Made by a program: the position numbers and the translations under genes
Shown here: piece after piece, positions 1 to 64,000 of the stretch
How the letters are laid out: the number at the start of each line of letters is the position of its first letter
Numbering within the stretch: the first letter of the stretch is position 1
The notes under the pieces: model-generated
Told to the model about the DNA's origin: nothing
What the model saw: the letters and a program-made list of their open reading frames with translations, nothing else
Databases searched by the model: none
Origin: a virus
Direction: 5' to 3' (one strand)
Length of the DNA stretch: 64,000 nt
IMG/VR virus record: IMGVR_UViG_3300044510_000078

Positions 1-3000
1 CTGATAAGCGTATGGCCCATACATCGGATGACGTTTAACGAAAGTGTCAGATGGTTGTCCAAGCCAAAAATACTGCATACCAGCATTACCAAACCTTAAA
101 CCGGGAGCGACAAAGTTAAAATTAGGAACCCTTACTTTTCCTTTATCGTCACACAAAATGTAATATCTATCAAAAGCCTCTACAAAATATAATTGATTTC
201 TTCCCAATGACGGAGTTGTATATCCACAATTTGTTCCCGCTAAGTCTGTAGGTTTCAATACTTTAGTTTTAACATGAAGGTATGCCTCTTGTTTTTCGGT
301 CAAGTTATAAACGCTTGGGATAAAAATAAAATCTTTATTTTCATCTTGAAGGGTTGAAGCTTTACCAAATCTTTTTATTAGTCCTAAATTATTATGAAAT
401 TGCCATTGACTTATACCAAGATACGGTTGTTCTCCCCTAGATAATATCGGAGGATAAAGTTCTCCAATATGATTCAATTTAGAATATAGAACCGCAGGAG
501 GGTTTCTCATCCCAAAAACGGCGGGTTGCTCGACGAATTGATGTCTAATCTCTTTGCCTCCAAGAGTTGCATTTATTTTAACACCTTTTCCGCCAATTGG
601 CATTGCGTAATTAGAACAAGTTGGTAAATGTTTATAACCATAGAGAAGAGCGCCCTTTTCGTCATCAAGGTCAATTTTAAATCTGACCAATGCTCCATAT
701 TCTATTGGCCTTGCCATTTCTCCTCTTTGTCCCCGATTATCTATTGTTGTAGCTGGTGCATAAGAACGAGTTTGACCCCGTTTTCCAATTAATCCTTTTA
801 TTTTTGTTCCTATTGCCGTTTCGCCCAATCTAATAAATCTTTTCTTTTCTATAGTTTCTTCTATTACGGCTCCAACATCAGTTTCATATCCGTCATAAGA
901 AACGGAAACCGCATCGGAAACTGGGGTCGCAGCAACAGTTTTCTTATCTCCAGACTTGTCTTCTATCTCGAATTTAATATCCAATTGAGCCCCAGCATAT
1001 CCACCACCATTTTTAAAAGATACATCAAACAGTGTAAAATTTTCTGCCTTTATCTCAAATGGGTCACTGGCCCTTACCCCAAATCGTCCCGACGCCAAAC
1101 AGTAATAGTAGTAGTTAGAAGCGTCTGAGTTTTTGACGCCCTCTAAAAACAAATAACTGTCTCTGTTTACAGATTTTAACGAACTCCAAACTGGGGAACA
1201 TCCAGTTGGATGTATGAAAGAACATTCAGGTCCGTCGGTTCCCTCCAAACAACTCCAAACGCCAGTTGGGTCTGCCGCTTGAATATTTTGATGCCAATAG
1301 TTTCCACGTAAAACCTCGTTGATGTCTGCTTTCCTAACTCTATGCCAAGAGTATTTCATAGGATAGAGATAACGGCCCTTCGAGTCTGTAAGCTTCAATC
1401 TATCAGTCCAATATTTGACTTCTGGATACCTTTTGTTGATTTTGTCTTCTGGAATTGTGTGATAGTCAACCGCTAAAGCTCTAAAAGTTGGTGACTGGCC
1501 CAATTTACAATAAACGCTTTGTGGATTTTGAATAAAAATTGGAGTAAAACAAGAAAAATTATAATCCAATTTACCTATTTCACTGACTCCAACCCCTAAC
1601 CACCCACTTGTCCTATATTTTTGAGGTGGCGAAACTTGTGGATTTGGGTTTATTTCACCATCAATTACTGGATGATAACTTTTGTTAGGTAAAGTTCTTC
1701 CGCAAGCAGGATTGTTAAAAGCGCCGGGATAAAAATAATTAGAACCAACCGAAAGACCATTTACAATAGAAACAACATCTATTAAATTTTTGCCGGTATT
1801 AGCGAATGCCCCCTCAAAATAACGGCGCGGAATATCCGGTAAAATAGAATTCTTTCCCCAAGTCGCAAACCTTCTCCCCCAGCGCTCATGCTGTTCATAA
1901 TCTATCGCATTGTCAAAAGAATAATAAATATCATTCAATGGAAATAAATCAATAGGATAACCCTTTGAAAAATTTTCCAAATATCTAGTCCTTAATCGCT
2001 CTTCCCTACCAGATATACCGCTTTGATAATAGTCATATCTTGGAGAACCATCACTATTCGCAACAAAACTACCCCAACTAGATAAAAGCCAATTAAAATC
2101 AACTTTATTTTCTACACCAGTGAACAATTTATTAAGTCTATTTTCAAAAAGATTATAAGTTTTTGAATCATGTAAAATATCAGCTCCATATCCACGTTGC
2201 AAAATTATATTTAAATGCTCATGTCCCTGCTCCTGATAAGATGGTTTGATTACAATTGAAGGCTTGGCAGTTCTACTGATTAAATTTGGAATGTTCTTTA
2301 AACTATAAGAATACAAATTCAGTAAAGTAATAAAATCAGCAGCAAATTCTTTATTTGAGGCTAGCCTTTGATATTCTTGGCTGCCTGAAAAATAAGGGAA
2401 GTTCGCCCACAAATAAAACCCGCGATTGCCGACTGCATGATTATTAAAGTATTCTTCTGCTTTTGCCGTAAGAAGTAAATTGTTATAAACCGCGTCCGAA
2501 TACAAACCATTAGATTCATAAGGCGGGTCAAAATTTCTTTCTGAATCGTCTAGGCTTAAAGGTTGCGGCACTTCATAAACTGGCACGCCACTTTTTATTC
2601 CGCTTTTGTCAAAACTAATTTCTCTATTTAATTTTTTACAAGTATTAAAAAATCTAGTTCCAAAAAAACCAAATTTTTTAATTGCGCTATAATAAGGAAC
2701 TTCAAAATAATCACTTGGACAAGCCTTAATAGCGCCACCAAAAGAATAAGGAAGAAAATCAACAATATCCTGACACTGCCTATTGTCCCACCAATAATTT
2801 ACATCAGAAAGTCTAGCGTCAAATAGTTGAGTCCCTTTACTACTAGCCCTTGCAAAAGCCCTATTTGGGTCAGCCCCCTCTGGAAGACTTGCCGTAAGAA
2901 AACTATTATAAAATGGAAGCGTATCGGCATTTTCTTTAAAAACCCATTCCCAATAATCCCACGGGTCGTAATTAAACGTCACATCTGAATCGTGGAAATA

Positions 3001-3981
3001 CTGAACTAATTGTCCGTTGTTACCTATCCCAGCGCTAACCTTCGTTTCCATCGTAGAGGCGCGACACAGGTTGTTGTTTATTTTGCTATGGTTTCCTATA
3101 GAGCCTGAATTTGTGGTCCAACTGTATGATGTATAGTTTGAAATTGTTTCGTCATCTTCGTTTACATCTCCAGTAATTTTATAAGTTGAAGGGAGCCCTT
3201 GTCCATTGTAAATTTTTTCGAGTTTATATCTTGCGCCTAAATTTAATTCGTCAATATCGAGAGATGTAGGAACCGGATTGTTGTTATAGCAATTACCACC
3301 CAGCCCACCAGAGAAAGTTCCAGCAATAAATGTATAATTTAATTCTTCAAAATAAAATGGTTGCGTTAAAACAGGAGGGCATTCTTCGTAAGGTCCATGA
3401 ATCGGTAAAAGCTGGTCCCGAACCATTGTCGGGTCAATGACGTGATTAGTCACGTTTTTAGAAACAATACCAATAAGTTCATTGTATTCTTTAACGTTTA
3501 TTTTTGCACACCCGCCGTTTTCCAACTGTTCTGTGAAAGAGTAAGCATCGCCCAGCGCCTCGGCCATTGAAATCGTTTGTCCATGAGGAGGCTCGAAAAA
3601 ACCCATCGGATAAAAGCCTTGATAAAAATTGAATCTATGCTTTTTATCAACTTCTCGACCACGGCAAGTTTCAAATAAAAGAGAATTTCCAGAAACAATT
3701 AAAAATCCAGATATGTCACTACCAATTAAGTCGTTTGGATGGACTATATTTCCATAACCAGCAATAGCCCCACCAAAAAGATAATTGTTTGATAAAGAAT
3801 TATCTGGTTTAATAACAAAAGCGTCGAAATCTTTAGAAGACGTTTGCGGGTCAGATTTGTATATATTAAATTTTCTATTTAAAATACCAGTTTGACGAAA
3901 ACTTATTGACCCCAAAAATAGGTTAGAATTATAATTTTCACTATAATTCCTTACCACTCCACCTGTAATACGCAACTTCAT
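1..3981 (-). CDS. Large putative virion (tail tip/baseplate) protein, 3'-truncated by window edge, >1327 aa
   Basis: Manual translation from ATG at 3981 (MKLRITGGVVRNYSENYNSNLFLGSISF...) stays open to position 1 (...HPMYGPYAYQ); absent from the ORF track, presumably because it has no stop in the window. Same strand and composition as the tail genes; function inferred from context. Confidence 0.8.
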   Translation of the reverse strand, partial: MKLRITGGVVRNYSENYNSNLFLGSISFRQTGILNRKFNIYKSDPQTSSKDFDAFVIKPDNSLSNNYLFGGAIAGYGNIVHPNDLIGSDISGFLIVSGNSLLFETCRGREVDKKHRFNFYQGFYPMGFFEPPHGQTISMAEALGDAYSFTEQLENGGCAKINVKEYNELIGIVSKNVTNHVIDPTMVRDQLLPIHGPYEECPPVLTQPFYFEELNYTFIAGTFSGGLGGNCYNNNPVPTSLDIDELNLGARYKLEKIYNGQGLPSTYKITGDVNEDDETISNYTSYSWTTNSGSIGNHSKINNNLCRASTMETKVSAGIGNNGQLVQYFHDSDVTFNYDPWDYWEWVFKENADTLPFYNSFLTASLPEGADPNRAFARASSKGTQLFDARLSDVNYWWDNRQCQDIVDFLPYSFGGAIKACPSDYFEVPYYSAIKKFGFFGTRFFNTCKKLNREISFDKSGIKSGVPVYEVPQPLSLDDSERNFDPPYESNGLYSDAVYNNLLLTAKAEEYFNNHAVGNRGFYLWANFPYFSGSQEYQRLASNKEFAADFITLLNLYSYSLKNIPNLISRTAKPSIVIKPSYQEQGHEHLNIILQRGYGADILHDSKTYNLFENRLNKLFTGVENKVDFNWLLSSWGSFVANSDGSPRYDYYQSGISGREERLRTRYLENFSKGYPIDLFPLNDIYYSFDNAIDYEQHERWGRRFATWGKNSILPDIPRRYFEGAFANTGKNLIDVVSIVNGLSVGSNYFYPGAFNNPACGRTLPNKSYHPVIDGEINPNPQVSPPQKYRTSGWLGVGVSEIGKLDYNFSCFTPIFIQNPQSVYCKLGQSPTFRALAVDYHTIPEDKINKRYPEVKYWTDRLKLTDSKGRYLYPMKYSWHRVRKADINEVLRGNYWHQNIQAADPTGVWSCLEGTDGPECSFIHPTGCSPVWSSLKSVNRDSYLFLEGVKNSDASNYYYYCLASGRFGVRASDPFEIKAENFTLFDVSFKNGGGYAGAQLDIKFEIEDKSGDKKTVAATPVSDAVSVSYDGYETDVGAVIEETIEKKRFIRLGETAIGTKIKGLIGKRGQTRSYAPATTIDNRGQRGEMARPIEYGALVRFKIDLDDEKGALLYGYKHLPTCSNYAMPIGGKGVKINATLGGKEIRHQFVEQPAVFGMRNPPAVLYSKLNHIGELYPPILSRGEQPYLGISQWQFHNNLGLIKRFGKASTLQDENKDFIFIPSVYNLTEKQEAYLHVKTKVLKPTDLAGTNCGYTTPSLGRNQLYFVEAFDRYYILCDDKGKVRVPNFNFVAPGLRFGNAGMQYFWLGQPSDTFVKRHPMYGPYAYQ

Positions 3982-3993
3982 GTGTTTTATGTC

Positions 3994-4022
3994 TTGACAA
4001 ACGCCTAAATCCTTCGTAATAT
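3994..4022 (+). promoter_or_regulatory. sigma70-type promoter TTGACA-17-TAATAT
   Basis: Consensus -35 at 3994-3999, 17-bp spacer, -10 at 4017-4022; ATG at 4033. Confidence 0.75.
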
Positions 4023-4032
4023 ATATACACTT

Positions 4033-4575
4033 ATGATACAACTTTATAAACCCAATTCTAGGGTAACAGGAGCAGCGTGCGGCATATGGTTTAGCACAAC
4101 CGAACAGGCGTTTTTCTTTCAAATTATCAAACAGGCTAGCTGGAATGAAAAAACAAAAACCGGTTCTTTTGCAGAAAATAGAACTAACCAAGATAAAAAA
4201 GTCGTAGTCAAATTCAGCGTATTTGAAATAGGAGGATTTCTTAATGCGATTGACAACAATACGCAACTAAGCAAATATCACAAAACCGCCAATCATAGCA
4301 CCCAAATTAGATTTGGCCCATACATGGATAAAGTTGACCCAAGTAAACAACTTGGATTTTCACTATCAGTCATTAAAGAAAAGAAAGAAGATTCAGTAAA
4401 TAAAATCTCATTCCTAATCGGAATTACGCCAGACGAAGCAAGGGTCATTAAAGAATATTTAACATTTGGAATAAATGCCATCCTTAATGCCCCAAGAGAA
4501 AAAGAGCCCGCAAAAGAACCCATCCAAGAACAGGAACAGCAAGAGGCTCCTAATTCTCCTGAACCAGCCTTCTAA
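4033..4575 (+). CDS. Putative Whirly-like single-stranded DNA-binding protein
   Basis: Motif order QLYK...VKFSVFEIGGFL...KYH...GFSLSV...IGITPDEARVIKEYL parallels plant Whirly (IYK...FSLSVTEIG...FFH...FNLSV...IPVTKAEF); acidic/Pro C-terminal tail typical of SSBs. Confidence 0.55.
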   Translation: MIQLYKPNSRVTGAACGIWFSTTEQAFFFQIIKQASWNEKTKTGSFAENRTNQDKKVVVKFSVFEIGGFLNAIDNNTQLSKYHKTANHSTQIRFGPYMDKVDPSKQLGFSLSVIKEKKEDSVNKISFLIGITPDEARVIKEYLTFGINAILNAPREKEPAKEPIQEQEQQEAPNSPEPAF

Positions 4576-6500
4576 TGAAGAAAAAAAAGATTTTATTCCA
4601 ATCAGATTTTAGTTTAGCGAAAACTGGTTTCGGCAGAAATGCAAAAGCTTTGCTTGAATATCTTTATAAAACAAATAAATATGAAATTATTCACTATTGC
4701 GTTGGTATAAACTATTCTAATCCAGAATTAGAAAGAACTCCTTGGAAGTCTGTCGGTTGTCTGCCAGACAGCCAACAGGAGCTTCAAGAACTAAACCGCG
4801 ACCCACATATAGCCAGACAAGCCGGATACGGGGCGCACTTTTTAGATAAAGTAATCTACGAAAATAAACCAGACGTTTATCTAGCTGTCCAAGACATATG
4901 GGGCGTAGATTTCGCAATTGGAAGAAAATGGTTCAATAAAATTAATTCAGTAATTTGGACTACGCTAGACTCTTTACCGATACTACCAAGCGCCATTGAC
5001 GCAGCGAAAAAAACAAAAAATTATTGGGTGTGGAGCAATTTCGCAACCAAAGCTCTACATGAAAAGGGGTTAAATCATGTCAAAACGCTACATGGAGCCA
5101 TAGATGATAAGTTTTTTTATAAACTTTTAGACTCTCAAAAGCAATCTCTCAGACAAAAGTTTAATATTCAAGATTCATTCGTTGTTGGATTTGTATTTAG
5201 AAACCAACTAAGAAAATCCGTTCCCAATCTTCTCGAAGGATATGCTCTTTTTAAGAAACAAAACCCAGAACTTAAAAATGCAAAACTATTATTACATACA
5301 CATTTTGGAGAGGGATGGAAAATTCACAAATTAGCAGAAGAATATCAAATTCCAAAATCCGACATTTTAACAACATACGTCTGTAAAAATTGCGCCCAGT
5401 ATCAGGTTAAAGAATTTTCCGGACAAGACATAAAATGTCCATATTGTAATGATGAAAAAGGACAGGTGACTACACAGCCGGGTATAGGCGTTTCAGAAGC
5501 CCAGTTAAATGAGATATACAATCTTATGAACGTATATTGCCACCCATTTACGTCAGGAGGGCAAGAAATTCCCATTCAAGAAGCTAAACTCTGTGAGCTT
5601 GTCACGCTCGTAACTAACTATAGCTGCGGAGAAGAGATGTGCGAACAAGAAGCTCACTCACTTGCACTAGACTATGCCAAGTATAGAGAGCATGAAACCG
5701 AGTTTATCAAAGCCTCTACGTCCCCAAATTCAATAGCAAAACAGTTAAGTAAGGTTTATGAACTTAACAAAAAAAATAACAGCATATTAAAACAAATGGG
5801 TAAGTCTGCAAGAGATTGGGTTTTGAAAAACTTTAGCATCTCTGTCATTGGTAAAAAAATAGAAGATTTTATTGACAACTCTCCAGAGGTTGAATTTTCT
5901 TTCTCTCAAGAGGAGGAACAAAAAAACCCTTTCGCAGAAATTAATTCATCTCTCCCCGATGAGGAATGGGTGCTTTCTTTATATAAATCAATCCTAAAAA
6001 TGTCAGACATTACAAAAGAGGATGAAGGATTTAAGTATTGGATACAGGAATTATCTAGGGGTGCGTCCAGACAAGAAATAGAAAAATTCTTCCGCACCGA
6101 AGCCATGAAGAAAAATCAACAAAATAAAACTCATAATTTTGAAGATTTGCTTGGGCGAGAAGGTAAAGACAAAAGAATACTCTATGTTATGCCAGAATCC
6201 ATTGGGGATGTGTTTCTATCAACGGCTCTTTTTAAATCTTTAAAAGAGTCTTACCCAGAACACAATCTGTATGTCGCCACAAAACCAGAAAACTTTGAAA
6301 TACTCGAAGGAAACCCAAGCGTTTTTAAAATTCTCTCTTATTCTCCGGTAATGGACAACTTACTTTGGCTTGAGGGGCATGGAAAACATCAAGGATTTTT
6401 CAAAGCGGCTTTTCTGGCCCATTTAGGGACTCAAAGAATTTTAAACTACATTCATAATGGAGAAGATAGAAGCCCAATCGAATTGAACTACAACAGGTAA
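4575..6500 (+). CDS. Multidomain glycosyltransferase: GT4-like (GT-B) with Zn-ribbon insert, DUF4214-like segment, N-terminal half of a GT9-like domain
   Basis: KTGFGRN, GFVFRNQLRKSVPNLLE, YCHPFTSGGQEIPIQEAKLC (GT4 EX7E-like); CKNC-x14-CPYC; VLSLYKSIL...GFKYWIQEL..GASRQEI; C-terminal RILYVMPESIGDVFLSTALFKSLKESYP. Confidence 0.8.
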   Translation: MKKKKILFQSDFSLAKTGFGRNAKALLEYLYKTNKYEIIHYCVGINYSNPELERTPWKSVGCLPDSQQELQELNRDPHIARQAGYGAHFLDKVIYENKPDVYLAVQDIWGVDFAIGRKWFNKINSVIWTTLDSLPILPSAIDAAKKTKNYWVWSNFATKALHEKGLNHVKTLHGAIDDKFFYKLLDSQKQSLRQKFNIQDSFVVGFVFRNQLRKSVPNLLEGYALFKKQNPELKNAKLLLHTHFGEGWKIHKLAEEYQIPKSDILTTYVCKNCAQYQVKEFSGQDIKCPYCNDEKGQVTTQPGIGVSEAQLNEIYNLMNVYCHPFTSGGQEIPIQEAKLCELVTLVTNYSCGEEMCEQEAHSLALDYAKYREHETEFIKASTSPNSIAKQLSKVYELNKKNNSILKQMGKSARDWVLKNFSISVIGKKIEDFIDNSPEVEFSFSQEEEQKNPFAEINSSLPDEEWVLSLYKSILKMSDITKEDEGFKYWIQELSRGASRQEIEKFFRTEAMKKNQQNKTHNFEDLLGREGKDKRILYVMPESIGDVFLSTALFKSLKESYPEHNLYVATKPENFEILEGNPSVFKILSYSPVMDNLLWLEGHGKHQGFFKAAFLAHLGTQRILNYIHNGEDRSPIELNYNR

Positions 6501-7675
6501 TGCATTTACTGAAAACATATTCATTAGCCAGCGGAGCCATGATAGACAAGCCATTTATCTATCAGAAATTTTTTCCATTACCATTTAGTGATTTTATTAC
6601 ATTTCATCCATGCTCTAAAAATTCTAAAACCTATGATTATTGGCAAGATGTCATTGATGAAATTTTTCCAGTATTAAATAATTTAAATATCAAAATAATA
6701 CAAATTGGCGCATCTGGGGAACATTCTTATAAAAACTGCATTAACATACAAGGCGGGACGGGTTTGGGACAAGTGGCGTATCTTTTAAACAAGGCGCGAC
6801 TGCACTTAGGCGCTGATAGTTTTCCAGTTCACATGGCGTCTTCAATGTCAAAAAAGATAGTCGCGCTTTATGCAAATAATTTTATATCAAACGTTTCTCC
6901 ATATTGGAGTAGGCCAGAAGACGTTGCCCTTTTAGAACCAAACAGAGGGAAAGACAATCCCAATTTCGTATTAGACGAAAATCCAAAAACAATAAATAAA
7001 ATTCCAACAGAGGATATTGTTAATTCTGTATTCAAGCTGCTTGAAATAAATTCAAAAAGCCAAAACAAAACAATATTTGTTGGTTCTAGGTATTCAAACA
7101 CAAATCTTATAATGGATTTTGTTCCAAATCAAGTTGTCAACTTTGCAGGGCAAAAAATGCCGACAATCGAACTGAGAATGGACTTAGAGTTTAATGAAGA
7201 AATCCTTAAAAAACAACTTTCTACCTCAAAGTGCTCCATTATTACAAACAGGCCAATAAGTAAAGATATTCTTGTTTATTTTAAGAAAAATGTCGTGGCT
7301 GTTTTTTATATTGTAGAACAGTCTGACAACCCAGAGTTTATTAGATTACTTAAAAATCTCGGAATTAAAACCGCGCTGATTTCCTATCTAAGCGAGGAAG
7401 AGCTTTCTACTAAAAAAATAAACTACTACGAACTTGGAAAAATCAATAGGATTCCAGCCACAAATAAAGAAATTTTAGATTTATTGAATAAAGAGTCCAA
7501 TCTTTATTATAAATCAAACAAATTAATCCACAGTAACAAAAACATATTCTTTAGCGTTGCAGACTTCAAAAATAATCTACCAGCAAGCATAAATCAATAC
7601 GTAAAAATTAACAAATTAAATGAAGATTTTGCTTCTGAAATTGAACATTTCAAAATCGTAAAAAAGCTTGACTAA
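6500..7675 (+). CDS. GT9 (heptosyltransferase-like) C-terminal-half protein with additional C-terminal domain
   Basis: FITFHP..KNSKTYDYW, IIQIG, LGQVAYLLNKARLHLGADSFPVHMASSMSKKIVALY; lacks the N-terminal GD motif half; TAATG overlap with the upstream gene. Confidence 0.7.
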   Translation: MHLLKTYSLASGAMIDKPFIYQKFFPLPFSDFITFHPCSKNSKTYDYWQDVIDEIFPVLNNLNIKIIQIGASGEHSYKNCINIQGGTGLGQVAYLLNKARLHLGADSFPVHMASSMSKKIVALYANNFISNVSPYWSRPEDVALLEPNRGKDNPNFVLDENPKTINKIPTEDIVNSVFKLLEINSKSQNKTIFVGSRYSNTNLIMDFVPNQVVNFAGQKMPTIELRMDLEFNEEILKKQLSTSKCSIITNRPISKDILVYFKKNVVAVFYIVEQSDNPEFIRLLKNLGIKTALISYLSEEELSTKKINYYELGKINRIPATNKEILDLLNKESNLYYKSNKLIHSNKNIFFSVADFKNNLPASINQYVKINKLNEDFASEIEHFKIVKKLD

Positions 7676-7696
7676 TCAACAGGAACAGGGTAATCT
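7668..7696 (+). promoter_or_regulatory. sigma70-type promoter TTGACT-17-TAATCT (probably leaderless)
   Basis: -35 at 7668-7673, 17-bp spacer, -10 at 7691-7696; ATG 6 nt later at 7703, no Shine-Dalgarno. Confidence 0.7.
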
Positions 7697-7702
7697 ATCA
7701 AG

Positions 7703-8437
7703 ATGAGCGAAAACACTCCAAAACTAACTACGCGTAATGAACTTGGCCTCATAGACACGGTAACTTATGCATTTAACGAAGATGGCTCAATTGATTGGCG
7801 CAAAATGATTAACCCCAAATACCTTGTCCCGAACAAACAAGTTTTTGATAAAAGAAAAAAAGAAATCCCCCAATCAATAGAGGGTCTTGAAGATAAAGAA
7901 TTGTTAATTCTGCTCCACGGCTTAAAAGAACTTGCAAAAATTAGGGGCTTTTCCTCTGTCGAATATAAGGTTTCTGCGCCATCTGACTCTTGTATTTTGG
8001 CGGTCTGTTCAATATCTTGGATTCCTAATTACGAAACAGAAAACAGACCCGTCCTTTTTTCTGCCATCGGAGACGCGACGCCATTTAACACTAATGGATT
8101 TGGTAGAACATTTTTAGGACCAATAGCAGAAAATAGGTCTTTCGTTCGGTGCGTTAGAAACTTTTTGAGAATTAATATCACCGGACAAGACGAAATCGGT
8201 GGACAAAACCCTTCAGAAGAACCCTCTCAGGAGTCTTCTCAAAAGGAAACGATAGTCACCCCAGCCTCTTTATTAAACGAGGTAATGAAAGGAAAAAAAA
8301 TAACATTTGAACAAGTAAAATCCAAACTTAAAAAAGAAGGATTTAAGGATGCAGACGTTCTTTCTTCGTTAGAAGAAATTCCCAAGGTTAAAATTTTTGA
8401 ACTTATAGAAAGAATCAAAAACTACTCTCAATGCTAA
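7703..8437 (+). CDS. Putative Rad52-superfamily single-strand annealing protein
   Basis: ILLHGLKELA..RG, FSAIGDATPFN, FLGPIAENRSFVRCVRNFLRINITGQDEI resembles the AETRA..RALR....I...EE core of Rad52/Sak-like annealases; small helical C-terminal domain. Confidence 0.6.
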   Translation: MSENTPKLTTRNELGLIDTVTYAFNEDGSIDWRKMINPKYLVPNKQVFDKRKKEIPQSIEGLEDKELLILLHGLKELAKIRGFSSVEYKVSAPSDSCILAVCSISWIPNYETENRPVLFSAIGDATPFNTNGFGRTFLGPIAENRSFVRCVRNFLRINITGQDEIGGQNPSEEPSQESSQKETIVTPASLLNEVMKGKKITFEQVKSKLKKEGFKDADVLSSLEEIPKVKIFELIERIKNYSQC

Positions 8438-9474
8438 GAGACTATAATTGGAGAATAGGTCGGATTATAGATTATCGTTCCCGCTTGCCTTACTTGGGGT
8501 GTTGGGAACGAATTAGGAGTAGTAACTATTAAGGGTTGACATTCGTTGTTTATTTCTCTAACTTTATTGTCTTCATTTATATCTTCGTAAGCTACATTTG
8601 TGAAGAATATATTTTGAAATACTCTAAAAACATATGGATTATTTTTGATGTTTGTGGCTCCCGCAAAATTAAAAGTATTTAATAAAATCTTATCATATTT
8701 ACAAATTTCACTTGAATGAATATATCTCCAAAATAAAGCAAAAGCATATCTATTGAGCAAAAACCAATAGGTGTTGCCGTCAATGGTTCCAGCAACTTTA
8801 GTCACGCCTATTGGAAAGGATGGCATATATCCACTAAAAAGATTATTGTAATTATTTGCTGTGTTTGGACTAGCCAAACACTTTTTCTTCGCTTCTGTAA
8901 ATCGAGCGTTTTGCGGTGGGTTTGTTCCATATATTTGAAATCCAGTAGAGCAAGCGGTGTCGGGCGTAGGGTCTGTGGCGATATATGCGGCGTTCATATC
9001 ATAATCCGCACCAGTCAATGTTGAGTTACCGAACTCTGATTTGAAAATCGCGTCCGAAACAGGAATTGGAGTTTTGAATTTTTTTATTTTTAATGTCTCT
9101 CCAATTTGATAAGGCTTGTTAATTTTCGGAATATTGCTAAGTGAATAGTTTTGAATTGAGCCTATATTTATGTTCCCAACCGCATCTGAGCGTCTCTGGT
9201 TTGCTTGAGAACCAGAGACACCACCATCTACATTAATCCAGAGATGTTGTGGGCGCAAAACAACGCCAAACATTGACCTGTATTGGGTTGACGTAGGAAT
9301 TCTATCGCACGATTCAAGCATCACAATAACAAACCTACTTAAAATATCAAAATGTTTGTCTTCTGTAATGCCGGGGTCGCCATAATTAGCCACAACCCTA
9401 GCAGTAAGAATTTCCTCTTCGGTATTCTTTTTTGTTATTTGTCGCTGATTTAAATTTTGTTTATTTTGTGACAT
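8434..9474 (-). CDS. Hypothetical protein, probably virion/tail-associated
   Basis: 346-aa ORF at the distal end of the tail operon; no motif recognised. Confidence 0.55.
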   Translation of the reverse strand: MSQNKQNLNQRQITKKNTEEEILTARVVANYGDPGITEDKHFDILSRFVIVMLESCDRIPTSTQYRSMFGVVLRPQHLWINVDGGVSGSQANQRRSDAVGNINIGSIQNYSLSNIPKINKPYQIGETLKIKKFKTPIPVSDAIFKSEFGNSTLTGADYDMNAAYIATDPTPDTACSTGFQIYGTNPPQNARFTEAKKKCLASPNTANNYNNLFSGYMPSFPIGVTKVAGTIDGNTYWFLLNRYAFALFWRYIHSSEICKYDKILLNTFNFAGATNIKNNPYVFRVFQNIFFTNVAYEDINEDNKVREINNECQPLIVTTPNSFPTPQVRQAGTIIYNPTYSPIIVS

Positions 9475-11367
9475 TTAATTGAAAAAGTCTATGTCTCCAG
9501 CGTCTCCACTCGGTTCTTGAATTACTTTTAAATATCCAGTTTCTTTATTAAATATATTTACACCCCGCAGCATACACGAAAAAAGAGAATTATCTTGTAA
9601 AAGCAAAGACAACTTTGACTGGATTGGATTATTGTTTGTTGTTTGAATATAAAACGTCCTAAATAATACCGAATTCGACGTAGAAGAAAGAAGGGCTTCT
9701 CCGCTATATCCAGTTCCTTGATAAAAGGGAACGTCCGTCAAGGAATCAACATTTTCCCCCGTGCATAATCTCCAAATTCCAGAAAATTGCACTGTTTGTC
9801 CACTGGCATTTAAATAAAACTGACCAGAAGCATTAAGCCCAGAGTCAATGGCGATTGAATTAAATATATCGTCAGACTTACGATGAAAAACCATCTTAGG
9901 CAAGTAAACCGAATTATACCCAGAACCAATGTTAGTTATTTCTATTCCGGTAGCTTGGATGTAAACGTATTCAACGCCAGTGACGAACCCGGTCACGCCC
10001 GTATTGTAAAAAGCTTCAGCAAATAAATAAGAAGCCAAAGGATTCATTATTGCAGAGCCGGAAAAGGGAGCGTATATATATTGATTGCCGCTAACCGCTG
10101 AGACATCAAAACAGTCGCTCGCAATACTGCCCGTATTTAGAACAACAGATGGAGCGTAGTTATATCCAGTTCCGCCAGAAAACATATTAATTCCAGTTAT
10201 GGTATAAAACGTATTATTACCGTAGATGTTCAATGAAACAGGCTTTAATAAAGCCTCTCCACTAGCCCCAGTTCCCAAACCGCTACTGACTAAAAATGAA
10301 ATCGGAATTGCAGCGCCCCGACATCCACTAGAAAACAAATTATTGATGGCAAAATCAATATTTTTTATAGAATAGTAGCTTATAAACTCCAAGTCTGGAA
10401 ATTGTTGATAAATTCCAGAATTTGTCACTCTAGCGCCAGTGATAAAATCTCCAGTAAATGTCGCCGAATATCCAGAGGGGAAAATCGGAGATAGTTGGCA
10501 TTTAAATGTTTTGGAAATTTCAGAGCCATTTGAATTATAAGCTTCATACACAATTTGTTGGTCTTCAAATAGTTCGCTATTCTTGACGAAAAGGAATTGA
10601 CAATTTTGAGCGCCACCAGTTAATAAGCCAGTAAAAGGCGTCAAAACATCCGTATTGATGAAATCAAATATCCCGCTAATTAAGAAATTACCAGTTACTC
10701 CAGAAACTCTATTTAATACAAAATCAGAAGTAAGTCCTCCATAAGAAGTTTCCAAATTAAACGTAAATGGAACTGGCCCGTCTAAAGCTCCACTCGTTAT
10801 GTCTGGCAATTGAAATCCAAAAGACGCATTCCCGCTTACTGCACCTGAGATTCGTTTATTAAAGCTTGGTTTATCACCATTCTTAAAAATATAAGATGAG
10901 TCAAAAATCTGAAAAGAAATGTCTGAATTATTTACCACCCGTCCAGTTGCAAAAGTCCCGGCACGGAATTCATTTTCAAATTGTATTGATACATTTGGTT
11001 GTGGAGCATAAAGGTAAGGATTAACAGACAAACTACATCCGGTTACATTCACAAAAAAATATTTATAAACAATAGAATTTTTGCTTTCCCCATCGCAGAA
11101 TAGTCCGCTGTCTATATAATACCTATAAACATTGTCCGAAAGCTCTGCTCTAATAGAGGTTTCTTCATCTGGCCTATATGAACCTATAAATCTTTTTTGC
11201 GGGTCCAAAATTCTTCCAGAAACAAAAGAAAAACATAACATCTGCCCCTGACCAGAAACGCCTATTTCGGCGACGCCGGTCGAGTTGTTAAGATAAAGAT
11301 TCTGTAAATCGAATACTACGTATTTCGATTGTGGGATTAATCTAAATTTATTCTCGTTAAATATCAT
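9475..11367 (-). CDS. Putative tail tip/baseplate structural protein
   Basis: 630 aa; repeated ITG.....G.GY...P motifs (ITGINMFSGGTGYNYAPSV, TGIEITNIGSGYNS) seen in phage virion proteins; position in the tail module. Confidence 0.6.
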   Translation of the reverse strand: MIFNENKFRLIPQSKYVVFDLQNLYLNNSTGVAEIGVSGQGQMLCFSFVSGRILDPQKRFIGSYRPDEETSIRAELSDNVYRYYIDSGLFCDGESKNSIVYKYFFVNVTGCSLSVNPYLYAPQPNVSIQFENEFRAGTFATGRVVNNSDISFQIFDSSYIFKNGDKPSFNKRISGAVSGNASFGFQLPDITSGALDGPVPFTFNLETSYGGLTSDFVLNRVSGVTGNFLISGIFDFINTDVLTPFTGLLTGGAQNCQFLFVKNSELFEDQQIVYEAYNSNGSEISKTFKCQLSPIFPSGYSATFTGDFITGARVTNSGIYQQFPDLEFISYYSIKNIDFAINNLFSSGCRGAAIPISFLVSSGLGTGASGEALLKPVSLNIYGNNTFYTITGINMFSGGTGYNYAPSVVLNTGSIASDCFDVSAVSGNQYIYAPFSGSAIMNPLASYLFAEAFYNTGVTGFVTGVEYVYIQATGIEITNIGSGYNSVYLPKMVFHRKSDDIFNSIAIDSGLNASGQFYLNASGQTVQFSGIWRLCTGENVDSLTDVPFYQGTGYSGEALLSSTSNSVLFRTFYIQTTNNNPIQSKLSLLLQDNSLFSCMLRGVNIFNKETGYLKVIQEPSGDAGDIDFFN

Positions 11368-14300
11368 TATCTTATAAGTCTTGGGCCTATTTTATTTAAT
11401 ATTGATTCTTGATTTGGTAAAGTCGGTGGACGGCTGGAAAAAGACAGGTCGGTAGAAACTCCATTATCATCAAGAGTAATGTTGAAATTTGTAAGGCCGG
11501 ATAATGGATTTATCGCAGATAAAAAGCTTCCAAACATATCTGGCGAGCCGATTAATTTTACATCAACGGTTTGTTTTATGTCTGGGCTTTCGTTTCTGTT
11601 CAATGCAGAAATTACCGAATGATATTCGGAAACCGTCGTAATCGCATTATTTGCGCCAGTTAAAAGGGTTGTAAAATGTAAGAATCCCTTTCCATTTATC
11701 GAAAGATATGGATTCAAGTCTGGGTCAATCGTGTTATTGATTATTTTTAACCTAGACGTGTTATTATTTTTCTTATTTGGTGGTTCCCCATAAATCTCAG
11801 TAACTTCTGGAACTCTAAGCTCTGTTTCTATATGGGTCGTCATTATTCCCGAATACATTTGTGTATTTGCTGGACTTTGTCCACTTAGCATTGATAAAGA
11901 TGCAAAATATGGATTACAATTAACTGGATAAATAATTGCTGCATTTCTATAAGCTGCTGGATAAGTTAATAATGATTCACTTAAATCAGAAACATAAAAA
12001 TATCCAAGCTCGTCCGTTGGGGCAAATTGATTGTTTGGGCTTATTCTTGTATTTCTTCCAACGCTCACTACTAAGCCTCTCGAATTTGGAGAGTCCAACA
12101 TTTCTCTTGAAAAACCAGCCCTGTATATGCCAGTAGGATTTGGGTCGCAACTATAATCATGTAAATCCTTATTTTGCGCTGTGGCGGCTTTGAATTTTAA
12201 CCCATCATTGCAAATTTCGTCCAAAGGATGTAAGTCACAAATAGAGGGTTTCTTTTCTTGAGTCCTGCGTTTCAAAGCCTCTTTCTCGTCTTCCAAGAAT
12301 TTTTCCCACATCACAGGATTCTTAGTTTTGAACCCAGACACTTCAAAAACAACCGTGCAATTCGGGTGGCGACTGGCCCTGACATCTGGGATAATACAAA
12401 CGTGAAGTTTGGGGCAAATATTTTTATAGATTCCTTGATAATTGTAGTAAACGGTAGATATTTGGTCAGCGCTTAATGCCCCATTTGTTGTCGCCGCTAT
12501 TTCCTCAATCTGAGATTGGAATTCCCTATAGAACTCATCCAAATCTGGATGAAAAGAAGGCTTAAAATTATCCAAATCCCACTGTTGCTCCGTGAATCCG
12601 TCCAAATCTTGCAACTGATTTATTGCCGAAGCCGTTGTGTATGACTGACAACTTTGGTCATTAAATTCAAGAGCCTTGTTAAAATTGTCCGGAGTTGTTC
12701 CCCATGCATTATCAATAGAAGCATAGTAAAATCCAGTTGGCCCAACAATCGGAACATATCCAGTATATCCAATGTCTTTAAATAAAACTTTTTCTGCAAG
12801 ACCAGTATAAGGAATTAAATCAACAAAAGGCGCAAATCGAACGCTCGGATATTGTTGTGCAGAGGGCTCAAATTCATTTTTGTAAGTTGTAAAAGAAAGT
12901 CCGCTGCTTCCGTATTCAAATCCGCCAGCGGGAGACGCGTCGTATAAAATGTCACTAGGAACATACGGCGTTCCTTGTAGGGTTCCCTGTTGAACTCTGA
13001 CGAATTTATACATATTTTCGGCACAACTGTTCTCCCAAGATATAACTTCTTCATGGAAATCAGAATAATAATACCCAAGAAATATCTGATAAAATGATTG
13101 GTCCAATACTATACTTTGAGTTGCGGCGTCATTTCCGCCGCCTTTGAATTTTGATATGAGATAAGATTTTATTTCTTCATTTTCGAGCCGGACAATTGGC
13201 GCAAACCCTAAAGCTTTAAAGTTTGAGTCGAAATCTTTTTTTGCATTTCTGGTGGATTCAATTGTGTTTGACGCAGATACATCAAGGATGGCTAATGACT
13301 CTAATATTCTTTCCCCAACAAATATATCTCTCAAAGTTTTATTAAACTTCGATAAAGCCATACAGGTATCAATGTCTCCAAAAGTTCTATTTGTGAATTT
13401 TTGGAAGCGTTGAGCCCTATCAGAGCCCTTTGTAAAAGAAGCCGCTTGAACCCCACCAATTGACCCGTTATATGTGATTATGCTCCCAAGAGTATCGAAA
13501 TCCCACTGATACACATAATCAAGATACCCAAATCCAAATATGTCGTTCCTTACCACTTGGTTCGACATATTAAAATAATTCAAATCAATTGGATGCAAAG
13601 GATACATTCCTACATATCTTTTTACGTCTTTTGATTCTGTTTTATGTTCGATTGCTCTTATATTTGCAGTAATGATTCCTTGACTATATGCGTCCTCCAA
13701 AGATGCGGCTTCACTATATGTATTTATCGCAGCCGCATTAGCAATAAATGGCCGTGAAATATCTTTTGCTGAGTCAGGCAAGTCGAACAACCCCTTAACA
13801 TTAATAGATTTTGAAATGTCCAGTCCAATAAAAGTTCTTCCAGAGCAATAATAATCCATCGCAAAATCTGAACACCAATTTCCGAGAACTTCTCTTAATG
13901 TTCCAATATAGTTTTGCCTGTAGCCATAAATTCTTTCCGAATAACCAGTTGGGAAAACTCCATCAAATTTAAGTCCTCTTAATTTTAACGAAGCAATCAG
14001 TTCCGCAAAACTATATTTGACTTCTGGCAATGCGCCGCAATTTTCTTCAGGCATTTCTTCGGTGCCAAGCATTAAATAGCCACCATTTAAATCAAATTTA
14101 TTTGAATAAGAGAAGTTCTGAGATTTTTCAATAAAGTTTGTCCAGTTTTTGAAAATATTTTCCAGCGCAGAATTAGTGACGCTGGAGAAATTATCTTCTG
14201 TTTTTTCGTTAAGTCCAACATATGAACCATAGGCTAATTCTCTAACAAGTTGACCTGTATATGGAAAAAATCCACCAGTCAAAGTGCAGTCTGGACATTT

Positions 14301-14807
14301 TGCCGGTATTTGTCCAGAAGCAAAGGAAGAATGTAAAAATTTATTTCCTTGTCTTTTTATAAGCCCCACGTAAATTTTATCTAGCAAAACTGAATAATCT
14401 TTAAAAACTACTGATAAGATTTTTCTATTTGATTGAATATCCTTCTTGTAAGAGAATAAAACCATATCAGAGTAGAATACGCCATTAAAATTTATATCGT
14501 ATAAGTTTTCGTTAATGGGTCCACCATCGCCAGCATCGCATCTTAAATCTGTATCTAAAATATCAAAATTTGCCGCTTTTTGGGATAGCGAAGACGGGCT
14601 TTCTAAGGTCATGTATAAAGTGATTTCAGTTGGCTTTTGCCCGAATCCTATCGAGCAATTGGCTGAGTAAATCCATCCACCAAAAGCGTATGAGGTTGGC
14701 CAAGGCCACAATCTTACCGGACTTACACCAGCAGAAGCCGAAAACCTCCCTAGAATAGAGCCTTGTTTGGGCGTAACCGTAATACCATTGAGAATCTGTA
14801 TAGACAT
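11367..14807 (-). CDS. Putative tail tip/hub protein
   Basis: 1146 aa downstream of the tape measure; N-terminal FGGWIYSANCSIGF..PTEITL beta pattern; translationally coupled (TAATG). Confidence 0.55.
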   Translation of the reverse strand: MSIQILNGITVTPKQGSILGRFSASAGVSPVRLWPWPTSYAFGGWIYSANCSIGFGQKPTEITLYMTLESPSSLSQKAANFDILDTDLRCDAGDGGPINENLYDINFNGVFYSDMVLFSYKKDIQSNRKILSVVFKDYSVLLDKIYVGLIKRQGNKFLHSSFASGQIPAKCPDCTLTGGFFPYTGQLVRELAYGSYVGLNEKTEDNFSSVTNSALENIFKNWTNFIEKSQNFSYSNKFDLNGGYLMLGTEEMPEENCGALPEVKYSFAELIASLKLRGLKFDGVFPTGYSERIYGYRQNYIGTLREVLGNWCSDFAMDYYCSGRTFIGLDISKSINVKGLFDLPDSAKDISRPFIANAAAINTYSEAASLEDAYSQGIITANIRAIEHKTESKDVKRYVGMYPLHPIDLNYFNMSNQVVRNDIFGFGYLDYVYQWDFDTLGSIITYNGSIGGVQAASFTKGSDRAQRFQKFTNRTFGDIDTCMALSKFNKTLRDIFVGERILESLAILDVSASNTIESTRNAKKDFDSNFKALGFAPIVRLENEEIKSYLISKFKGGGNDAATQSIVLDQSFYQIFLGYYYSDFHEEVISWENSCAENMYKFVRVQQGTLQGTPYVPSDILYDASPAGGFEYGSSGLSFTTYKNEFEPSAQQYPSVRFAPFVDLIPYTGLAEKVLFKDIGYTGYVPIVGPTGFYYASIDNAWGTTPDNFNKALEFNDQSCQSYTTASAINQLQDLDGFTEQQWDLDNFKPSFHPDLDEFYREFQSQIEEIAATTNGALSADQISTVYYNYQGIYKNICPKLHVCIIPDVRASRHPNCTVVFEVSGFKTKNPVMWEKFLEDEKEALKRRTQEKKPSICDLHPLDEICNDGLKFKAATAQNKDLHDYSCDPNPTGIYRAGFSREMLDSPNSRGLVVSVGRNTRISPNNQFAPTDELGYFYVSDLSESLLTYPAAYRNAAIIYPVNCNPYFASLSMLSGQSPANTQMYSGIMTTHIETELRVPEVTEIYGEPPNKKNNNTSRLKIINNTIDPDLNPYLSINGKGFLHFTTLLTGANNAITTVSEYHSVISALNRNESPDIKQTVDVKLIGSPDMFGSFLSAINPLSGLTNFNITLDDNGVSTDLSFSSRPPTLPNQESILNKIGPRLIR

Positions 14808-16687
14808 TAATTTATGTTAAAAAATGAGTCATTATTGTTAAAAAATAGATAATTTGCCTCTGTAAAAGAAGAAAAATCAGAGATGAGACTACAAGGAGTT
14901 GTTTTAATATAATTGGTTTTTTCAAATTGTCTTACGCCGTTTATCCATATTTGCTCTGAAAAGCCAGTAATATAAATATTGGGAACACTTTCTCCAGCGC
15001 CCAAATACCTTACATACCTTCTGCGAGATTCTCCAGTTATCCTTTCCAAGAACGACAGTAAAGAATATTGTATATTTGTAATTGTATTGACGTTTCCATT
15101 GGGAAGATAAGTAACGTCGGCGGTGAAATCTGGAAGCTCTTCCGCGTAAATCATTACGTATGGATAACTGCCAGAAATGCCAGTTTCATAGTCGTAGTCT
15201 TGAATTAGTTTTTGACCATTTAAAAATAAATCATATCCTGTCAAATTAATTCCAGATATGCCAGTAATTATAATATTCAGACCGCTCTCGATATACTGGG
15301 CTCCAGATGGAAAATAAAGAGGCCCACCATCTTCTATTTGAGTTCCTGAATTGATTAAGATTTTCGACCTACTCCACAAACCGCTATAATTAGTAATCAA
15401 AACATTTTCATTTAGTCTATCGTAAAATAAAAACTCATCATCGTCATAACCAGAAAGTTTGTTAGAGATTAAATTGTAGTCCAAACCACTAATATTGTAA
15501 AGCCCATTGTCGAATACATTAACTCTCTTATATCCAGAAGTATATGCGGAAAAATCTTGCGGGACTTTGATGTTTAAATTATTGACCGGCCTTCTGTATG
15601 TGTATATTTCTAATAAATCTCCTTCTCTCAACTCATTATAAAATGAAAGAAAAATATTAGAATAACTTTCTTTCGTAACATAATCAAAATAAAAATTAAT
15701 TCCTGTGACGGACGGCGCGGTAAATGTATTGCTGCCAGTCAATAGACTTACTCTTTCTTCTACGGAAGAGACTCCAGTTACACCCGAATAAATCCAAACA
15801 GTAGAGTATCCGCCTGTAGGATGCGGAACCTGCTGCTGAACATAGGAATATCCAGTGACGCCACTTATATTAACTGTATCAAATAAATAACCGGTCACTA
15901 TTGGCACAGCGATATTGTCCCCAGAAAAAACAACGTTCTCGTATCCAGAGCAAAAAAGACACTCAATACATCTTTCTTGACCAGTGATTTCTACCGTATC
16001 ATTGAACAAAACAAAATTTTCTATTTCACCAAATAAACCAGTATATCTTTTGTCTGCGTTGTTGTAAAATCCTCCGATATACCATGTATCAGATTTTTTA
16101 TAATTTACTAAAGGGACATTGATATTTTTCAGAACATTTTTTGAGTAGTCGAAAATTCCTACATTAGCTAGATTATCATTAAAAACAGAAAGGGCAACCG
16201 TATTCTTCTCTCTAAGAAGCGTTGAAAAAGAATAAGAGGTCTTGATGCCTCCGGTATTTATATACTCTAAATATAGGTGATTTGCCTGATTCATCCCTAA
16301 ACTAAATCCGCTTAAACCAGTTGGCGACTGCATTGTAGAAAGGATTACCGAAGATTGATTATTTCCAGTAAGATTACAAAAAGAATTATTAAAATCAATA
16401 ACAACGGTAAAATTACTTAAACTGTTATCGTAACCAATCCTTACTATATCTCTACCAGAAAAAATACCAGAATTTATGACCCTAGAAAGATTATAGTCGA
16501 GCGTTTGGACAACGACGCCGGGATTTTTTTCTGAATTAAAAATGCCATTGATTATTTGCTCGCCAGTTGAAAAAAGTTTATTATATACAAATTCTTCCCT
16601 TCCACTTGTGAAATCGTAAATTACAGACAACAGCCCAGTATTGATGGTCTTTATATCTATACAGGTTTTGTAAGTGTCTATATTCAT
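14807..16687 (-). CDS. Tail protein with LamG/ConA-like lectin domain
   Basis: GFSLGMNQANHLYLEY...NTVALSV...WYIGGFY....YTGLFGEIENFVLFND matches the LamG-like pattern; S/T/G-rich remainder. Confidence 0.6.
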   Translation of the reverse strand: MNIDTYKTCIDIKTINTGLLSVIYDFTSGREEFVYNKLFSTGEQIINGIFNSEKNPGVVVQTLDYNLSRVINSGIFSGRDIVRIGYDNSLSNFTVVIDFNNSFCNLTGNNQSSVILSTMQSPTGLSGFSLGMNQANHLYLEYINTGGIKTSYSFSTLLREKNTVALSVFNDNLANVGIFDYSKNVLKNINVPLVNYKKSDTWYIGGFYNNADKRYTGLFGEIENFVLFNDTVEITGQERCIECLFCSGYENVVFSGDNIAVPIVTGYLFDTVNISGVTGYSYVQQQVPHPTGGYSTVWIYSGVTGVSSVEERVSLLTGSNTFTAPSVTGINFYFDYVTKESYSNIFLSFYNELREGDLLEIYTYRRPVNNLNIKVPQDFSAYTSGYKRVNVFDNGLYNISGLDYNLISNKLSGYDDDEFLFYDRLNENVLITNYSGLWSRSKILINSGTQIEDGGPLYFPSGAQYIESGLNIIITGISGINLTGYDLFLNGQKLIQDYDYETGISGSYPYVMIYAEELPDFTADVTYLPNGNVNTITNIQYSLLSFLERITGESRRRYVRYLGAGESVPNIYITGFSEQIWINGVRQFEKTNYIKTTPCSLISDFSSFTEANYLFFNNNDSFFNIN

Positions 16688-16713
16688 CCTTATTCCTTTA
16701 AGGTATTACACTA

Positions 16714-18372
16714 TTAATAACCAAATTGATGTCCCGGCGCTCTAGTAAAAGTAGGAACAGAAACAATAGAACTTGCAAATTTATTATTCGCTCCTTCAAG
16801 CAAAGAAGAAGAAAGACAATTTTCAGACATGACCTCTCTACTAACTTCAAGTGAAAAATTGCCAGAATTTATTCCCGAAGCTGTAAAATAATAAGGCGAA
16901 GCGTTACTTAGGGTGTTTGTCAGTAGATTATTAATTAGTCCATTTAGCCCAGTATAGCATACCACAAAATTGCCTGTATTTTGGGCGTTTGTTTGGATTT
17001 TGATTTTTTCTCTTGTCTTACACTGTAGGTCTTGGACAACAAAATGGCCTTCAATGTTTGCGGCCGGATATAAATTAAACAACCAGCGCTCAGGCGTAAC
17101 CGAAACAGAATAATCAACGCTATGGGCATAGTCGGCGAAGTCTCTATCGCTAAACGAAGCGCTCATTGAAAACGTAGCCTGACCGGTGTTTTCTGATATT
17201 GAAAAAGAAATTGGCAAAGGATTTATAACCCTCGCACCCGTGTTCAATACGTTCGCAACTTGGCTCCCAATTATAAAAGAATACAAATAAGAATGAAATT
17301 GCCCACTAGATAATACTTGATTTTTAAATGCAGTAATTCTTTCTCTTCTATATTTAACTGGACCCCTTACAATGAACTGGCCGTTTAAATTATAAGTTTT
17401 TAGGTCGTTGATTTCATCCCAATTGACGCTTATTTGGGCGTCGAAATAACCAGCAAAATCTCCAGAATTTCCAGATAAAAAAGAAGCTTTCAATGAAGCG
17501 CTATTTTTGCCGCTATCTTCATTGATGGACATTGTATTTAAGTAGCAGTTACCACTACTTATGCCATATTCGGCAAGTTTTTCATAGGGATTGTAAGAAG
17601 ATAGACTTGTTCTTAATTTTTGCAAATTAGAATCTATGGGAGAGCCCAAAAATTCAACATTCAAATCATAAGAATCGAAATCCTGAGTTCTTCCTTCTGT
17701 TACGCTTAGAGTTGCAGTCTCTACGTATGTGTTTGGAGAATTTGAGCCAGTAACAGGATTGTATCTATAAGTTTCATTGATTGAAACAGACCCGGCGAGT
17801 CTATCAATGTTCTCTGTTATTGAAAGCATTATACCGCTACCTACGCCGACAAATACGGGTAAACAACTAGAGTAGGGGTTTTTACCTGTAAACATTTTTA
17901 CAAATTCGATGGCGTTTTCTATTGCCAAAGAATTATTTCTTACACCCTTCGCGGCGATTTTATGAGAAACGGTTATTGTATTGTCTGTATTTTCTAAGAA
18001 AGAATATTCATTCGATACATCTAAAACGCCACTGGGAATATCAAAAGCTTTTATTTTTACAGAATATGGTATGCCCCCAAATCCAATCAAATTATAAGCG
18101 TTGCTTTGTAAGGAAACTTCCTCGACATGACAGCATGGAATTGAAAGATACTCGTGATTCTCGCCGCTAACCAAAAGCTCTTTAAAGTTTTGCTTAAATA
18201 TATCAAGGATGGAATACAAGACTCCCGTTCCAGTTATGTCGCCAGTTATCCATCCGTTCAAATCAACCGACTGAGTAAAACCCCACCTGTTACCATAGTT
18301 GACAGGCTCAAATTGCCTAGAAACAAATGGGGGTGGATTTATTGCTTGATTGTTATACTTTACTATGGCCAT
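16714..18372 (-). CDS. Putative distal tail/baseplate protein
   Basis: 552-aa beta-rich ORF, second gene after the tape measure; position only. Confidence 0.5.
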   Translation of the reverse strand: MAIVKYNNQAINPPPFVSRQFEPVNYGNRWGFTQSVDLNGWITGDITGTGVLYSILDIFKQNFKELLVSGENHEYLSIPCCHVEEVSLQSNAYNLIGFGGIPYSVKIKAFDIPSGVLDVSNEYSFLENTDNTITVSHKIAAKGVRNNSLAIENAIEFVKMFTGKNPYSSCLPVFVGVGSGIMLSITENIDRLAGSVSINETYRYNPVTGSNSPNTYVETATLSVTEGRTQDFDSYDLNVEFLGSPIDSNLQKLRTSLSSYNPYEKLAEYGISSGNCYLNTMSINEDSGKNSASLKASFLSGNSGDFAGYFDAQISVNWDEINDLKTYNLNGQFIVRGPVKYRRERITAFKNQVLSSGQFHSYLYSFIIGSQVANVLNTGARVINPLPISFSISENTGQATFSMSASFSDRDFADYAHSVDYSVSVTPERWLFNLYPAANIEGHFVVQDLQCKTREKIKIQTNAQNTGNFVVCYTGLNGLINNLLTNTLSNASPYYFTASGINSGNFSLEVSREVMSENCLSSSLLEGANNKFASSIVSVPTFTRAPGHQFGY

Positions 18373-20114
18373 TAAGGAATAGGTGTTTTTTTATTAGTAT
18401 ATGTTATCTCTAAACCCATATTTATAGTATTTTTAGAAGAAAACGAATACTCAAAATTAGACAAAAACCAAGTTGTTTTAAATCCATTTAAATTTAATAA
18501 ACGATTTAGCGCCAATTTTTTTGCTAGTTTTTTAAGAGCTACGAGTTTCGATACTGGAACGGCATATGGAGAAAGTAGGTTATTGGCATTTGGCCTCTCA
18601 ATAGTCGCATCCAAAGAGACGTTTATTTTGCCCTCGGTGCTTTGATAGGCATAATCTATGACGCTTTTATTAGTTGGGCGGTTAATAATTTTTATTTCAT
18701 TAAAAATATCGGCCGGTTTTGTCTCTGATATTTTTGCGTCAATAATTCTAAACCCATCTACACCATCAAGAGAAACTTGATAAATTGGATTCGTAGTGTA
18801 TTTAAATGTCGCAGAAAAAGCCTTTCCTCTAGTTGGGAATTCGTAATCGGAAGATAAGCATACAATGTTGGTCTTAAAAGATGGATTATAATATCCATAA
18901 TTCGCATACAAATTCTGGCAACGGGTTCTTGAATCTGAACGCTCTCCAGCAACTATTTGTGGCATTGTTTGGCCGTTTTCAATTATTAAATTCAGATAAT
19001 CAGCCTGCTTTGGTTGTAGCGCGGCATATCTAATTGAGTCTGTAATGTCCACGTAGCTTGCCTCATTTCTATCCAGAGTCGTATTGATTTCTTTACGAAA
19101 TTTCGTTGACCAACTTTTATCATTTGAAAATTTAATTGTAGAATTTATTGTAAGAGCTGGCTTGTTTAGTGTTTTTGATACATCTACTGGCTGATTCATT
19201 AGGGCGTCTATTGACGTATAACCGAATTGATTTACCCAAGACTGTAGAGCGTCATTGCATCTATTAAAACTTTGTCCATAGAGTGTCGAGAATCCGGCTT
19301 CTGCCTGTGCAAAAGAAAACCTACCAACCACAGTAATGTTTTCAGTAACATTGACTATACCATCTTCGCCCATGTCCAAAGAGCGGGCGACATTATGAGT
19401 AGATGTGCCGAGATTGCTCGGAGCCAACTCTTTCTTTTTCTCAAAACTGAAAGTGTTTTTGAACAGGTCGTAATTTTCGGTGAAATAATTTTTGCTTGTG
19501 GAATAATCGGCATAATCGAGGAGCGCTCCAGTAAATCCGTAAAAACTAAATCCACTGATTAAATTATCTGTTGTGAAAAGTCCAGACGCGACCTCTTGGG
19601 CTAAAGTTTTTGTAGATTTCTGCGAGTCTCCAGAGCGTAAGGTAAGGTTGAGAACGTGGGAATAACTTTTGCCGCCGTCTTCTTTCGTTTCAAAATTAAA
19701 TGATTCCGAAAATTCATCTAGGTATTTATAATAACCAGTTATTGTGCTCTTTATTCCGGCGTAATATTTGTTTTCGCTGAATTCGCCCGTGTGAGAACCT
19801 AAAAAATCGCCGGTTTTCCTCACTTCTACAGTGGTTATGTATTTGCAGAATCTTATATTGTCTTCTTTGGTTTCTTGGGAGATAGGCGCAGAAAGGGAGA
19901 CGATATTAATATCTCCTGAAAAAGCTCCGATTGCTTGGGAAATTGTTGATTTTAAATATGAGCTTAAATTCGCAGTATTAAATAGGTCTGTTCCATAAAT
20001 TTCAAGGGTGAGGGTTTCTATTTCTCGATGTTGTAATGCGTTTCCAAGATATTCTTTTTTTGAAGAGTATCCTAATAATCCAGTATAGATTCCTTGATTT
20101 AGATTAAGTGGCAT
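18372..20114 (-). CDS. Putative distal tail/baseplate protein
   Basis: 580-aa ORF immediately after the tape measure; position only. Confidence 0.5.
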   Translation of the reverse strand: MPLNLNQGIYTGLLGYSSKKEYLGNALQHREIETLTLEIYGTDLFNTANLSSYLKSTISQAIGAFSGDINIVSLSAPISQETKEDNIRFCKYITTVEVRKTGDFLGSHTGEFSENKYYAGIKSTITGYYKYLDEFSESFNFETKEDGGKSYSHVLNLTLRSGDSQKSTKTLAQEVASGLFTTDNLISGFSFYGFTGALLDYADYSTSKNYFTENYDLFKNTFSFEKKKELAPSNLGTSTHNVARSLDMGEDGIVNVTENITVVGRFSFAQAEAGFSTLYGQSFNRCNDALQSWVNQFGYTSIDALMNQPVDVSKTLNKPALTINSTIKFSNDKSWSTKFRKEINTTLDRNEASYVDITDSIRYAALQPKQADYLNLIIENGQTMPQIVAGERSDSRTRCQNLYANYGYYNPSFKTNIVCLSSDYEFPTRGKAFSATFKYTTNPIYQVSLDGVDGFRIIDAKISETKPADIFNEIKIINRPTNKSVIDYAYQSTEGKINVSLDATIERPNANNLLSPYAVPVSKLVALKKLAKKLALNRLLNLNGFKTTWFLSNFEYSFSSKNTINMGLEITYTNKKTPIP

Positions 20115-20122
20115 TTTTTATT

Positions 20123-23100
20123 TTATGCTGTAACTGTTGCTGGAGTTGGTTCTCCGAACTTAGAAGAAAACTTACTATAAAGCTGATTATAAATCATTTC
20201 TCCAAATTCTTCTTTATTATCTTCAAATTTTTCTGACAATAAAGAAACCAAAGCTTCATCTCCAGTTAGATTAAATCCAATATCTAAAAATAACTTTGTG
20301 TCTGGTTGAACAGCGCTCAAGTTAGGATTACCACTGTCATTGGTGCTCGGAGTAGGATTACCACTGTCATTGGTGCTCGGAGATTTTCTATTTTTATTAA
20401 GGATTTCCTTAATGTAGCCGTTTATTTCTTTTAGTTGCGTATTTAGAGAATCTCGTTCTGTGGAATTAGAAGATACGTTTACCTTTCTGTAAAGTATGTC
20501 TCTACGTTTTTCTAACCTTTGTAAAGCGATATTGTCTTCTTCAGTAAGTCCGGCCCGACCTAGGGCTACGCCTCTAAGCGCATTAATGCTTTTTATTTCT
20601 TTTTCAGTTCCTGTCATTTTTTGATATGCAACATCAGCCGGTGTAGGGACTCCTTCTGGTAAAAACGAAGGAAAAAGTGAAGAAATTATCATGCCCCCCA
20701 GCGAGGAATGAGCAGCAGCAATACGCGCGTAGTCCATCTTTGAAAATTCCCTTTTTCCATCATCTTCTGGAAGACTGTTTGCAAAATTTTCTGCTTCTTT
20801 AAGTTTTGGATTTGGTTTATTTTCACCACCCCTTAACGCGGCCGATTTTATTTCATTTATCAACTTAATTTGATTTTCTAAAGATTTATTATGAGCATTC
20901 CAAAGCGCAACTGTTTGTGCGGCAGCCGTTCTTAAATCTGTGAAATTAGTTTTCAATCCTTGCGATTCATTCGCTATTTCCCTAAAACGCGCAAGTGCAT
21001 CGGCTATATTTGTGTCTAATTGTTGTTTTGCAAATTTTGGAGAAAGGACTTTTTCAAGCTCGTTTGCAATAGCAGAAGGCAAAACCTGTATTCCCTTTGC
21101 TATTGAAGATATATCATCCGGCATTTTATCTGATTTTAGTTCTTTGTTAATTTGCTCTTTCGCAATAAGCCCAGTCTTTGATTTTGCAGACATAAGTTCT
21201 TCTATGGCTCCGAGAATAGCCCCCCTCTTTTGCGGGTCTTTCGTGCGAGATAAAGCTCTTTCTAATGAAAGGACTTGAGTCCTAATATCTTTATTTAGCG
21301 ATTTTTCAAGGCCAACAGCCGCGATTTGCCTCAAACCTGCGCCTGACTTTCCTCCCAAATAATCGGTGCCAAGCATTTTTTGTAAATTTTGTCCAAGCTT
21401 TAAGGCTCCACGTCCACTACGAATGTCATTATTTCCTAAAATGAAAGAGCTTGCTCCACGGGCTATATTTGTATTTAATTCTCTTGCCTCGTCAGGGTTT
21501 GAGAAAGAAGAAGCTCCACCTCTAAAAGCGAGTCTTTGATTTTTGTCATATGAAAAATTTGAAATTTTAATTGCGTCAGCAGCCTTTCTGAATTCGTCTC
21601 TCATTTCGTCATTGTTTATTTTTTCTAAGATTTTATTTGCATAAATTCTTTCTTCTTTAGATATTTGATTCCCCCTCATCAAGTCATCTAAACTTCGTTT
21701 CATAATGTTTGTTGAATTCATTATTTCTGTTGTGTTGCCTCTTTTCATTATCCCTTGAAACATATTTGACACTATATCAGTTATATGGGTTTTATCTGTA
21801 TTTATGGATACCTCTTCTTCTTTTCCGGTTTTTGGATTTTTTCTTTTGGTTTTTGTTTCTGATTCAATATCTAAACTAGAAACAGCCTCGCTCAATGTTT
21901 TTTTAAACATTTGTCCAATATTGTTGATTGCCGTTTCTTTAGTTTCAAATTCTCTTACGAACCTTTCTCCAGTAAATGATGAAGCATAATCTATCCCAAT
22001 ACGTCTGTCAGTGAGAGAGGAGTCTATCTTTCGTAAAAATCCAGCTTTTATAGAAGAACGATAGTCTTTAATTGCTTTAGTAAGCAGTTCTTGTTCTGCG
22101 TTTACTAGAGATTTTTTTATTCTATTCTTTTTTATTTCTTCTGTTTCATTAGCTAATGATTCATTAACATTTCTTGCTGTGATTGCTAGAGCTTTTATCG
22201 CTGAAGTAAGAATAGAAAATTGTAGTGGGTCATTCCCCCCCAATTGAGAAAGAAATATGGCATGAGCTTTTCCAAAAATAGATTCTAATTTTTTTAAACT
22301 TTCTGTTCGTTGTCCTTCTGTTTCGAAATTTAAAGAATCAGAAGTAAAACTATCAAGCTTTCCTTTTTGCTCTTCATCCATAGACAGCAAAACTCCTTTT
22401 GCGTATGAATTAACATTTAATTCTGCCGCACTCCTACCACGACCAGAGTCAAAAAATATATTTTTATTATTTTTATAAATCTCCGCATATTTCGAAGCCG
22501 TCTCAAATTGCGAACGTTCTTTGTCAGACTTTTCTCGAAATTCTTCTATAACTTTTACTTTTTCTTTTTCTGATGTTGTATCTTGTAATTTTTTAGCTAA
22601 GCCTGCCCCACCAAGAGTAATCATATCCCTGAGCGTCGCTGAAAGTTTGCGTTTCACATTGTTTAAACTCTCCGCATCTGCATTATCTGAAGATAGAATT
22701 TCATTTTGTTTAGAAAGCAACTGAAGATATTTATCACCTTCTTGTGAAATTTTCTTATCGGTTTCGATTTTTGATTCAAGAGTTTTTATTTTGTAAGTTG
22801 CATCTCTTAGGCTTTTTTGATAAATTTCATAAACATTTATTATACCTATTGTTAAACCAGCTAATATCCCAATTGGCCCCGGCAAAGCCATCATAACTTG
22901 CGCCGAAGTCATCATTGCATTTCCAAGTTCTTGTGTCCTTTCTTTAAGAGGATTTGTATTATCCATTAAAGAAGAAGCCATTGAGACAGCGCTTGATGCG
23001 GCAAACCCGCCTCCAGTTGCATAACTTTTCCATTTTTCTACCGCCCCCTTTCTTGAAAGACTTTTTTCAACATCTCTAACTTGAGTTCTAGTTTCTACTA

Positions 23101-26100
23101 TCTCTTTTCTTTTTGCTACCATTTTCGCTTCTGCTAATTGTCTTTGACTTTCTGCATTGTTAAAATCTGCGCGAGTAACTGATGCTGCTCTGGCTTGTAA
23201 AGCTGCATGGCGCTCATCTTTAGCTTTATGAAAGGCTCCCCTACTTTCTATAACTTTTTTATTTAACATTTCTAAACTGTCTTTTAATTTTTGAGTGCCA
23301 TCAAGTAGCCCTTTTACGTTCCCTAAAGAATTGACAAACATAGTCAAACCAAACAAACCAGACGCTCCAACGCCCCCAATTAACCCATCATCTGCGAAAT
23401 TCGGAATAAAACCTTTTGCCCTTCCAGCATTTCTTGGGTCAAGACCCTTGCTTAAATAACGATTTATTCCTTGATATCCACCAATGGGTTCGTCCCTTTT
23501 ATTGGCGACTCCAATTCCGAGTGGATTACCAGTTGAAATTAATTTCTTATTAGAGAATGCATAAATTTGAGAATATGGGAGTCCAGATTGTTTTTTCTCT
23601 CTGTTTATCGCTTCAGAAACTCCGAAGCTTGGGATATAACCAAAACTTAAAGATGGAACATTTTTTATTCCAGCAATTTGAGCAAGAGTAAACCTATGAT
23701 TTCCGTCGGAAATTTCTCTATGATTTTCTGGAAAATCTCGCACGGAAATAGGATTCTTTTTTAAAAATTGATAAAGCTTTTTTTTGTTTGTTTTAGAAGA
23801 AAATAATTCTCCAATGCCAGATTTTGTAATCTCACCATCATAATCAAAGCCTATATAAGATAACAAGTTTTTCAAACCTTCAGTATGTGGACGATTAGCT
23901 TGAGATAGTGTTCCTCCAGACTCAAGGAGCTTTTTTATATTAAAAACTTTTGAAAAACTAGGAATAAATCCACGAGAAAAAGGAATAAACAAAGAGCCAG
24001 ATAATCCCCTCGTCTTAAATAAATTACCGTCTCCTTCAGCAAATGGAGCCTTGATTCCAGTAAATTTTTGGGCTCTTAAAATATTAGTTAATTCGCGGCC
24101 CGCCAGTTGGATAAGTTGTAATTGTTCCTCGCCAGAAGCATTTTTAATTTTTGCTGCCAGACCTTTTGGTAACATATGTTCGTATTTTTTATATAAACGA
24201 ACAATATCAGAGTATTTCCCTAGTTCAAGAATTTTATCTGTCTCAGACAGTTTTTGAGAAATGACATTTTTGTTATAAAGTTTGGCGATTTTTTCATTAT
24301 CAGTAAAATTACCTTGTCCTATGACGGCGACCAATTTATTAGCGACTCCAATAGAATTTCTTCCCAGATTTTCAGGAAGAGTTGGGCGACCAGAGCGAGT
24401 TCCTCTAAAAACTGTTGGGCCGCTTGTATCAGGGGTAAAACCACCCGCCAAACTTAATAACCCTTGATTATGGCCGTATTTTTTCGCAAACTTTTTGGCG
24501 GACTTAACGAATTGTTCCATATACTGTGGGTCCGATTCTTTAACGCCTTTCTTCGCTAAAACCTCTTTCAGCCAACGGCTTTGAAAGACGTTTCTTCCCT
24601 TGAAGATTAAATCTTGAGCAAAATTTGGAATATAGCCCAAAGATTTCATTATTCCTCCACGATGGGAGTCGGCGTGGATTAGCGTAGCAGTAATTTCAGA
24701 TTTACCTAACCTAGCAATTGCTTGGATATTTGCAATGGCGTCGTCATTTAAGTGATATTCGCCGCCCTGCTTTTCTTGTAGTCTTTTTAATAATAGGGCT
24801 TTTTTTTGTGCTGAATTTAATTTTGTATAACCGGGAGAATTTTTCCCTCCAGTATTTTTAATACGACCAATAGAGTTTATTCTAAGGTCATTAAACATAT
24901 CTCCAACGCCGATTACCTTCTTAGGGAATAGACCAAGTTTAGTAAGACGATTAACAATTGCGGCCCTGTTTTCTTTTGAGCTTCTTGCTGTTAGGACTTC
25001 TACTTGTTTTCCAATCAAGCCCTCTCCATGAGGTGTTAGTTTAGAGCTAGGATGAAATATAGATTTTTCAGGAGTAAATGTGTCCGCATAGCCGACTTCT
25101 GGCCCATAGGTTAAAAGAGTTTCGTCCAAGTCCTGAAATACTCTTTGAGCAAAATTCGGGATATGACCCAAAGAAGCTAACCCAATTCTAAAATTTGTAT
25201 AGTTTCCATAGGCTCCTGCATTTTCTGAACTTTTCTCGAAAGATTTTGTATTGAAGCCATGTTTATCAAGAAAGCTCCTTACGAATTTTATACTGCCAAA
25301 TTGCGCCCTGCTATTTAATTCTTCGTCGGCGTTGAAACTCGGCATATCAATACGGATTTGCTTGTAGCCCATTTTCTTGAGCATACCCATATTCACTTTG
25401 AAAGCTTGATAAGCGTCTTTTGCGTTTCTAATGGTTCTTAGGTCTATATAAGCTGGCCTGTTAGCGGCACTTGTCTCTCTTGAACCGAACTTTGTTTGTC
25501 CGTAAACGGCTTTGAGCCCAGAGACTAACTTGGAGTTTATTTTTGTTCCAAAGTCTGCGGTTAGCTTTGTAGAATAAGAGTATGCGCTAACTCCTCTGTT
25601 TGCTATGCCTCCACCAGCTTGAAAAAACATACTACCTAAGCTTTGGTCAATTCCAGATTCTACATTTGACAAATTAGGATTTGTATATGAACGAACTATA
25701 TTTGGGCGGCGCTGCGCTTGTCTGATAAAATTAGATAGCTCATCTGCACCTAAAGTTCCCCTGCGGCCTATTGTTGGAACTCTCACTCCTAATTTAGATG
25801 CTGCGTATAAGAACAACTCGTCCGATAAGCCAATTCCTTCTTTTAATTTTTCGAGAATACTTTGTCCATTTGGCAAATTAGCACAGGCTTGTGTTACTTT
25901 TTCTATAGTTTTTTGAGAAGCGAAATTAGGGATATAACCGCTTGCTGCGAGCATTGGCGCTCTTGAAGATTTATTTAACAAACTAAGACTCGATACTCCC
26001 AGTCTGTCTTTTAGAATTTTAGCCGCCATGCTTTTTCTTGCGTCGTCAGAGTCGGAAGATTTGAACTCGGCTTTTCTTCCAATAGGCAAAGGAAGACCTA

Positions 26101-28558
26101 ATGGACTTTTAAAAATCTTTGATAGTTGAGCGGGGATAGCCGCTATATCAAAATCCCCCCCGCTTGTAGTTCCGGCCACTTTTTCTCCAAATGCCAATCT
26201 CATCCCTGACTCGAAAACACCACCAACAACTGACTGGACCGCACCGAGAAGTCCCTTAGACTCGTTCATAGCTCTATGCATGGCTTTTGAAGCCGTAGCT
26301 TGGGATATGGCGGGACCAAAAGTGCCAGCAAATCCAGCAACTTGATTTATTAAAAATTCATTAATATTTTTATTTAAATCAATAGGAGGATATACCGAAT
26401 CTGGACTAAATCCAAATACCCCGAATGGTAATAAATGGCCACCAAGCCTTTTGATTCTCCTTCCTTGAATTGGGATTCGAGGTTTTGAATAAGAAAGCAA
26501 AGAATAATCGGAAACACTTAATGTCCTTATCGCCTCTGGAATATTTACTGATGATTTAGATAAATCTTTCTCTGTTTGTTTTTCTTTCGTGCTTACGTAT
26601 CCAGCTTGCGCTGCCTGTTCTGGTGTTATTTTTCCAATTCTTATTTGATGAGGAATTTGAAATTGATTAAATGTTTGTCCATTAATAGTATAAACATCTT
26701 TCGCAAAATTAGGAACCCACCCCCTCATGTATTTAGGAATAACCATCGAATCCCCACTACGAGTAGGCATACCCATCGCTCTAAATTGAGCGCCGGTGAT
26801 TTCCTTTTCGTGATTATTCATTATGAATGGGCGACCACCAATTGTTCCTTTACCCCATTGTGCCCTGACAGAAGAAGGAGCGCCCAATCTTCTAGCCGAA
26901 GCTTCTTCTATTGCAAAAGCTGGAACGTGACCAGCGGCAGAAGTTTTAGGAGCGCCAAATAAATTTGTTACCGAAGTTCTAACTCCAGACTTAACCATTT
27001 GTAGAGCTATATCCTGCGCGACTTTTGCCTGAAAAGCTAAAAGAGAATTTTCATCTCTTATACTCTGTAGAATTCTTTGATGCGCCTGTTCTACTGTCAC
27101 AGTTCCTCGATTTATTTCTTTGAGAATTTCTGGATTCTTCTGAAGATAAAGAAGGACTTGTTGTTGTATTAATTGATAATCTTTTGCGGATTGATTGATT
27201 CCCATGAATTCTCTAAAAGAATCGCCAGCAAATCTTGTCAATTTTTCAAAAAGCTTCAACACTGTAAAAGTCAACAATTGGACGCCGGGACCGCTCAATA
27301 ATTGCCCAAAAGATTTTAGAAATCCTTGAAAGATTTTGTCTCCAATTCCTTCTCCAATGGCAGAGTCTCCTATATTTTTCGCTAAATCTCCAAATGTATC
27401 CAAACCCCCTTTAAGGGTCGGAGAAAGGGTAATATTTCCCACGTTTGCCGCTGCTCTTGTAAAGTTATTTAATGTTTGAGTGAGTTTGGCGGAAATTGTT
27501 TGATTTAACTTATTATTTCTGTCTATCGCGTCATCAACTGTATTATTGGCGGTTTTAAGAGCTGAATCGTAAACGCTTACTCCATTGCCTAAGTCTTGCA
27601 GAACAGCTTTCAAAATGTTAATTTGATAAACCCCACCAACAGTTTCAGCAATTGAAGACCTTTGAGAACCGCTTAGATTGTCATATTGTCTAGCTAGACT
27701 TTTTAGAACATCAATTAACGGCAGCGCATTTCCAGAAGCGTCTTTAGTAGCTATTCCAACTTCTTGTAATTGAGAAATCACCTCTGGACGTTGCAAACGA
27801 GTAAAAATAGTCTTAAAAGAGTTACCAATAACAGCACCACCGCGAGCCGTAGTCTGTTGCGCTGTAGTAATTAAGGCAATAGTTTCATTTAGCGAAATGT
27901 TCGCTTCACTGGCCGAACTACCCACGCGTTTTATACCTTCCGCTAAATCTCCAGCGCTTACAGAAAATCTAGCGTCAACAGTTGCCAATCTATTAACAAG
28001 TTCGATAGCTGTTAAGGACTCTGTATTAAAAGAGTTAAGTGCGGCAGTAATAGAAGCAACGGCATCTGCATAATCAACGCCAGATAATCTACTTAAAATC
28101 AAAGAAGCCCTAGTCCTTTCCAATGTTTCAGCAGCAGACAAGCCCTGTCTCGAAAATTCTTGAGCAGCTTTCGCCGCGTTCCCAAATGATGTAGCGGTAT
28201 TGTTAGCTACTTCAAAAAGCCCAGTAGAGAATCTACTTAGTTCTTTCTGTGACAAATTAAGAATGGCATTGATGTCTGAAAGACTTTTTTCTACTTCAAT
28301 TGTAGAACCAAGCAACTTATCAAATGCAATTTTTACAGCGGCAATTGCTCCAGCAGAAGCTCCGAACGCGATAACACGAGCGTTAGACGCTTCAAGAGAT
28401 TTTGAGAACTCAGAGGCTTTTCCAGTGATTTTTCCTAGAGGCTGGTCAATTCCAGCGACATTCAATGAGCCAAGTCTCCTTGGCCTATTTAAAGCCCTAT
28501 CTATGACCTGTTCCAGCGGCCTTGGGTCACCACCCACTGTAAGAATAATATCTGGCAT
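20123..28558 (-). CDS. Tail tape measure protein (TP901-like N-terminal core) with internal cargo domains
   Basis: 2811 aa; Ala/Gly-rich helical N-terminus (VEKSLSDINAIL...FGNAAKAAQEFSRQGL...), C-terminal coiled coils; follows tail tube and chaperone genes. Confidence 0.9.
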   Translation of the reverse strand: MPDIILTVGGDPRPLEQVIDRALNRPRRLGSLNVAGIDQPLGKITGKASEFSKSLEASNARVIAFGASAGAIAAVKIAFDKLLGSTIEVEKSLSDINAILNLSQKELSRFSTGLFEVANNTATSFGNAAKAAQEFSRQGLSAAETLERTRASLILSRLSGVDYADAVASITAALNSFNTESLTAIELVNRLATVDARFSVSAGDLAEGIKRVGSSASEANISLNETIALITTAQQTTARGGAVIGNSFKTIFTRLQRPEVISQLQEVGIATKDASGNALPLIDVLKSLARQYDNLSGSQRSSIAETVGGVYQINILKAVLQDLGNGVSVYDSALKTANNTVDDAIDRNNKLNQTISAKLTQTLNNFTRAAANVGNITLSPTLKGGLDTFGDLAKNIGDSAIGEGIGDKIFQGFLKSFGQLLSGPGVQLLTFTVLKLFEKLTRFAGDSFREFMGINQSAKDYQLIQQQVLLYLQKNPEILKEINRGTVTVEQAHQRILQSIRDENSLLAFQAKVAQDIALQMVKSGVRTSVTNLFGAPKTSAAGHVPAFAIEEASARRLGAPSSVRAQWGKGTIGGRPFIMNNHEKEITGAQFRAMGMPTRSGDSMVIPKYMRGWVPNFAKDVYTINGQTFNQFQIPHQIRIGKITPEQAAQAGYVSTKEKQTEKDLSKSSVNIPEAIRTLSVSDYSLLSYSKPRIPIQGRRIKRLGGHLLPFGVFGFSPDSVYPPIDLNKNINEFLINQVAGFAGTFGPAISQATASKAMHRAMNESKGLLGAVQSVVGGVFESGMRLAFGEKVAGTTSGGDFDIAAIPAQLSKIFKSPLGLPLPIGRKAEFKSSDSDDARKSMAAKILKDRLGVSSLSLLNKSSRAPMLAASGYIPNFASQKTIEKVTQACANLPNGQSILEKLKEGIGLSDELFLYAASKLGVRVPTIGRRGTLGADELSNFIRQAQRRPNIVRSYTNPNLSNVESGIDQSLGSMFFQAGGGIANRGVSAYSYSTKLTADFGTKINSKLVSGLKAVYGQTKFGSRETSAANRPAYIDLRTIRNAKDAYQAFKVNMGMLKKMGYKQIRIDMPSFNADEELNSRAQFGSIKFVRSFLDKHGFNTKSFEKSSENAGAYGNYTNFRIGLASLGHIPNFAQRVFQDLDETLLTYGPEVGYADTFTPEKSIFHPSSKLTPHGEGLIGKQVEVLTARSSKENRAAIVNRLTKLGLFPKKVIGVGDMFNDLRINSIGRIKNTGGKNSPGYTKLNSAQKKALLLKRLQEKQGGEYHLNDDAIANIQAIARLGKSEITATLIHADSHRGGIMKSLGYIPNFAQDLIFKGRNVFQSRWLKEVLAKKGVKESDPQYMEQFVKSAKKFAKKYGHNQGLLSLAGGFTPDTSGPTVFRGTRSGRPTLPENLGRNSIGVANKLVAVIGQGNFTDNEKIAKLYNKNVISQKLSETDKILELGKYSDIVRLYKKYEHMLPKGLAAKIKNASGEEQLQLIQLAGRELTNILRAQKFTGIKAPFAEGDGNLFKTRGLSGSLFIPFSRGFIPSFSKVFNIKKLLESGGTLSQANRPHTEGLKNLLSYIGFDYDGEITKSGIGELFSSKTNKKKLYQFLKKNPISVRDFPENHREISDGNHRFTLAQIAGIKNVPSLSFGYIPSFGVSEAINREKKQSGLPYSQIYAFSNKKLISTGNPLGIGVANKRDEPIGGYQGINRYLSKGLDPRNAGRAKGFIPNFADDGLIGGVGASGLFGLTMFVNSLGNVKGLLDGTQKLKDSLEMLNKKVIESRGAFHKAKDERHAALQARAASVTRADFNNAESQRQLAEAKMVAKRKEIVETRTQVRDVEKSLSRKGAVEKWKSYATGGGFAASSAVSMASSLMDNTNPLKERTQELGNAMMTSAQVMMALPGPIGILAGLTIGIINVYEIYQKSLRDATYKIKTLESKIETDKKISQEGDKYLQLLSKQNEILSSDNADAESLNNVKRKLSATLRDMITLGGAGLAKKLQDTTSEKEKVKVIEEFREKSDKERSQFETASKYAEIYKNNKNIFFDSGRGRSAAELNVNSYAKGVLLSMDEEQKGKLDSFTSDSLNFETEGQRTESLKKLESIFGKAHAIFLSQLGGNDPLQFSILTSAIKALAITARNVNESLANETEEIKKNRIKKSLVNAEQELLTKAIKDYRSSIKAGFLRKIDSSLTDRRIGIDYASSFTGERFVREFETKETAINNIGQMFKKTLSEAVSSLDIESETKTKRKNPKTGKEEEVSINTDKTHITDIVSNMFQGIMKRGNTTEIMNSTNIMKRSLDDLMRGNQISKEERIYANKILEKINNDEMRDEFRKAADAIKISNFSYDKNQRLAFRGGASSFSNPDEARELNTNIARGASSFILGNNDIRSGRGALKLGQNLQKMLGTDYLGGKSGAGLRQIAAVGLEKSLNKDIRTQVLSLERALSRTKDPQKRGAILGAIEELMSAKSKTGLIAKEQINKELKSDKMPDDISSIAKGIQVLPSAIANELEKVLSPKFAKQQLDTNIADALARFREIANESQGLKTNFTDLRTAAAQTVALWNAHNKSLENQIKLINEIKSAALRGGENKPNPKLKEAENFANSLPEDDGKREFSKMDYARIAAAHSSLGGMIISSLFPSFLPEGVPTPADVAYQKMTGTEKEIKSINALRGVALGRAGLTEEDNIALQRLEKRRDILYRKVNVSSNSTERDSLNTQLKEINGYIKEILNKNRKSPSTNDSGNPTPSTNDSGNPNLSAVQPDTKLFLDIGFNLTGDEALVSLLSEKFEDNKEEFGEMIYNQLYSKFSSKFGEPTPATVTA
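20323..20382 (-). repeat. Perfect 30-bp tandem duplication in the tape measure C-terminus (PSTNDSGNP x2)
   Basis: taggattaccactgtcattggtgctcggag at 20323-20352 and 20353-20382. Confidence 0.9.
23392..26940 (-). repeat. Nine dispersed GxxP(N/S/A)F(A) peptide motifs within the tape measure
   Basis: GHVPAFA (~26912), GWVPNFA (~26702), GYIPNFA (~25920), GHIPNFA (~25148), GYIPNFA (~24618), degenerate GFTPDTS (~24422), GFIPSFS (~23951), GYIPSFG (~23622), GFIPNFA (~23392). Confidence 0.85.
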
Positions 28559-28595
28559 AAACCTATCCTAGTTCCTATTAAAATATTACACTTAA

Positions 28596-29480
28596 TTAGC
28601 GAGTAACGTAATTCGTTTTTTTATAAATGCCGTCAGGTTGATTATTTTTATTCTTATTTTGGTAAATGGAGTGTTCAGTGTCATACCAGTCCACCAACTC
28701 TTTTACAGTAGTATCTTCGTGAATATCTGGCGGATTATTTTCTGAATTTTCTATTATTCTGATATTTCTTACTGTCTTGGAAAAAAGATTCAACTGATAA
28801 TCAGAAAAAGCTATAATTGGTTTCCCAAAAAACTCATATGGCCTATCTTTACAAAAGCTAATTTGGTTTATGACAAATGGAAGCGCCGCTAAAGACCCGA
28901 GACTTGTTTCTGAAAATTTAGAAAATGCCCTATTTTGTTCTTCTATTAAATTGTCTAGCTCAGACTCCTCTACGGCATCAAATTCATCACTAGAAAAAGC
29001 CTTTATTTTTAATTGTTCATCTTTATAGAACCCATGAAATACAAATAAAGAAAGCAAATATTTTTGAGCCAAAATATCAGCGGTAGGATTTAGTGCGGAA
29101 TACCTTTCCATTAACAAGCTGTTGAGTTCTTGTTTTTTTTCGGTAATTACTTTTTCTATAACTTTTCTTTGCTCTAGGAGTGGCATATTGGCCACGACTT
29201 TTGAGTTGTCAGAAATTAAGTATTTTAATTCTAGGATTTTTTCTTCTTTTTCGGGAAGCCAAACTCCTTGTTCGGCTAGGATTTTAAGTTTTTCCGATTC
29301 AGTTGGAACACCCTCTGAGTTTTTTAACTTTATATAGGCTGATTTTTTTTCAGCAAAGAATGAGTTATCTAATTCTGAAAAATGCTTTATATACCAACTC
29401 GTTTTTTCGCTAAAAGAATAGCCATTTACTATTTCCTTAAATAAGGAGCGAAAATTTTCATATTCATCATAGACTAACAC
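28596..29480 (-). CDS. Putative tail assembly chaperone (second)
   Basis: Charged helical 294-aa protein directly upstream of the tape measure; GTG start. Confidence 0.5.
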   Translation of the reverse strand: MLVYDEYENFRSLFKEIVNGYSFSEKTSWYIKHFSELDNSFFAEKKSAYIKLKNSEGVPTESEKLKILAEQGVWLPEKEEKILELKYLISDNSKVVANMPLLEQRKVIEKVITEKKQELNSLLMERYSALNPTADILAQKYLLSLFVFHGFYKDEQLKIKAFSSDEFDAVEESELDNLIEEQNRAFSKFSETSLGSLAALPFVINQISFCKDRPYEFFGKPIIAFSDYQLNLFSKTVRNIRIIENSENNPPDIHEDTTVKELVDWYDTEHSIYQNKNKNNQPDGIYKKTNYVTR

Positions 29481-29492
29481 ATGATGATAAAA

Positions 29493-30272
29493 TTATACCG
29501 GCTCTTCCACTACGACATAATCATCAAATTCATTACTATATAAGTCTTCCAAATTCTTAACGTCGTTTTGTGACAAAGACCCAGTTGTTGACCAATAGCT
29601 GACAAAATATGCAAGTTTCCTCATTACTTCATTAAGAAAAGCGTCGCCATTTTCTTCTGCTTTGTCGTATGAATCTAATTTCTGTTCATAAGAATCGCCC
29701 GTAAAGATAGGGACAAATTCTCCTTTTTCATTTTCAATTACGCCTAAGTGTAGCGTCCACCAAAAGACCGCTTTGTTTCTTGCTTTGACTTCCGCCGTTT
29801 GATTAAAGATAGAGTAATACGGACTCTGGATAGAATCAATCTGTTGTTGAGTTTCTTGCAGTTGTAATAGAGTATCGTTTTGTTTTTTTTCTTGTTCTGG
29901 AGTTTTAGGAGTAATAGCTGCCGACTCTAATAGCTGCCTGTTGAGGTCTTTTCTTTTTACGTCCAGAAGTTCTATGGTCTTTTTTTCGTCATCATTTAAT
30001 GCGCCGCCATCGTTGTCATATCTTTTCGCAATCATATGAAGACTTAACAACCCTTCTTTCATAAGTTGCGAAAGGGTTTTAGCATAGAAAGTTTCTGCGC
30101 CTTCTCTAAGTTTGCGCGTTGGTTTGATAAGTTTGACCTTGACAGGCTTGGCTTTTTTGATAGACTTTGTTACTTCGACTTCTTTCCCTTCGTCTATCTT
30201 TTTTTCTGTAACTTTGTCTTCAATTTGTTTTTTGACAACGAATTCGCAAAGATATTTGTTGACTACTTCCAT
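29493..30272 (-). CDS. Putative tail assembly chaperone
   Basis: Charged coiled-coil 259-aa protein between tail tube and tape measure. Confidence 0.5.
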   Translation of the reverse strand: MEVVNKYLCEFVVKKQIEDKVTEKKIDEGKEVEVTKSIKKAKPVKVKLIKPTRKLREGAETFYAKTLSQLMKEGLLSLHMIAKRYDNDGGALNDDEKKTIELLDVKRKDLNRQLLESAAITPKTPEQEKKQNDTLLQLQETQQQIDSIQSPYYSIFNQTAEVKARNKAVFWWTLHLGVIENEKGEFVPIFTGDSYEQKLDSYDKAEENGDAFLNEVMRKLAYFVSYWSTTGSLSQNDVKNLEDLYSNEFDDYVVVEEPV

Positions 30273-30291
30273 AGATTTCCCCTTTACCTGA

Positions 30292-30612
30292 TTATTCTAT
30301 TGTTAGGACGGCGTTTGATACAGTTTTTTTAATAATCTTACGTTGTTCTTGCGCGGTTTTTAATCTTTCTGGATTGATATAAAAATCAAACACATCCAAT
30401 AAATTTGTAATTTCCCTAGAACACTCATTTCCAGAATCAAGTATTTTTTTTCTTAGTTGTTCTGATTTTTCTGCGGAAATTTTATTTTCTTTTTTTAAAT
30501 CGTCAAGAACATTTAAATAATACTTAAACAGTCTTGTGATTGATTGGTGGACTTGAAGATTAACAAAGTCCTTGTTATGAACGCCCTGTTCCTCAGTTGT
30601 GTAGTTTTGCAT
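30292..30612 (-). CDS. Hypothetical protein
   Basis: 106-aa ORF with an AAGG RBS and an upstream GTGTAA motif. Confidence 0.6.
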   Translation of the reverse strand: MQNYTTEEQGVHNKDFVNLQVHQSITRLFKYYLNVLDDLKKENKISAEKSEQLRKKILDSGNECSREITNLLDVFDFYINPERLKTAQEQRKIIKKTVSNAVLTIE

Positions 30613-30636
30613 ACCTTATACCAAAGGTATTTACAC

Positions 30637-30670
30637 AAAAAATCCCGCACTGGACTTCTCCAACACGGGA
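30637..30670 (-). terminator. Rho-independent terminator after the major tail gene
   Basis: Minus strand TCCCGTGTTGGA-GAAG-TCCAGTGCGGGA (with G-U pairs) followed by a T-tract. Confidence 0.7.
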
Positions 30671-30691
30671 AATTTGGACTCTTATAACTGA

Positions 30692-31519
30692 TTACAGGCT
30701 TGTTTGGTCAGAGAAGGTTACGTCAACGCCTTCTGAATTAAAGTTATACGTTGCGCCGACTTCTCCAGCGCCTTGATTGAAATTACGACTTACAAGTTTA
30801 GCATCATTAATTTGACATTTCAAGTGACCAAATTGAACAGCATTTGCTTGTTCGGCGGAAGTTCCTTCAATTGCGATTGTCCCCTTAAACGGAGGCTTTG
30901 CGACTTGAACGTTTGTTCCAGTTACTAAACTTTGCGCTCCGCTAATAACAGAATTGATGCATGAAATAACTTCATTTGGCATATCAAAAGAAAACTTCGC
31001 AGAACGAGGGCAAGTGTCAAACGAACCATCTGGTGTAGTCAAACTGATTTGATTAATAATAGGGGTCACAGCGGCCAAAGCGCTCGCGTGTTGTCCTCCG
31101 CCGATTGTAGTAGGAACTGCATCATAAGCAGGTTCTCCAACGCCAACGAATGACATATCAACCATTACGAAGTTACCTTTGGAAGCGTCAATACTTAGAC
31201 TTGACAAAATGCCCGACATTCCAAATCCATTTGGAACTACGCGAATATCAGAAACAGTCCCGGCCATAGAGTTGCCAGTCAATGTATTAATTATAGAAGC
31301 GGTAAGCGTGTGAGCATTGCCAGTGCCGCTGGCCAAGAAAATTTTAATATCAGATTTACAAGTTGCAACTTCCTTCTGGAAGCGTCCTGCTGACCCTAAT
31401 TTTCCTAAAATAACAATGTCTTCCACTGGAATAGTCGTTTCGCATGATGCGGATTGCACTGGAAATTGTTTTCCATCTATCGTTGCAATTTGGCTTGAGT
31501 AAAGAGTTCTTGCTGGCAT
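30692..31519 (-). CDS. Major tail tube protein
   Basis: 275-aa beta-rich protein (VQSASCETTIPVEDIVILGKLG...); position; strong leader shared with the capsid gene; downstream terminator. Confidence 0.75.
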   Translation of the reverse strand: MPARTLYSSQIATIDGKQFPVQSASCETTIPVEDIVILGKLGSAGRFQKEVATCKSDIKIFLASGTGNAHTLTASIINTLTGNSMAGTVSDIRVVPNGFGMSGILSSLSIDASKGNFVMVDMSFVGVGEPAYDAVPTTIGGGQHASALAAVTPIINQISLTTPDGSFDTCPRSAKFSFDMPNEVISCINSVISGAQSLVTGTNVQVAKPPFKGTIAIEGTSAEQANAVQFGHLKCQINDAKLVSRNFNQGAGEVGATYNFNSEGVDVTFSDQTSL

Positions 31520-31601
31520 AGTTTTTTCCTATTTTGTTAAAAGTGTCCAATATGTTTTACAGATAAAAGCCTCTTCTGTGAAATTAAAAGTCCTATTTTT
31601 T

Positions 31602-32426
31602 TTACCCATGTGACCTTAATGTAGAGACTTCGAAATCAATAAAAGAGACATACAAATTATCTCCGATATTTTTAATCTGAGAATTTGGCAAAACTTTTGA
31701 TTCAGAGACTTTCCAAATGGTAGATTTTTGCCCAGTTGCATAAGTTTCATAATTATATTGAGTCCCCGTGTATGCTCCGCGAGCGTCAAAAGGCGGAGCG
31801 TCAACGAAATTCATTGTTTTTAAATTTGTATCTTTTAAAATGCCAGCGACAGCATCCAAAACGTAGGTATTGTCACTAACAATTATAGCCCGAATGTCGG
31901 TAGATGTATTGTCCACGCCGCCCAAGGCGAAGGGCTTATTTTCACCACCCCTTTTTTTAATAAAAACTGCTGGAATGATATACGTATCTGGAGCCAATCC
32001 GCTTAAAGTTTGAGGATATTTAGAATTTGTAAAGAATTTTTTTTCAAATACAATCGTTTCATCTGGGTCTGTCGTCATGTAAACATTTACGTCTTTAATA
32101 GCGTAATTACCGCTTATTGTTGCTGAAACATTTGAAGAAAAATCGCAAGTCCCATTATAGTGATTTATAGCCAATAAATTGTTTTGGCCCACTGGCGAAA
32201 ACGTATTATTTAAATATACACCAGTCATTAAATTAGCGCCCACGACTGAAGAATCATTCACAAGTTGCTTAAAAGGTGCGGCATATGTAAACCTAGATTG
32301 ATATTTATTGATTGATGGATAAAACACGCTCCCATAATTAGCAAAAGCATTTCCTTTTGTTAAAATTTCATGGTCAACGAACAACAAAAAACTAGATAAA
32401 AGTGAATGCTCAAATTGTTTTTTCAT
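31602..32426 (-). CDS. Putative tail terminator/completion protein
   Basis: Directly upstream of the tail tube; C-terminal PAVFIK...G...DIRAIIVSDN...FIDFEV pattern. Confidence 0.5.
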   Translation of the reverse strand: MKKQFEHSLLSSFLLFVDHEILTKGNAFANYGSVFYPSINKYQSRFTYAAPFKQLVNDSSVVGANLMTGVYLNNTFSPVGQNNLLAINHYNGTCDFSSNVSATISGNYAIKDVNVYMTTDPDETIVFEKKFFTNSKYPQTLSGLAPDTYIIPAVFIKKRGGENKPFALGGVDNTSTDIRAIIVSDNTYVLDAVAGILKDTNLKTMNFVDAPPFDARGAYTGTQYNYETYATGQKSTIWKVSESKVLPNSQIKNIGDNLYVSFIDFEVSTLRSHG

Positions 32427-33019
32427 TATTGTTTAAAAGAGTTTTTGAACTTCTCTATTATATTAGAGATATACGGAACCTTACCAAAGGCTCCAGAACG
32501 TATAATGCTTGAAGACTGTAATCCACCCCCAGAACGAGAGCGAATGGAATTTCTTTTCATGTATTGACCAAATCCAGATATTCCCTTTTCAATACCATAT
32601 GCCCAACTATTCCCAGATTCCCAAGGGAGGGGTGTATTTTTCTCAATTTTTTCTTGACTAGGATAAGTGATTTTAAACTGCCAAGCTAATTTTAAAGCTC
32701 GTCCACGAGACATTTGGGTGTCTTCTAATAAAATTTGATTTAATTCTTTTGTTGGTCTGGTCCCATCCTGAAACCCAATAAAAGTAAAAAGATTTCCATA
32801 TCCCCCAAGAGTATTGCTTATATTGGAAGCTCCAGTTCCACCCTCTATTTCTTGAGTAACTGGATGAGCGGCAAAGGCTTGAAGCATTGCGTTTTTTCTT
32901 GATTTGAACAAGATGGAAGCCCTTCTCTCGGCAAGCTGCCAACCCTTAAAGCGCAAAGACGTGGAGTTTGCTATTTTTTTAGCAATAGAATCTTTATCAA
33001 TTTTAACATTTATAGTCAT
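32426..33019 (-). CDS. Putative neck/tail completion protein (likely start 33019)
   Basis: Basic 197-aa protein starting MTINVKIDK, with a TAATG overlap with the upstream stop. Confidence 0.5.
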   Translation of the reverse strand: MTINVKIDKDSIAKKIANSTSLRFKGWQLAERRASILFKSRKNAMLQAFAAHPVTQEIEGGTGASNISNTLGGYGNLFTFIGFQDGTRPTKELNQILLEDTQMSRGRALKLAWQFKITYPSQEKIEKNTPLPWESGNSWAYGIEKGISGFGQYMKRNSIRSRSGGGLQSSSIIRSGAFGKVPYISNIIEKFKNSFKQ

Positions 33020-33465
33020 TATGTTATTTCGTCTAATGCGTAAATAAAAAGGCTCGCATTTAAAAATGTTTGTTTTTTTGGTCCGCCCACTATCTTCCAA
33101 AATTTGTTATCAAATCCAATTTTTTCAGTTTGACCACTTTGAATAAAAAACAAGCAATCCTGCCTTACTTTTACAGAGCAGTCCCCCTGTGTATATTTAG
33201 TTTCTATTGCGGATATAACATCGTTTTGCTTTTTGACTCGATTGTAGATAACTCTTGCGTCAAATATTCCAGACACGGGGACGTATGTATAATTTTCTGT
33301 ATTTTGATTGTCTTCGTATCCGAATACCGTATTAACAGATGGAGTTGAAACAATGACTTTAATTGGCTCCTTAAATACTGTAATTGACCTAGAGAAAGTA
33401 TCAAAATTCTCACCAAAACTTTCAGTGAGAGACGCTTTTTCTTCCAATGTTAGTAGGCTAGACAT
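33019..33465 (-). CDS. Putative head closure (stopper) protein
   Basis: 148 aa, small beta-barrel-like C-terminus (CSVKVRQD...KIGFDNKFWKIVG); position. Confidence 0.5.
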   Translation of the reverse strand: MSSLLTLEEKASLTESFGENFDTFSRSITVFKEPIKVIVSTPSVNTVFGYEDNQNTENYTYVPVSGIFDARVIYNRVKKQNDVISAIETKYTQGDCSVKVRQDCLFFIQSGQTEKIGFDNKFWKIVGGPKKQTFLNASLFIYALDEIT

Positions 33466-33950
33466 TATCTTCTATAAAATTTAGGAAAATTATTATGACT
33501 TTCTGTATCGTCTCCAGCGACTTGCAATGGCGTTGCATCTCCAAGAATAAAACCATTCACCAATTTATAAAGTTCGTCAGATTCTTGTTTTTTGAGAGAT
33601 GTCAAGGATTTGATAACTTCATTCTTGTTGACCATTCTTACTGTAGCTCCATCGTCTGAAACTTCTATAACCGAGTTAGATTCAAGCGCCAATATTCTCG
33701 CTCTAATTTTTGAGTTGAGACGATGAATTGAATACATTTTTTTCAAAATAGCGGCGGCTTTTTCTGAAATTTCAACCCCATTTTCATCAAGAACCTCCAA
33801 AGTAACTTCATTAATTTGAAAGTTAGTAAAAATCAAATCATTCAATTCTCCTATTTTGTTTCTGACCCAGTATGCAATAGCTGGGACGCTCAAATCGGAT
33901 GGTTCATCAAGCTCTTTAAAAATTTGGTCGGCAATTGTTACAACTTTCAT
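33465..33950 (-). CDS. Putative head-tail adaptor
   Basis: 161-aa helical protein with IEVSDDGATVRMVN hairpin; position after the capsid genes. Confidence 0.5.
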   Translation of the reverse strand: MKVVTIADQIFKELDEPSDLSVPAIAYWVRNKIGELNDLIFTNFQINEVTLEVLDENGVEISEKAAAILKKMYSIHRLNSKIRARILALESNSVIEVSDDGATVRMVNKNEVIKSLTSLKKQESDELYKLVNGFILGDATPLQVAGDDTESHNNFPKFYRR

Positions 33951-33955
33951 AATTT

Positions 33956-34294
33956 TTAATATGTGACCTCTGGATTTACTGATACGACCCCTTTGAAAAC
34001 TTTAAATGCGCCAGTGACATTGCCACTAAATACTTCTATATCATAGACAAATTTACCTACTGGCAATCCCGCCGTCCCAGTAGCATTTAAATTCAGGTCA
34101 ATTAAACCACTGACATAAGAACTATGGATGGATGGATTTAAATTAAACAATACTCCGCTAGAACCGTATTGGTGGCGGATAAAACCACTTGCGCTGTGAT
34201 TAGTTAAATTCAAAGCGTTTCCAGCAGAATCTACGCCAGTAAGTCTATTGGTGTAAAATTCTCCTTGATTAATTGTTAAGTTTAATAGTGTCAT
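33956..34294 (-). CDS. Small virion protein, BppU-N/Ig-like
   Basis: LTINQGE...LNLTNHSASGFIR...GLIDLNL..TGT..LPVGKFVYDIEV pattern. Confidence 0.6.
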   Translation of the reverse strand: MTLLNLTINQGEFYTNRLTGVDSAGNALNLTNHSASGFIRHQYGSSGVLFNLNPSIHSSYVSGLIDLNLNATGTAGLPVGKFVYDIEVFSGNVTGAFKVFKGVVSVNPEVTY

Positions 34295-34320
34295 GTTACA
34301 CTAGTAATTACACCCCAAAG

Positions 34321-34995
34321 CTAAAACATACCCGTATTAAGTGCTATCCTTTTCCAGAAATTGCCGCTCGTGCAAAGATATAAATAGTTCGAATCAAACG
34401 CCGCGTCTCCTTTTATTCCAGAGCTATATGACCCAGTAATTGTAGATTCTCTAATCTTTGTGCCGGTTATAAATCCTGATGGGTTCGATTTTTCATACAA
34501 AATTCCCGTTAAGTCACTTGTAACATACCCGTTTGGATTTTGTTCACGAGGATAAAATAGACCAGTAGTTGTTCCTGTCCAAGATTTGATGGAATTGATT
34601 CCAGAGTCAAGATTAGAGCCAGTTAATATTAAACTACCAGAGAGCGCAACACCAGACATTGACAATTCATAAAATCCTATAACCCGCTCAGACCCTACAA
34701 ATGCTTGAGAAAAATAACCAGTTCCAGCGTCTATCTTAAAATTTTTGCCAGATAAATGAAAATCAAATATAGGTGCTGAAGTTCCAAATCCCACTCTTCC
34801 ATTAACGAAATCATAATAAAGTTCGGACCCCGCCAAATATCCGCTTTTATTAAATTGAATTTGTTGATTTGTTCCGCTGGCAGGAGTTTGTCTAAATCCT
34901 GTGTATGGATTTATAACGTCAAGAATAAAACCAGAGATTTCTGGTTTGTAAATTTGTTCGATTTGAATTAAATTTGCTCTACTCATGCTCCGCAT
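34321..34995 (-). CDS. Putative head fibre/minor virion protein
   Basis: G/S/T-rich; YYDFVNGRVGFGTSAP and C-terminal GDAAFDSNYLYLCTSGNFWKRIAL fibre-tip motif. Confidence 0.6.
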   Translation of the reverse strand: MRSMSRANLIQIEQIYKPEISGFILDVINPYTGFRQTPASGTNQQIQFNKSGYLAGSELYYDFVNGRVGFGTSAPIFDFHLSGKNFKIDAGTGYFSQAFVGSERVIGFYELSMSGVALSGSLILTGSNLDSGINSIKSWTGTTTGLFYPREQNPNGYVTSDLTGILYEKSNPSGFITGTKIRESTITGSYSSGIKGDAAFDSNYLYLCTSGNFWKRIALNTGMF

Positions 34996-35024
34996 TTTAT
35001 TACACAGGAGCCGGTATTGTTAGA

Positions 35025-35381
35025 TTATTTACCTTCGTCAAGGATTGCTTGGACTTCTTTTGATATTTTTTTAGGCTTCTTTGGTTGTTGAGGAGGGGCT
35101 CTAAATGAAGCTACGTGTTTTTTGAATTCCTTCATTAGTCTATCCCTCATAAGAGAGAGATTATCTATTGCCACAATACCTACTTTAATAGCGTGCCTAT
35201 GAAGGTCTGACCTGCTTGCCTCCATTAAGAATTGGTCATATTCTTCTTCGTTCATCGTCCCGTATTTTGATGTCCCATCATCGCCCCAAACTTGCTCTAA
35301 TGTTTGTGGGACAAATTTTACAGCCTCTTCATCCTTCCCGTGAGTTTGGCGAATTGATTCTAGGCTTTTCTTTTTTGGCAT
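35025..35381 (-). CDS. Hypothetical basic protein (possible HeH/Rho-N-like helical domain)
   Basis: 118 aa; MEASRSDLHRHAIKVGI..DN...MRDRL; strong RBS. Confidence 0.55.
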   Translation of the reverse strand: MPKKKSLESIRQTHGKDEEAVKFVPQTLEQVWGDDGTSKYGTMNEEEYDQFLMEASRSDLHRHAIKVGIVAIDNLSLMRDRLMKEFKKHVASFRAPPQQPKKPKKISKEVQAILDEGK

Positions 35382-35434
35382 AAACTTTCCTTTCCCTTAT
35401 TAGACTATGATAATAATATCGCCACGTTCTGTCT

Positions 35435-35470
35435 AAAAAAACAGAAAGGGAGAGAATTTCTTCTCTCCCT
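35435..35470 (-). terminator. Rho-independent terminator after the major capsid gene
   Basis: Minus strand AGGGAGAGAA-GAAA-TTCTCTCCCT followed by TTCTGTTTTTTT. Confidence 0.85.
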
Positions 35471-35500
35471 ATCTTTTGATTTTAAAAGTTGGTAGCGTAA

Positions 35501-36619
35501 TTAGACTACGATACCTGCAACTGCGCGAGCGTCCAAGCAAACACGACCTTCTTCAAGGAATCCCCAGAAGCCAGCCTTGTCAACCCTCGAAAGATTGAAC
35601 TGGTCATCTGGCATAACTCTGAATGTCCCACCGCTATCCGCTTGACGAGCCACTGGGCGCACAAACGCTCCACGAGAGTTGTCAATACCGACAAGAATTT
35701 CGTCCGTGCCTGCTCCAGCCCATGAACCGCCACTTGAACCGGGAACGCTATTTCCAGCCGTAAATGAATGGAAAAGAACGTTGTATTTCTTACCAATACC
35801 AAGTTCAACGAGTTGATTGATATTCACACCGAAGATACCTTGCATACCAGCATTCTTCCATACTTCCATCTTGAGTCCTTCTGGAAGGTTTTGGGCCGTA
35901 TTAGCCGCGCTTGTATCAACCGGATTGAATGCAAAGGCGCGAATCTGAGCCTTAATTTCTGGACTTACATACAAGTCTGTTGGGCCATTGCTATAAACCC
36001 CATCTGGAGTATTACCAGAATAAGATTCATTAAGACGCACTTCACGAACCATCAAATTGTTCAAATCGGCAAGATTAAAACTATTTGCTGTGCCAGCGGC
36101 AATTACGTGCTTGAGAGCCGCGCCGCCCTTTGGAGTTGTTGAAGCTTCTGCGAGAGCCTTTAGAATAACCGCCCAACCGTTCTTTTCTTGTTTGATAAGA
36201 ACTTCGTTAAGCAAACGTTCTACAGCTTTGCTGACAACATCAAGACGATGTTTGCGAGCATAACGCTTATTGAAGGAAACCGCGCTATCGAGACGATAGG
36301 TTGCGATTTTCATTTCCTTAACGCCTTCGATTTGGTTGGTTGGTAAACCACCAGCCATGTTTTGACTCCAAACGGTTACATAACCATCTTGTTCGCCATA
36401 ATACAAATCAAGAGGATAACTTGGGGAGTCATCTTCGTCAAATTCAACATTTGAGAAGATGGAACTTACAGTTCCCTTGGTCATAAGAACCTTTTGAATC
36501 ACCGGGCCAAGCCACGCGGCGAGCGCTTCTTGAGCTTCCATTGATGCTTGAAGATTTCTTGAACCGATTGCTTCGACTAGAGCGATTTGCTCTGGTGTTT
36601 CTTTTAGCTTGAAATTCAT
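35501..36619 (-). CDS. Major capsid protein
   Basis: 372 aa downstream of protease/scaffold and decoration genes; HK97-fold-like organisation; strong leader and terminator. Confidence 0.8.
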   Translation of the reverse strand: MNFKLKETPEQIALVEAIGSRNLQASMEAQEALAAWLGPVIQKVLMTKGTVSSIFSNVEFDEDDSPSYPLDLYYGEQDGYVTVWSQNMAGGLPTNQIEGVKEMKIATYRLDSAVSFNKRYARKHRLDVVSKAVERLLNEVLIKQEKNGWAVILKALAEASTTPKGGAALKHVIAAGTANSFNLADLNNLMVREVRLNESYSGNTPDGVYSNGPTDLYVSPEIKAQIRAFAFNPVDTSAANTAQNLPEGLKMEVWKNAGMQGIFGVNINQLVELGIGKKYNVLFHSFTAGNSVPGSSGGSWAGAGTDEILVGIDNSRGAFVRPVARQADSGGTFRVMPDDQFNLSRVDKAGFWGFLEEGRVCLDARAVAGIVV

Positions 36620-36658
36620 AATTTTTTCCTATTTTGTTAAATGTTTTTTTATCCGAGA

Positions 36659-37198
36659 TTAGATGTCAAGTTTTACAGTGACGTAGCCGAGACTGTCTTT
36701 CGCGCTTAGGGCTTGTCCGACCTTTACCGCGCCATTACGCTGCGTAGAATCAATTAGTCCGTTGTCGCCCACATATAAAGAAGCTCCTGCGGTCACTGAC
36801 CCAGTAAATCCGCTATACATGAATGTTCCGCGAGTTACGAGAGGCACAACTTGACCGCTTAATACCGCCTCCATTTCGGCTGCTTTGCGTGGATTAAACT
36901 TCAAAAGTTCTCCGTTTTCGTCAGTTTCCTTAACGTCGAAGAGCATCATTCCCACTACAGCGTCGCCCGTGCCAGCTACCGCAACTTTATAAGGCGTGCC
37001 GTATCTTTGTGAAACTGTATTGTTATATCCTGCTCCAACGTTTCCTAGCATTTCAAGTGAATCTTGGTCAGTTGGCAAAAAGCCAGAGCCGACAATCTTT
37101 ACTAGAGTGCCTTTGTTGGTTGGGATGCTGCCTGAAAAAGAAAATAAATTGATTACATCTCTTTCGTCATAGTCTCTGAATGGTCTTAGTGTTGGCAT
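36659..37198 (-). CDS. Capsid decoration/cement protein
   Basis: 179-aa G/V-rich beta protein between scaffold and capsid genes (VLSGQVVPLVTRG...GASLYVGDNG). Confidence 0.65.
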   Translation of the reverse strand: MPTLRPFRDYDERDVINLFSFSGSIPTNKGTLVKIVGSGFLPTDQDSLEMLGNVGAGYNNTVSQRYGTPYKVAVAGTGDAVVGMMLFDVKETDENGELLKFNPRKAAEMEAVLSGQVVPLVTRGTFMYSGFTGSVTAGASLYVGDNGLIDSTQRNGAVKVGQALSAKDSLGYVTVKLDI

Positions 37199-37232
37199 AA
37201 TTTTTCCTGTTTTTGTTAAATTGTTTTATTGA

Positions 37233-38669
37233 TTACTTAATTTCAAATCCGTCATCTTTTAGGGCGTCTTTCCATTTTTCTGCTTTGTTTTTGTCTGCTA
37301 CTGAAGAGTTGGCAAGGGCGGCTTTCTTTTTCTCTGCATTGTCCATTGCGTTATCTAATGCATCAGACGCTTTTGAGTCTTTTTTAGCGTTTTTCTTGGC
37401 CTCCTCATCATCCGCTGCTTTCTTAGCGTCTTCATCAGTCTTTTTCTTTGCTGCCTTTGATAGAGGCTTTAGGAAAACTTCCATATTCTTTTTCCATGAA
37501 GCAAAGTCTTCATCTTTGTCTAAGACTTTGATTTGAGAAGCCAAAACTTGACGAATTTCATCTGAAAGTTCATATTCTGCTTCAACCGACTCCATACGAG
37601 AATTAAATTGGACCACTTTTGCGCGTTCAGCTTCTTGTTTTTCAAAGGCTTCGACCTTTTGTTTAAGAGTATTCAATTCGCCTTCGACTTTAGTTACGTT
37701 TTCTTTTGCTTTTTGGGCCGCTTCTAAAGATAGCTTATGAGCTTCTTTTTCAGATTCATATTGCTTGGAAGCTTCCTTAATTTGTTCGGCAAGGAATTCT
37801 GTTATAGCGGACGCGTTGATTTGTTTTAAAGTCTCGTCGGTAATATCTTGAACTTTAGTGATTTTCATATCTCGTCTGTTTTGATTTACATTAAAATCTT
37901 GGGATTGTGAAATATTTTTTTGAGGTAATTGTGTATTTTGAGAAGAAATTCCCTTCACCTCTGCGGCGGGAGATTCTGTTAGACCTATACCCAAAGGCAG
38001 CACTTCTCCGACTGGTTGACGATAAACTTTTTGACCATTTATCTCTCCAGAGCCTCCAAATGATTTTAAATGTTTAGATATTTCGTCACAATCTCCAAGT
38101 AGGGGAACGCAATCCTCCAAGTTCTTAGAGGAAGAGCCTGCGCTTGTGCTTACAATTTTAAAATCATCAAAACCAAGCTCCCAACTCGCGGAAATTGACT
38201 GAAAACTCTCATTAGCTGGGTCTGTAGAATCTTCTATTTTCGTCACCACGTCAGGATTTACAATTCTCCATAAAACACCGCCCAAAGTGATATTAAAGGG
38301 CTTCTTTGAATCTTTAATATCTTCAGCTTTAAGAGGTAAATCGGAACCAAATTCACTAAAACCGACATTCAAGATAACACCAATAACATTTTTTCTATTA
38401 TGTTCTATGTTAATTGGTTTATTCACAAAATAGTTTGCTATTGAAAGGGCTGTCTCAGTGTCAATTACGTCTCCATTTTTATTTATACGATTGACTACAA
38501 AGGCGTTAAATGCAATTGGCAATAAATCATAATTTTTTGACACATCAACGTCTGGAATAAAATTAGCAACATCAAGGAATGATGCCATAGCTAAGTATTT
38601 ATCTTTTTCTTCTGAAACCAATGGTCTAAGTAAAGAGCTGAACGAAATTTTAAATCTAAAATCTTTCAT
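37233..38669 (-). CDS. Prohead protease fused to coiled-coil scaffold
   Basis: NKNGD, KPINIEH..KNVIG, SASWELGF, GIGLTESPAA protease motifs; K/E/A-rich coiled-coil C-terminal half. Confidence 0.8.
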   Translation of the reverse strand: MKDFRFKISFSSLLRPLVSEEKDKYLAMASFLDVANFIPDVDVSKNYDLLPIAFNAFVVNRINKNGDVIDTETALSIANYFVNKPINIEHNRKNVIGVILNVGFSEFGSDLPLKAEDIKDSKKPFNITLGGVLWRIVNPDVVTKIEDSTDPANESFQSISASWELGFDDFKIVSTSAGSSSKNLEDCVPLLGDCDEISKHLKSFGGSGEINGQKVYRQPVGEVLPLGIGLTESPAAEVKGISSQNTQLPQKNISQSQDFNVNQNRRDMKITKVQDITDETLKQINASAITEFLAEQIKEASKQYESEKEAHKLSLEAAQKAKENVTKVEGELNTLKQKVEAFEKQEAERAKVVQFNSRMESVEAEYELSDEIRQVLASQIKVLDKDEDFASWKKNMEVFLKPLSKAAKKKTDEDAKKAADDEEAKKNAKKDSKASDALDNAMDNAEKKKAALANSSVADKNKAEKWKDALKDDGFEIK

Positions 38670-38677
38670 ATATTATA

Positions 38678-39193
38678 TTATATTAACGAATCAAGCCTTG
38701 CTAAAATTTGCTTTTTTAATTCTTGTTCGTCATCAAGATAAAGGTTTAGAAAAGTTTTACAACTATTATCTAATTTAAAAGCAACAATATCTCTTTTAGC
38801 AGAAGCAAAGTCTTCGTCTAAGATTTGGAGCCTCATTTCTGAGAGGGGTAATGAAGTTTTGTTCAGTCTTTTGGCAATACCAGTTAGATTATTTTCTATA
38901 GCTTTTAGATAAGAGTTTAGGTATGCCAATGAATACTCTAACAATGGAATAGTAGAATTTACTTCATTTTTCCAAAGCTCTTCCGCACGAATTAAAAGAG
39001 ATTTTAATTGAGCAAGACTGACCCTTTTATTGTTTTCAGAATTATGGGATTTAACCTTTGCGTCCAAGCAAGCGACAATTTTAGAAGATAATGATATTGC
39101 CGAACATTGACATTTATCTTTTAAAGTAGAACAATTCACACACAGGTCAATCTGTGACGCCTTTGTATATTCAAATTCAAAAAGATTGTTCAT
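38678..39193 (-). CDS. Hypothetical protein
   Basis: 171-aa ORF with N-terminal Cys cluster; upstream GTGTAA motif. Confidence 0.55.
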   Translation of the reverse strand: MNNLFEFEYTKASQIDLCVNCSTLKDKCQCSAISLSSKIVACLDAKVKSHNSENNKRVSLAQLKSLLIRAEELWKNEVNSTIPLLEYSLAYLNSYLKAIENNLTGIAKRLNKTSLPLSEMRLQILDEDFASAKRDIVAFKLDNSCKTFLNLYLDDEQELKKQILARLDSLI

Positions 39194-39234
39194 GGCTCAT
39201 TAAATATTACACGCAAATAATATAAAAAATACGA

Positions 39235-41958
39235 CTAATTAATGAAAACGAACTCATTCCCCAACAACAGGGTTTGCGAGTATTTTGTCCAAGCATTTAG
39301 TTTATTTTTAAAATCTTTTAAAGGCTCATTTACGAATGCTGTTCCTAACTTAATTTCTAATTCTGCTGGTAAGCGTTGATAGACGATTTTATATAGATAA
39401 ATTATTTTTTCCTTATCTGTCTTGAGAGCTTCAAAATCTTTTGAGCTTGTGATTGCTACGGAACTTTGGATAACCAAATCTCCGTTCATTAAAAACAGCG
39501 CTTGTTTAGGAACTATCGTGCTAAAACGTTTTCCAGTTGGCATTTCTGGGGTTGCCATATCAAAAGTTGTAAAAAGGTCAGGTAAACGGCCCCTATCTAT
39601 CAAACCATAAACGCTTCTTTTATACACGTCTGGACGCATCAAATCTACTGATTGTCCGCCGCCAACGAAGTCTAGCCTTCTACTAACCATCAATAAAGAG
39701 TCCCTCATTGATTCAAAATCCAATCTAATCATATTCATTTTCCAATACAGGGAATTTTCTTGGTCTTGAATTGCGTATTTTGTATTGTTTTTTGATGATT
39801 GTTGATAAGTGCTAGACATTACTATAAGTTTGTGAACATATTTCGTTGACCAGCCGTGCTTGATAAAGTCATTAGCTAACCAATTTAATAGATTCAAATG
39901 TTTAGGCTTTTCAGATTGAGTTCCAAAATCGTCAGGAGAATTGACAAGTCCCACCCCGAAATGATGTTGCCATAATCTGTTTACATAGACCCTCGAAGTT
40001 AATGGATTTTTTGGGTCTGCTATTGATTTTGCCAACTCTAATCTACCGCTGCCATTTGTATAAATATTATTTGTCGGAGAAAGGACTTCGAGAAAACGTC
40101 TTGGAACAATAGACCCACGAGAATTAGGGTCGCCCTTTATAAAAACTGGCGAATTTTGCGCCGTCGGCTTATCATAAATGGCCATTGCTCTAGGGGTAGC
40201 TGCTGGATGTGATAATTCGAGGGTGACTAATTTACCTTTTTCTCTTCTTAAATCATTGTCATATCTCATTGTCTGATTATTGTCAGACAGAAAACGAGCA
40301 AAATTTTCTCTTGTAAATTCAAGGGGTCCACTATTCTCAAAAATTATTTCATAAAATTTCTTTTCTTCGGAGTCGGAACTTTTTTGATAGCGTTTTTGAG
40401 AATCTAAAACCGCAGCTTGATACCCATTGCATACTTCTAAAAGAGTATTGGCATTTTTTGTATATCTAAAAATATATGAATGAATTGTTTTTTCATTTTC
40501 TTCTATGTATTTTTTGAATTCAACTCTAAAGTCATTCGTTATTTTAATAGCTTTAAGATATGGAGAATAAATTGACGCCTCAATTTCTTGTTTTTTCGTT
40601 GTCCTCATGGCGTCAGTCCATTTTTTAATCATTCGAGGATTTAGGGAATTAGTTCTTATAAAATCTTGCTTTCCGTCTTGCTTTACTAAATCTAGCAAAT
40701 AGTTGCCGTATAACCATTTTGAGGTATTGGTTATGAAACTTAAAAATGCCTCATTATATCTTTTGGTGATAAAATCTTCAACTTCTTTTTCTATTTTTGA
40801 TTTTTGGGCTACATAGTCTGGAAATAGATTTGGGAATCTGCTTTCTGAAATTATTGGTTTTTCTTCAGGAATTGTGCAACTGTTTAATATGCCATGCAGC
40901 GCATAGTAATCTTTAATAGTGATAGCGTCAAATTTATGGTCGTGGCATCTGGCGCAAACAACAGTTGAGCCAAGAAAACCCTTTGTGATTACATCAATTC
41001 TATCATCTATAACATCATTATTGTTGTTGGAATTTTTTCCCAGAGTCAAGAATCCAAGCGCCGCCAAAGATTTTTTGTCATTTGGTTTATATAAATCGGC
41101 AGCAAGTTGTTCTATAACAAATTCATTAAATGGTTTATCCTCATTAAAAGAAGAAATTACATAATCTCTATAAGTATAAGAATAAGTATATCTTCCTTCG
41201 GTGTTTGCTCTAATTGAACCAGAGGTGTCTGCATACCTAGCGACATCTAACCAATGTCTCGCCCATCTTTCTCCATAAAGAGGAGATTTTAGTAGTTCAT
41301 CAACAAGATTTTCGTAAGCCTTTGGAGATTTGTTTTTAACAAAAGATTCCACTTCTTCATAAGTCGGAGGAATGCCTAACAAATCAAAATATAATCTTCT
41401 AATCAAAACTTCTTTGGGGGCCGATAAAGAGGGTCGCAGATTCTTCTCTTCTAGTTCTTTTAGTATAAAATTATCAATAGGGTTACTAATCCATCTGGAT
41501 GACTTTACTTTTGGAATTTGCGCGTCTGGAACCGGTTGATATGCCCAGTGATTTTTCCTGTCTTCAACGACTGAAAAGATTAAATTCGTGCCGCTTCTTG
41601 GGTCTGGAGCGCCATTCTTAATCCATTTCTCAAAATCAGCTAAAACATAATCTGGAAGCTTTTCATTTGGAGGCATCTGCAAAGAATTATCCTTATAAGA
41701 TAAAGCTTTTAAAATTAAAGATTTACTCAAATCATTCGGGACTATGGCTGGGCCAGTATCGCCGCCCTTAATCAAACCATCCTTTGTATCTAATAAAAGC
41801 CCACCTTTTATTTTTTCAGCAGTTTTGCTGTGGCAGCGATAGCAATTAGAAGATAAAATTGGTCTAATTTTTTGCTCGAAAAAAGAATAATCTTCTTTCT
41901 GAGCGCCGAACAAATTAATACTTAAAAAGATTAAAAATGTAAATATCCATCTTGCCAT
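39235..41958 (-). CDS. Planctomycete cytochrome c / DUF1549 / DUF1553 (PSCyt-PSD1) domain protein, exported
   Basis: Signal peptide MARWIFTFLIFLSINLFGA; FFEQKIRPIL..NCYRCH; HWAYQP; YGERWARHWLDVARYADT; CARCHDHKFD; NPLTSRVYVNRLWQHHFGVGLV; RLDFESMRDSLL; PKQALFLMN. Likely start 41958. Confidence 0.93.
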   Translation of the reverse strand: MARWIFTFLIFLSINLFGAQKEDYSFFEQKIRPILSSNCYRCHSKTAEKIKGGLLLDTKDGLIKGGDTGPAIVPNDLSKSLILKALSYKDNSLQMPPNEKLPDYVLADFEKWIKNGAPDPRSGTNLIFSVVEDRKNHWAYQPVPDAQIPKVKSSRWISNPIDNFILKELEEKNLRPSLSAPKEVLIRRLYFDLLGIPPTYEEVESFVKNKSPKAYENLVDELLKSPLYGERWARHWLDVARYADTSGSIRANTEGRYTYSYTYRDYVISSFNEDKPFNEFVIEQLAADLYKPNDKKSLAALGFLTLGKNSNNNNDVIDDRIDVITKGFLGSTVVCARCHDHKFDAITIKDYYALHGILNSCTIPEEKPIISESRFPNLFPDYVAQKSKIEKEVEDFITKRYNEAFLSFITNTSKWLYGNYLLDLVKQDGKQDFIRTNSLNPRMIKKWTDAMRTTKKQEIEASIYSPYLKAIKITNDFRVEFKKYIEENEKTIHSYIFRYTKNANTLLEVCNGYQAAVLDSQKRYQKSSDSEEKKFYEIIFENSGPLEFTRENFARFLSDNNQTMRYDNDLRREKGKLVTLELSHPAATPRAMAIYDKPTAQNSPVFIKGDPNSRGSIVPRRFLEVLSPTNNIYTNGSGRLELAKSIADPKNPLTSRVYVNRLWQHHFGVGLVNSPDDFGTQSEKPKHLNLLNWLANDFIKHGWSTKYVHKLIVMSSTYQQSSKNNTKYAIQDQENSLYWKMNMIRLDFESMRDSLLMVSRRLDFVGGGQSVDLMRPDVYKRSVYGLIDRGRLPDLFTTFDMATPEMPTGKRFSTIVPKQALFLMNGDLVIQSSVAITSSKDFEALKTDKEKIIYLYKIVYQRLPAELEIKLGTAFVNEPLKDFKNKLNAWTKYSQTLLLGNEFVFIN

Positions 41959-41959
41959 A

Positions 41960-43351
41960 TTATGCGATGATGTCTTTGACAACATTGCCGTGAACGTCTG
42001 TTAGACGGAATTCGCGGCCATTGTAATTATATACAAGTTGAGTATGGTCAAATCCAAGTAGCGCTAATATTGTAGCGTGCAAGTCGTGAACGTGGACTTT
42101 ATTTTTTACAATTTTAGCTCCAAAATCGTCAGTTTGTCCATAGACAGTTCCCCCCTTTATTCCTCCACCAATTAAAACAGAGCTAAAAGCCTGACTCCAG
42201 TGGCCTCTTCCAAATCCATCTTTCCCACCCTGACCATCTCTTTGAGGAGTTCTTCCAAATTCGCCACTCATAACAATAAGAGTGCTATCAAGTAGTCCTT
42301 TTTCTTTTAAGTCTGCAAGAAGAGCGGCAATTGGCTTATCAACCTGATTCGCCGCGCTTCTTAAAGAGCGAGAAAGTCCATCGTGCGTGTCCCATCCACC
42401 CGTGAACACTTGAACAAATCTTACGCCTCTTTCTACAAGCCTTCTTGCTAGCAGCATTTGCTTGCCTTGAGCCGTGTCTCCAAATTTTTCTCTTGTTTCT
42501 TTTGACTCTTTTGAAATATCAAAGGCGTCGGTCGCTTCAGACTGCATCCTAAATGCGACTTCAAAAGATTCTAGTCTTGCTTCCAAATCGGCCTCTTTTT
42601 GTAGGTTTTGGCCATGAATAGTATTTAGTTTTTGCAGCAAATCTAATTGCTTTCTTTGTTCTTCGATGGAAACATATTGAGATTTAATATTTTCAATCAT
42701 TTTATCTACAGAATTCAAAGTCGTATTTACCGAAGTTCCTTGATAAACGCCCGGTAAGAAAGCTGAACCAAAATTTTGCGTGCCTCCAAGCGGAATCCCC
42801 CCCGGCCTTAAAGAAACAAAGGCTGGCATATTTTGATTAATTCCGCCTAATCCATAACAAACCCATGCGCCCAAACTTGGTCTTACGAATCTGGCTGACC
42901 CAGTATTCATAATCAATGTTGCTAATTCATGGGCTGGAATATCGGTGTTCATTGACCTAATAACAACAGCATCATCAATAAATTTACCAATATTTTCAAA
43001 AACTTCACTAACTTCAATGCCACTTTTACCCATCTTATTAAACTTGAATGGAGAACCACAAGCCAAGCCATTCATTCCAGAACCAAGTTGTGAACCGTCA
43101 AGTTTTATGAGTTCTGGTTTATTATCCCAAGTATCAATATGAGATTGTCCGCCTCCGAAAAAGATATGAATAACCCTCTTGGCTTTGGCAGGAAAATGTG
43201 AAGATTTTGGTGAAAGTCCGTCGGCCTGAGCAAGAAGCGGTGCAAGACCCAACATTCCCATTCCCATACCCATTGTTTGCAAAAATTCCCGGCGAGTTTT
43301 TAGAAAGTCTTTTGCAGATAATTCGTTTTGGTTGCAAAATAATTGTTTCAT
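41960..43351 (-). CDS. DUF1501 family protein with Tat signal
   Basis: TRREFL twin-arginine leader; AKAKRVIHIFFGGGQSHIDTWD; RPSLGAWV.YGLG..NQNMPAFV; LLARRLVERGVRFVQV..GGWDTH; LLDSTLIVMSGEFGRTP; VHVHDLHATILALLGFDH. Likely start 43351. Confidence 0.93.
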   Translation of the reverse strand: MKQLFCNQNELSAKDFLKTRREFLQTMGMGMGMLGLAPLLAQADGLSPKSSHFPAKAKRVIHIFFGGGQSHIDTWDNKPELIKLDGSQLGSGMNGLACGSPFKFNKMGKSGIEVSEVFENIGKFIDDAVVIRSMNTDIPAHELATLIMNTGSARFVRPSLGAWVCYGLGGINQNMPAFVSLRPGGIPLGGTQNFGSAFLPGVYQGTSVNTTLNSVDKMIENIKSQYVSIEEQRKQLDLLQKLNTIHGQNLQKEADLEARLESFEVAFRMQSEATDAFDISKESKETREKFGDTAQGKQMLLARRLVERGVRFVQVFTGGWDTHDGLSRSLRSAANQVDKPIAALLADLKEKGLLDSTLIVMSGEFGRTPQRDGQGGKDGFGRGHWSQAFSSVLIGGGIKGGTVYGQTDDFGAKIVKNKVHVHDLHATILALLGFDHTQLVYNYNGREFRLTDVHGNVVKDIIA

Positions 43352-43364
43352 ATCTTTAAAGATG

Positions 43365-43826
43365 TTACACTCCATTCAAGAAGACAAGTTCTGTGTCTTC
43401 GACGATTGGTTGAGAAATCTCAAATAAGTTATTTACTGCATCCACATCTCCAACCGGAGTTTCTCTCATCACAAAATCTGCCCCAATACCTGATGAACCA
43501 GACGAACCGCTGGTTCCAGACGTTCCATCTACTCCACTGGTTCCCGAACTGCCACTTGAACCAGACGAACCGCTAGAACCTGATGAGCCACTTGAACCAG
43601 ACGAACCGCTGGTTCCGTTTATGCCACTTGTCCCATTTACTCCAGATGAACCACTAGACCCAGAGGTTGAATCTGACCCATTAATTTTATTTGCAAGCTC
43701 AAAAATAGTTACTTTTTTATTTTTTTGGCCAGAATTGGCAGAAACATCAACAATTGGTATCAAATCTGTATCCGCCATCTCAGACGCAGAGATACTTAGA
43801 GATTTGCTTATCTTTAGACCTTGCAT
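43365..43826 (-). CDS. Ser/Gly-repeat virion protein, apparently C-terminally truncated
   Basis: N-terminal DLIPIVDVS..KNKKVTI, (SG[S/T])n run, then RETPVGDVD..NNLFEI....VFLNGV followed by a stop in mid-domain. Confidence 0.6.
   Translation of the reverse strand: MQGLKISKSLSISASEMADTDLIPIVDVSANSGQKNKKVTIFELANKINGSDSTSGSSGSSGVNGTSGINGTSGSSGSSGSSGSSGSSGSSGSSGTSGVDGTSGTSGSSGSSGIGADFVMRETPVGDVDAVNNLFEISQPIVEDTELVFLNGV
43493..43665 (-). repeat. Low-complexity SGSSGTSG coding repeats
   Basis: Recurrent gacgaaccgctggttcc / ccacttgaaccagacgaaccgct units. Confidence 0.85.
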
Positions 43827-43845
43827 AATATGTAAATTCTAATAA

Positions 43846-45192
43846 TTAGTTACACCCAGAAACATCAGAAGGACAATCCGAAGACCAAATCATTTTGAAT
43901 GTCATTGTCAAGTTGTCAAATAGGTCAACATAAGGATATTGCCCAGTAATCGAGCCAGTATTATATGTATATGCTCCCGTATTAATAGAAGGCAAAAGCT
44001 CCCTTGCTTGTGTGGCAAACAGCATATCAACCAAAGGATAATAGCTGTTAAGTCCTTGGTTGTAAGCCAAAACTAAAGATTTGAGTCTCTGAGGAAGCCC
44101 TTCTGCATCTACAAAGTTATTTTGAACACTGTTCCAACTAACTTCTCTTACCAGAGAGCGAGTTCTTCCAGTAACAACAAAACTTAAAGGGGTTATTGTA
44201 ATATTTTCAGCTTCATGTTCAAAAACTTCTGTATTCGTTTCTTGCCGAAAATCGTCCTGATTTGGAATTGGAACAAAATCTTTGCGAATATTAAGAATGG
44301 ACTGTTCTACAGCAGAATTATCCTGAGAAAATAAATCGTAATGATAAGTGCAGATACCACTTCCAAATGGCTTGGCTCCAACCCCGTTATAGTATGGCTT
44401 AAATTGGGATGTAAGAATTTTCCCGCCCGAAAAGCTATTCACTAAAAATTGATAGCCGTCGGTTGATAAATAACAAACAAGCTTATCCTTTGTTGTAGAT
44501 GGTTCCATCGGAGCCCCATATGGTTCTGGAATAAAACTTTCTCCATCCTCTTCTTCAGCGCCACCAACGAACATATCTTCTCCAACAATTAATTTAAGAC
44601 CATGATGGACTTGAGAATATCTTCCAGACAACTTTCCCCATAAACGACAGGTAGAAGGGTCTTGATTTACTTGACTTGCATCTATAACGTTTGCGAAGTG
44701 TCTTATTCCAGTTGGAACAGTAATACCCAAACGATAAGATATAACAGAATAGTCTCCAGATGGGATTATAAAAGATTTCAATATCCTAGAAAAAGCATAT
44801 TTACTATTCGTTCCAGAAGTATCTGGGGAAACCATAAGCTCTTCAATATCTAAAGGCTCAGTTAAATAGCTTACATCTGGAACTCTCCAACCTCTGAAAA
44901 GCCTTAACCCGCTTGTTAACTCATTGTATCCACAAGCGCCTCCAACATAATTATTTAAATAAGAATATTCTGGATATGGATATTCAAGTCCAGTTGTGTA
45001 TAAAGTATTTTGTCCAGTTCCACTTCCAATGGACAAAAACTTAAAAGTATCAGCAAATCCAGTGCTATAAATGTAACTAAGTCCGGTTGAAGTTATGAAA
45101 TTATCAAAAAAATCCGTAGTTGAGACTAATTCATCTTTAGAATTAAATACATCAATTTTAAATTGCCCGCGAAGTTTTATGTCTAGTGCCAT
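43846..45192 (-). CDS. Putative virion protein, paralog of the adjacent 886-aa ORF
   Basis: N-terminus LRGQFKIDVFNSKDELVSTTDFFDNFITSTGL and C-terminus YP..D.FDNLTM...IWS.DC...V.GC shared with the neighbour. Confidence 0.6.
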   Translation of the reverse strand: MALDIKLRGQFKIDVFNSKDELVSTTDFFDNFITSTGLSYIYSTGFADTFKFLSIGSGTGQNTLYTTGLEYPYPEYSYLNNYVGGACGYNELTSGLRLFRGWRVPDVSYLTEPLDIEELMVSPDTSGTNSKYAFSRILKSFIIPSGDYSVISYRLGITVPTGIRHFANVIDASQVNQDPSTCRLWGKLSGRYSQVHHGLKLIVGEDMFVGGAEEEDGESFIPEPYGAPMEPSTTKDKLVCYLSTDGYQFLVNSFSGGKILTSQFKPYYNGVGAKPFGSGICTYHYDLFSQDNSAVEQSILNIRKDFVPIPNQDDFRQETNTEVFEHEAENITITPLSFVVTGRTRSLVREVSWNSVQNNFVDAEGLPQRLKSLVLAYNQGLNSYYPLVDMLFATQARELLPSINTGAYTYNTGSITGQYPYVDLFDNLTMTFKMIWSSDCPSDVSGCN

Positions 45193-45203
45193 AGCTCATT
45201 TTA

Positions 45204-47864
45204 TTAAGGGTCTATACAACCCGCTACTCCTCCACAATTTGCGGACCAAATTAAATCCATATACATTTCCAATGTGTTATCAAAACTTAAAGCTGGATAC
45301 GTTCCTCCGAAATTGACCGGATAATTTTCTCCAATTTGAGGATAACCATGATTAGGTAACAAACGAAATGCCTCTGTATGTAGTAATACTCCAGTAGGAG
45401 CAAGGAAGTCGGTCATTTCAACAACGCCCGTCAAATAAGAATGTGCGTGCCAATTATATCCACCGGCTTGTGCTCCAGACATATATGTTAAATATAGAGG
45501 TAATCCAGTTCCATAAGAACCAGAAAAGAAAACTCCAAATTTTTCTCCAGAAGAAGTATTAAATCCAAGACCAGATAATCTTTCCGTTACATTAGCGAAC
45601 AAACTATTTGCTCTAACGACATTGCAAGAGGTTTCGTTTAAACCACTAATATATGTAACATTTAATAATCCAGTGTTTACTGTAAATGGATAATATGTAG
45701 TTGGAAATCCACTCGTAATAGTAACTCCTTCTATAAGGCCATTAAATCCAGTTAAAGGATAAATATATCCAGAAATTTTTCCGCTAACAAAAATGTCAGC
45801 AGAGATTTCGTTAATAAAATTATCTTCATTTAAGTTTTCTGAAGCGTCTTTTGTTCCTGTATATTTTTTATTTGTTAGAAAATACCCATCATAAATTATT
45901 GGAGAACTATTTCCAGTAAAAGCAAGCGGAGAATCTACAGTATTTAAAAACCAATCAAGACCAGTTGGTAACAAAGTTCCAGACGCTATTGGAGAAAATA
46001 TAATGTTATTGACCATCTGCCTGCTTGTTGTAAAATACAAAGCCGGGTCCGAAATAACTCCAATACCAGTTTTTAAATACTTTAGACCGCTTACACAAAA
46101 TCCTAATTGTATTTTATCCCTAGTTGTTGGCCAATATAAAGCTCCAGACGGAGATGGAGGAGTATTGGCTGTCAAAGAATGGTCAACTATACCATATTCT
46201 ATTCCGCTAAATTGTTTGTGTCCATAAACTGCGCCCCAACCATTTGAATATCCAGTAAAAGCCGTTCCAGTAGAACCATATACACCGCTATTTAGATTAA
46301 CGCCACTACTAAAAGCCCCATAAGCAGGATTTCCAGAAAAGAGAATATGGTCAAACGCGCCAGAATAAGGCCCATTTACAAATCTGGCCGCAAACTCTCC
46401 AGAACCAACGGGAGAAGACGTAAAATATCCATCTATGATTCCTGTTCCACGCTCAGTTAAATAAACGGCATTTACATTTCTATAATGCTGCATCAAAGCC
46501 CGACCAGAATTGTCATAAAGAAGACAATCTATCATTGGCCAATAAGAGTTTCCGTTTTTAAAAGCAAAAACGAAAGAGCCAAATCGAGAATTTTTGCCTA
46601 AATTATTTACTGGAGGGAAAAATAATTTTCTCGTTAAGGTTTTCTTTCTTCCCGTAGTAAGAGAACCATAATTAAAAGGTAAATTAATTGTTAGAGACGA
46701 CATGACTCTTCTATTGCCCAAATCTATAACTGAATCATCTATACCTGTTGCTCCCGGCGTAGCGATAGAAATTGGCGTTGCCCTAGTTAGGTAATCATAA
46801 ACGGTATTGTTATAATTAATTCCAGCGACAGACTGGGCATAATTAGACGTTTTAGGAACTGCAACGCCATTTAGTCTTATATCAACTTTTAATGCATTTG
46901 GGTCTGCATCATCAGGAATATCAGATGGTGTTAAATTAAAGTTATTATAAAATTCAGCTTCAGAGAGTCCGGCGCTTTGTCTTAGATTATGTCCAACGGA
47001 CAGTTGATAAAGTCCATCAGCCGCGTATGCTTTAGTAATATTATTTTGAAGTCCCCCAGTTTTAGAAACATCAAATTGACTGTTATCTGGAGAAAAATAC
47101 ATCTTAATCAACGACAAATCTCTTTTACCGGGCTCCATTCCGTCTCCGTATTTAGGAACAAACGTGGCCCCATCAATATCTACGCATCTTAATCCGTGAT
47201 AAACTTGTCTATAATATCCAGATAAATTTTCCCATTCTTTAACAATCGAAAGGTCATTTTCAACATTTGCGTTTCCAGTAATAAACGTTCCAGAAGTAAA
47301 ATGAGTTATGCCAGTGTTTAGAAGTTTAATTTGTAGCTGATAAGAAATAATCGAACGAGTGTTAGCAGGAATAGTCACCGATTTAACGACTCTGCTAAAA
47401 GCGTATTTCCCACTTGGGTCTGTGCCAGAGCTAGGAGATACCATAAATTCATTGATATTTACTGCCGCTGTTGTTAACGCCCCACCACTAGGGATATTCC
47501 ATCCTCTATACATGATTGGGCCGCTACGAGAAACAATCGTTCCACAAGCCCCATCTACGCTGCCATGATATGAATTTTTATTTAAATAGCGTCCATCTTG
47601 GACAGATGGAGAGCCGTTTGTTTGAATTGTTGTAATTGGAGAAACTAACCCAGTTGTATTTAATGTATTAGCTGAAGAGGAACTCCCAACCGAAAGAAAG
47701 CGAAAACAATCAGCAAATCCATAAGTTAATGGATACAAAAGTCCCGTTTGCGTGATAAAATTGGAAAAATAATCAGTTGTTTCCAACAACTTCCCATCCT
47801 TGTCGAAAATATCTACCTTAAAAGCTCCTTCGAGCCCATATTCCAATTGCGTTCGCATATCCAT
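45204..47864 (-). CDS. Putative virion protein (886 aa)
   Basis: LEGAFKVDIFDKDGKLLETTDYFSNFITQTGL; KYAFSRVVKS; large G/S/T-rich insertion relative to the paralog. Confidence 0.6.
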   Translation of the reverse strand: MDMRTQLEYGLEGAFKVDIFDKDGKLLETTDYFSNFITQTGLLYPLTYGFADCFRFLSVGSSSSANTLNTTGLVSPITTIQTNGSPSVQDGRYLNKNSYHGSVDGACGTIVSRSGPIMYRGWNIPSGGALTTAAVNINEFMVSPSSGTDPSGKYAFSRVVKSVTIPANTRSIISYQLQIKLLNTGITHFTSGTFITGNANVENDLSIVKEWENLSGYYRQVYHGLRCVDIDGATFVPKYGDGMEPGKRDLSLIKMYFSPDNSQFDVSKTGGLQNNITKAYAADGLYQLSVGHNLRQSAGLSEAEFYNNFNLTPSDIPDDADPNALKVDIRLNGVAVPKTSNYAQSVAGINYNNTVYDYLTRATPISIATPGATGIDDSVIDLGNRRVMSSLTINLPFNYGSLTTGRKKTLTRKLFFPPVNNLGKNSRFGSFVFAFKNGNSYWPMIDCLLYDNSGRALMQHYRNVNAVYLTERGTGIIDGYFTSSPVGSGEFAARFVNGPYSGAFDHILFSGNPAYGAFSSGVNLNSGVYGSTGTAFTGYSNGWGAVYGHKQFSGIEYGIVDHSLTANTPPSPSGALYWPTTRDKIQLGFCVSGLKYLKTGIGVISDPALYFTTSRQMVNNIIFSPIASGTLLPTGLDWFLNTVDSPLAFTGNSSPIIYDGYFLTNKKYTGTKDASENLNEDNFINEISADIFVSGKISGYIYPLTGFNGLIEGVTITSGFPTTYYPFTVNTGLLNVTYISGLNETSCNVVRANSLFANVTERLSGLGFNTSSGEKFGVFFSGSYGTGLPLYLTYMSGAQAGGYNWHAHSYLTGVVEMTDFLAPTGVLLHTEAFRLLPNHGYPQIGENYPVNFGGTYPALSFDNTLEMYMDLIWSANCGGVAGCIDP

Positions 47865-47919
47865 ATATTTTATTTACACCTAATTTTATTACAGTTTCTT
47901 TTGGGTTTTTAAGAGATAA

Positions 47920-48537
47920 TTAACCCTGATAAGAGCCAGTAAATAAAAATAAATTTAAGTCCACTAAATCTTCTCCAGTAATCGGCCTATTAAATGACAT
48001 AAATCCAGATACATACGTTCCCGTAAATAAAAATAAATCAACATCACAATTATCTCCCAAGACTCCTAATATATTGCCAGATGGAAACGTAACTGAAAAA
48101 TTTCCAGTCTCCCTTAGCTCTTCTAACCAATTACCACTAAAAGCAAAATTGACCTCATTTATGTCAGAGATAACCCCCGACCATTCTCCACTTATAATAA
48201 CACTTAATCCAGATACAACATCATAAGGGGGCTCAACAATATCGCCACTTAGAATAAAATTATATATATTCGCATCTCCATCAGAAGGGAAAAAATCTCC
48301 AGTCAAATTAAAAGAAAAAATTCCACTATCTTTGGGGTTCCCAAAAAAAGAGCCGCTTTTAAAGACCAAATCTAATTTTCCAGAATCCCTTGGTCCGCCA
48401 TATAAAATACCACTAAGAGAAAAATTTGAAGAAGTTACTTCACTTCCAAACGTATATGGATGGAATTTATCTACGCCAATTTCTCTTGAAGAAATATCAA
48501 CAGATATTTGTTGGAGCTGGTTAAAGGGAGCGCCCAT
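47920..48537 (-). CDS. Hypothetical acidic SG-repeat protein
   Basis: 205 aa with recurrent F/L-S-G motifs; follows the portal gene. Confidence 0.5.
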   Translation of the reverse strand: MGAPFNQLQQISVDISSREIGVDKFHPYTFGSEVTSSNFSLSGILYGGPRDSGKLDLVFKSGSFFGNPKDSGIFSFNLTGDFFPSDGDANIYNFILSGDIVEPPYDVVSGLSVIISGEWSGVISDINEVNFAFSGNWLEELRETGNFSVTFPSGNILGVLGDNCDVDLFLFTGTYVSGFMSFNRPITGEDLVDLNLFLFTGSYQG

Positions 48538-48546
48538 ACCTTCATT

Positions 48547-50403
48547 TTAAATTTTACTGTTGAACAAAATCGTCGCCAAGTAAAAATCTAAATTATGAGT
48601 CGCAGCAATTTCGTTTATCTCCGATAAGCGAGCTTTGTTGTTGTCGGTCGGACTTTCGCAATATTTTTCAACATTATCGGCCCACTTTTCCGGAGACTCA
48701 TTTGCCATGATTGTATGCGTAACCATTTCAATAATTTTGGCTTCTGCTTCGCCTATCTTTTTTAGTTTTGATTTTTTCTTAAAAGTTTTTGTTACCTCGT
48801 CTTCTAATCGTTGTCCTAAAATAAGATTTTCTCTAATTTTTTTGACGCTAAAATTTACTTCAGAAGCTCCGATTGGAGAGACTTTATTGGTTGACTTTGG
48901 AATACCCTTTGAGCCGGATGGACGACCAGAACTATCACCGGGCTTTTTTTCTTCTTTTTGGGAGCCGCCAATTAAAGGAGTATATAATCCTTCGTTTTTT
49001 AGTTTTTTAAACTTGTCTTGAGACTCTAACGACTCTTCATGGTCTGGAAGTCTATTTGTTTCAATAGCTTTAATCGTTTCTTCGGAAGTTAGAATTCCTA
49101 ATTCAGCTAGACGTGTATAAATTTTAGCATAAATTCCGTCATCTTTTAAATCTATTTCTTCAAGATATGGAACTGGATAATTTTTGAATCCCATAGTTTT
49201 AGAAATCTTTTTAATTTCGGGAGCGAGAAAATTATTTACAAAAGCTGACCTTGCTTGACGTAATCGAGATACGAATATTTCAACTTTTGCCGTTTGATTT
49301 GCAAATTTTTCGCCACCAGCGAAAACGTTATTTAACCCAACATTTATATCGTTGTTAATTACTTCGTATTTTTTGGCGTCAAGCAGCTCTCCTATCTTTG
49401 GGATAATAAACTCAGCCTTTGTTGTATAATCTGCAATTAATACCCTTCCAACTGATTGATTTTCAAATAATTTTTGTAAAGCGGCAACGTTTTTAGGATT
49501 TACTCCTCCTTTTTCTGGCTCAGTCCCGCAAGTTACTAATAATATGACTTGTTGCATTGTCCTCGCAAGAGCCATATCTATTTTTTTCATTTCATATTTT
49601 GCATTTAAGTCCTCAAGAACTGGAAAACCCATTGGCACTGCGAAAGGCTCATAATCCTGTTTTTTGTAAAATACAGAAACGACATTGTCAGCGGTCAAAG
49701 GAATCAATACTGTCAAATTTATATTTTTTTGTATTGCTTGCTTGACATCTTTAGGAAGAGAAGATAAAAACTCTTCGTCTTCTTCTGTTTGCGGTTTTCT
49801 TAATCTTGCTAATTCATAATCAGACAAAATCTTAGAATAAATTCCAGAACTAAAATTAATAGTGCCAGTTAGAGCTATATCTGCTGGGTTTAAGATGACG
49901 TATTTTATCGGCAAAACTTTTTGCGATTCTTCAGCGCCGTAAACTTGAGTAATTCTGTTTACGTCTTCTGTTTTTAGAGTAGCTTCAAATCTATAAACAA
50001 AAACATTACCAGAACGATAATATTCTCTGTAAAACCTATCTTGCAAGTCCCAACTGTTAATTTTTTTAAAAAAAGCATGGAAAAAACTACGAGATTTTTC
50101 ATTTCCACCTTTAAAAAATATATCCGTAGTAGATAATTCGGTCATCAAATCAATCACATTTCTGAAAACTGAAAAATTATAATAGGCTTTTTGACACAAT
50201 ACAACCGCATCTCTGACTGTTATTGTTGACGAGCCCTGTTTGGAGCTTTCTTTAAAAGGAACAAGACCATCCTGAATATTGCTAAATCTATCGGTTCTTT
50301 CTATGACACCGGCGACATTTCTCCTTGTCTTGTCAGATGCCTCAGTCATCAAGACTAAAGATTCAATATTTTTTTCTTTTTTGGCTGCTTTGTTTTTTTT
50401 CAT
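48547..50403 (-). CDS. Portal protein
   Basis: 618 aa; VRDAVVLCQKAYYNFSVFRNVIDLM, FYREYYRSGNVF, AVPMGFPVLEDL; position between TerL and the protease. Confidence 0.8.
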   Translation of the reverse strand: MKKNKAAKKEKNIESLVLMTEASDKTRRNVAGVIERTDRFSNIQDGLVPFKESSKQGSSTITVRDAVVLCQKAYYNFSVFRNVIDLMTELSTTDIFFKGGNEKSRSFFHAFFKKINSWDLQDRFYREYYRSGNVFVYRFEATLKTEDVNRITQVYGAEESQKVLPIKYVILNPADIALTGTINFSSGIYSKILSDYELARLRKPQTEEDEEFLSSLPKDVKQAIQKNINLTVLIPLTADNVVSVFYKKQDYEPFAVPMGFPVLEDLNAKYEMKKIDMALARTMQQVILLVTCGTEPEKGGVNPKNVAALQKLFENQSVGRVLIADYTTKAEFIIPKIGELLDAKKYEVINNDINVGLNNVFAGGEKFANQTAKVEIFVSRLRQARSAFVNNFLAPEIKKISKTMGFKNYPVPYLEEIDLKDDGIYAKIYTRLAELGILTSEETIKAIETNRLPDHEESLESQDKFKKLKNEGLYTPLIGGSQKEEKKPGDSSGRPSGSKGIPKSTNKVSPIGASEVNFSVKKIRENLILGQRLEDEVTKTFKKKSKLKKIGEAEAKIIEMVTHTIMANESPEKWADNVEKYCESPTDNNKARLSEINEIAATHNLDFYLATILFNSKI

Positions 50404-50413
50404 ACGACTACCA

Positions 50414-52252
<1,839 letters not shown>

Positions 52253-52286
52253 TTCCCTTTTTCCAATATATAGGTATTACACATTT

Positions 52287-54137
52287 TTAAATCATCGTGG
52301 GAACAAAGGTTTCCTGTTCTTCAACTTGCGCGTTTTGCATATCAAAATAAATTTTGGTGGCCCAGTTTCCTAGTAAAAGCGCCGTATAATTGTCTTTTCT
52401 TGCCCTGTTTTCAGTAGTTTCTCTATTTAAATGAGCTGGTAAATCAAAAGTCTGCATACCTCTAGCATTAGTTCCGACTTCAATTAAAGCGCACTCTGAT
52501 TTAGTTAAATCTATCATAGAATCCAAATGCTCAATAAAATCCCCAACTGTATTTACATCATCAATAACGCCTTTAATCAAATCGAAATTAATTCCAGAAG
52601 TGATAGCTTTATCGAAGGCCATCGCGCTGCCAGCGCTTTTCGATGCAAACCAAATTCTCTTAAAGTCAATATTTCCCTGTAAATGTTCGTTAGACTTTCT
52701 TATAAATTCATTACTACCAAATACTTGCTTAAATACAATCCTTTTGTGTTCCAGATTGTGCTGGCGTTTGGCTGTTTTTAATTCTTTGGAATAATCTGGT
52801 TCGTCTAGGCTACTCTCAAATGTCATCCATTTTAAATTTAATTTATTTTTAACAAATAATTCATGCTCATTTGCTGCGTCAATAAAGTTATAACCAGCGT
52901 TATCAATGACAATAAAAACAATATTAAAATGTGTCAACAAATAATAAAAATATCTGATATGTTCTTTTAAATCTTTACCATGTTCTCCGTAAGCGTGGAC
53001 TAGAGTTGATTGTTTATTTTCTTCGTCAAGTTCTAAGAGGGCCATACCAAAGTCGTCAGAAGTTGGGCTGTTGGAGAAGCTTGGGTCTATCGCCAAAACA
53101 TATTTTTTGTCAGGAGTTCCCCTTACTAAAGTATGTGGGCTTTGAGAATGTGGGACAGTGCAATTAAACATTTTTTTCGCAGCAAAATATCCTTCACTTC
53201 CGTCTGTAAATCTAGCACAATATTCTCTAAGGAAAACCGCATTAGAAGTGCCTCCAGTTTCAGCTTCTTTAATAATACTTTGATTTATCATGTGGGCGGG
53301 TAGCGCCTCCCAAGATAATTGGGAAATAAAATATTTTGCATTATCTTCTTTTTCTTTTGGTTTATTTATTTTGCTTATCCATTCACAATAGGTTTCGTAA
53401 AGATTTTCAAAAGTGTATGACGCAGAAGAGAGGGCAACAAATCTTGTCGTATTTTCAAAAATGATTCTGTCTTTTTCATTTAACAATCTTTCTTTTATTA
53501 AAGAGTCTTCTATATTTCTAATTCTAATTCTTTCGTCCATATCTTGTGGAGCAGTTAAGAATGGAATAAGAACCGTATCTACAATTTCTTTACTCATTAA
53601 TAAATATTCGTCAATTAACAAAACATTCGCTCGAAATCCACGAATTTTCTCTCCGTTCAATGGAATGGCAACAATAGACCCTTCGTTGATTTTTAATTCA
53701 TGCAAATCATTTCGTTTAATTTTCGCTCCTAAGACTTGAAAAAATAAAGCCGCGTCCCTTCTTTCAGATATTTCTTCAATTTTGTTAAAAATAAAACGCG
53801 AAGTTCTAAATGTTGGCCCAGCTATAAGAATTTTTGAACCGGGATAGAATATACATTGCAAAATACAAAAAACAGCAGCTATAAACGTTTTTCCACAGCC
53901 ACGACCCCAAATACACATACTATAGTTTCTATTTAACATCCCACGTAAAGTAACCTCTTGGAAAGGGGCGATTTTAATACCAGTTAATAGCTCTACAGTA
54001 AAAGTTAAATTATGACGTAAAAATTTAATCAAAGTTAGCCTAGCTTCGTTATCGCTAAGTTCTCCAACTAAAGTATTTAAATAGACTTCATTTAAATCTT
54101 CTAATTCTGTTTCGTATTTTTGAGGACACGTCCACAT
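52287..54137 (-). CDS. terL: Terminase large subunit
   Basis: Walker A IWGRGCGKT, Walker B VLLIDEY, SSAS, FLREYCARF, nuclease VLAIDPS and RKDNYTAL. Likely start 54137 (MWTCPQKY). Confidence 0.92.
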   Translation of the reverse strand: MWTCPQKYETELEDLNEVYLNTLVGELSDNEARLTLIKFLRHNLTFTVELLTGIKIAPFQEVTLRGMLNRNYSMCIWGRGCGKTFIAAVFCILQCIFYPGSKILIAGPTFRTSRFIFNKIEEISERRDAALFFQVLGAKIKRNDLHELKINEGSIVAIPLNGEKIRGFRANVLLIDEYLLMSKEIVDTVLIPFLTAPQDMDERIRIRNIEDSLIKERLLNEKDRIIFENTTRFVALSSASYTFENLYETYCEWISKINKPKEKEDNAKYFISQLSWEALPAHMINQSIIKEAETGGTSNAVFLREYCARFTDGSEGYFAAKKMFNCTVPHSQSPHTLVRGTPDKKYVLAIDPSFSNSPTSDDFGMALLELDEENKQSTLVHAYGEHGKDLKEHIRYFYYLLTHFNIVFIVIDNAGYNFIDAANEHELFVKNKLNLKWMTFESSLDEPDYSKELKTAKRQHNLEHKRIVFKQVFGSNEFIRKSNEHLQGNIDFKRIWFASKSAGSAMAFDKAITSGINFDLIKGVIDDVNTVGDFIEHLDSMIDLTKSECALIEVGTNARGMQTFDLPAHLNRETTENRARKDNYTALLLGNWATKIYFDMQNAQVEEQETFVPTMI

Positions 54138-54139
54138 AC

Positions 54140-55084
54140 TTATAATAAATTTGTATCGTATAATAGCTGTAAATCGGCTTTTTTCCATAAGCCCTTGCTT
54201 GTTAATACAATTTCAGCTATTCTTGCGGCCTCGGTTCTACCATCAACGAATAAAAATTGTATATCTTTAAATTGATAAATTAATTCTCTCATATTTCGTA
54301 GGACAAATTCGGGAGAGGCTTTTACATTAGAATATGCTGGTCTTAGGTATTTGAACCTTGCTACATTATTAAAGTCACTTTCTACGAGAATAAGCATTCC
54401 CGCGCCAACTTCTTCTGCTTTTTTTAATTCTTTTTTAAATCTTTCGAGCCCGCCGCTCATTGTCCCATAAAAATCTGCTAATGATTTTCTTTCTATAAAA
54501 CTATTTTCACAAAGCTCTTTATTATCCAAAGTATAATCTCCAAATTTAAGCGCGGCTTTAATGATTGGTAAATTATTGAAGCAGAGTGGGGCTTGTTCTC
54601 TTGTGTCTATATAAATAGAAGAATTATTTATTGCTGGACTTTTAGGTAATTCTATTTTTTTATATTTTGCGGGAACACCAATCTGTTCGCATAAATCATA
54701 ATAGCTCCCAAATAGTTCGTCGAAATAATTAATAGATGGAATAAGTAATGACCGTAATTCTACTTGACAAGGGGCGAACTTTAATTGTTTTTTTTGTATT
54801 CTTCTTTCCAGTAAATTTTTACAATATGTTTTTGCAATTTCTTTATCTTGCTTTCTAAGCCAGTAGCGCAAGTTATTTTTATTGTTAAAATCATCGTTAA
54901 AATATTGGTCTTTAGTTTTGAAAGCGATAATTTTTTTATCATGTAAATCATATCTCGGAAAGTAAGTTTGATAGTAAGAAACAATCCTATGTTTGTGGAC
55001 TCTTATATGTTTGTGTAAAGATTCTTCATTTGTAAATACCTCTTTACAAATTTGACAAACTAGAGTTGTGCATACATTATCCAT
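54140..55084 (-). CDS. C2H2 zinc-finger + ERCC4/XPF-like nuclease
   Basis: CQICKEVF..EESLHKHIRVH; IYIDTREQ, GDYTL, FIERKSLADF. Confidence 0.85.
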   Translation of the reverse strand: MDNVCTTLVCQICKEVFTNEESLHKHIRVHKHRIVSYYQTYFPRYDLHDKKIIAFKTKDQYFNDDFNNKNNLRYWLRKQDKEIAKTYCKNLLERRIQKKQLKFAPCQVELRSLLIPSINYFDELFGSYYDLCEQIGVPAKYKKIELPKSPAINNSSIYIDTREQAPLCFNNLPIIKAALKFGDYTLDNKELCENSFIERKSLADFYGTMSGGLERFKKELKKAEEVGAGMLILVESDFNNVARFKYLRPAYSNVKASPEFVLRNMRELIYQFKDIQFLFVDGRTEAARIAEIVLTSKGLWKKADLQLLYDTNLL

Positions 55085-56165
55085 TTAGAGCTTCATTTCT
55101 TGAAAGACCCATAATTTTTCCTTTAAGCTCGTCCATAGTCATTAGTCTTTCCACTTCTTCTTTAATTGATACTTTTTGTAATTGGGCAAGTTTTATCATT
55201 TTGTTTCTTGTTTCTTCTAATTTCCAAAGCTGCACAAGATTTAAAATACTTGCGTTATCTTTGAGCTGTTTACTTAGTCTATCACTTCTTTTTTCTTTTA
55301 GGCTGTTTGTTAAGTCTTGCTGTCTTTTAACGCACGCATTATATTCTACTTGAGCTTTTCCGATTGCTTCCACAAGAGACATCGCAATTCTTACATTATC
55401 TTCTCCAGACTGTGAGGATTCGTCCAATAATACTTGCAATCGCTCTGACCTTCTTTGAATTGTCGAGGCCATAACAATTTCATTAGCTAAAAGAATATAT
55501 TGGTCAACCTCTTCTTGAGTTAAATCAGATTTATCATAAGTATAACGAATAAAAGTAGATTCAAATAATTTTCTATCAGTTTCGGTTTCAAAACTATTAA
55601 TCTGATGATTAAATCTAAATGTGTGTAAATATCCAATCAATGATTCTAAATCTTTTTTTTGTTTTGCGGTAATTTTATCTTTGTCAATACCCTCGTGGAT
55701 GTATCTATTGACCCTAGCTAATGCGGTGACAATTGTTTTTGGAGGATTCCAATTTTCTTCCGGAACTTCATTGGTGTCTCCATAAACTATTTTTTTATCT
55801 AATGTTTTTACATATTCATTAACCGTTCTTGTCTCTTGGTTTAGATTTGTTAGAGATGGATTATTAAATAATACCTTTGCCATATCTAAAGAAGTCATAG
55901 ATGACGCATTCTTTGAGACGTATTCCATTTGCTCTAAAGTTAAGGTAATTTTATCTTTCGTTAATCGTTCTTGAGAAGGTCTTGGCTTCAAGCTGTGTGT
56001 GGCTAAAAAAGCTTTGACAGCCCTGCCCTCGACTGAACGACCGTCTATTTCTTTCCCAAAAACCGCCACCGTTAAATCTTTTAGCGCTGGAGGAATTTCA
56101 GACGAATTCCATAAATTAAGTAATTTAAGTTTTTGTTCGTCAGTTAATTGTATGTCGCTTTCCAT
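55077..56165 (-). CDS. Hypothetical protein with helical/HTH-like N-terminus and coiled coil (candidate terminase small subunit)
   Basis: Position upstream of nuclease and TerL; helical pattern. The ORF is solid; the function is speculative. Confidence 0.45.
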   Translation of the reverse strand: MESDIQLTDEQKLKLLNLWNSSEIPPALKDLTVAVFGKEIDGRSVEGRAVKAFLATHSLKPRPSQERLTKDKITLTLEQMEYVSKNASSMTSLDMAKVLFNNPSLTNLNQETRTVNEYVKTLDKKIVYGDTNEVPEENWNPPKTIVTALARVNRYIHEGIDKDKITAKQKKDLESLIGYLHTFRFNHQINSFETETDRKLFESTFIRYTYDKSDLTQEEVDQYILLANEIVMASTIQRRSERLQVLLDESSQSGEDNVRIAMSLVEAIGKAQVEYNACVKRQQDLTNSLKEKRSDRLSKQLKDNASILNLVQLWKLEETRNKMIKLAQLQKVSIKEEVERLMTMDELKGKIMGLSRNEALNG

Positions 56166-56166
56166 A

Positions 56167-56847
56167 TTAAATGATGTCAATTTGTCCTTCTGATATGATT
56201 TTTTTGGCTTTTTCTATAATATTTTTTCTAATATTTTTTATTTGTTTGTAGCCGGGATGTCTATTCTTTTCGTTTGTTGTATAGCCTAATTTTTCTGCGA
56301 CTTTCTTTTCGTCTTCATTATTTATGAACAGCGCTTCATACACTTTCCATTCTAACGGTTTGAGCGCGGCTTTCATTTTCTGATGCAAGCGTTCGGCACA
56401 ATGTTCTATATTTATATTATCATCCCAAGCCTCTTTGACTTCATGCTCGTGCGTTGCCATTGGAACTGTAATTTTGATATTGTAGGCATTTTTCTTTTTT
56501 TTCTCCCAGTCTTTGTAAAGCGGACATTTTTCACATTGTTCTCCATAAATAGAACAACCATTGTCAGGTTGAGAGGCGGCACATTTTAGACAGGGGCGAA
56601 CAAAATTGCTATAAGAATTTCGAATTATATTTCTAGTTTGATTTGTGATAATTCTATTTAGCCAAGGCTGTATTGGTTTAGAAGAGTCATACTGATTCCA
56701 TTTTTTAAATATATGAATTCTAATAATTTGAGCTACGTCTTGGAAATCCAACCATTGTAAAGAAGTTAATGTCCACTTATTTTTTCTTTTGTTTATTTCT
56801 TGGTCAATGACTGCGATATAATCATCAAACTTAGGTTTAGTCTCCAT
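56167..56847 (-). CDS. Phage ECF-like sigma-70 factor with Cys-rich insert
   Basis: Region 2-like DFQDVAQIIRIHIFKKWNQYDSSKPIQPWLNRIITNQTRNIIR; region 4-like KAALKPLEWKVYEALFINNEDEKKVAEKLG. Confidence 0.8.
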   Translation of the reverse strand: METKPKFDDYIAVIDQEINKRKNKWTLTSLQWLDFQDVAQIIRIHIFKKWNQYDSSKPIQPWLNRIITNQTRNIIRNSYSNFVRPCLKCAASQPDNGCSIYGEQCEKCPLYKDWEKKKKNAYNIKITVPMATHEHEVKEAWDDNINIEHCAERLHQKMKAALKPLEWKVYEALFINNEDEKKVAEKLGYTTNEKNRHPGYKQIKNIRKNIIEKAKKIISEGQIDII

Positions 56848-57280
56848 TTATATCCTTTGAATCTCTTGTTGTCCCGGCTTCTTTTAGAAATTCAGCCCTG
56901 AAAGTTTTTTCATCATATTCAAATTTTTGCGGTTCTGTTGGATAAGCTTGAGACGTAGGGCAAGGAGATGCCATAATTTGTTTTAGAGTCTCTTTTATCG
57001 GTGGCGAAGAATTTATATCTGTTTCAAATTCTAGGCCGGTGAGTTCTGTTGTGAATTGCTCCACGCTTTCTCCATCGTCTGCATCAATTTCTTCGTATTG
57101 TTTTCCCTTATTATTAAAGGCTAAAATTTTTGGCGCGAATGTTTTTAATTTTTTTAGCTTTTCTTCTGGTTTGGGAGGCGAAGAGGACAATGAAGCTAAA
57201 TTTGTGCCGCACTCTGGACAAAATTTACAGGATACACTTGGAGCTTTTTTACCGCAATTGTGACAATAATTAACTGGCAT
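56837..57280 (-). CDS. Zinc-ribbon protein
   Basis: N-terminal CHNC...CPEC; acidic remainder; stop overlaps the sigma gene start. Confidence 0.7.
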   Translation of the reverse strand: MPVNYCHNCGKKAPSVSCKFCPECGTNLASLSSSPPKPEEKLKKLKTFAPKILAFNNKGKQYEEIDADDGESVEQFTTELTGLEFETDINSSPPIKETLKQIMASPCPTSQAYPTEPQKFEYDEKTFRAEFLKEAGTTRDSKDINGD

Positions 57281-57346
57281 ATATCCATAATAATAAAAAA
57301 CTCATCATTTTTATAAACAAAACAAAAAAAACAAACTACAATATAC

Positions 57347-57511
57347 ATGGAAGAAGATAATAAAATTCAAACCTTAAAAGAAATCTTACGTCTTTCATTT
57401 GAATACTGTGAAGACGATAATCCAAAAATTGCCGAAGAATTTTCAAAAATTAACTTGGCAGCTTATCAACTACTTAAAAATATAGAACACAAAAAATTTA
57501 AAATTGAATAA
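57347..57511 (+). CDS. Small hypothetical protein (54 aa), not in ORF track
   Basis: MEEDNKIQTLKEILRLSFEYCEDDNPKIAEEFSKINLAAYQLLKNIEHKKFKIE; overlaps the TTG start of the next gene. Confidence 0.5.
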   Translation: MEEDNKIQTLKEILRLSFEYCEDDNPKIAEEFSKINLAAYQLLKNIEHKKFKIE

Positions 57512-58409
57512 CGAAAATACAATTGCATTATACCGACCGGGGGCGTTAGGTGATATAATGATGACTTTAAACTGCTGTAAAAAATTAAAAAAACAATACC
57601 CAGAAATTCATTACTTTTGTCACACTTCATACAAAAATATAATTGAAAATTTTGTTAAAAACAATGATATTGTCACAGAAATATACGATTTAGCACAATT
57701 CAATCATTTAAATTATAAAAATTGGGTAAGATTGGTCGGCTACCCAATCAAAGAGGGTTATCCAATGACTCCAATGAAAAAACATCTTGTGGAGTATTTT
57801 TTTGATGAATTAAAATTAAAATGTTCTTTTGATGATTTTGAATTAACGACCGGCGAAATTCCGGAAAAAATTGGAAGAAAAAACTATCCTTATTTTATTA
57901 CTGTTCAAACAAACGCCGGATGGTCAATCTATAAAGAATGGTCTGGATGGCAAGAACTAATTAATAAAATAAAAAAAGAAAGACCCGATATTTCTATATA
58001 TCAAATCGGAGGTGCGAAAGATAAAAAACTTGATGACATTGACGGCGATTTTTTGGGAGATTCATTTGAAACAAATTTAGCCGCACAAGCTTGGTCTTTG
58101 TGTCATTTAGGTATTGATTCTGTTTTTAATCACACTTCCAATATCTTTTGGCGGAACATAAACAAAAAAACAAAATCAATCATATTGTTTGGTTCGACAC
58201 AAGCTTCCGCTTCTGGATATAAACATAACATAAATATAACAAAAAACATCCATTGCCAGCCGTGTTTCAAAGAAAATCCGTGGATTTCCCAAAATACAAA
58301 AGGAATATGCGAAAACCCCCCAAACCAAACATACCAAAATCCAAAACATGAATGCATGGCAAAAATTCAGGTTGAAGATGTATATAGCTTATTACTAGAA
58401 ATTATATAA
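57504..58409 (+). CDS. GT9 (heptosyltransferase-like) glycosyltransferase
   Basis: ALYRPGALGDIMM, FITVQTNAGW..KEW..W, IYQIGG, HLGIDSVFNH, SIILFGST. Confidence 0.85.
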   Translation: MNNENTIALYRPGALGDIMMTLNCCKKLKKQYPEIHYFCHTSYKNIIENFVKNNDIVTEIYDLAQFNHLNYKNWVRLVGYPIKEGYPMTPMKKHLVEYFFDELKLKCSFDDFELTTGEIPEKIGRKNYPYFITVQTNAGWSIYKEWSGWQELINKIKKERPDISIYQIGGAKDKKLDDIDGDFLGDSFETNLAAQAWSLCHLGIDSVFNHTSNIFWRNINKKTKSIILFGSTQASASGYKHNINITKNIHCQPCFKENPWISQNTKGICENPPNQTYQNPKHECMAKIQVEDVYSLLLEII

Positions 58410-59525
58410 ATGAAAAAAATAGCTTTAGGAATGATAGTTAAAAATGAGGCCCACGTTATCGAGAGATGCTTGGATAGTGTTAAAAACCTTATTGACATGG
58501 TTGTTATAGCCGATACTGGCTCATCAGATAATACAATTGAAACAACAAAAAAATGGCTTATTAAAAATAATATCCCCGGCGAAATATTTCTCGAAGAATG
58601 GAAAGATTTTGCCCACAATAGAAGCTCCGTTCTTGCAAAAATAAGAAACATAAAAGAAATAGATTATGTATTAATGATAGACGCTGATGAAGTTTTGGTT
58701 TTTGAAGAAAATTTTGATTTCAAAAAATTTAAAAATGAACTTACGGACGAAGTTTATCATATAACAACAGATTTTGGAGCTACCCAATATTCTCGACCAC
58801 AAATATCCAGCAACAAAAAACCATTCATATATCGTGGTGTTGTGCATGAATTTTTAGATTGTTTAGAGTCTATTAATTCTCATGGAAAAGCTATAGGATT
58901 TGTGAATCGCCCCTTTCAAGATAGCAATAGAAATAAAATAGGTCAAAAATTTGAGAAAGACGCAGAAATTCTAAAATGCGCGCTTGAAGTTGAGAAAGAT
59001 GAATTTTTAATTTCTAGGTATTCTTTTTATCTTGCCCAATCTTTAAAGGACTGTGGAAAGCGTGGAGAAGCAATAAAGTATTATACAAAAAGAATCTCCT
59101 TGGGATTTTGGGAAGAGGAAAGGTTCTGGGCCGCATATCAAATCGCTCAACTCAAAGAAAGTTTAAAACACCCAATAGACGACATAATCCAGTCATTCCT
59201 TTATGCACACGAAATATGCCCAAAAAGGATAGAGGCTTTACATGGTGCCATGCGAATTTGTAGATTAAATAGTAAAAATAATCAAGCATATATGCTTGGT
59301 AAATATGCCATTTCATTACCCAAAATAAATGACGGACTTTTTGTAGAAAAATGGATATATGATTATGGTCTATTAGACGAATTTTCAATAGCCGCTTATT
59401 GGGCGGGTTACTATGAAGAATCTCGTAACGCTTGTTTAAATCTATTATCAACGAATACTTTGCCAGAATCATACAGGAAAAGAGTAAAACAAAATCTGCA
59501 ATTCTCTCTTAATAAATTAAAATAA
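58410..59525 (+). CDS. GT2 glycosyltransferase with TPR-like C-terminus
   Basis: IALGMIVKNEAHVIERCLDS, IADTGSSDNT, LMIDADE, YRGVVHE, RYSFYLAQSLKD. Confidence 0.9.
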   Translation: MKKIALGMIVKNEAHVIERCLDSVKNLIDMVVIADTGSSDNTIETTKKWLIKNNIPGEIFLEEWKDFAHNRSSVLAKIRNIKEIDYVLMIDADEVLVFEENFDFKKFKNELTDEVYHITTDFGATQYSRPQISSNKKPFIYRGVVHEFLDCLESINSHGKAIGFVNRPFQDSNRNKIGQKFEKDAEILKCALEVEKDEFLISRYSFYLAQSLKDCGKRGEAIKYYTKRISLGFWEEERFWAAYQIAQLKESLKHPIDDIIQSFLYAHEICPKRIEALHGAMRICRLNSKNNQAYMLGKYAISLPKINDGLFVEKWIYDYGLLDEFSIAAYWAGYYEESRNACLNLLSTNTLPESYRKRVKQNLQFSLNKLK

Positions 59526-59527
59526 TT

Positions 59528-59995
59528 ATGCTATTCGGACCATTAATGACCAAACAAAAAATTGATTTTTTTGCAAAATGTCAATATCTGCTTTTAAAAT
59601 ACCATCCCAAAAGCCGTTTTATAGTCACTTATGAAAAAATAGAAGAAAAATTATCTTTTTTTAAGTCTTTGATAGAAACATATAGTGGAGCTTTTCTCGA
59701 AACGGATTCAATGTGCCTGCTTTATAATAGAGTAAGCATCCAAAATCCAAACGATGTAATAGAAGAATACAAAAATGCAAAAAATTCTTGCTATATACAA
59801 GAAGGCAATTGTATCTCAATAAGCTTTTTAGTCGCTGACTCAACTCCAGAAAATTTTAAAGAATTTATAAAAATCTTTGAAAACATAGAATATGTAATGT
59901 TTTTACGAGGAGAAAAAGTCGCAATTCTTCCGCGCGATTTATTTCTATCTAAAGCTAATGAAGTTGTTTCAAAGCGGGATTATTTACTTTCTTAA
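59528..59995 (+). CDS. Hypothetical protein
   Basis: 155-aa ORF co-oriented with the GT genes; no motif recognised. Confidence 0.55.
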   Translation: MLFGPLMTKQKIDFFAKCQYLLLKYHPKSRFIVTYEKIEEKLSFFKSLIETYSGAFLETDSMCLLYNRVSIQNPNDVIEEYKNAKNSCYIQEGNCISISFLVADSTPENFKEFIKIFENIEYVMFLRGEKVAILPRDLFLSKANEVVSKRDYLLS

Positions 59996-60686
59996 CTATA
60001 AATTTAACCAATTCAGAACGCTTAATGTCCTCTTCTCCAAAATTGAAAGAATATATTCCCATTTTAGCACTGAGTTCATCATTAAATAATCCTTGTAATC
60101 TCTCAAATCCGCCAACCTTTCCATTTGTTAAGTCTGTTTGCATTGGGTCAGCTAAAATAAAACATTTGGAAAAATGTCCCAATCTTGTTAATATTGTTAT
60201 GATTTCCTTATAAGTGGAATTTTGGGCCTCGTCAAGAATAATTGTTTTTGCGTTCCAATTAAGTCCTCTTGCATAATTAATCGGAAATGCAGAAATTCTT
60301 TTTTCTTTTTCTAGTATTTGGAGTTGAGATTGTGGTAGTAATTCTTCTAGTTTTTCATAAAATGGCAGATTATAAAAATGCAATTTCTCTTCTGCTGTGC
60401 CGGGTAAAAATCCCAATTTCGTGTCCGCGCTTTCCACGGCAGACCTAAGATATACAATATCTGAAACTTTTTTATCTGATAAGAGCTTCAAACTTGCATA
60501 TACCGCCATCAAGGTTTTGCTTGTTCCCGCTGGACCACCTAAGAAAATTAGTTTGGCTTCTTTGTTTAGGGCAATTCTTAGAAATTCTTTTTGTTTATCT
60601 GACCAATTGAGTTCTTTTATCAGAAGTTGGTTTTTAAGCTTATCTCTTTGATGCACATGGAGAGAAACATCTTTGTGAATTTTCAT
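59955..60686 (-). CDS. phoH: PhoH-like ATPase
   Basis: FLGGPAGTSKT, IVYLRSAVE, LGFLPG, RGLNW...IILDEAQN, LTRLG, ADPMQTDL, EDIKRS.LV. Confidence 0.92.
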   Translation of the reverse strand: MKIHKDVSLHVHQRDKLKNQLLIKELNWSDKQKEFLRIALNKEAKLIFLGGPAGTSKTLMAVYASLKLLSDKKVSDIVYLRSAVESADTKLGFLPGTAEEKLHFYNLPFYEKLEELLPQSQLQILEKEKRISAFPINYARGLNWNAKTIILDEAQNSTYKEIITILTRLGHFSKCFILADPMQTDLTNGKVGGFERLQGLFNDELSAKMGIYSFNFGEEDIKRSELVKFIVKKVNNPALKQLH

Positions 60687-60696
60687 ATCTTAATTA

Positions 60697-60727
60697 TAAA
60701 AAACAAAAGAGCCTATTAATAGGCTCT
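60697..60727 (-). terminator. Palindromic hairpin + T-tract upstream of phoH
   Basis: AGAGCCTATTAATAGGCTCT followed on the minus strand by TTTGTTTTTTT. Confidence 0.7.
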
Positions 60728-60774
60728 CAGCATTTATTATTTTTTCCCACAATAATATTTACACTAGAAAAGAT

Positions 60775-61422
60775 TTAGAATCCGAAGATTTTTGTGTTAA
60801 ATTTATGCTTCTCTTCTCCCATAGCTTGATGACAATTTAATTTTAATCCAGCAGCATAGAGAATAAATAATAAACAAGTATGAAAAGCCATGCCATTAGA
60901 AATTTTCTCAAAATGTCCATAAAAGTAAGGAGAACTAAATACATATCCAAATAATCCAGATAATCCAACAAAATAAATTAAAGAACCTATTAACTCAAGC
61001 CTTTTATATTTTTTTTCTGTATTAAAACACACTACTAATCCACTCAAACCTATCAAGAGAAATCCAATAAGGGTAAACAAAGACGGGAACCCGGCCCTTA
61101 TTGTCTTTTCTAAATTTTCACCAAAATTAAAAATAGAAAGTGACGCCAATCCTCCAACCATCAATAAAATCCAATTTGAGCAAATTGAAACAACAATATC
61201 ACAAAACTTATTTTTAGACTGAGCAATTCCACTAGAAGCTATAAGCATTATAGCGCTTAAAACAAAAGACACGGCTGTAAATATTTTCATGCTTTCGCCC
61301 CACTCTATCCATTTTGTATAAATGTCCTGATTGGTTTCCCAGCCATATAGCGTCACTAATGCGGTAATAAGAATAGCAAAAGGGATACTTTGGGCGCAAA
61401 ATTTGATTAACTTTTCTTTCAT
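60775..61422 (-). CDS. Multi-pass membrane protein (about 6 TM)
   Basis: Alternating hydrophobic segments; MKIFTAVSF and MAFHTCLLF motifs resemble the membrane input module of some sensor kinases, here stand-alone. Confidence 0.7.
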   Translation of the reverse strand: MKEKLIKFCAQSIPFAILITALVTLYGWETNQDIYTKWIEWGESMKIFTAVSFVLSAIMLIASSGIAQSKNKFCDIVVSICSNWILLMVGGLASLSIFNFGENLEKTIRAGFPSLFTLIGFLLIGLSGLVVCFNTEKKYKRLELIGSLIYFVGLSGLFGYVFSSPYFYGHFEKISNGMAFHTCLLFILYAAGLKLNCHQAMGEEKHKFNTKIFGF

Positions 61423-61423
61423 A

Positions 61424-61678
61424 TTAAGGAGTCGGAAGTTGAGGAGTTTTCATAATCAATAAAATTAAAGAACTCATCACCGCAAGAAGAATTGTCCCAA
61501 CCATGCCGTAAACAATTGTTTTTACGGGTTTGAATTCGTCTTGTTTGACGTAATGAAGTTCGAGCATTTCTTTAATCTGTTTGACATCATTCAAAACGGT
61601 ATCGAGTTTCGCAGTGTTAATGGCTTGAGATTTGGCTTCTTCTAGTTCTTCTTTTGTATATTTTTTTGTTTCGTCCAT
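61424..61678 (-). CDS. Holin-like small membrane protein
   Basis: 84 aa; coiled-coil N-terminus (KLDTVLNDVKQIKE) and a single C-terminal TM. Confidence 0.45.
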   Translation of the reverse strand: MDETKKYTKEELEEAKSQAINTAKLDTVLNDVKQIKEMLELHYVKQDEFKPVKTIVYGMVGTILLAVMSSLILLIMKTPQLPTP

Positions 61679-61709
61679 AAGTCATTAGTTATATATTATA
61701 TACTTAGAA

Positions 61710-62225
61710 TTATTTTTTAGAAAATTCAAGAAGATTTTTAAGAAGTTCTGGGCTTCCTTTGATTCTTTTATATATTTCGGCGTCGGTTTTTAGTTGAGTT
61801 TCTAGGTCAATAGAATTATGAAAGTAATGGTGAAGTTCATGCGAAAGAACCGCTCCAAAAAATAACATTTGATTAACGTCATTCGTTTCTTTTGGGCGAG
61901 AATGGCCAATATCTAAAAGAATAATTTTGTTTGTATAAAAAGGCGTGACATCTTTTGTAACTGTTAGTCCATAAAACGCTGGCATATCTGACCAATAAAT
62001 TTGTTGGGGAAGATACGGATACACCTGAGAATGGTCAACAATTGCGACCATTTTTAGGGCTTGTTCGGCTAACTTACGTTCGGATTCATTAAATTCGCGC
62101 CCTATTTTAATTTCAATTGCTTTTTCTTTAGGTAAAAATGGAGCCAAATTTTTTGGATTTAATAGGCATCCAGACCCACACGCTCCAACGAGCGACATCA
62201 TTAAGGCCAGAATCAAAGCTTTCAT
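61710..62225 (-). CDS. Putative lipoprotein with HExxH zinc-metallopeptidase motif
   Basis: MKALILALMMSLVGAC lipobox-like leader; VLSHELHH. Confidence 0.6.
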   Translation of the reverse strand: MKALILALMMSLVGACGSGCLLNPKNLAPFLPKEKAIEIKIGREFNESERKLAEQALKMVAIVDHSQVYPYLPQQIYWSDMPAFYGLTVTKDVTPFYTNKIILLDIGHSRPKETNDVNQMLFFGAVLSHELHHYFHNSIDLETQLKTDAEIYKRIKGSPELLKNLLEFSKK

Positions 62226-62537
62226 CTAAAGGAATTACACTTCTTTTTAAATAAAATTTTTTATATTTTTTGATGAGATTCTTTTATTTATCTAAACAGG
62301 ACTAATTTTCGGTGGGGGGGAGACAGTATAAGGGATAATGTTTTTAGTTTTGGATTTTTTTATTTTTGTTTGTTTGGGTTTTGGAGGTTTGGGGAGACTG
62401 AACACAACCACCCTACTCGGTTTTTTGAACTGGATTTTCGTAATTTTTTCAAAAATAGGCATACCCCCCCCCGATGTAGTGGTTTGAATTTTAGACTGCT
62501 ACAATAGGTTGTGTTATCTTTTTTTAATAAAAATCTG

Positions 62538-62566
62538 TTGACTTTTCTGCCGTCATAGGCTAATCT
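62538..62566 (+). promoter_or_regulatory. sigma70 early promoter TTGACT-17-TAATCT
   Basis: A/T-tract upstream; ATG 6 nt after the -10. Confidence 0.75.
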
Positions 62567-62572
62567 TCTCAC

Positions 62573-62776
62573 ATGGAAAAGAAAGTCATTCAATACATCG
62601 TCAGAGAGTCCTACGGAAACTCCCTCGAATACATCGCCAATCCTGCTGACGCTCGCCTTGTCGAGCTGCTTACGGGCAGGAAAACCATCAACTCTGTCAT
62701 CCGCGAGCTGATTCGTGACCTGAGTGGCGGACGTATCCAGTTTGAGGAAGTCTGGTATCGGCACGCGAACAACTAA
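62573..62776 (+). CDS. Small early protein (67 aa)
   Basis: Own promoter; opposite strand to the late region. Confidence 0.7.
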   Translation: MEKKVIQYIVRESYGNSLEYIANPADARLVELLTGRKTINSVIRELIRDLSGGRIQFEEVWYRHANN

Positions 62777-62892
62777 GCGCGTCTAAGACCTTCTCTGGCA
62801 AGGAGATAGGTCGTCAAGGGGCGGACGCTCTAAGGCTTTAGCTTTCAAGGGTTTGGGACTTAATAAATCTCATGTTTTTTTGAAAATTGTTC

Positions 62893-62920
62893 TTGCATTT
62901 AGCGGAAAACCTACTACAAT
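62893..62920 (+). promoter_or_regulatory. sigma70 early promoter TTGCAT-16-TACAAT
   Basis: ATG at 62933. Confidence 0.6.
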
Positions 62921-62932
62921 TTCCCCTAGAAA

Positions 62933-63130
62933 ATGAAAAACGAAATGAATCCAAATTCCAATCCTCAGTCTCCCTCAAATCCAGTCCCGGTTGTCAAGAC
63001 CGATGCTAACCAGTTTTCCAGCCTGTTCGACGACCCGAAGTTCAGGGCGTCGTATATCGTGATGGAAAAGCGTCGCGGAAGATTGCGTGTCAGGGCTTGG
63101 CAACGTCGCAATGGACACGACTGGCCGTAA
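62933..63130 (+). CDS. Small early protein (65 aa)
   Basis: Own promoter; its stop TAA lies inside a 27-bp site. Confidence 0.65.
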   Translation: MKNEMNPNSNPQSPSNPVPVVKTDANQFSSLFDDPKFRASYIVMEKRRGRLRVRAWQRRNGHDWP

Positions 63131-63226
63131 TCGCTTGAGTATCAAAGACTTGCGTTTGCGCCCGTCGCTTTTGTAAGTGTTTGCATATCAGGGTTTTGTA
63201 GCTTCACAAAAAATGTAAAATTTTTC

Positions 63227-63255
63227 TTGCTTTTTTGGGTAAATTACACAATAAT
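63227..63255 (+). promoter_or_regulatory. Possible sigma70 early promoter TTGCTT-17-AATAAT
   Basis: Imperfect -10; ATG 6 nt later at 63262; same position relative to the site pair as in the other units. Confidence 0.45.
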
Positions 63256-63261
63256 TTAGCC

Positions 63262-63567
63262 ATGAAAACAAACACGACATTCAAAGAGATGAACACAAAC
63301 CACTATGCCGTCGCTGACCCTGCTATGGTGGGCGCACTTGGAGCGTTGGTTGACGCTTACAATGATGAACTCAAAGCGTTGGAAGGCAGGTTTAATGCTC
63401 GCGCCAACGATATTCTTGTCAACGCCATTGTTCCGCGCAGGGAAGGAACTTGCAAGAAAGCAACCATTTTGAACGTAGCAGCAATCCACGGCGACACCGT
63501 TTTCGTGACAACCGCTGATGCCCGTGGAGTTCTTACAGAAGCCTATATCCATGCTGGCATAGAGTAG
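63262..63567 (+). CDS. Small early protein (101 aa; likely start 63262)
   Basis: MKTNTTFKEMNTNHYAVADP...; helix then small beta-barrel-like C-terminus. Confidence 0.65.
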   Translation: MKTNTTFKEMNTNHYAVADPAMVGALGALVDAYNDELKALEGRFNARANDILVNAIVPRREGTCKKATILNVAAIHGDTVFVTTADARGVLTEAYIHAGIE

Positions 63568-63692
63568 AGGGAAACATCAGTCTTTTACGTAACCCCCTTA
63601 ATCCCGAATGGGTTACGTGGCGGCTGGGCGCTTTTATAAACGCTTCTGCATTAGGGTGTTACATATATGAAGACTTTACTTTAGAAAAAGAT

Positions 63693-63721
63693 TTGACAAT
63701 TCGCGCTTCTAGTGATAGACT
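63693..63721 (+). promoter_or_regulatory. sigma70 early promoter TTGACA-17-TAGACT
   Basis: ATG at 63731. Confidence 0.75.
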
Positions 63722-63730
63722 TCTCCAATC

Positions 63731-63934
63731 ATGCGTTGCGAAGATTATCCTTGCTGTGGTCACGAGGACGGCGGTTGCCCGAACTCTGACGGAACCTTTA
63801 ACTGCTGCACTTGCGGAGCCAAGCTCCCAATTGATAGCACTAGCGCGATGTGCCGTCGTTGCCATCGTGAGATGGACAGGCGAGAGGACGGTTATGAGAT
63901 GGGCGGCGATTATGATTACTCGATGAACTACTAA
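63731..63934 (+). CDS. Cys-rich small early protein (RCEDxPCC motif + zinc ribbon)
   Basis: MRCEDYPCCGHEDGGCP...CCTCGAKL......CRRCH; its stop TAA lies inside a 27-bp site. Confidence 0.7.
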   Translation: MRCEDYPCCGHEDGGCPNSDGTFNCCTCGAKLPIDSTSAMCRRCHREMDRREDGYEMGGDYDYSMNY

Positions 63935-64000
63935 ACCCTTCGGGAATAAGTAGTTACAGGCCCGCCCGCCGCCCTTGTAAGTCCTTGATATTCAACGTAA

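What the first reader, a model, noticed from the sequence alone, without database searches (positions are those of the whole stretch)
23392..26940. Tape measure protein carries a cassette-like array of enzyme domains between nine GxxPNFA linkers
Seen in sequence: nine copies of a short conserved motif split about 1180 aa of the tape measure into unrelated blocks. One block has PD-(D/E)xK nuclease-like residues (VFESG...GGDFDI...KAEFKS, ~25950-26700). One has the HAD phosphatase motifs (FQDLDETL, VLTARS, YHLNDD, ~24650-25145). One has a ParB/sulfiredoxin-like core (NPISV...ISDGNHRFTLA...GIKNVP, ~23650-23950). Other blocks are unassigned. Established: tape measure proteins are typically proteolytically processed and ejected into the host, and some carry muralytic domains. 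Inference: the linkers are processing sites or recombination-friendly junctions, making the tape measure a delivery vehicle for a swappable effector arsenal (anti-defence or host takeover), analogous to polymorphic toxins.
Basis: partly seen in the sequence, partly recalled or inferred. Interest (0 to 1): 0.9.

Follow-up and report, generated by a model that had tools for sequence, protein, structure and literature searches.

The report
Tape measure with swappable enzyme modules
The tail-length "ruler" protein of this uncultured phage carries a string of small enzyme-like modules in its middle, each fenced by the same nine-residue peptide; related phages gain, lose and replace modules exactly at that peptide, so the tail probably also carries ready-made enzymes into the host, though neither cutting nor delivery has been shown.

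Summary
The gene at 20123-28558 (-) is one 2811-aa TP901-family tape measure protein (TMP). Residues 543-1722 hold eight canonical copies and one degenerate copy of [AS]xG[YF][IV]PNFA, against 0.02 expected by chance. The motif occurs nowhere else in the window.

About 100 related TMPs carry the motif 0-13 times. Three blocks form a conserved core (B0, B1, B6). B2-B5 are rare inserts.

Near-identical relatives differ by whole-module insertions, deletions and one replacement. The breakpoints lie inside the motif-coding 21 nt or right beside a motif. Synonymous sites vary between copies, so selection acts on the peptide.

predicted with good confidence for residues 1380-1529. It is nearest to diphtheria toxin, AcrIF11 and ART-PolyVal.
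- **ParB/sulfiredoxin fold:** supported, but weakly.
- **HAD phosphatase:** rests on invariant catalytic motifs and language-model neighbours only.
- **PD-(D/E)xK:** the residue pattern is conserved, but the fold is not supported, and this block belongs to the core rather than the cargo.

Cleavage at the motif and delivery into the host remain untested.

The closest known kinds are polyvalent proteins (Iyer 2017) and the P23-45 TMP-fused RNA polymerase. The scan has already noted the same motif-fenced TMP design on several other genomes.

The parts
20123..28558 (-). Tape measure protein gene, 2811 aa, one uninterrupted ORF
   Evidence: the same protein lies on 4 contigs
27632..28210 (-). PF10145 PhageMin_Tail domain (aa 117-309) inside the helical N-terminal part (aa 1-542)
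   Evidence: E 5e-31, 108 bits against a cut-off of 33
26912..26932 (-). Motif copy 1, GHVPAFA (aa 543-549)
26723..26911 (-). B0 (aa 550-612), a conserved core unit
   Evidence: blastp finds it in 62 of 101 relatives; conservation
26702..26722 (-). Motif copy 2, GWVPNFA (aa 613-619)
25940..26701 (-). B1 (aa 620-873), a conserved core block. The N-terminal half varies; the conserved ~90-aa core (aa ~765-850, window ~26009-26266) carries FE...GGDFD...(D/E)FK...S..K
   Evidence: found in 44 relatives; conservation over 41 sequences; homolog model has pLDDT 55-68, is mostly helical and matches no nuclease
25919..25939 (-). Motif copy 3, GYIPNFA (aa 874-880)
25169..25918 (-). B2 (aa 881-1130), an orphan cargo block of unknown fold
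   Evidence: Only its first 47 aa match 3 TMPs, and its C-terminal part matches P0113 and P0118; no Pfam or PHROG hit
25148..25168 (-). Motif copy 4, GHIPNFA (aa 1131-1137)
24638..25147 (-). B3 (aa 1138-1307), probable HAD-superfamily phosphatase module
   Evidence: DxDxT, LTAR, KK and DD are invariant in 8 homologs. The nearest language-model clusters are Phage_T5_dNMPase, HAD_SAK_1 and HAD_PNKP, scores 0.90-0.93. No HMM or PDB hit
24617..24637 (-). Motif copy 5, GYIPNFA (aa 1308-1314)
24443..24616 (-). B4N (aa 1315-1372), a small helical-hairpin module
   Evidence: model helices 2-22 and 32-47; shared with P0002, P0123-P0125, P0127 and P0028
24422..24442 (-). Degenerate motif copy, GFTPDTS (aa 1373-1379)
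   Evidence: pLDDT below 50 in the model
23972..24421 (-). B4C (aa 1380-1529), ADP-ribosyltransferase-fold module with conserved YRG, N[YF]TDN and a near-invariant Asp
   Evidence: AF2 pLDDT mostly above 90. VIA: diphtheria toxin Z 6.7 and 5.8, ParT 5.5, AcrIF11 (6kyf) 5.4, MbcT 5.0. Atlas: ART-PolyVal and RES clusters. Conservation
23951..23971 (-). Motif copy 6, GFIPSFS (aa 1530-1536)
23642..23950 (-). B5 (aa 1537-1639), ParB/sulfiredoxin-like module with an invariant PI...DGNHR..LA..AGIKN.P signature
   Evidence: PF02195 at 17 bits, E 0.006. The homolog is the only PF02195 match in its 100-kb contig. Homolog model has pLDDT 77-96, and every VIA row on it is ParB/Srx fold, Z 3.4-4.3. Foldseek top rows are Spo0J, ParB, KorB and Noc. 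Conservation
23621..23641 (-). Motif copy 7, GYIPSFG (aa 1640-1646)
23414..23620 (-). B6 (aa 1647-1715), a conserved core unit that closes the array in most relatives
   Evidence: found in 74 of 101 relatives; last block of the array in most architectures
23393..23413 (-). Motif copy 8, GFIPNFA (aa 1716-1722)
20123..23392 (-). C-terminal part of the TMP (aa 1723-2811), low in Gly and Pro, with one membrane-like hydrophobic segment at aa 1886-1911 (window 22826-22903)
28596..30272 (-). Two genes (294 aa and 259 aa) directly upstream, in the slot where tail assembly chaperones usually lie
   Evidence: Both are conserved directly upstream of the TMP in three distant relatives; no family hit

Best explanation
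This is a polyvalent tape measure protein. An ordinary TP901-family TMP (N part 542 aa plus C part 1089 aa, together about the length of the shortest relatives) has a conserved core region, B0-B1-B6, punctuated by the peptide [AS]xG[YF][IV]PNFA. Five extra autonomous modules have been inserted between B1 and B6, each bounded by a copy of that peptide. In order they are an orphan 250-aa block, a probable HAD phosphatase, a small helical hairpin, an ADP-ribosyltransferase-fold domain, and a ParB/sulfiredoxin-like domain. SHOWN: the motif, the module boundaries, the variable content among about 100 relatives, and gain, loss and replacement of whole modules with breakpoints in or at the motif. Also shown: the motif is kept at the peptide level, not the DNA level. 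INFERRED (about 60%): TMPs leave the tail ahead of the DNA, and the recognisable folds are of the kind found in cytoplasm-acting enzymes (NAD+-, nucleotide- and DNA-directed). The modules would therefore be early effectors carried into the host on the TMP, as the P23-45 TMP carries its virion RNA polymerase. LEAST CERTAIN (about 40%, my leading guess): the motif is a proteolytic processing site that frees each module, as in viral polyproteins and the self-processing polyvalent proteins. Its one-copy-per-boundary layout, its position in predicted disordered linkers 3-5 residues from domain ends, and its small residues at -3 and -1 fit this but do not prove it.
For: - **TMP identity:**
- **Motif statistics:** 8+1 copies against 0.02 expected. 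Across 336 copies in 102 proteins, N is kept in 332, A(+5) in 308 and A(-3) in 240 (G, P and F are fixed by the search pattern). The motif is unique to this gene in the window.
- **Core versus cargo:** B0, B1 and B6 occur in 62, 44 and 74 relatives. B2, B3, B4 and B5 occur in about 0, 2-8, 3-15 and 10. In all, 312 blocks fall into 108 clusters, 78 of them singletons; the canonical order is B0-B1-B6.
- **Cassette events:** L007 and L009 are 90-97% nt identical, yet about 1 kb (two modules) is present only in L007, and the crossover lies inside the 21-nt motif copies, which share 19 of 21 nt. L008 has one of those two modules. P0010 and P0013 are 99% and 97% identical on the flanks, but the block between two motifs is replaced; in P0013 it is DUF7178. 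P0053 has one more module than P0054.
- **Peptide-level selection:** synonymous sites differ among the copies.
- **Autonomous folds:** the B4C model has pLDDT 85 and an ART fold. Free-standing 156-178-aa homologs begin and end at the motif positions, and one is fused to NUDIX. B5 has a ParB/Srx fold. B3 keeps the HAD motifs.
- **Linkers:** motif segments have pLDDT below 50 in both models.
- **Relatives' modules:** these include GNAT, DUF7178, NlpC/P60, VanY, PcfJ-like and HExxH blocks, a repertoire like that of polyvalent proteins (PMC5512222).
- **Precedent:** a cytoplasm-acting enzyme on a TMP is documented in PMC10770324.
Against: - No protease domain and no HExxH in this protein, and no recognisable protease among ten neighbouring genes.
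- No data on virion proteins, so neither cleavage nor ejection of the array has been observed.
- Folded 100-250-aa domains in three TMP chains are hard to fit in a tail-tube lumen about 4 nm wide (general knowledge). How the array is housed is unexplained.
- The fold matches are modest: ART Z 5-6.7 and ParB Z 3.4-4.3, in a Z range the tool's own notes say is common among unrelated folds.
- The HAD call has no fold or HMM support.
- The ParB and B1 models are of a 55%- and about 35%-identical homolog, not of the window protein.
- Catalytic competence is untested. The ART module has Arg in strand 1 and a conserved Asp rather than a textbook R-S-E or H-Y-E triad.
Confidence: 0.55

Rival explanations
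1. The modules are real cargo but are never cut off. The motif is a structural or docking element, for example a contact to the tube lumen, to the conserved upstream proteins, or between the TMP chains. It would restore the TMP's register after each globular insert. The enzymes would then act while tethered to the TMP pore at the cell envelope, as proposed for the P23-45 virion RNA polymerase.
For: The motif already occurs 3-4 times in the cargo-free core of the family, including variant forms in the shortest members, so it had a role in the TMP before cargo arrived. No protease was found in the gene or among its ten closest neighbours. The authors of PMC10770324 hypothesise that the TMP-fused vRNAP stays associated with the TMP pore. 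From memory: the T4 fibritin foldon starts with GYIPEAP, a trimer-axis arm that resembles the motif.
Against: The copy number (0-13) and spacing (50-1000 aa) vary freely, which fits a per-module signal better than a periodic structural contact. The motif is predicted disordered in monomer models. There is no positive evidence for any partner.
Confidence: 0.3
2. The array is evolutionary baggage or simple length filler. On this view the modules are decaying domains picked up by recombination at a recombination-prone repeat. They would tune tail length and have no enzymatic role in the host.
For: B2 is an orphan. B1, B0 and B6 fold poorly in silico. Most module clusters are singletons with no family match.
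Against: The residues that stay invariant in B3, B4C and B5 are the signature residues of the HAD family (catalytic), of ParB/Srx, and the YRG motif of the ART module. B4C and B5 are predicted as compact, confident folds. B4C also lives as a free-standing gene and as a NUDIX fusion. The motif shows synonymous change but stays invariant in amino acids, so it is not simply a DNA repeat.
Confidence: 0.1
3. It is an artefact: a chimeric assembly or a run of separate genes wrongly read as one ORF.
For: None beyond the unusual length.
Against: The ORF has no stop over 8.4 kb. The identical protein lies on 4 contigs from at least 2 samples. About 100 relatives share the same design.
Confidence: 0.01

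Closest known systems
Polyvalent proteins of phages and conjugative elements (Iyer, Burroughs, Anand, de Souza, Aravind 2017; PMC5512222)
   Same: One giant polypeptide joins several unrelated conflict-type domains. ART and ParB domains are among the commonest in that set, along with GNAT, peptidoglycan-targeting domains and zincin peptidases. These proteins are encoded among late or virion genes and predicted to enter the host with the DNA and to be processed into units. The B4C model's structural neighbours include Pfam ART-PolyVal clusters.
   Different: That paper describes proteins predicted to be packaged in the head and injected with the DNA, and T4SS-delivered ones. It never mentions tape measure proteins (0 occurrences). 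Processing there is ascribed to an embedded zincin peptidase, which this protein lacks. No conserved inter-domain peptide motif was found in the passages I read.
Thermus phage P23-45 gp96, a TMP-fused virion RNA polymerase (Chaban et al. 2024; PMC10770324)
   Same: It is a tape measure protein that carries a cytoplasm-acting enzyme which works at the very start of infection. This is experimental proof that a TMP can deliver an enzyme.
   Different: It has one enzyme at the N terminus, not an internal array. No fencing motif and no cassette exchange are described. It has no detectable sequence relation to this protein.
TMPs with cell-wall-degrading domains (T5 pb2, mycobacteriophage TM4, phiIPLA35; reviewed in PMC6116005)
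   Same: An enzymatic domain is embedded in a TMP and used during entry. Some relatives of this protein carry NlpC/P60 or VanY modules.
   Different: Those domains act on the wall outside the cytoplasm and come singly. Here the recognisable modules belong to folds typical of intracellular enzymes (NAD+-, nucleotide- and DNA-directed) and come as an exchangeable array.
Phage T4 Alt and other virion-packaged ADP-ribosyltransferases (PMC9503650)
   Same: An ART is made late, carried in the virion, and used on the host immediately after injection.
   Different: Alt is a separate head-internal protein. Here the ART fold is a segment of the tail's TMP, and its catalytic residues differ from the R-S-E type.
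   Same: A conserved delivery scaffold carries variable enzymatic cassettes exchanged by recombination.
   Different: In polymorphic toxins the variable domain is the C-terminal tip, paired with an immunity gene and spare cassettes downstream. Here the cassettes are internal, multiple and motif-fenced. No gene I could identify as an immunity gene lies beside the TMP; the neighbouring genes match no known family.

Membership tests
TP901-family tail tape measure protein (PF10145) | Match to PF10145 above the curated cut-off | tested here: met
   108.5 bits against a cut-off of 33.2, aa 117-309; ten PHROG tape-measure families, best E 4e-49
TP901-family tail tape measure protein (PF10145) | Position in a phage structural module, between conserved upstream genes and large tail genes | tested here: met
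   TerL-like gene at 52287-54188 on the same strand. The upstream 259-aa and 294-aa pair is syntenic with the TMP in 3 relatives. The neighbours themselves match no family.
Polyvalent proteins (Iyer et al. 2017) | Two or more unrelated effector-type domains in one polypeptide of a phage or conjugative element | tested here: met
   ART fold, ParB/Srx fold and HAD-like motifs in one phage protein
Polyvalent proteins (Iyer et al. 2017) | Embedded zincin-like metallopeptidase (MPTase) proposed to process the protein | tested here: not met
   No HExxH in the 2811 aa. HExxH-bearing modules occur in relatives P0016, P0019, P0029, P0105 and P0106.
Polyvalent proteins (Iyer et al. 2017) | Delivered into the recipient cell together with the DNA | not testable with these tools
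   Needs virion and infected-cell proteomics
ADP-ribosyltransferase superfamily (B4C, aa 1380-1529) | ART fold | tested here: met
   Every non-helical VIA row on residues 64-215 but one (9k3a_B, a cyanophage pre-ejectosome chain of unchecked fold) is an ART-superfamily protein. Diphtheria toxin Z 6.7 (105 aa, rmsd 3.6) and 5.8; ParT 5.5; AcrIF11 5.4; MbcT 5.0; cholix, ExoA, RES and NatT lower. Z values are modest.
ADP-ribosyltransferase superfamily (B4C, aa 1380-1529) | Catalytic triad (R-S-E, H-Y-E or H-Y-D) in strands 1, 2 and 5 | tested here: inconclusive
   Conserved YRG on strand 1, N[YF]TDN on a short strand, and a near-invariant Asp at aa 1510. No residue-level superposition was available.
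ADP-ribosyltransferase superfamily (B4C, aa 1380-1529) | Sequence-profile match to an ART family | tested here: not met
   No Pfam hit for the block. Only sub-threshold DRAT hits in two free-standing homologs, E 0.008 and 0.09. The PDB profile search was empty.
ParB/sulfiredoxin superfamily (B5, aa 1537-1639) | PF02195 ParB_N above the cut-off | tested here: not met
   17.0 bits and 15.3 bits in the homolog, against a cut-off of 26.3. Both cover profile positions 41-75 only.
ParB/sulfiredoxin superfamily (B5, aa 1537-1639) | ParB/Srx fold with the DGxHR-type pocket | tested here: met
   In the model of the 55%-identical homolog, all four VIA rows on the domain are ParB/Srx proteins: SerK Z 4.3, sulfiredoxin 4.0, SbnI 3.5, Osa 3.4. 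Foldseek top rows are Spo0J, ParB, KorB and Noc, but with E above 1. DGNHR is invariant in 10 homologs. Weak scores; language-model neighbours are ambiguous, with VapB ahead of ParB_N.
HAD phosphatase superfamily (B3, aa 1138-1307) | Motifs I-IV (DxDxT, T/S, K, DD) in order and conserved | tested here: met
   D6, D8, E9, T53, K115, K116, D135 and D136 are invariant in 8 homologs of 34-45% identity
HAD phosphatase superfamily (B3, aa 1138-1307) | Rossmannoid HAD fold or a profile match | tested here: inconclusive
   No Pfam or PDB profile hit. hhalign against T5 Dmp gave probability 0.1%. Language-model neighbours are HAD families, scores 0.90-0.93.
PD-(D/E)xK nucleases (B1, aa 620-873) | E ... 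D ... (D/E)xK residues | tested here: met
   F[ED] ... GGDFD ... (D/E)FK is conserved in 41 homologs
PD-(D/E)xK nucleases (B1, aa 620-873) | alpha-beta-beta-beta-alpha-beta restriction-endonuclease-like fold | tested here: inconclusive
   The homolog model of the core has pLDDT 55-68, is mostly helical with only two one-residue bridges at the two motifs, and gives only helical noise in VIA and Foldseek
Polymorphic toxins | Variable toxin domain at the C-terminal tip, followed by an immunity gene | tested here: not met
   The variable modules are internal (aa 881-1639), and the next gene downstream is a 580-aa tail-region protein

The most novel reading that the evidence does not exclude
The peptide [AS]xG[YF][IV]PNFA would be a dedicated release signal, cut by a still unidentified phage or host protease or by the conserved TMP core itself. 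A large family of aquatic phages would then use the tape measure as a programmable injection polyprotein. Any small enzyme placed between two motif copies would be loaded into the tail, pushed into the host ahead of the DNA and freed there. This would be a plug-and-play effector delivery system distinct from head-packaged polyvalent proteins.
Probability: 0.3. Interest if true: 0.85.

Novelty: new variant of a known kind. Interest (0 to 1): 0.7.

Why it matters
If the modules are delivered, the tape measure is more than a ruler and a channel former. It would be a second route, besides head-internal proteins, by which phages bring ready-made enzymes into the cell before any phage gene is expressed. 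Those enzymes would be an ADP-ribosyltransferase, a phosphatase or nucleotidase, and a ParB-type NTPase or nuclease, the kinds of activity used against host defence and for takeover.

The conserved fencing peptide gives a simple sequence handle for finding all such cargo in metagenomes. Most of that cargo matches no known family. It also gives a defined site to test for processing.

The design also poses a structural puzzle: how folded domains are housed in or threaded through a tail tube. Near-identical phages that differ by 340 aa of TMP offer a natural test of whether the cargo counts toward tail length.

Tried and rejected
- **Phage reference genomes:** the INPHARED collection gave no DNA or protein match to the region.
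- **Family scans of single blocks:** Pfam and PHROGs returned only a sub-threshold ParB_N hit.
- **PDB sequence and profile searches:** nothing meaningful for B3, B4 or B5. The B5 hit to a spectrin CH domain (DGNHRLTL) shows how little the short motif alone proves.
- **HAD checks on B3:** PF10307 found nothing in five contigs with B3 homologs. PF26880 is not in the tool's library. The B3 profile against T5 Dmp aligned only the DD motif, probability 0.1%.
- **Free-standing B5 relatives:** none found.
- **B0 and B6 as paralogous repeats:** hhalign probability 0.4%, so rejected.
- **DNA-level conservation of the motif in this gene as a recombination site:** rejected, since only about 14 of 21 nt are shared and synonymous sites vary.
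- **Neighbouring genes:** ten gave no PHROG, Pfam or NCBIfam family, so no chaperone, tube or protease could be named.
- **Complex prediction:** three copies of aa 1632-1730 (motif-B6-motif) gave 'no answer' (score 0.00). This is no evidence either way.
- **Contigs of free-standing B4C homologs:** too short to give context.
- **Whole genome:** none is held for the window.
- **Literature:** searches for the motif and for TMP cargo arrays found no description.
Full report
**1. What is there**

Window 20123-28558 (-) is a single open frame of 2811 codons. Residues 117-309 match PF10145 PhageMin_Tail (E 5e-31). The first 400 residues match ten PHROG tape-measure families (best E 4e-49).

The gene lies in a phage structural block. 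A T4-type large-terminase gene sits upstream on the same strand. Two genes of 259 and 294 aa lie immediately before it. Both are conserved directly upstream of the homologous TMP in three distant relatives. The identical protein was read on four contigs from at least two samples. It is a real tape measure protein (TMP) of an uncultured phage. No close relative exists among sequenced phages.

**2. The motif**

A search for G..P[NSA]F[ASG] finds eight copies at aa 543, 613, 874, 1131, 1308, 1530, 1640 and 1716, which is window 23393-26932. It corresponds to a true motif copy in relatives that share only the first half of that block.

Shuffled versions of the protein give 0.02 copies on average. 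The six-frame translation of the whole 64-kb window has no other copy.

A collection of 336 copies from 102 related proteins gives the consensus [AS]-x-G-[YF]-[IV]-P-N-F-A. G, P and F were fixed by the search pattern used to collect the copies. Beyond them, N is kept in 332 copies, the final A in 308 and the A at -3 in 240.

Within this gene the copies share only about 14 of 21 nucleotides, and their synonymous positions differ. What is conserved is therefore the peptide, not a DNA site.

**3. Core and cargo**

A search of 5.8 billion proteins with residues 540-1725 returned 101 TMPs. All but two carry PF10145, and they hold 0 to 13 motif copies. Even the '0-copy' members have variant forms such as GGYMPKFA.

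| Block | Relatives that contain it | Source |
|---|---|---|
| B0 | 62 of 101 | |
| B1 | 44 of 101 | |
| B6 | 74 of 101 | |
| B5 | 10 | |
| B3 | about 8 | |
| B4 | a dozen or so | |
| B2 | almost none | |

An exhaustive HMMER search of 1.84 billion representatives with B2-B4 found only 29 proteins.

I cut 90 TMPs at the motif. This gave 312 blocks in 108 clusters, 78 of them singletons. The commonest architecture is B0-B1-B6, and extra blocks mostly sit between B1 and B6. The window protein is thus a canonical TMP whose N and C parts (1631 aa) match the length of the shortest relatives. Five extra modules have been inserted into a motif-punctuated core.

**4. Cassette exchange is directly visible**

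Three IMG/VR contigs found with the B3 alignment carry TMPs that are 85-97% identical in DNA.
- L007 has about 1 kb (two modules, 213 and 128 aa) that L009 lacks.
- The L009 junction aligns to both flanking motif copies of L007. Those copies share 19 of 21 nt, so the crossover lies inside the motif-coding sequence.
- L008 has only the second of the two modules, plus others upstream.

At the protein level there are two further cases.
- P0010 and P0013 are 99% and 97% identical on either side of one motif-to-motif block that has been replaced outright. In P0013 that block is a DUF7178 domain.
- P0053 has one more module than P0054.

Where Pfam recognises a module in relatives (DUF7178 and GNAT, whose positions I checked), it sits neatly between two motif copies.

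**5. What the modules are**

*B4, aa 1315-1529.* I folded this block with 12 short homologs. The model has mean pLDDT 85. Its first 50 residues form a helical hairpin (B4N). The degenerate motif is disordered. Residues 64-215 (B4C, aa 1380-1529) form a compact alpha/beta domain.

With one exception, the matches to that domain from the all-against-all structural search are ADP-ribosyltransferase-superfamily proteins. The exception is 9k3a_B, a cyanophage A4 pre-ejectosome chain (Z 6.7), whose fold I did not check.

| Match | Z |
|---|---|
| Diphtheria toxin | 6.7 and 5.8 |
| ParT | 5.5 |
| AcrIF11 (6kyf) | 5.4 |
| MbcT | 5.0 |
| RES, cholix, ExoA, NatT | lower |

- The identification of 6kyf as the ADP-ribosylating anti-CRISPR AcrIF11 rests.
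- Foldseek gives the same set at weak E-values.
- The ESM-Atlas search adds viral clusters carrying Pfam ART-PolyVal, as well as RES.
- Conserved residues are YRG on the first strand, N[YF]TDN, and a near-invariant Asp.
- The same domain exists as free-standing 156-178-aa proteins whose ends coincide with the motif positions. In one protein it is fused to NUDIX.

*B5, aa 1537-1639.*
- ParB_N scores 17 bits, below the cut-off.
- In a 100-kb relative contig, the only ParB_N match lies on the TMP's B5 homolog.
- A model of that homolog (55% identical) has pLDDT 77-96 over the domain.
- All four structural rows on it are ParB/Srx proteins: serine kinase SerK, sulfiredoxin, SbnI and Osa, Z 3.4-4.3.
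- Spo0J, ParB, KorB and Noc head the Foldseek list, but with non-significant E-values.
- PI...DGNHR..LA..AGIKN.P is invariant in ten homologs.
- I accept a ParB/Srx-like fold at about 80-85%.

*B3, aa 1138-1307.*
- In eight homologs of 34-45% identity, the invariant positions include the HAD catalytic residues (DxDxT, LTAR, KK, DD) in the canonical order and spacing.
- The nearest language-model clusters are viral HAD families: T5 dNMPase, HAD_SAK_1 and PNKP phosphatase.
- I rate it probable, at about 80%.

However, the model of the core is of low confidence and mostly helical, and it matches no nuclease. The block also belongs to the conserved core rather than the cargo.

*B2* is an orphan. 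B0 and B6 are short conserved units that do not fold confidently alone and are not detectably related to each other.

**6. How it probably works**

Shown: a TMP scaffold with a motif-punctuated acceptor region, autonomous guest domains whose signature residues are conserved, and exchange of guests with junctions at the motif.

Inferred from established knowledge:
- TMPs leave the tail first and enter the envelope (PMC6116005, PMC10770324).
- In Thermus phage P23-45 a TMP-fused RNA polymerase transcribes pre-early genes, so a TMP can bring a cytoplasmic enzyme into the cell (PMC10770324).
- The recognisable folds here are those of NAD+-, nucleotide- and DNA-directed enzymes, and such substrates are intracellular.
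- I therefore read the array as early effectors carried on the TMP, at about 60%.

The role of the motif is open.
- For a processing site (about 40%): it has a strict one-per-boundary layout. It sits in predicted disordered linkers 3-5 residues from the domain ends. It has small residues at -3 and -1. It resembles viral polyproteins and self-processing polyvalent proteins.
- Against a processing site: no protease is recognisable in the gene or among its neighbours. The motif also predates the cargo in the core.
- For a structural or docking element with tethered enzymes (about 30%): the motif is already present in the cargo-free core.
- A trimer prediction for motif-B6-motif gave no answer, which is not evidence either way.
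- How folded domains fit in a tail tube is unexplained.

**7. Comparison and novelty**

The closest concept is the polyvalent protein of Iyer et al. 2017 (PMC5512222). These are multi-domain injected effectors rich in ART and ParB domains, with GNAT and peptidase domains as well. That paper never mentions tape measures. It invokes an embedded metallopeptidase that is absent here. No inter-domain motif appears in the passages I read.

The P23-45 TMP shows one fused enzyme, not an exchangeable array. TMPs with muralytic domains are a simpler precedent.

I found no paper that describes the motif or a TMP cargo array, within the limits of the held library. I class it as a new variant of a known kind.

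Earlier follow-ups in this scan described the same motif-fenced design on other genomes, with the same open questions. My results were obtained independently on this window and agree with them.

Noticed in passing
window 39235-43375 (-): A PSCyt1/PSCyt2/PSD1 protein (916 aa) and a DUF1501 protein (471 aa, E 3.5e-134) sit inside the phage structural module. This pair is typical of planctomycete-type genomes and hints at the host lineage.
   Followed up: partly
window 50414-52252 (-): A 612-aa protein with collagen triple-helix repeats (PF01391, E 7e-21) lies next to the terminase gene.
   Followed up: no
window 28596-30272 (-): The 259-aa and 294-aa genes upstream of the TMP are in the same frame, separated only by TAA plus four codons. 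In relative G001 the two homologs are in different frames with a 112-nt gap. They occupy the slot of tail assembly chaperones but match no family.
   Followed up: partly
P0107, P0108, P0111, P0114, P0115, P0120 (free-standing); P0110: The ART-fold module exists as a family of free-standing 156-178-aa proteins. The matching Atlas clusters are viral. In P0110 it is fused behind a NUDIX domain, which links it to NAD+/ADP-ribose chemistry.
   Followed up: partly
P0105 aa 714 and P0106 aa 729: In two relatives an HExxH-containing block lies just before the ART-fold module. This recalls the peptidase-ART pairing of polyvalent proteins.
   Followed up: no
P0127 (759 aa): A TMP-like fragment carries a PcfJ-like domain (PF14284, E 4e-7) between two motif copies, followed by the start of an ART-type module. 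This is a further cargo type.
   Followed up: no
window ~25300-25330 (-), aa ~1076-1086 of the TMP: Inside orphan block B2 the peptide IDMPSFN resembles a decayed motif copy, so B2 may be two fused modules. Seen by eye in the translation, not tested.
   Followed up: no
PDB 9k3a chain B, residues 1279-1593: A chain of the cyanophage A4 pre-ejectosome matched the ART-fold module as well as diphtheria toxin did (Z 6.7, 122 aa aligned). An ejection protein of a short-tailed phage may therefore carry a similar domain.
   Followed up: no
window 9475-20114 and 28596-38669 (-): Ten tail- and head-region proteins (106-1146 aa) match no Pfam, PHROG or NCBIfam family. The phage's structural proteins are very distant from anything described.
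   Followed up: partly

Follow-up and report, generated by a model that had tools for sequence, protein, structure and literature searches.

The locus raised the question of why a tailed phage should carry, among its head genes, two adjacent genes for bacterial-type exported proteins: a DUF1501 protein and a PSCyt1/PSCyt2(DUF1549)/PSD1(DUF1553) protein (PSCyt). The sequence examined was a 64,000-nt stretch of the IMG/VR virus record IMGVR_UViG_3300044510_000078 (the window). The explanation preferred here, given a probability of about 0.6 as a whole, is that the pair is a working phage auxiliary cassette, captured once, whose exported products would act in the periplasm as an esterase and a haem partner and would aid nutrient scavenging.

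The window belongs to a large uncultured tailed phage from water, and its gene context was phage throughout (terminase, portal-like, capsid-like, tape measure and collagen-like fibre genes). The features around the pair were the following:

52287..54188, minus strand: large terminase subunit (PHROG 2 and 38, Pfam Terminase_6N; tblastn to annotated phage terminases)
48547..50403, minus strand: portal-like protein (Atlas structure matches to portal clusters, TM 0.6-0.74)
43365..43826, minus strand: 153-aa collagen-like ORF (Gly-Ser-Ser repeat; Pfam Collagen, E 7e-9), directly upstream of the pair
41960..43375, minus strand: DUF1501 gene, intact 471-aa ORF (Pfam PF07394)
39235..41985, minus strand: PSCyt1/PSCyt2(DUF1549)/PSD1(DUF1553) gene, intact 916-aa ORF (Pfam)
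36659..39193, minus strand: three candidate head-module genes (171, 478 and 179 aa), directly downstream of the pair
35501..36619, minus strand: major capsid candidate (Atlas feature matches of 0.97-0.99 to viral capsid clusters, Mu GpT / Phage_capsid_4)
35447-35470: strong terminator, after the capsid candidate gene
20123-28558: tape measure

The pair lay between the portal-like and major capsid candidate genes, whose labels are leads from language-model and structure searches. The portal-like gene formed the upstream edge of a variable slot holding the pair, and 80 viral contigs had homologues of it next to their capsid block. The head-module location given by the first-pass annotation was supported by these flanks, but its “prohead protease” label was not: profile searches, Pfam included, matched no family to the 478-aa gene (37233-38669). 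The 179-aa protein showed only a weak Phage_cement_2 match (Pfam), and scaffold, protease or decoration functions are possible for the 171-, 478- and 179-aa genes. The 153-aa collagen-like ORF was rejected as a cassette member, being a variable element missing from an otherwise collinear relative (contig L002). The portal-to-capsid slot of the window also housed collagen-like and fibre-like genes, and the window further encoded a PhoH gene and GT1-, GT2- and GT9-like genes. The 64 kb showed neither a bacterial housekeeping gene nor an integrase.

The two genes were intact, with Tat and Sec leaders and two CxxCH motifs, as had been claimed from the first inspection. Both leaders were identified by eye from the translations, and the elements were located as follows:

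43223..43297, minus strand: Tat signal peptide of DUF1501 (T27-RREFLQ...LLAQA51, predicted cleavage before DG)
41902..41958, minus strand: Sec-type signal peptide of PSCyt (MARWIFTFLIFLSINLFGA, then QKED after cleavage)
41830..41844, minus strand: first CxxCH motif, CYRCH (residues 48-52, PSCyt1 domain)
40942..40956, minus strand: second CxxCH motif, CARCH (residues 344-348, inside CARCHDHKFDP of PSCyt2)

The 471-aa ORF matched DUF1501 (PF07394) over profile positions 1-390 of 390 (E 3.5e-134, 448 bits, cut-off 27), and its start is probably the ATG at 43351 (M9), in agreement with a 463-aa database gene call. An RR/KR/RK motif followed by F/Y-L was retained in phage and bacterial relatives; a Tat signal is common, not universal, in this family. 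An alignment of 60 sequences had 42 invariant columns, and the window protein matched all of them (among the invariant residues: D126, H141, D321, H323, E364, R367, R382, H384 and D408; nearly invariant: S70, D73, D76 and T136).

The 916-aa ORF contained its three domains in canonical order: PSCyt1 (PF07635; E 1.3e-14, 54.9 bits, cut-off 22), PSCyt2/DUF1549 (PF07583; E 2.3e-74, 250.3 bits, cut-off 29.8) and PSD1/DUF1553 (PF07587; E 3.7e-75, 252.9 bits, cut-off 28.5). Its start is probably the ATG at 41958 (M10), because in the contig L002 that Met is preceded by a stop codon. The two genes were thus adjacent and co-directional, a single base separating the stop codon of DUF1501 from the probable start of PSCyt. 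Comparable hydrophobic leaders were present in 7/7 phage PSCyt copies. Among 32 homologues, the Cys/Cys/His columns of CYRCH were invariant or nearly so, and in CARCHDHKFDP both Cys and both His were invariant and the Asp and Pro nearly so; CARCH is a putative haem or other-metal site. The leaders and both CxxCH motifs were kept in the phage copies, except in L063, which had no PSCyt1. In the AF2 model of PSCyt (pLDDT 86), the N-terminal domain (residues 23-120) matched the cytochrome FoxE (Z 8.1, 25% identity over 92 residues), with 5c2v_D also among the structure matches. As modelled, PSCyt1 resembles a c-type cytochrome, and haem c attachment is predicted only. Export of both proteins to the periplasm is considered likely.

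A passenger or artefact would offer a trivial explanation: mis-assembled host DNA, a prophage edge, or a recent capture drifting to loss. The contig L002, an independent IMG/VR assembly, was collinear with the window over 22 kb, both junctions included (75-77% nt identity), and three more distant relatives (L004, L007/L008 and L062) held the pair at the same portal-capsid slot, directly preceding homologues of the same 478/179/372-aa head genes; homologues of the 171-, 478- and 179-aa genes also came after the pair in L004, L007 and L062. Assemblies sharing both junctions came from different samples, and a chimeric assembly was ruled out by the collinearity across both junctions together with the pair in the three further relatives. 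In favour of a passenger, the PSCyt gene of L002 was frame-broken by a perfect 47-nt tandem duplication, which could be a true loss or an assembly error, and some “viral” contigs of IMG/VR are doubtful (e.g. L123, at 59% GC).

Base composition was fully phage-like, as the first-pass annotation had stated: GC3 was 0.29-0.30 for the pair and 0.24-0.38 for the flanking phage genes, but 0.67-0.85 for the nearest bacterial copies, and overall GC was 36.5% in the phage vs. ~57-61% in the donor lineage, ~20 points apart. Twenty gene pairs were compared, of which two were saturated at synonymous sites and 18 gave a finite dN/dS; the lowest value was that of DUF1501, ~0.02 (92% aa identity, dN 0.06). 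PSCyt gave 0.07-0.11, with 0.05 for the PSCyt2 domain. The pair is under strong purifying selection and long resident in the phage; the repeated junctions in L002 agree with the earlier suggestion of long retention. A recent capture was ruled out by the phage-like GC3, the low dN/dS and the phage-only clades described below. Against a passenger of any kind stand the junctions common to independent assemblies, the lack of housekeeping and integrase genes in the window, the composition, the dN/dS of 0.02-0.11 with saturated synonymous divergence and a virus-only clade, and this explanation is regarded as highly improbable.

The phylogenies placed the pair in phage-specific clades. In the DUF1501 tree, 66/170 rows formed one clade with the window protein (support 100), reproduced in IQ-TREE with SH-aLRT 100; inside it fell 0/49 bacterial-genome rows and, from the 62-92% identity set, 5/5 rows with phage context. 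Gene context was checked for nine sampled members of this clade and was phage-like in 9/9, and four of these nine contigs were independently listed in IMG/VR. The seven phage PSCyt proteins were monophyletic (support 100) inside the same Verrucomicrobiota group. Both phage clades nested among Limisphaerales/Chthoniobacter sequences, in line with the PVC-type family named at the outset; Verrucomicrobiota homologues were at 53-63% identity, the nearest bacterial DUF1501 proteins were at 56-63% to the virus-only clade, and the Limisphaerales and Chthoniobacter loci nearest to the window had the same DUF1501-then-PSCyt order. Because the phage clades nest in Verrucomicrobiota, a single capture of the pair is indicated, after which phages would have passed it on or lost it in a patchy manner, and it is very likely that the pair is a functional, phage-resident cassette derived from one such capture. 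The trees point to a Limisphaerales-like donor and to a residence long enough for the acquisition of phage base composition and for virus-only diversification. Judged from the donor lineage only, the host would be of PVC type, with a donor GC of ~57-61% vs. 36.5% for the phage.

The phage-borne pair was not a one-off. IMG/VR contained 72 DUF1501 loci, with at least three large virus-only clades and seven label changes in the tree, and a PSCyt-type neighbour was found at 38 of these loci. No DUF1501 copy was found in GenBank phages and no phage-borne DUF1501-PSCyt pair was described in the literature searched, consistent with the earlier remark that no characterised phage example was known. The pair is patchy within this phage family, its carriers being scattered across the capsid tree. 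Neighbours of the pair included glycosyltransferases, sulfotransferases and methyltransferases in L004, an epimerase and an alginate lyase in L063, and GT1/GT9 and APS kinase genes in L064.

Location among head genes might suggest virion-associated proteins, packaged or displayed on the capsid and acting on the next host's envelope at infection. The portal-capsid position was shared by the window, L002, L004, L007/L008 and L062, in a slot also used by collagen-like and fibre-like genes. However, the portal-to-capsid slot was without the pair in all the contigs with a related capsid that were examined, 80 of them viral (54-70% capsid identity) and five from bacterial MAGs, so the pair is no conserved component of the virion. 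Sister copies of the clade were located at a distance from structural genes, surrounded by small genes of early type; the pair need not lie in the head module. Moreover, Tat and Sec signals direct both proteins out of the cytoplasm, where tailed-phage heads are assembled, so a virion role is very unlikely.

What the exported proteins might do was approached through the fold of DUF1501, a family for which no solved structure was found. Its AF2 model (pLDDT 84, with a large helical insert at residues ~215-310) matched best the phosphatase PafA (Z 20.8), followed by NPP/ENPP (Z 19.5) and sulfatases (Z ~19); NPPs and sulfatases overall gave Z 17-19.6 in the VIA search, and LtaS, EptA/MCR-1 and PbgA/YejM were also among the matches (Z 15-17). 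These matches aligned over ~240-290 residues with only 10-16% sequence identity. As modelled, the fold is that of the alkaline-phosphatase superfamily, and Asp/His pairs were conserved where enzymes of this superfamily typically have their metal site. Assignment as an S1 formylglycine sulfatase (PF00884) was rejected: the C/S-x-P-x-R motif was missing and the Pfam Sulfatase score (16.8 bits) was below the cut-off of 25.

According to the cassette explanation, the pair would be transcribed together with the late head operon; no terminator-like site was found between the pair and the capsid candidate gene. DUF1501 would fold in the cytoplasm and leave through the host Tat system, and PSCyt would be exported by Sec and supplied with haem by the cytochrome c maturation machinery of the host. 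In the periplasm, DUF1501, as an alkaline-phosphatase-superfamily enzyme, would have metal-dependent esterase activity, with Thr136 as the likely nucleophile and Asp/His residues as likely metal ligands (assigned from sequence position and fold class). Its substrate, on which the haem partner would act jointly with it, would be a phospho- or sulpho-ester. As the most probable benefit, the infected cell would scavenge more phosphorus or sulphur (or sugar), to be used in making phage. This specific chemistry is put forward only tentatively, and the sulfotransferases, APS kinase and alginate lyase beside the sister copies (L004, L064 and L063, respectively) hint at glycan or sulphate rather than phosphate as substrate.

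The same fold and neighbours could also fit superinfection exclusion or a remodelling of the envelope, in which the two exported proteins would alter a surface or periplasmic polymer of the infected cell (lipopolysaccharide, capsule, sulphated glycan or incoming nucleic acid) so that later phages are blocked at adsorption or injection, or lysis and release are eased. LtaS, EptA/MCR-1, PbgA/YejM and the NPP phosphodiesterases, all matched by the fold, would suit such a role, as would the glycan-modifying genes adjoining the pair in three sister phages and the glycosyltransferase-like genes of the window itself. DUF1501 has no membrane anchor, however, unlike LtaS, EptA and PbgA, and the glycan genes were not constant neighbours of the pair across the clade. 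In bacteria, the paralogue numbers, carbohydrate-binding fusions and sulfatase neighbours suit substrate harvesting better (PMC3542564, PMC5615132). Envelope remodelling is accordingly considered unlikely, though less so than a virion role.

The cassette bears on families for which no function has been demonstrated since their description in 2004-2012. Phages retain only genes that pay off within one infection; a compact, strongly selected and widely carried phage version therefore implies that the pair is a functional unit alone, with an activity that quickly matters for cell physiology, and it provides a small, tractable construct for biochemistry. Phage-borne DUF1501, widespread in viral metagenomes and missing from GenBank phages and the literature searched, is also a marker possibly tying a large uncultured freshwater phage family to PVC-type hosts. 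It may further be speculated that the clade is a self-sufficient minimal PVC system, moving as a cassette among unrelated aquatic phage backbones and needed by phages because the specific periplasmic ester cleavage that it carries out (releasing phosphorus or sulphur) is a yield-limiting step in oligotrophic waters. If true, this would represent a new class of phage auxiliary metabolic genes and would, for the first time, open to experiment a gene family that is among the largest still uncharacterised in Planctomycetota and Verrucomicrobiota.

Among known systems, phage auxiliary metabolic genes for nutrient uptake include cyanophage pstS/phoA and PhoH-family genes. Like these, the pair is host-derived, under purifying selection and carried by a lytic-type phage genome, and a nutrient supply for the infected cell is plausible; as in phage auxiliary genes generally, it is flanked by phage genes in more than one independent assembly and has cellular homologues. 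It differs as a two-gene exported system dependent on host Tat, Sec and cytochrome c maturation, from a family without a known substrate and present in no GenBank isolate phage. With PafA/NPP and S1 sulfatases, DUF1501 has in common the core fold and the Asp/His pairs at metal-site positions, but not the C/S-x-P-x-R motif, and it is separated from them by 10-16% identity and the helical insert at ~215-310.

Other virus-only DUF1501 clades also sit on low-GC viral contigs, many with a PSCyt-type neighbour, but are only 38-56% identical to the window protein, with a different gene order or a missing partner. One is a solo or tandem DUF1501 clade, sister to Chthoniobacterales; another has 24 members with PSCyt upstream (e.g. 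L003). These clades are probably separate captures, because they occupy separate branches of the tree with the seven label changes.

The closest known system is the “conserved genetic module” of DUF1501 and PSCyt1/PSCyt2/PSD1 in Planctomycetota, Verrucomicrobiota and Lentisphaerota (Kamneva et al. 2012, PMC3542564; He et al. 2017, PMC5615132), which occurs as tens of paralogues per genome, often with carbohydrate-binding-module fusions and adjoining sulfatases, and for which no substrate has been established in bacteria (PMC3542564, PMC5615132); R. baltica has 41 copies each of the PSCyt2 and PSD1 domains (PMC2754498). The window pair differs from this module in being phage-encoded, with phage base composition and membership of a virus-only clade, and its PSCyt is shorter (916 aa vs. 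~990-1190 aa in most close bacterial partners) and without carbohydrate-binding or Big_2 inserts. Phage pair and bacterial module agree in the Pfam architecture of both proteins, which are encoded side by side in one direction; DUF1501 carries a Tat signal, its partner has a signal peptide and two CxxCH motifs, and the window pair retains every family-invariant residue.

The gene pair described in the first-pass annotation was confirmed: both open reading frames are intact, match the expected Pfam families and carry the export leaders and two CxxCH motifs. The pair sits within a long stretch of co-directional genes. The features considered here (window coordinates) are the following:

20123-28558, minus strand: tape measure, 2811 aa, PhageMin_Tail domain only at residues 117-309
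35447-35470: strong terminator hairpin after the capsid-like gene
35501-36619: capsid-like protein (language-model / predicted-structure likeness only)
39235-41985, minus strand: PSCyt ORF, 916 aa; PSCyt1 (E 1.3e-14), PSCyt2/DUF1549 (E 2.3e-74) and PSD1/DUF1553 (E 3.7e-75)
41960-43375, minus strand: DUF1501 ORF, 471 aa; DUF1501 across the whole profile (E 3.5e-134)
43365-43826, minus strand: collagen-like Gly-Ser-Ser ORF, 153 aa, directly upstream of DUF1501
48547-50403: portal-like protein (language-model / predicted-structure likeness only)
52287-54188: large terminase

The true DUF1501 start is probably at 43351, since this agrees with the database gene call (463 aa), and that of PSCyt at 41958, because in the closest collinear relative (L002) the equivalent Met is preceded by a stop codon; 1 base would therefore separate the DUF1501 stop from the PSCyt start. 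Read directly, the DUF1501 N-terminus is KTRREFLQTMGMGMGMLGLAPLLAQA, followed by a predicted cleavage before DG, a putative leader of the classic twin-arginine type; that of PSCyt is MARWIFTFLIFLSINLFGA followed by QKED, a predicted Sec-type leader. The CxxCH motifs of PSCyt are CYRCH (residues 48-52) and CARCH (residues 344-348).

Other phage genes in the window encode collagen-like fibres, PhoH, a sigma-factor-like protein and an ERCC4 nuclease; neither housekeeping genes nor an integrase turned up within the 64 kb, a tRNA scan found none, and the protein database assigns the DUF1501 gene to a contig of 164,156 bp. The portal and capsid genes are candidates, as is the 478-aa gene for a prohead protease, and a sequence search of solved structures gave no match for the portal and capsid proteins, for DUF1501 or for PSCyt. 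Since no terminator-like site was found between the pair and the hairpin at 35447-35470, the pair is probably co-transcribed with the head genes.

Both junctions were reproduced in an independent IMG/VR contig (3300020193_000059, L001/L002), collinear with window positions 29652-52322 at 75-77% nucleotide identity and with the pair at the same position. In more distant contigs from Logan (L004), ENA lake metagenomes (L007/L008) and JGI (L062, also in IMG/VR), the pair lies directly before homologues of the 478-, 179- and 372-aa head genes, and DUF1501 is no less similar to its counterparts there (62-71% identity) than the capsid protein is (57-65%). Purifying selection was evident against L002, a comparison in which synonymous sites are saturated: DUF1501 had the highest protein identity of the 20 genes compared (92%) and a dN/dS of about 0.02, and PSCyt a dN/dS of 0.07-0.11, with PSCyt2 as the best-kept domain (0.05). 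GC3 was 0.29-0.30 for the pair, 0.24-0.38 for the phage genes and 0.67-0.85 for the nearest bacterial copies. The pair is not chimeric, was not recently acquired and is under selection. On retention and phage specificity, the interpretation in the first-pass annotation is largely correct.

Two local irregularities were observed. A perfect 47-nt tandem duplication in the closest relative (L002:11583-11676; AGATTCCCAACGCC...GAGAAAT, twice) frame-shifts its PSCyt gene, both halves of which are otherwise under purifying selection; either the gene was inactivated very recently or the assembly is wrong at this point. The 153-aa collagen-like ORF was evaluated as an insertion scar of the pair and rejected, as the ORF is missing from L002 although the pair is there, with about 90 nt between the 455-aa gene and DUF1501. 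As L007 and L008 have different genes at this position, the spot upstream of DUF1501 is a small indel hotspot.

Beyond the window's own cluster, the best database matches to DUF1501 had 62-71% identity. The closest proteins in named bacterial genomes (Limisphaerales, Pedosphaera, Chthoniobacter) had 53-60%, and one Limisphaerales protein, encoded among housekeeping genes in the same DUF1501-then-PSCyt order, reached 63%. In a DUF1501 tree of 170 rows, a 66-row clade (support 100) took in each of the five rows with phage context from the set at 62-92% identity and 0 of the 49 rows from bacterial genomes, which argues for a phage clade over a recent capture; IQ-TREE on 60 rows recovered the same split (SH-aLRT 100). 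The nine contexts sampled, which spread over the sub-branches of the clade, were all phage-like (small ORFs, YopX, ThyX, dCMP deaminase, ClpP, HNH or a head module), and four of their contigs are also IMG/VR entries. As metagenomes are the only source of most member proteins, "virus-only" here means that no bacterial context has been found so far. The seven phage PSCyt proteins were monophyletic (support 100) and nested in the same Verrucomicrobiota group as DUF1501; with the root of the tree not fixed, the simplest history would be that the two genes were captured once, together. Separately, the contig L010 (CAZBIC010000090.1), which was assigned to an "uncultured Bifidobacterium sp." bin, carries a pair that hardly differs from the one in a Pedosphaera parvula MAG; the contig almost certainly belongs to Verrucomicrobiota and was mis-binned.

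The DUF1501 model (pLDDT 84) has an alkaline-phosphatase-superfamily fold, the best matches being the PafA phosphatase (Z 20.8), NPP/ENPP phosphodiesterases (Z 19-19.6) and sulfatases (Z 17-19); the sulfatase formylglycine motif is absent from the protein. In this superfamily the nucleophile is placed between a strand and a helix, the location of the near-invariant Thr136, and D321-x-H323, E364, R367, R382 and H384 are invariant. DUF1501 is interpreted as an esterase that would depend on metal and use a Thr as its nucleophile, its residue roles being assigned from sequence position rather than from coordinates. In the PSCyt model (pLDDT 86), the VIA wide search matched residues 23-120 to the c-type cytochrome FoxE (Z 8.1, 25% identity), and residues 373-588 (approximately) form a long helical hairpin whose VIA match was non-specific. 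Foldseek gave no match of this model to the PDB at E<=0.001, and neither search returned a recognisable solved relative for the PSCyt2 and PSD1 parts. The Cys residues and both His of the CARCHDHKFDP motif were invariant in 32 sequences, with Asp and Pro nearly so, and this motif could bind haem or another metal. An 819-aa PSCyt homologue in another phage-context carrier (L063:9387-11846) keeps PSCyt2 (with CARCH) and PSD1 but has no PSCyt1 cytochrome domain at its N-terminus, so at least one lineage can do without the first haem domain.

Published proposals for these families are hypotheses only (electron transfer to sugars or proteins, or a carbohydrate-related role), and sulfatase neighbours are frequent (PMC3542564, PMC5615132). 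Our best reading, a tentative one (probability about 0.3), is that the pair forms a periplasmic ester-cleaving system which would raise nutrient supply during infection. The main rival, modification of the envelope or exclusion of superinfection, seems unlikely. Close to the pair, sister phages carry glycosyltransferases, two sulfotransferases and methyltransferases (L004:3469-9119), a sugar epimerase and an alginate lyase (L063:5792-7728), and GT1/GT9 and APS-kinase-like genes (L064:1-1979 and 4523-4966). Because sulfotransferase, APS-kinase and alginate-lyase genes lie near the pair in these phages, sulphated-glycan chemistry is also possible.

The pair needs the Tat, Sec and cytochrome c maturation systems of the host, and its donor lineage is Verrucomicrobiota, which makes a Verrucomicrobiota or PVC host plausible. 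Phage GC (36.5%) is far under that of donor-like genomes (57-61%). Searched by itself, the capsid protein had no relative among bacterial genomes, and a search with the GT9-like gene returned one contig, uninformative on the host. Five MAG contigs found with the capsid profile were rejected as a host clue, their inconsistent labels (Thiobacillus, Flavobacteriales, Patescibacteria, Proteobacteria, Verrucomicrobiales) reading as binning noise.

In IMG/VR the same profile picked up more than 340 relatives. The genes for the portal, the 478-aa and 179-aa proteins and the capsid were conserved in the best 80 of these viral contigs (54-70% capsid identity) and in the five MAG contigs; within 10 kb of the capsid gene, the range searched, the pair occupied the portal-to-capsid interval in 0 of 80 and 0 of 5, respectively. 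The length of this interval ranges between about 2 and 8 kb. In the 80 viral contigs (L142-L221) the stretch from the portal to the 478-aa homologue, which has the same range of lengths, serves as a cargo slot, and the window's 886- and 448-aa genes have homologues in some of them only. On the capsid tree the five pair carriers require four state changes, and in L005/L006, L063 and L064 the pair is surrounded by genes of early type, structural genes being absent from its neighbourhood. Being missing from related head slots, scattered on the capsid tree and located elsewhere in those contigs, the cassette is accessory, its patchiness reflecting either frequent loss or phage-to-phage passage.

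Other viral carriers were found with the DUF1501 profile: 72 IMG/VR loci (38-92% identity, almost all 30-45% GC), 38 of them with a PSCyt-like neighbour and several with two DUF1501 copies. Of the virus-only clades into which they fell, at least three were large (29, 32 and 24 rows) and others small, and their tree included a tandem DUF1501 clade sister to Chthoniobacterales. L005 carries the TKRQFL/1120-aa form of the pair, L064 a second, solo DUF1501 (14059-15318) 4.6 kb downstream of its pair, and IMGVR_UViG_3300021964_010058 (L068 and L071) one DUF1501-PSCyt pair from each of two sub-branches (63% and 51% identical to the window protein).

GenBank phage records gave no match to DUF1501, PSCyt or the capsid protein, and no paper in the literature searched joins DUF1501, DUF1553 or PSCyt with phages; the sole "phage" match, a 61-aa ORF of a Pseudomonas phage with a weak CDD annotation, was irrelevant. 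The pair is a new, undescribed member of the host-derived auxiliary genes of phages, built from known protein families.

Follow-up and report, generated by a model that had tools for sequence, protein, structure and literature searches.

The window analysed here is the 64,000-nucleotide stretch of the virus record IMGVR_UViG_3300044510_000078, in which an array of paired dyad sites starts with four units (62476-64000, Table 1). These units have the layout given in the preliminary description: in all four, a small gene is followed by a left (L) and a right (R) site around a spacer, by A/T DNA, by a promoter and by the next ORF, and in two of the four (63128 and 63932) the L site begins with the TAA stop codon of the ORF. 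The same overlap was found in 5 of 11 units of the extended array. When the site is taken as a 25-mer, the spacers of the first four units are GC-rich and 21-22 bp long, the start-to-start distance from L to R is 46-47 bp, and 28-37 bp of A/T-rich DNA separate the end of the R site from the -35 box. A scan for further copies beyond these units was successful: an identical contig (L031) extends the array to window-equivalent ~68.9 kb, with single sites on to ~80.4 kb, and the array contains 13 site pairs, each around a GC-rich spacer, with centre-to-centre distances of 41-48 bp (mostly 46-47 bp). A GCCTC/GAGGC hairpin unrelated to the dyad sites takes the place of L in one unit (L031 2085-2130). 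Three contigs from other samples (L027, L030 and L032) showed 99.9-100% identity to the phage of the window and provided no population variants. A blastn search of the array region against GenBank phages returned no match, and an exact 40-mer from this region was absent from IMG/VR.

Table 1. Features of the first four units of the early array (positions in the window).
Feature	Position	Strand	Remarks
Promoter of early ORF 1, TTGACT-N17-TAATCT	62538-62566	+	Read from sequence; ATG 6 nt on; no dyad element upstream
Early ORF 1, 67 aa	62573-62776	+	First array gene in the relative too (55% identity)
L1 dyad site	62784-62808		16/25 to consensus
GC-rich spacer 1	62809-62830		+ strand G-rich
R1 dyad site	62831-62855		15/25 to consensus
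Promoter 2, TTGCAT-N16-TACAAT	62893-62920	+	ATG 12 nt on
Early ORF 2, 65 aa	62933-63130	+	TAA stop is first triplet of L2
L2 dyad site	63128-63152		18/25; right half TATCAAAGACTTG is exact IHF consensus
GC-rich spacer 2	63153-63173		
R2 dyad site	63174-63198		16/25; TATCAGGGTTTTG inside is exact IHF consensus
Promoter 3, TTGCTT-N17-AATAAT	63227-63255	+	ATG 6 nt on
Early ORF 3, 101 aa	63262-63567	+	Called as a gene in L026
L3 dyad site	63590-63615		Variant with one extra base; also a good 9-11-bp hairpin
GC-rich spacer 3	63616-63636		
R3 dyad site	63637-63661		
Promoter 4, TTGACA-N17-TAGACT with TG extension	63693-63721	+	ATG 9 nt on
Early ORF 4, 67 aa, Cys-rich	63731-63934	+	TAA stop is first triplet of L4; 75% identical to a differently placed cassette in the relative
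L4 dyad site	63932-63956		0 mismatches to loose pattern TAAn3CTTn7AAGn3TTA
GC-rich spacer 4	63957-63977		+ strand C-rich; spacers 1 and 3 are the other way round
R4 dyad site, cut by window end	63978-64000		19/25; left half is exact IHF consensus on - strand

Consensus of the dyad sites and its likeness to IHF sites

The consensus of the sites, TAAGTCCTTGATAATCAAGGACTTA, is palindromic and 25 bp long. Among the stretches matching it at 18 or more of the 25 positions, 15 were located in the 19.9-kb array (62464-82352, 0.03 expected) and none in the 62 kb of late genes (1-62463); at 16 or more positions the array contained 31 matches (0.97 expected). The array of a relative held 20 sites with at least 18/25 matches (0.03 expected). 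With up to three mismatches, the loose pattern TAAn3CTTn7AAGn3TTA showed no enrichment in the AT-rich window as a whole (112 matches vs 101 expected). The consensus with a variable centre that had first been proposed thus stood as a refined palindrome, strongly enriched and in the array only, but not in the free variability of its centre, which reads TTGAT-A-ATCAA in the best copies. The centres of the R sites are alike within the array and identical in the relative (GACTATC), whereas those of the L sites differ among themselves. In a position matrix built from 27 sites, A2, T9 and A17 were each present in 27/27 and T24 in 26/27, position 1 was a pyrimidine and position 25 a purine in 25/27 sites each, and position 18 was A or G. 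Positions 4-7 (GTCC/GGAC) were moderately conserved, which goes beyond what the E. coli IHF consensus requires. A search of IMG/VR with the pattern CCCTT-N7-AAGTAGTTACA gave 24 loci; apart from the relative, these either matched by chance or carried another motif. Three loci considered as carriers of the same motif (L002, L016 and L024) were rejected, as they carry TTG-N4-CAA with an 8-bp step.

Each half of the site corresponds to the IHF consensus WATCARnnnnTTR, the matrix showing C16, A17, A/G18, T23, T24 and R25, together with their mirror image, as the letters of that consensus. Exact matches to WATCARNNNNTTR numbered 16 in the array (1.8 expected), the great majority of them within dyad sites, and 14 in the array of the relative (1.9 expected), and were not enriched in the late region (11 vs 10.6 expected). 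The TT step (positions 8-9, 25-27/27) and the AA step (positions 17-18, 19-27/27) lie 9 bp apart; in the canonical IHF site, two AA steps 9 bp apart mark the points of proline intercalation (PMC1874591). The dyad sites therefore share the consensus letters, the degeneracies and the 9-bp kink spacing of canonical IHF sites. Moreover, the R sites are A/T-rich on the flank away from the TTR, as IHF sites are, and, as at IHF-assisted promoters, the dyad sites lie upstream of promoters on one helical face. In L and R sites alike, the TTR end of the better half points to the GC spacer. Unlike known IHF sites, which are asymmetric and usually single, the dyad sites are symmetrised, with the consensus in both halves, and are arranged as convergent pairs at a fixed 46-47 bp around a GC block, at least 13 times in one array. 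The likeness to the IHF consensus is known here from sequence, and the host is probably no proteobacterium.

Promoters and the double-stranded nature of the sites

Almost every cassette carries its own promoter. The sigma70 promoter previously assigned to each unit was indeed present, and these promoters turned out to be mostly of the extended -10 type (TGnTAnnnT), with the ATG just 6-12 nt past the -10 box, suggesting that the mRNAs are probably leaderless and that the early transcription units are probably both single-gene and leaderless. The distance from the centre of the R site to the -35 box was quantised at ~20, 29-30, 40-41 or 50 bp (Rayleigh R 0.61-0.67 at 10.5-11.2 bp, p ~2e-4 to 3e-5, 23 units), a statistic that is inflated by the shared ancestry of the R+UP module; off-phase distances were 33, 44 and 75 bp. 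The order GC block, R site, A/T tract and -35 box is kept for promoters of either strand, those on the - strand (window-equivalent 70795, 76752, 78448 and 80408) showing the same polarity. At window-equivalent 65695, an R site overlaps a start codon and no promoter follows.

The position of the sites directly after stop codons would suit hairpins at the 3' ends of the monocistronic early mRNAs, with a role in termination or in transcript stability, and in line with this L1, L3 and L4 form good hairpins and a GCCTC/GAGGC hairpin stands in place of one L site. We nevertheless consider this the least probable of the explanations weighed here. Roughly half of the mirrored positions can pair (on average 6.3 of 12), and compensatory changes are absent: halves of the same site gave 6.3 Watson-Crick pairs of 12 and halves of different sites 6.5 (permutation p 0.6-0.87), and covariation across the spacer was likewise not found. 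RNA fold z-scores were weak (-0.1 to -1.8), folding of the four intergenic units revealed no shared structure, and a terminator scan detected no intrinsic terminators on these spacers and early units, which also lack U-tracts. Furthermore, the GC spacers occur in both orientations, being G-rich or C-rich on the RNA strand, and the better-conserved half always faces the spacer, regardless of the direction of transcription. As the halves do not co-vary, the palindromes are better explained as sequence-specific sites on double-stranded DNA than as hairpins. An attenuator-like pairing of the right half of L with the left half of R looked attractive in two units and failed the permutation test.

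Cassette shuffling between related phages

The relative (55-88% protein identity) keeps the same site motif, and its cassettes are reordered, duplicated or replaced, some being unique to one of the two phages. The blocks of homology between the two phages span from promoter to stop codon, placing the breakpoints within the elements. Mosaic junctions in the relative fall anywhere within the 43-bp identical R+UP module, as predicted for ordinary homologous recombination. Of the cassette-shuffling system suggested in the preliminary description, the evolutionary pattern (scrambled order, duplicated and unique cassettes, breakpoints in the elements) is thus borne out by the comparison with the relative, while a mechanism based on a tyrosine recombinase or resembling that of integrons found no support: no tyrosine recombinase was present among the 89 ORFs scanned in 82 kb of the ~198-kb genome.

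That the sites are tyrosine-recombinase targets in an integron-like system for the exchange of early-gene cassettes is accordingly highly improbable in our view. Such a system would account for the scrambled, duplicated and unique cassettes with breakpoints in the elements; the 9-7-9 geometry of the sites recalls recombinase core sites, the R-site centres are similar (and identical in the relative), and IHF-type bends are known as accessory elements in recombination complexes. The L-site centres are mutually different, however, which would block strand exchange, and conservation lies in the sequence and not in the fold. The cassettes have promoters of their own, the polarity and phasing of the sites relative to these promoters have no role in recombination, and the spread of the mosaic junctions over the identical stretch is what homologous exchange predicts. 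The comparison with integrons leads to the same distinction. Like attC sites, the dyad sites are imperfect palindromes located directly after, and sometimes overlapping, the stop codons of small single-gene cassettes, and the order of these cassettes varies. Unlike in integrons, in which promoterless cassettes are served by one common promoter, the cassettes here are self-expressed and no integrase was found in the 82 kb; and unlike attC, in which conservation concerns the fold and leaves the sequence free, the dyad sites have a sequence consensus, ~50% pairing and no covariation, and are tied to the downstream promoter. A further and likewise improbable, though slightly less remote, proposal is that the paired symmetric IHF-type sites go beyond promoter architecture and bring elements into synapsis in an exchange system dedicated to early genes, which relies on a host bending protein and needs no integrase-specific fold. 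Two sharply bent sites around the GC clamp would hold two elements together, and self-expressing leaderless cassettes would be cut out, duplicated and put back at a much higher rate than plain homology allows, giving an integron-like generator of diversity for anti-host genes.

A closer parallel is found in T4-type phages, in the form of PeSL (promoter-early stem-loop) cassettes (Arbiol et al. 2010, PMC2839356; Comeau et al. 2014, PMC4122927), whose exchange is presumed to result from homology of the repeats. As with PeSL, a short conserved composite element, comprising A/T-rich DNA and an early promoter of the sigma70 type, recurs between small, variable ORFan early genes and, like PeSL, which are found where related phages differ by an insertion, deletion, replacement or displacement, marks the points of reshuffling. 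In place of the PeSL stem-loop terminator, the upstream part here consists of two 25-bp palindromes conserved in sequence, with a GC block, an IHF-type consensus and phasing, and there is neither a stable or co-varying hairpin nor a terminator-like site upstream of the promoter. Shine-Dalgarno sequences, for which the short distance between -10 box and ATG leaves no room, are also missing, in contrast to PeSL cassettes. Finally, unlike the phages that carry PeSL, the phage described here is not T4-like: its tape-measure protein has 2811 aa, and the identity of its large terminase to terminases of cultured phages reaches only ~27%.

Candidate binding proteins and a proposed bending module

Of the two readings in the preliminary description, the one with paired operators, to be bound by a dimeric regulator at early promoters, agrees best with the data, given the dyad symmetry, the lack of covariation, the polarity towards promoters on both strands and the helical phasing. 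A search for the binding protein within the phage gave no HU/IHF gene in the 82 kb examined or in the examined fragments of the relative, and a DNABII profile made from verrucomicrobial genes returned nothing from six-frame translations of all phage DNA examined. The DUF1501 gene of the phage is closest to genes of Verrucomicrobiota, and on the strength of this one auxiliary gene the host probably belongs to that phylum. Four Verrucomicrobiota genomes from the candidate host clade encode two DNABII proteins each; in the two classified Limisphaerales/Pedosphaera genomes, one of the two is IHF-like, with scores below the NCBIfam IHF cut-offs. The strict double-IHF palindrome had 0 matches in the four genomes, and nothing therefore shows such a host protein using palindromic sites. 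Searches of the early ORFs against Pfam and PHROGs yielded ORFans only, with no match to a DNA-binding family, and early ORF 3 as a protein query had no relatives in IMG/VR. Early ORF 1, considered as a candidate binder, gave in Pfam only a 0.17 match, to a winged-helix domain; its AlphaFold model is a confident small beta-beta-alpha-alpha-beta fold, for which Foldseek found no match in the PDB with an E value below 0.3.

It is possible, if rather unlikely, that the sites are operators for a phage-encoded dimeric regulator with a helix-turn-helix, ribbon-helix-helix or new fold, and not for a DNABII protein. Made early or delivered with the virion, this regulator would turn the entire array off or on at once, and the IHF match would be coincidental. 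The dyad symmetry, the lack of covariation, the promoter polarity and the phasing suit any dimeric DNA binder, positions 4-7 are informative beyond the IHF consensus, and early ORF 1, a conserved gene whose own promoter is not preceded by a dyad, has a fold without a PDB match. The lack of a DNABII gene in the phage DNA examined and the absence of the palindrome from the candidate host genomes point in the same direction. On the other hand, the four conserved blocks lie ~7 bp apart over 25 bp, a poor fit to successive major-groove contacts on one face of the helix, and the IHF consensus is matched down to its degeneracies (Y1, R25, A/G18) and its 9-bp step spacing, with exact matches enriched ~9-fold; moreover, the early proteins lack matches to DNA-binding families.

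We therefore favour, with moderate confidence, a paired IHF-type architectural module that lies upstream of each promoter and also provides portable homology for shuffling. This composite regulatory module would act on double-stranded DNA upstream of each strong early promoter for host RNA polymerase, and would consist of a stiff GC-rich block between two dyad-symmetric 25-bp sites, spaced at 46-47 bp, each a putative target of a dimeric DNA-bending protein of the HU/IHF (DNABII) type. The protein would be one already present in the host, or possibly one made by the phage, and on binding would make two sharp bends which, at ~4.4 helical turns from each other, would point to roughly opposite sides and give the DNA an S-shaped path. 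The bent upstream DNA may stimulate each single-gene, probably leaderless unit or insulate it from its neighbour. As it is repeated between all cassettes, the module would also supply the homology for duplication, loss and reordering of promoter-plus-ORF cassettes, in the manner of PeSL in T4-type phages. If this is correct, the early programme of a group of large uncultured freshwater phages, probably infecting Verrucomicrobiota, would comprise dozens of one-gene, probably leaderless units, each with a standard bending module in front of it that makes use of a nucleoid protein. Symmetrised, paired IHF-type sites would then have a clear natural case as a portable promoter part, and the reshuffling of early (anti-host) genes would be accounted for without a recombinase. 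The element, a compact module open to testing, would moreover be of use for insulating or activating promoters, and as a handle for locating early regions and early promoters in the genomes of uncultured phages.

Many copies of a short protein-binding motif in the intergenic gaps of one genome region are also a feature of mycobacteriophages, namely the stoperators and the 17-bp palindromes of cluster O, which are single short sites bound by a phage repressor. The dyad sites resemble these in being numerous, short, conserved and intergenic; to our knowledge, stoperators and cluster O palindromes are unpaired, have no GC block or IHF match, and are not phased to per-gene promoters, in contrast to the sites of the array described here.

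Paired dyad sites in the early array

The window is a piece of a large tailed phage with terminase, tail-fibre and tape-measure genes (table), the large terminase showing only ~27% identity to those of cultured phages. The end of the terminase gene is overlapped by an ORF combining a C2H2 zinc finger with an ERCC4 nuclease domain. GC content is 31–45% (mostly 33–38%) up to ~62470 and 46–48% beyond. A Logan contig (L026/L031; window-equivalent coordinate = L031 coordinate + 62463), 100% identical over window 62464-64000, added 18.4 kb past the window end. One Logan assembly ends exactly at 62464 and another continues through; L030, from a near-identical phage in another sample, is unbroken across this position. 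For comparison, IMG/VR contig 3300020193_000059 (L001) and a metagenome contig in L034 provided 14 kb of related early array from a relative.

Coordinates of features in the window and its extension (window or window-equivalent positions)
Feature	Position	Strand	Remark
Tape-measure protein gene	20123-28558		2811 aa
DUF1501-type gene	41960-43375	-	head module
Large terminase gene	52287-54188	-	
Zinc finger/ERCC4 ORF	54140-55084	-	
Conserved block GGGAGACTGAACACAACC	~62393-62410		gap before first early gene
Conserved block TTTTTTCAAAAATAGGCATACCCCCC	~62445-62470		gap before first early gene
Early ORFs	62573-62776, 62933-63130, 63262-63567, 63731-63934	+	small, one per unit
Leftward promoters with same element order	70795, 76752, 78448, 80408		

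All four promoter and ORF units with paired sites noted in the preliminary description were found in the sequence. Behind each ORF come, in order, the left site (L), a GC-rich spacer, the right site (R), an A/T-rich stretch of 28–37 bp and a promoter; L and R start 46–47 bp apart. In two of the four units, as had been stated, L opens with the TAA stop codon of the ORF. The loose pattern showed no enrichment across the AT-rich window as a whole (112 matches versus 101 expected), because it is too loose. Refined on the array including the L031 extension, the site is the 25-bp palindrome TAAGTCCTTGATAATCAAGGACTTA. Further copies occur across the extension, so that the repeated pairs between early genes were not only recovered but extended: 13 L/R pairs lie between 62784 and ~68855 (start-to-start 41–48 bp, mostly 46–47), and single dyad sites go on to window-equivalent 80408. 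Sites with at least 16/25 matches numbered 31 in the 19.9-kb array versus 0.97 in dinucleotide shuffles, and 15 had at least 18/25 (0.03 expected); the relative's array held 30 sites with at least 16/25 (0.7 expected). The late genes (62.4 kb) contained eight sites of at least 16/25 versus 6.6 expected and none of at least 18/25.

A tRNA-Met gene lies within the cassette array (L031 1754-1831, window-equivalent 64217-64294), its 3' end replacing the left half-site of one L, and four further tRNA genes (His, Asp, Lys, Gln) are on the minus strand in the L031 18082-19785 region. Upstream of the first early gene, two blocks of a 350-bp non-coding gap (62226-62572) are kept in the relative, and a poly-G (62313-62320) and a poly-C (62465-62474) form an inverted repeat; this gap may serve as a control region, encode a small RNA, or act as a signal for replication or packaging.

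Half-site consensus and a candidate binding protein

The palindromes could act as RNA hairpins or as protein sites on DNA. Among 27 sites, halves of the same site formed 6.3 Watson-Crick pairs of 12, compared with 6.5 between sites (permutation p 0.6–0.87), and the mirrored positions were able to pair in only about half of cases. Likewise, a permutation test revealed no excess pairing between the right half of L and the left half of R across the spacer. RNA folds of the window's four units had z-scores of −0.1 to −1.8 and shared no common structure, a consensus scan detected no terminator-like sites on the unit spacers, and it varies between units whether the plus strand of the spacer is the G-rich or the C-rich one. 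Taken together, these observations show that the palindromic look comes from two half-sites each obeying one consensus, the hallmark of a protein with two-fold symmetry acting on double-stranded DNA.

In the position matrix A2, T9 and A17 are invariant, T24 occurs in 26 of the 27 sites, position 1 is a pyrimidine and position 25 a purine in 25, position 18 is A or G, and TTGA and TCAA occupy 8–11 and 15–18. Each half-site thus follows the published IHF consensus, (W)ATCAR-N4-TTR, and the TT step is 9 bp from the AA step, the spacing between the two proline-intercalation kinks of IHF sites (PMC1874591). Exact WATCARNNNNTTR matches numbered 16 in the array (1.8 expected, maximum of 5 in 20 shuffles), the great majority within dyad sites, 14 in the relative's array (1.9 expected) and 11 in the late genes (10.6 expected). 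The better half-site is the right one in L and the left one in R, so the TTR ends point toward the GC spacer. The proposal that the pairs are operators for a dimeric protein is thus supported by the shared half-site consensus, the promoter-linked order and spacing described below and the lack of hairpin pairing, and can be sharpened to predicted symmetrised IHF-type bending sites, paired and in register with each early promoter.

No HU or IHF gene was found in 82 kb of the phage plus the relative's fragments. The sole host clue is the DUF1501-type gene, 54–60% identical to Verrucomicrobiota genes (Limisphaerales, Pedosphaera, Chthoniobacter). Two DNABII genes are present in each of four genomes from this group; in the two classified (Limisphaerales/Pedosphaera), one is IHF-like, scoring 79 bits to IHF-beta, under the curated cut-off, and the other HU-like. 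The product of a lone IHF-like gene would work as a homodimer, fitting the symmetric sites. The strict double-consensus palindrome was absent from the same four genomes.

Five TAAnnnnTTG-N4-CAAnnnnTTA sites and GTTACAGACAATCGACCG repeats occupy a 390-bp non-coding gap in an unrelated AT-rich phage (L002 12170-12560, IMG/VR 3300028198_000016; also L016, L024). With a distance of 8 bp instead of 9 between the TT and AA steps, they represent a different motif.

Linkage to promoters

Early promoters have the form TTGnnn-N16-17-(TGn)TAnnnT. Since the ATG lies 6–12 nt past the -10 box, the mRNAs are probably leaderless. Leftward promoters show the same succession of GC block, R site, A/T tract and -35 box, so the element goes with the downstream promoter, not the upstream gene. 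In most units the R centre lies 20, 29–30, 40–41 or 50–52 bp upstream of the -35 hexamer, with off-phase distances of 33, 44 and 75 bp; common descent of the R+UP module inflates the Rayleigh statistic (0.61–0.67 at 10.5–11.2 bp, 23 units). The first early promoter (62538-62566) is without dyads. An exception to the site-then-promoter rule is the R-type site at L031 3199-3260 (window-equivalent ~65662-65723), which has GTATG in place of GTAAG; the next gene (L031 3233-3517) starts at the ATG so formed, with no promoter in between.

Cassette order in a relative

Proteins common to both phages are 55–88% identical, and the relative's array shows the same GC jump (32% to ~45%). Synteny holds for flanking genes and fails for cassettes: the counterparts of window genes 2 and 4 come after the gene 7 and gene 9 homologues, there are four copies of gene 7 and two of gene 9, 4289, GP88, 6063 and 6700 stand in a permuted order, and several cassettes occur in one phage only. 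At the nucleotide level, homology extends in blocks from the -35 box (or R start) to the stop codon, so breakpoints lie within the elements. Recent mosaics within the relative either start with R's first base or stop just before the -35 box, and an identical 43-bp R+UP stretch joins differing left and right contexts, as would be expected of homologous exchange. Cassette shuffling, the other early proposal, is therefore supported as a pattern (permuted, duplicated and unique cassettes, breakpoints in elements) but not as a recombinase-driven system: no tyrosine recombinase was found in the 82 kb made up of the window and the L031 extension.

Among described concepts, PeSL cassettes of T4-type phages (PMC2839356, PMC4122927) come closest, but they have a stem-loop where predicted protein sites occur here; the present elements differ further in their fixed paired geometry and in being without a Shine-Dalgarno sequence.

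The GC step from ~33% to 44–50% falls where the early array starts (window 62470 onward; L031 1-19889), and in both phages GC remains high through most of the array, late regions being 32–36%. At L031 9449-10286, two ORFs on opposite strands overlap: one of 146 aa has a weak match to a TnsA-like endonuclease, and the other, of 137 aa, retains only C-terminal pieces of poly(A) polymerase/CCA-adding enzyme. The pair may represent a nucleotidyltransferase gene that is broken and carries a homing-type insertion. RNA ligases from two families are encoded next to it (L031 10355-11440, 12799-13815). Two GP88-family (PF17338) paralogues, ~68% identical in DNA, face each other 11 kb apart (L031 4619-5248, plus strand; 16610-17239, minus strand), the former encoding the array's best-conserved protein, 88% identical to the relative's.
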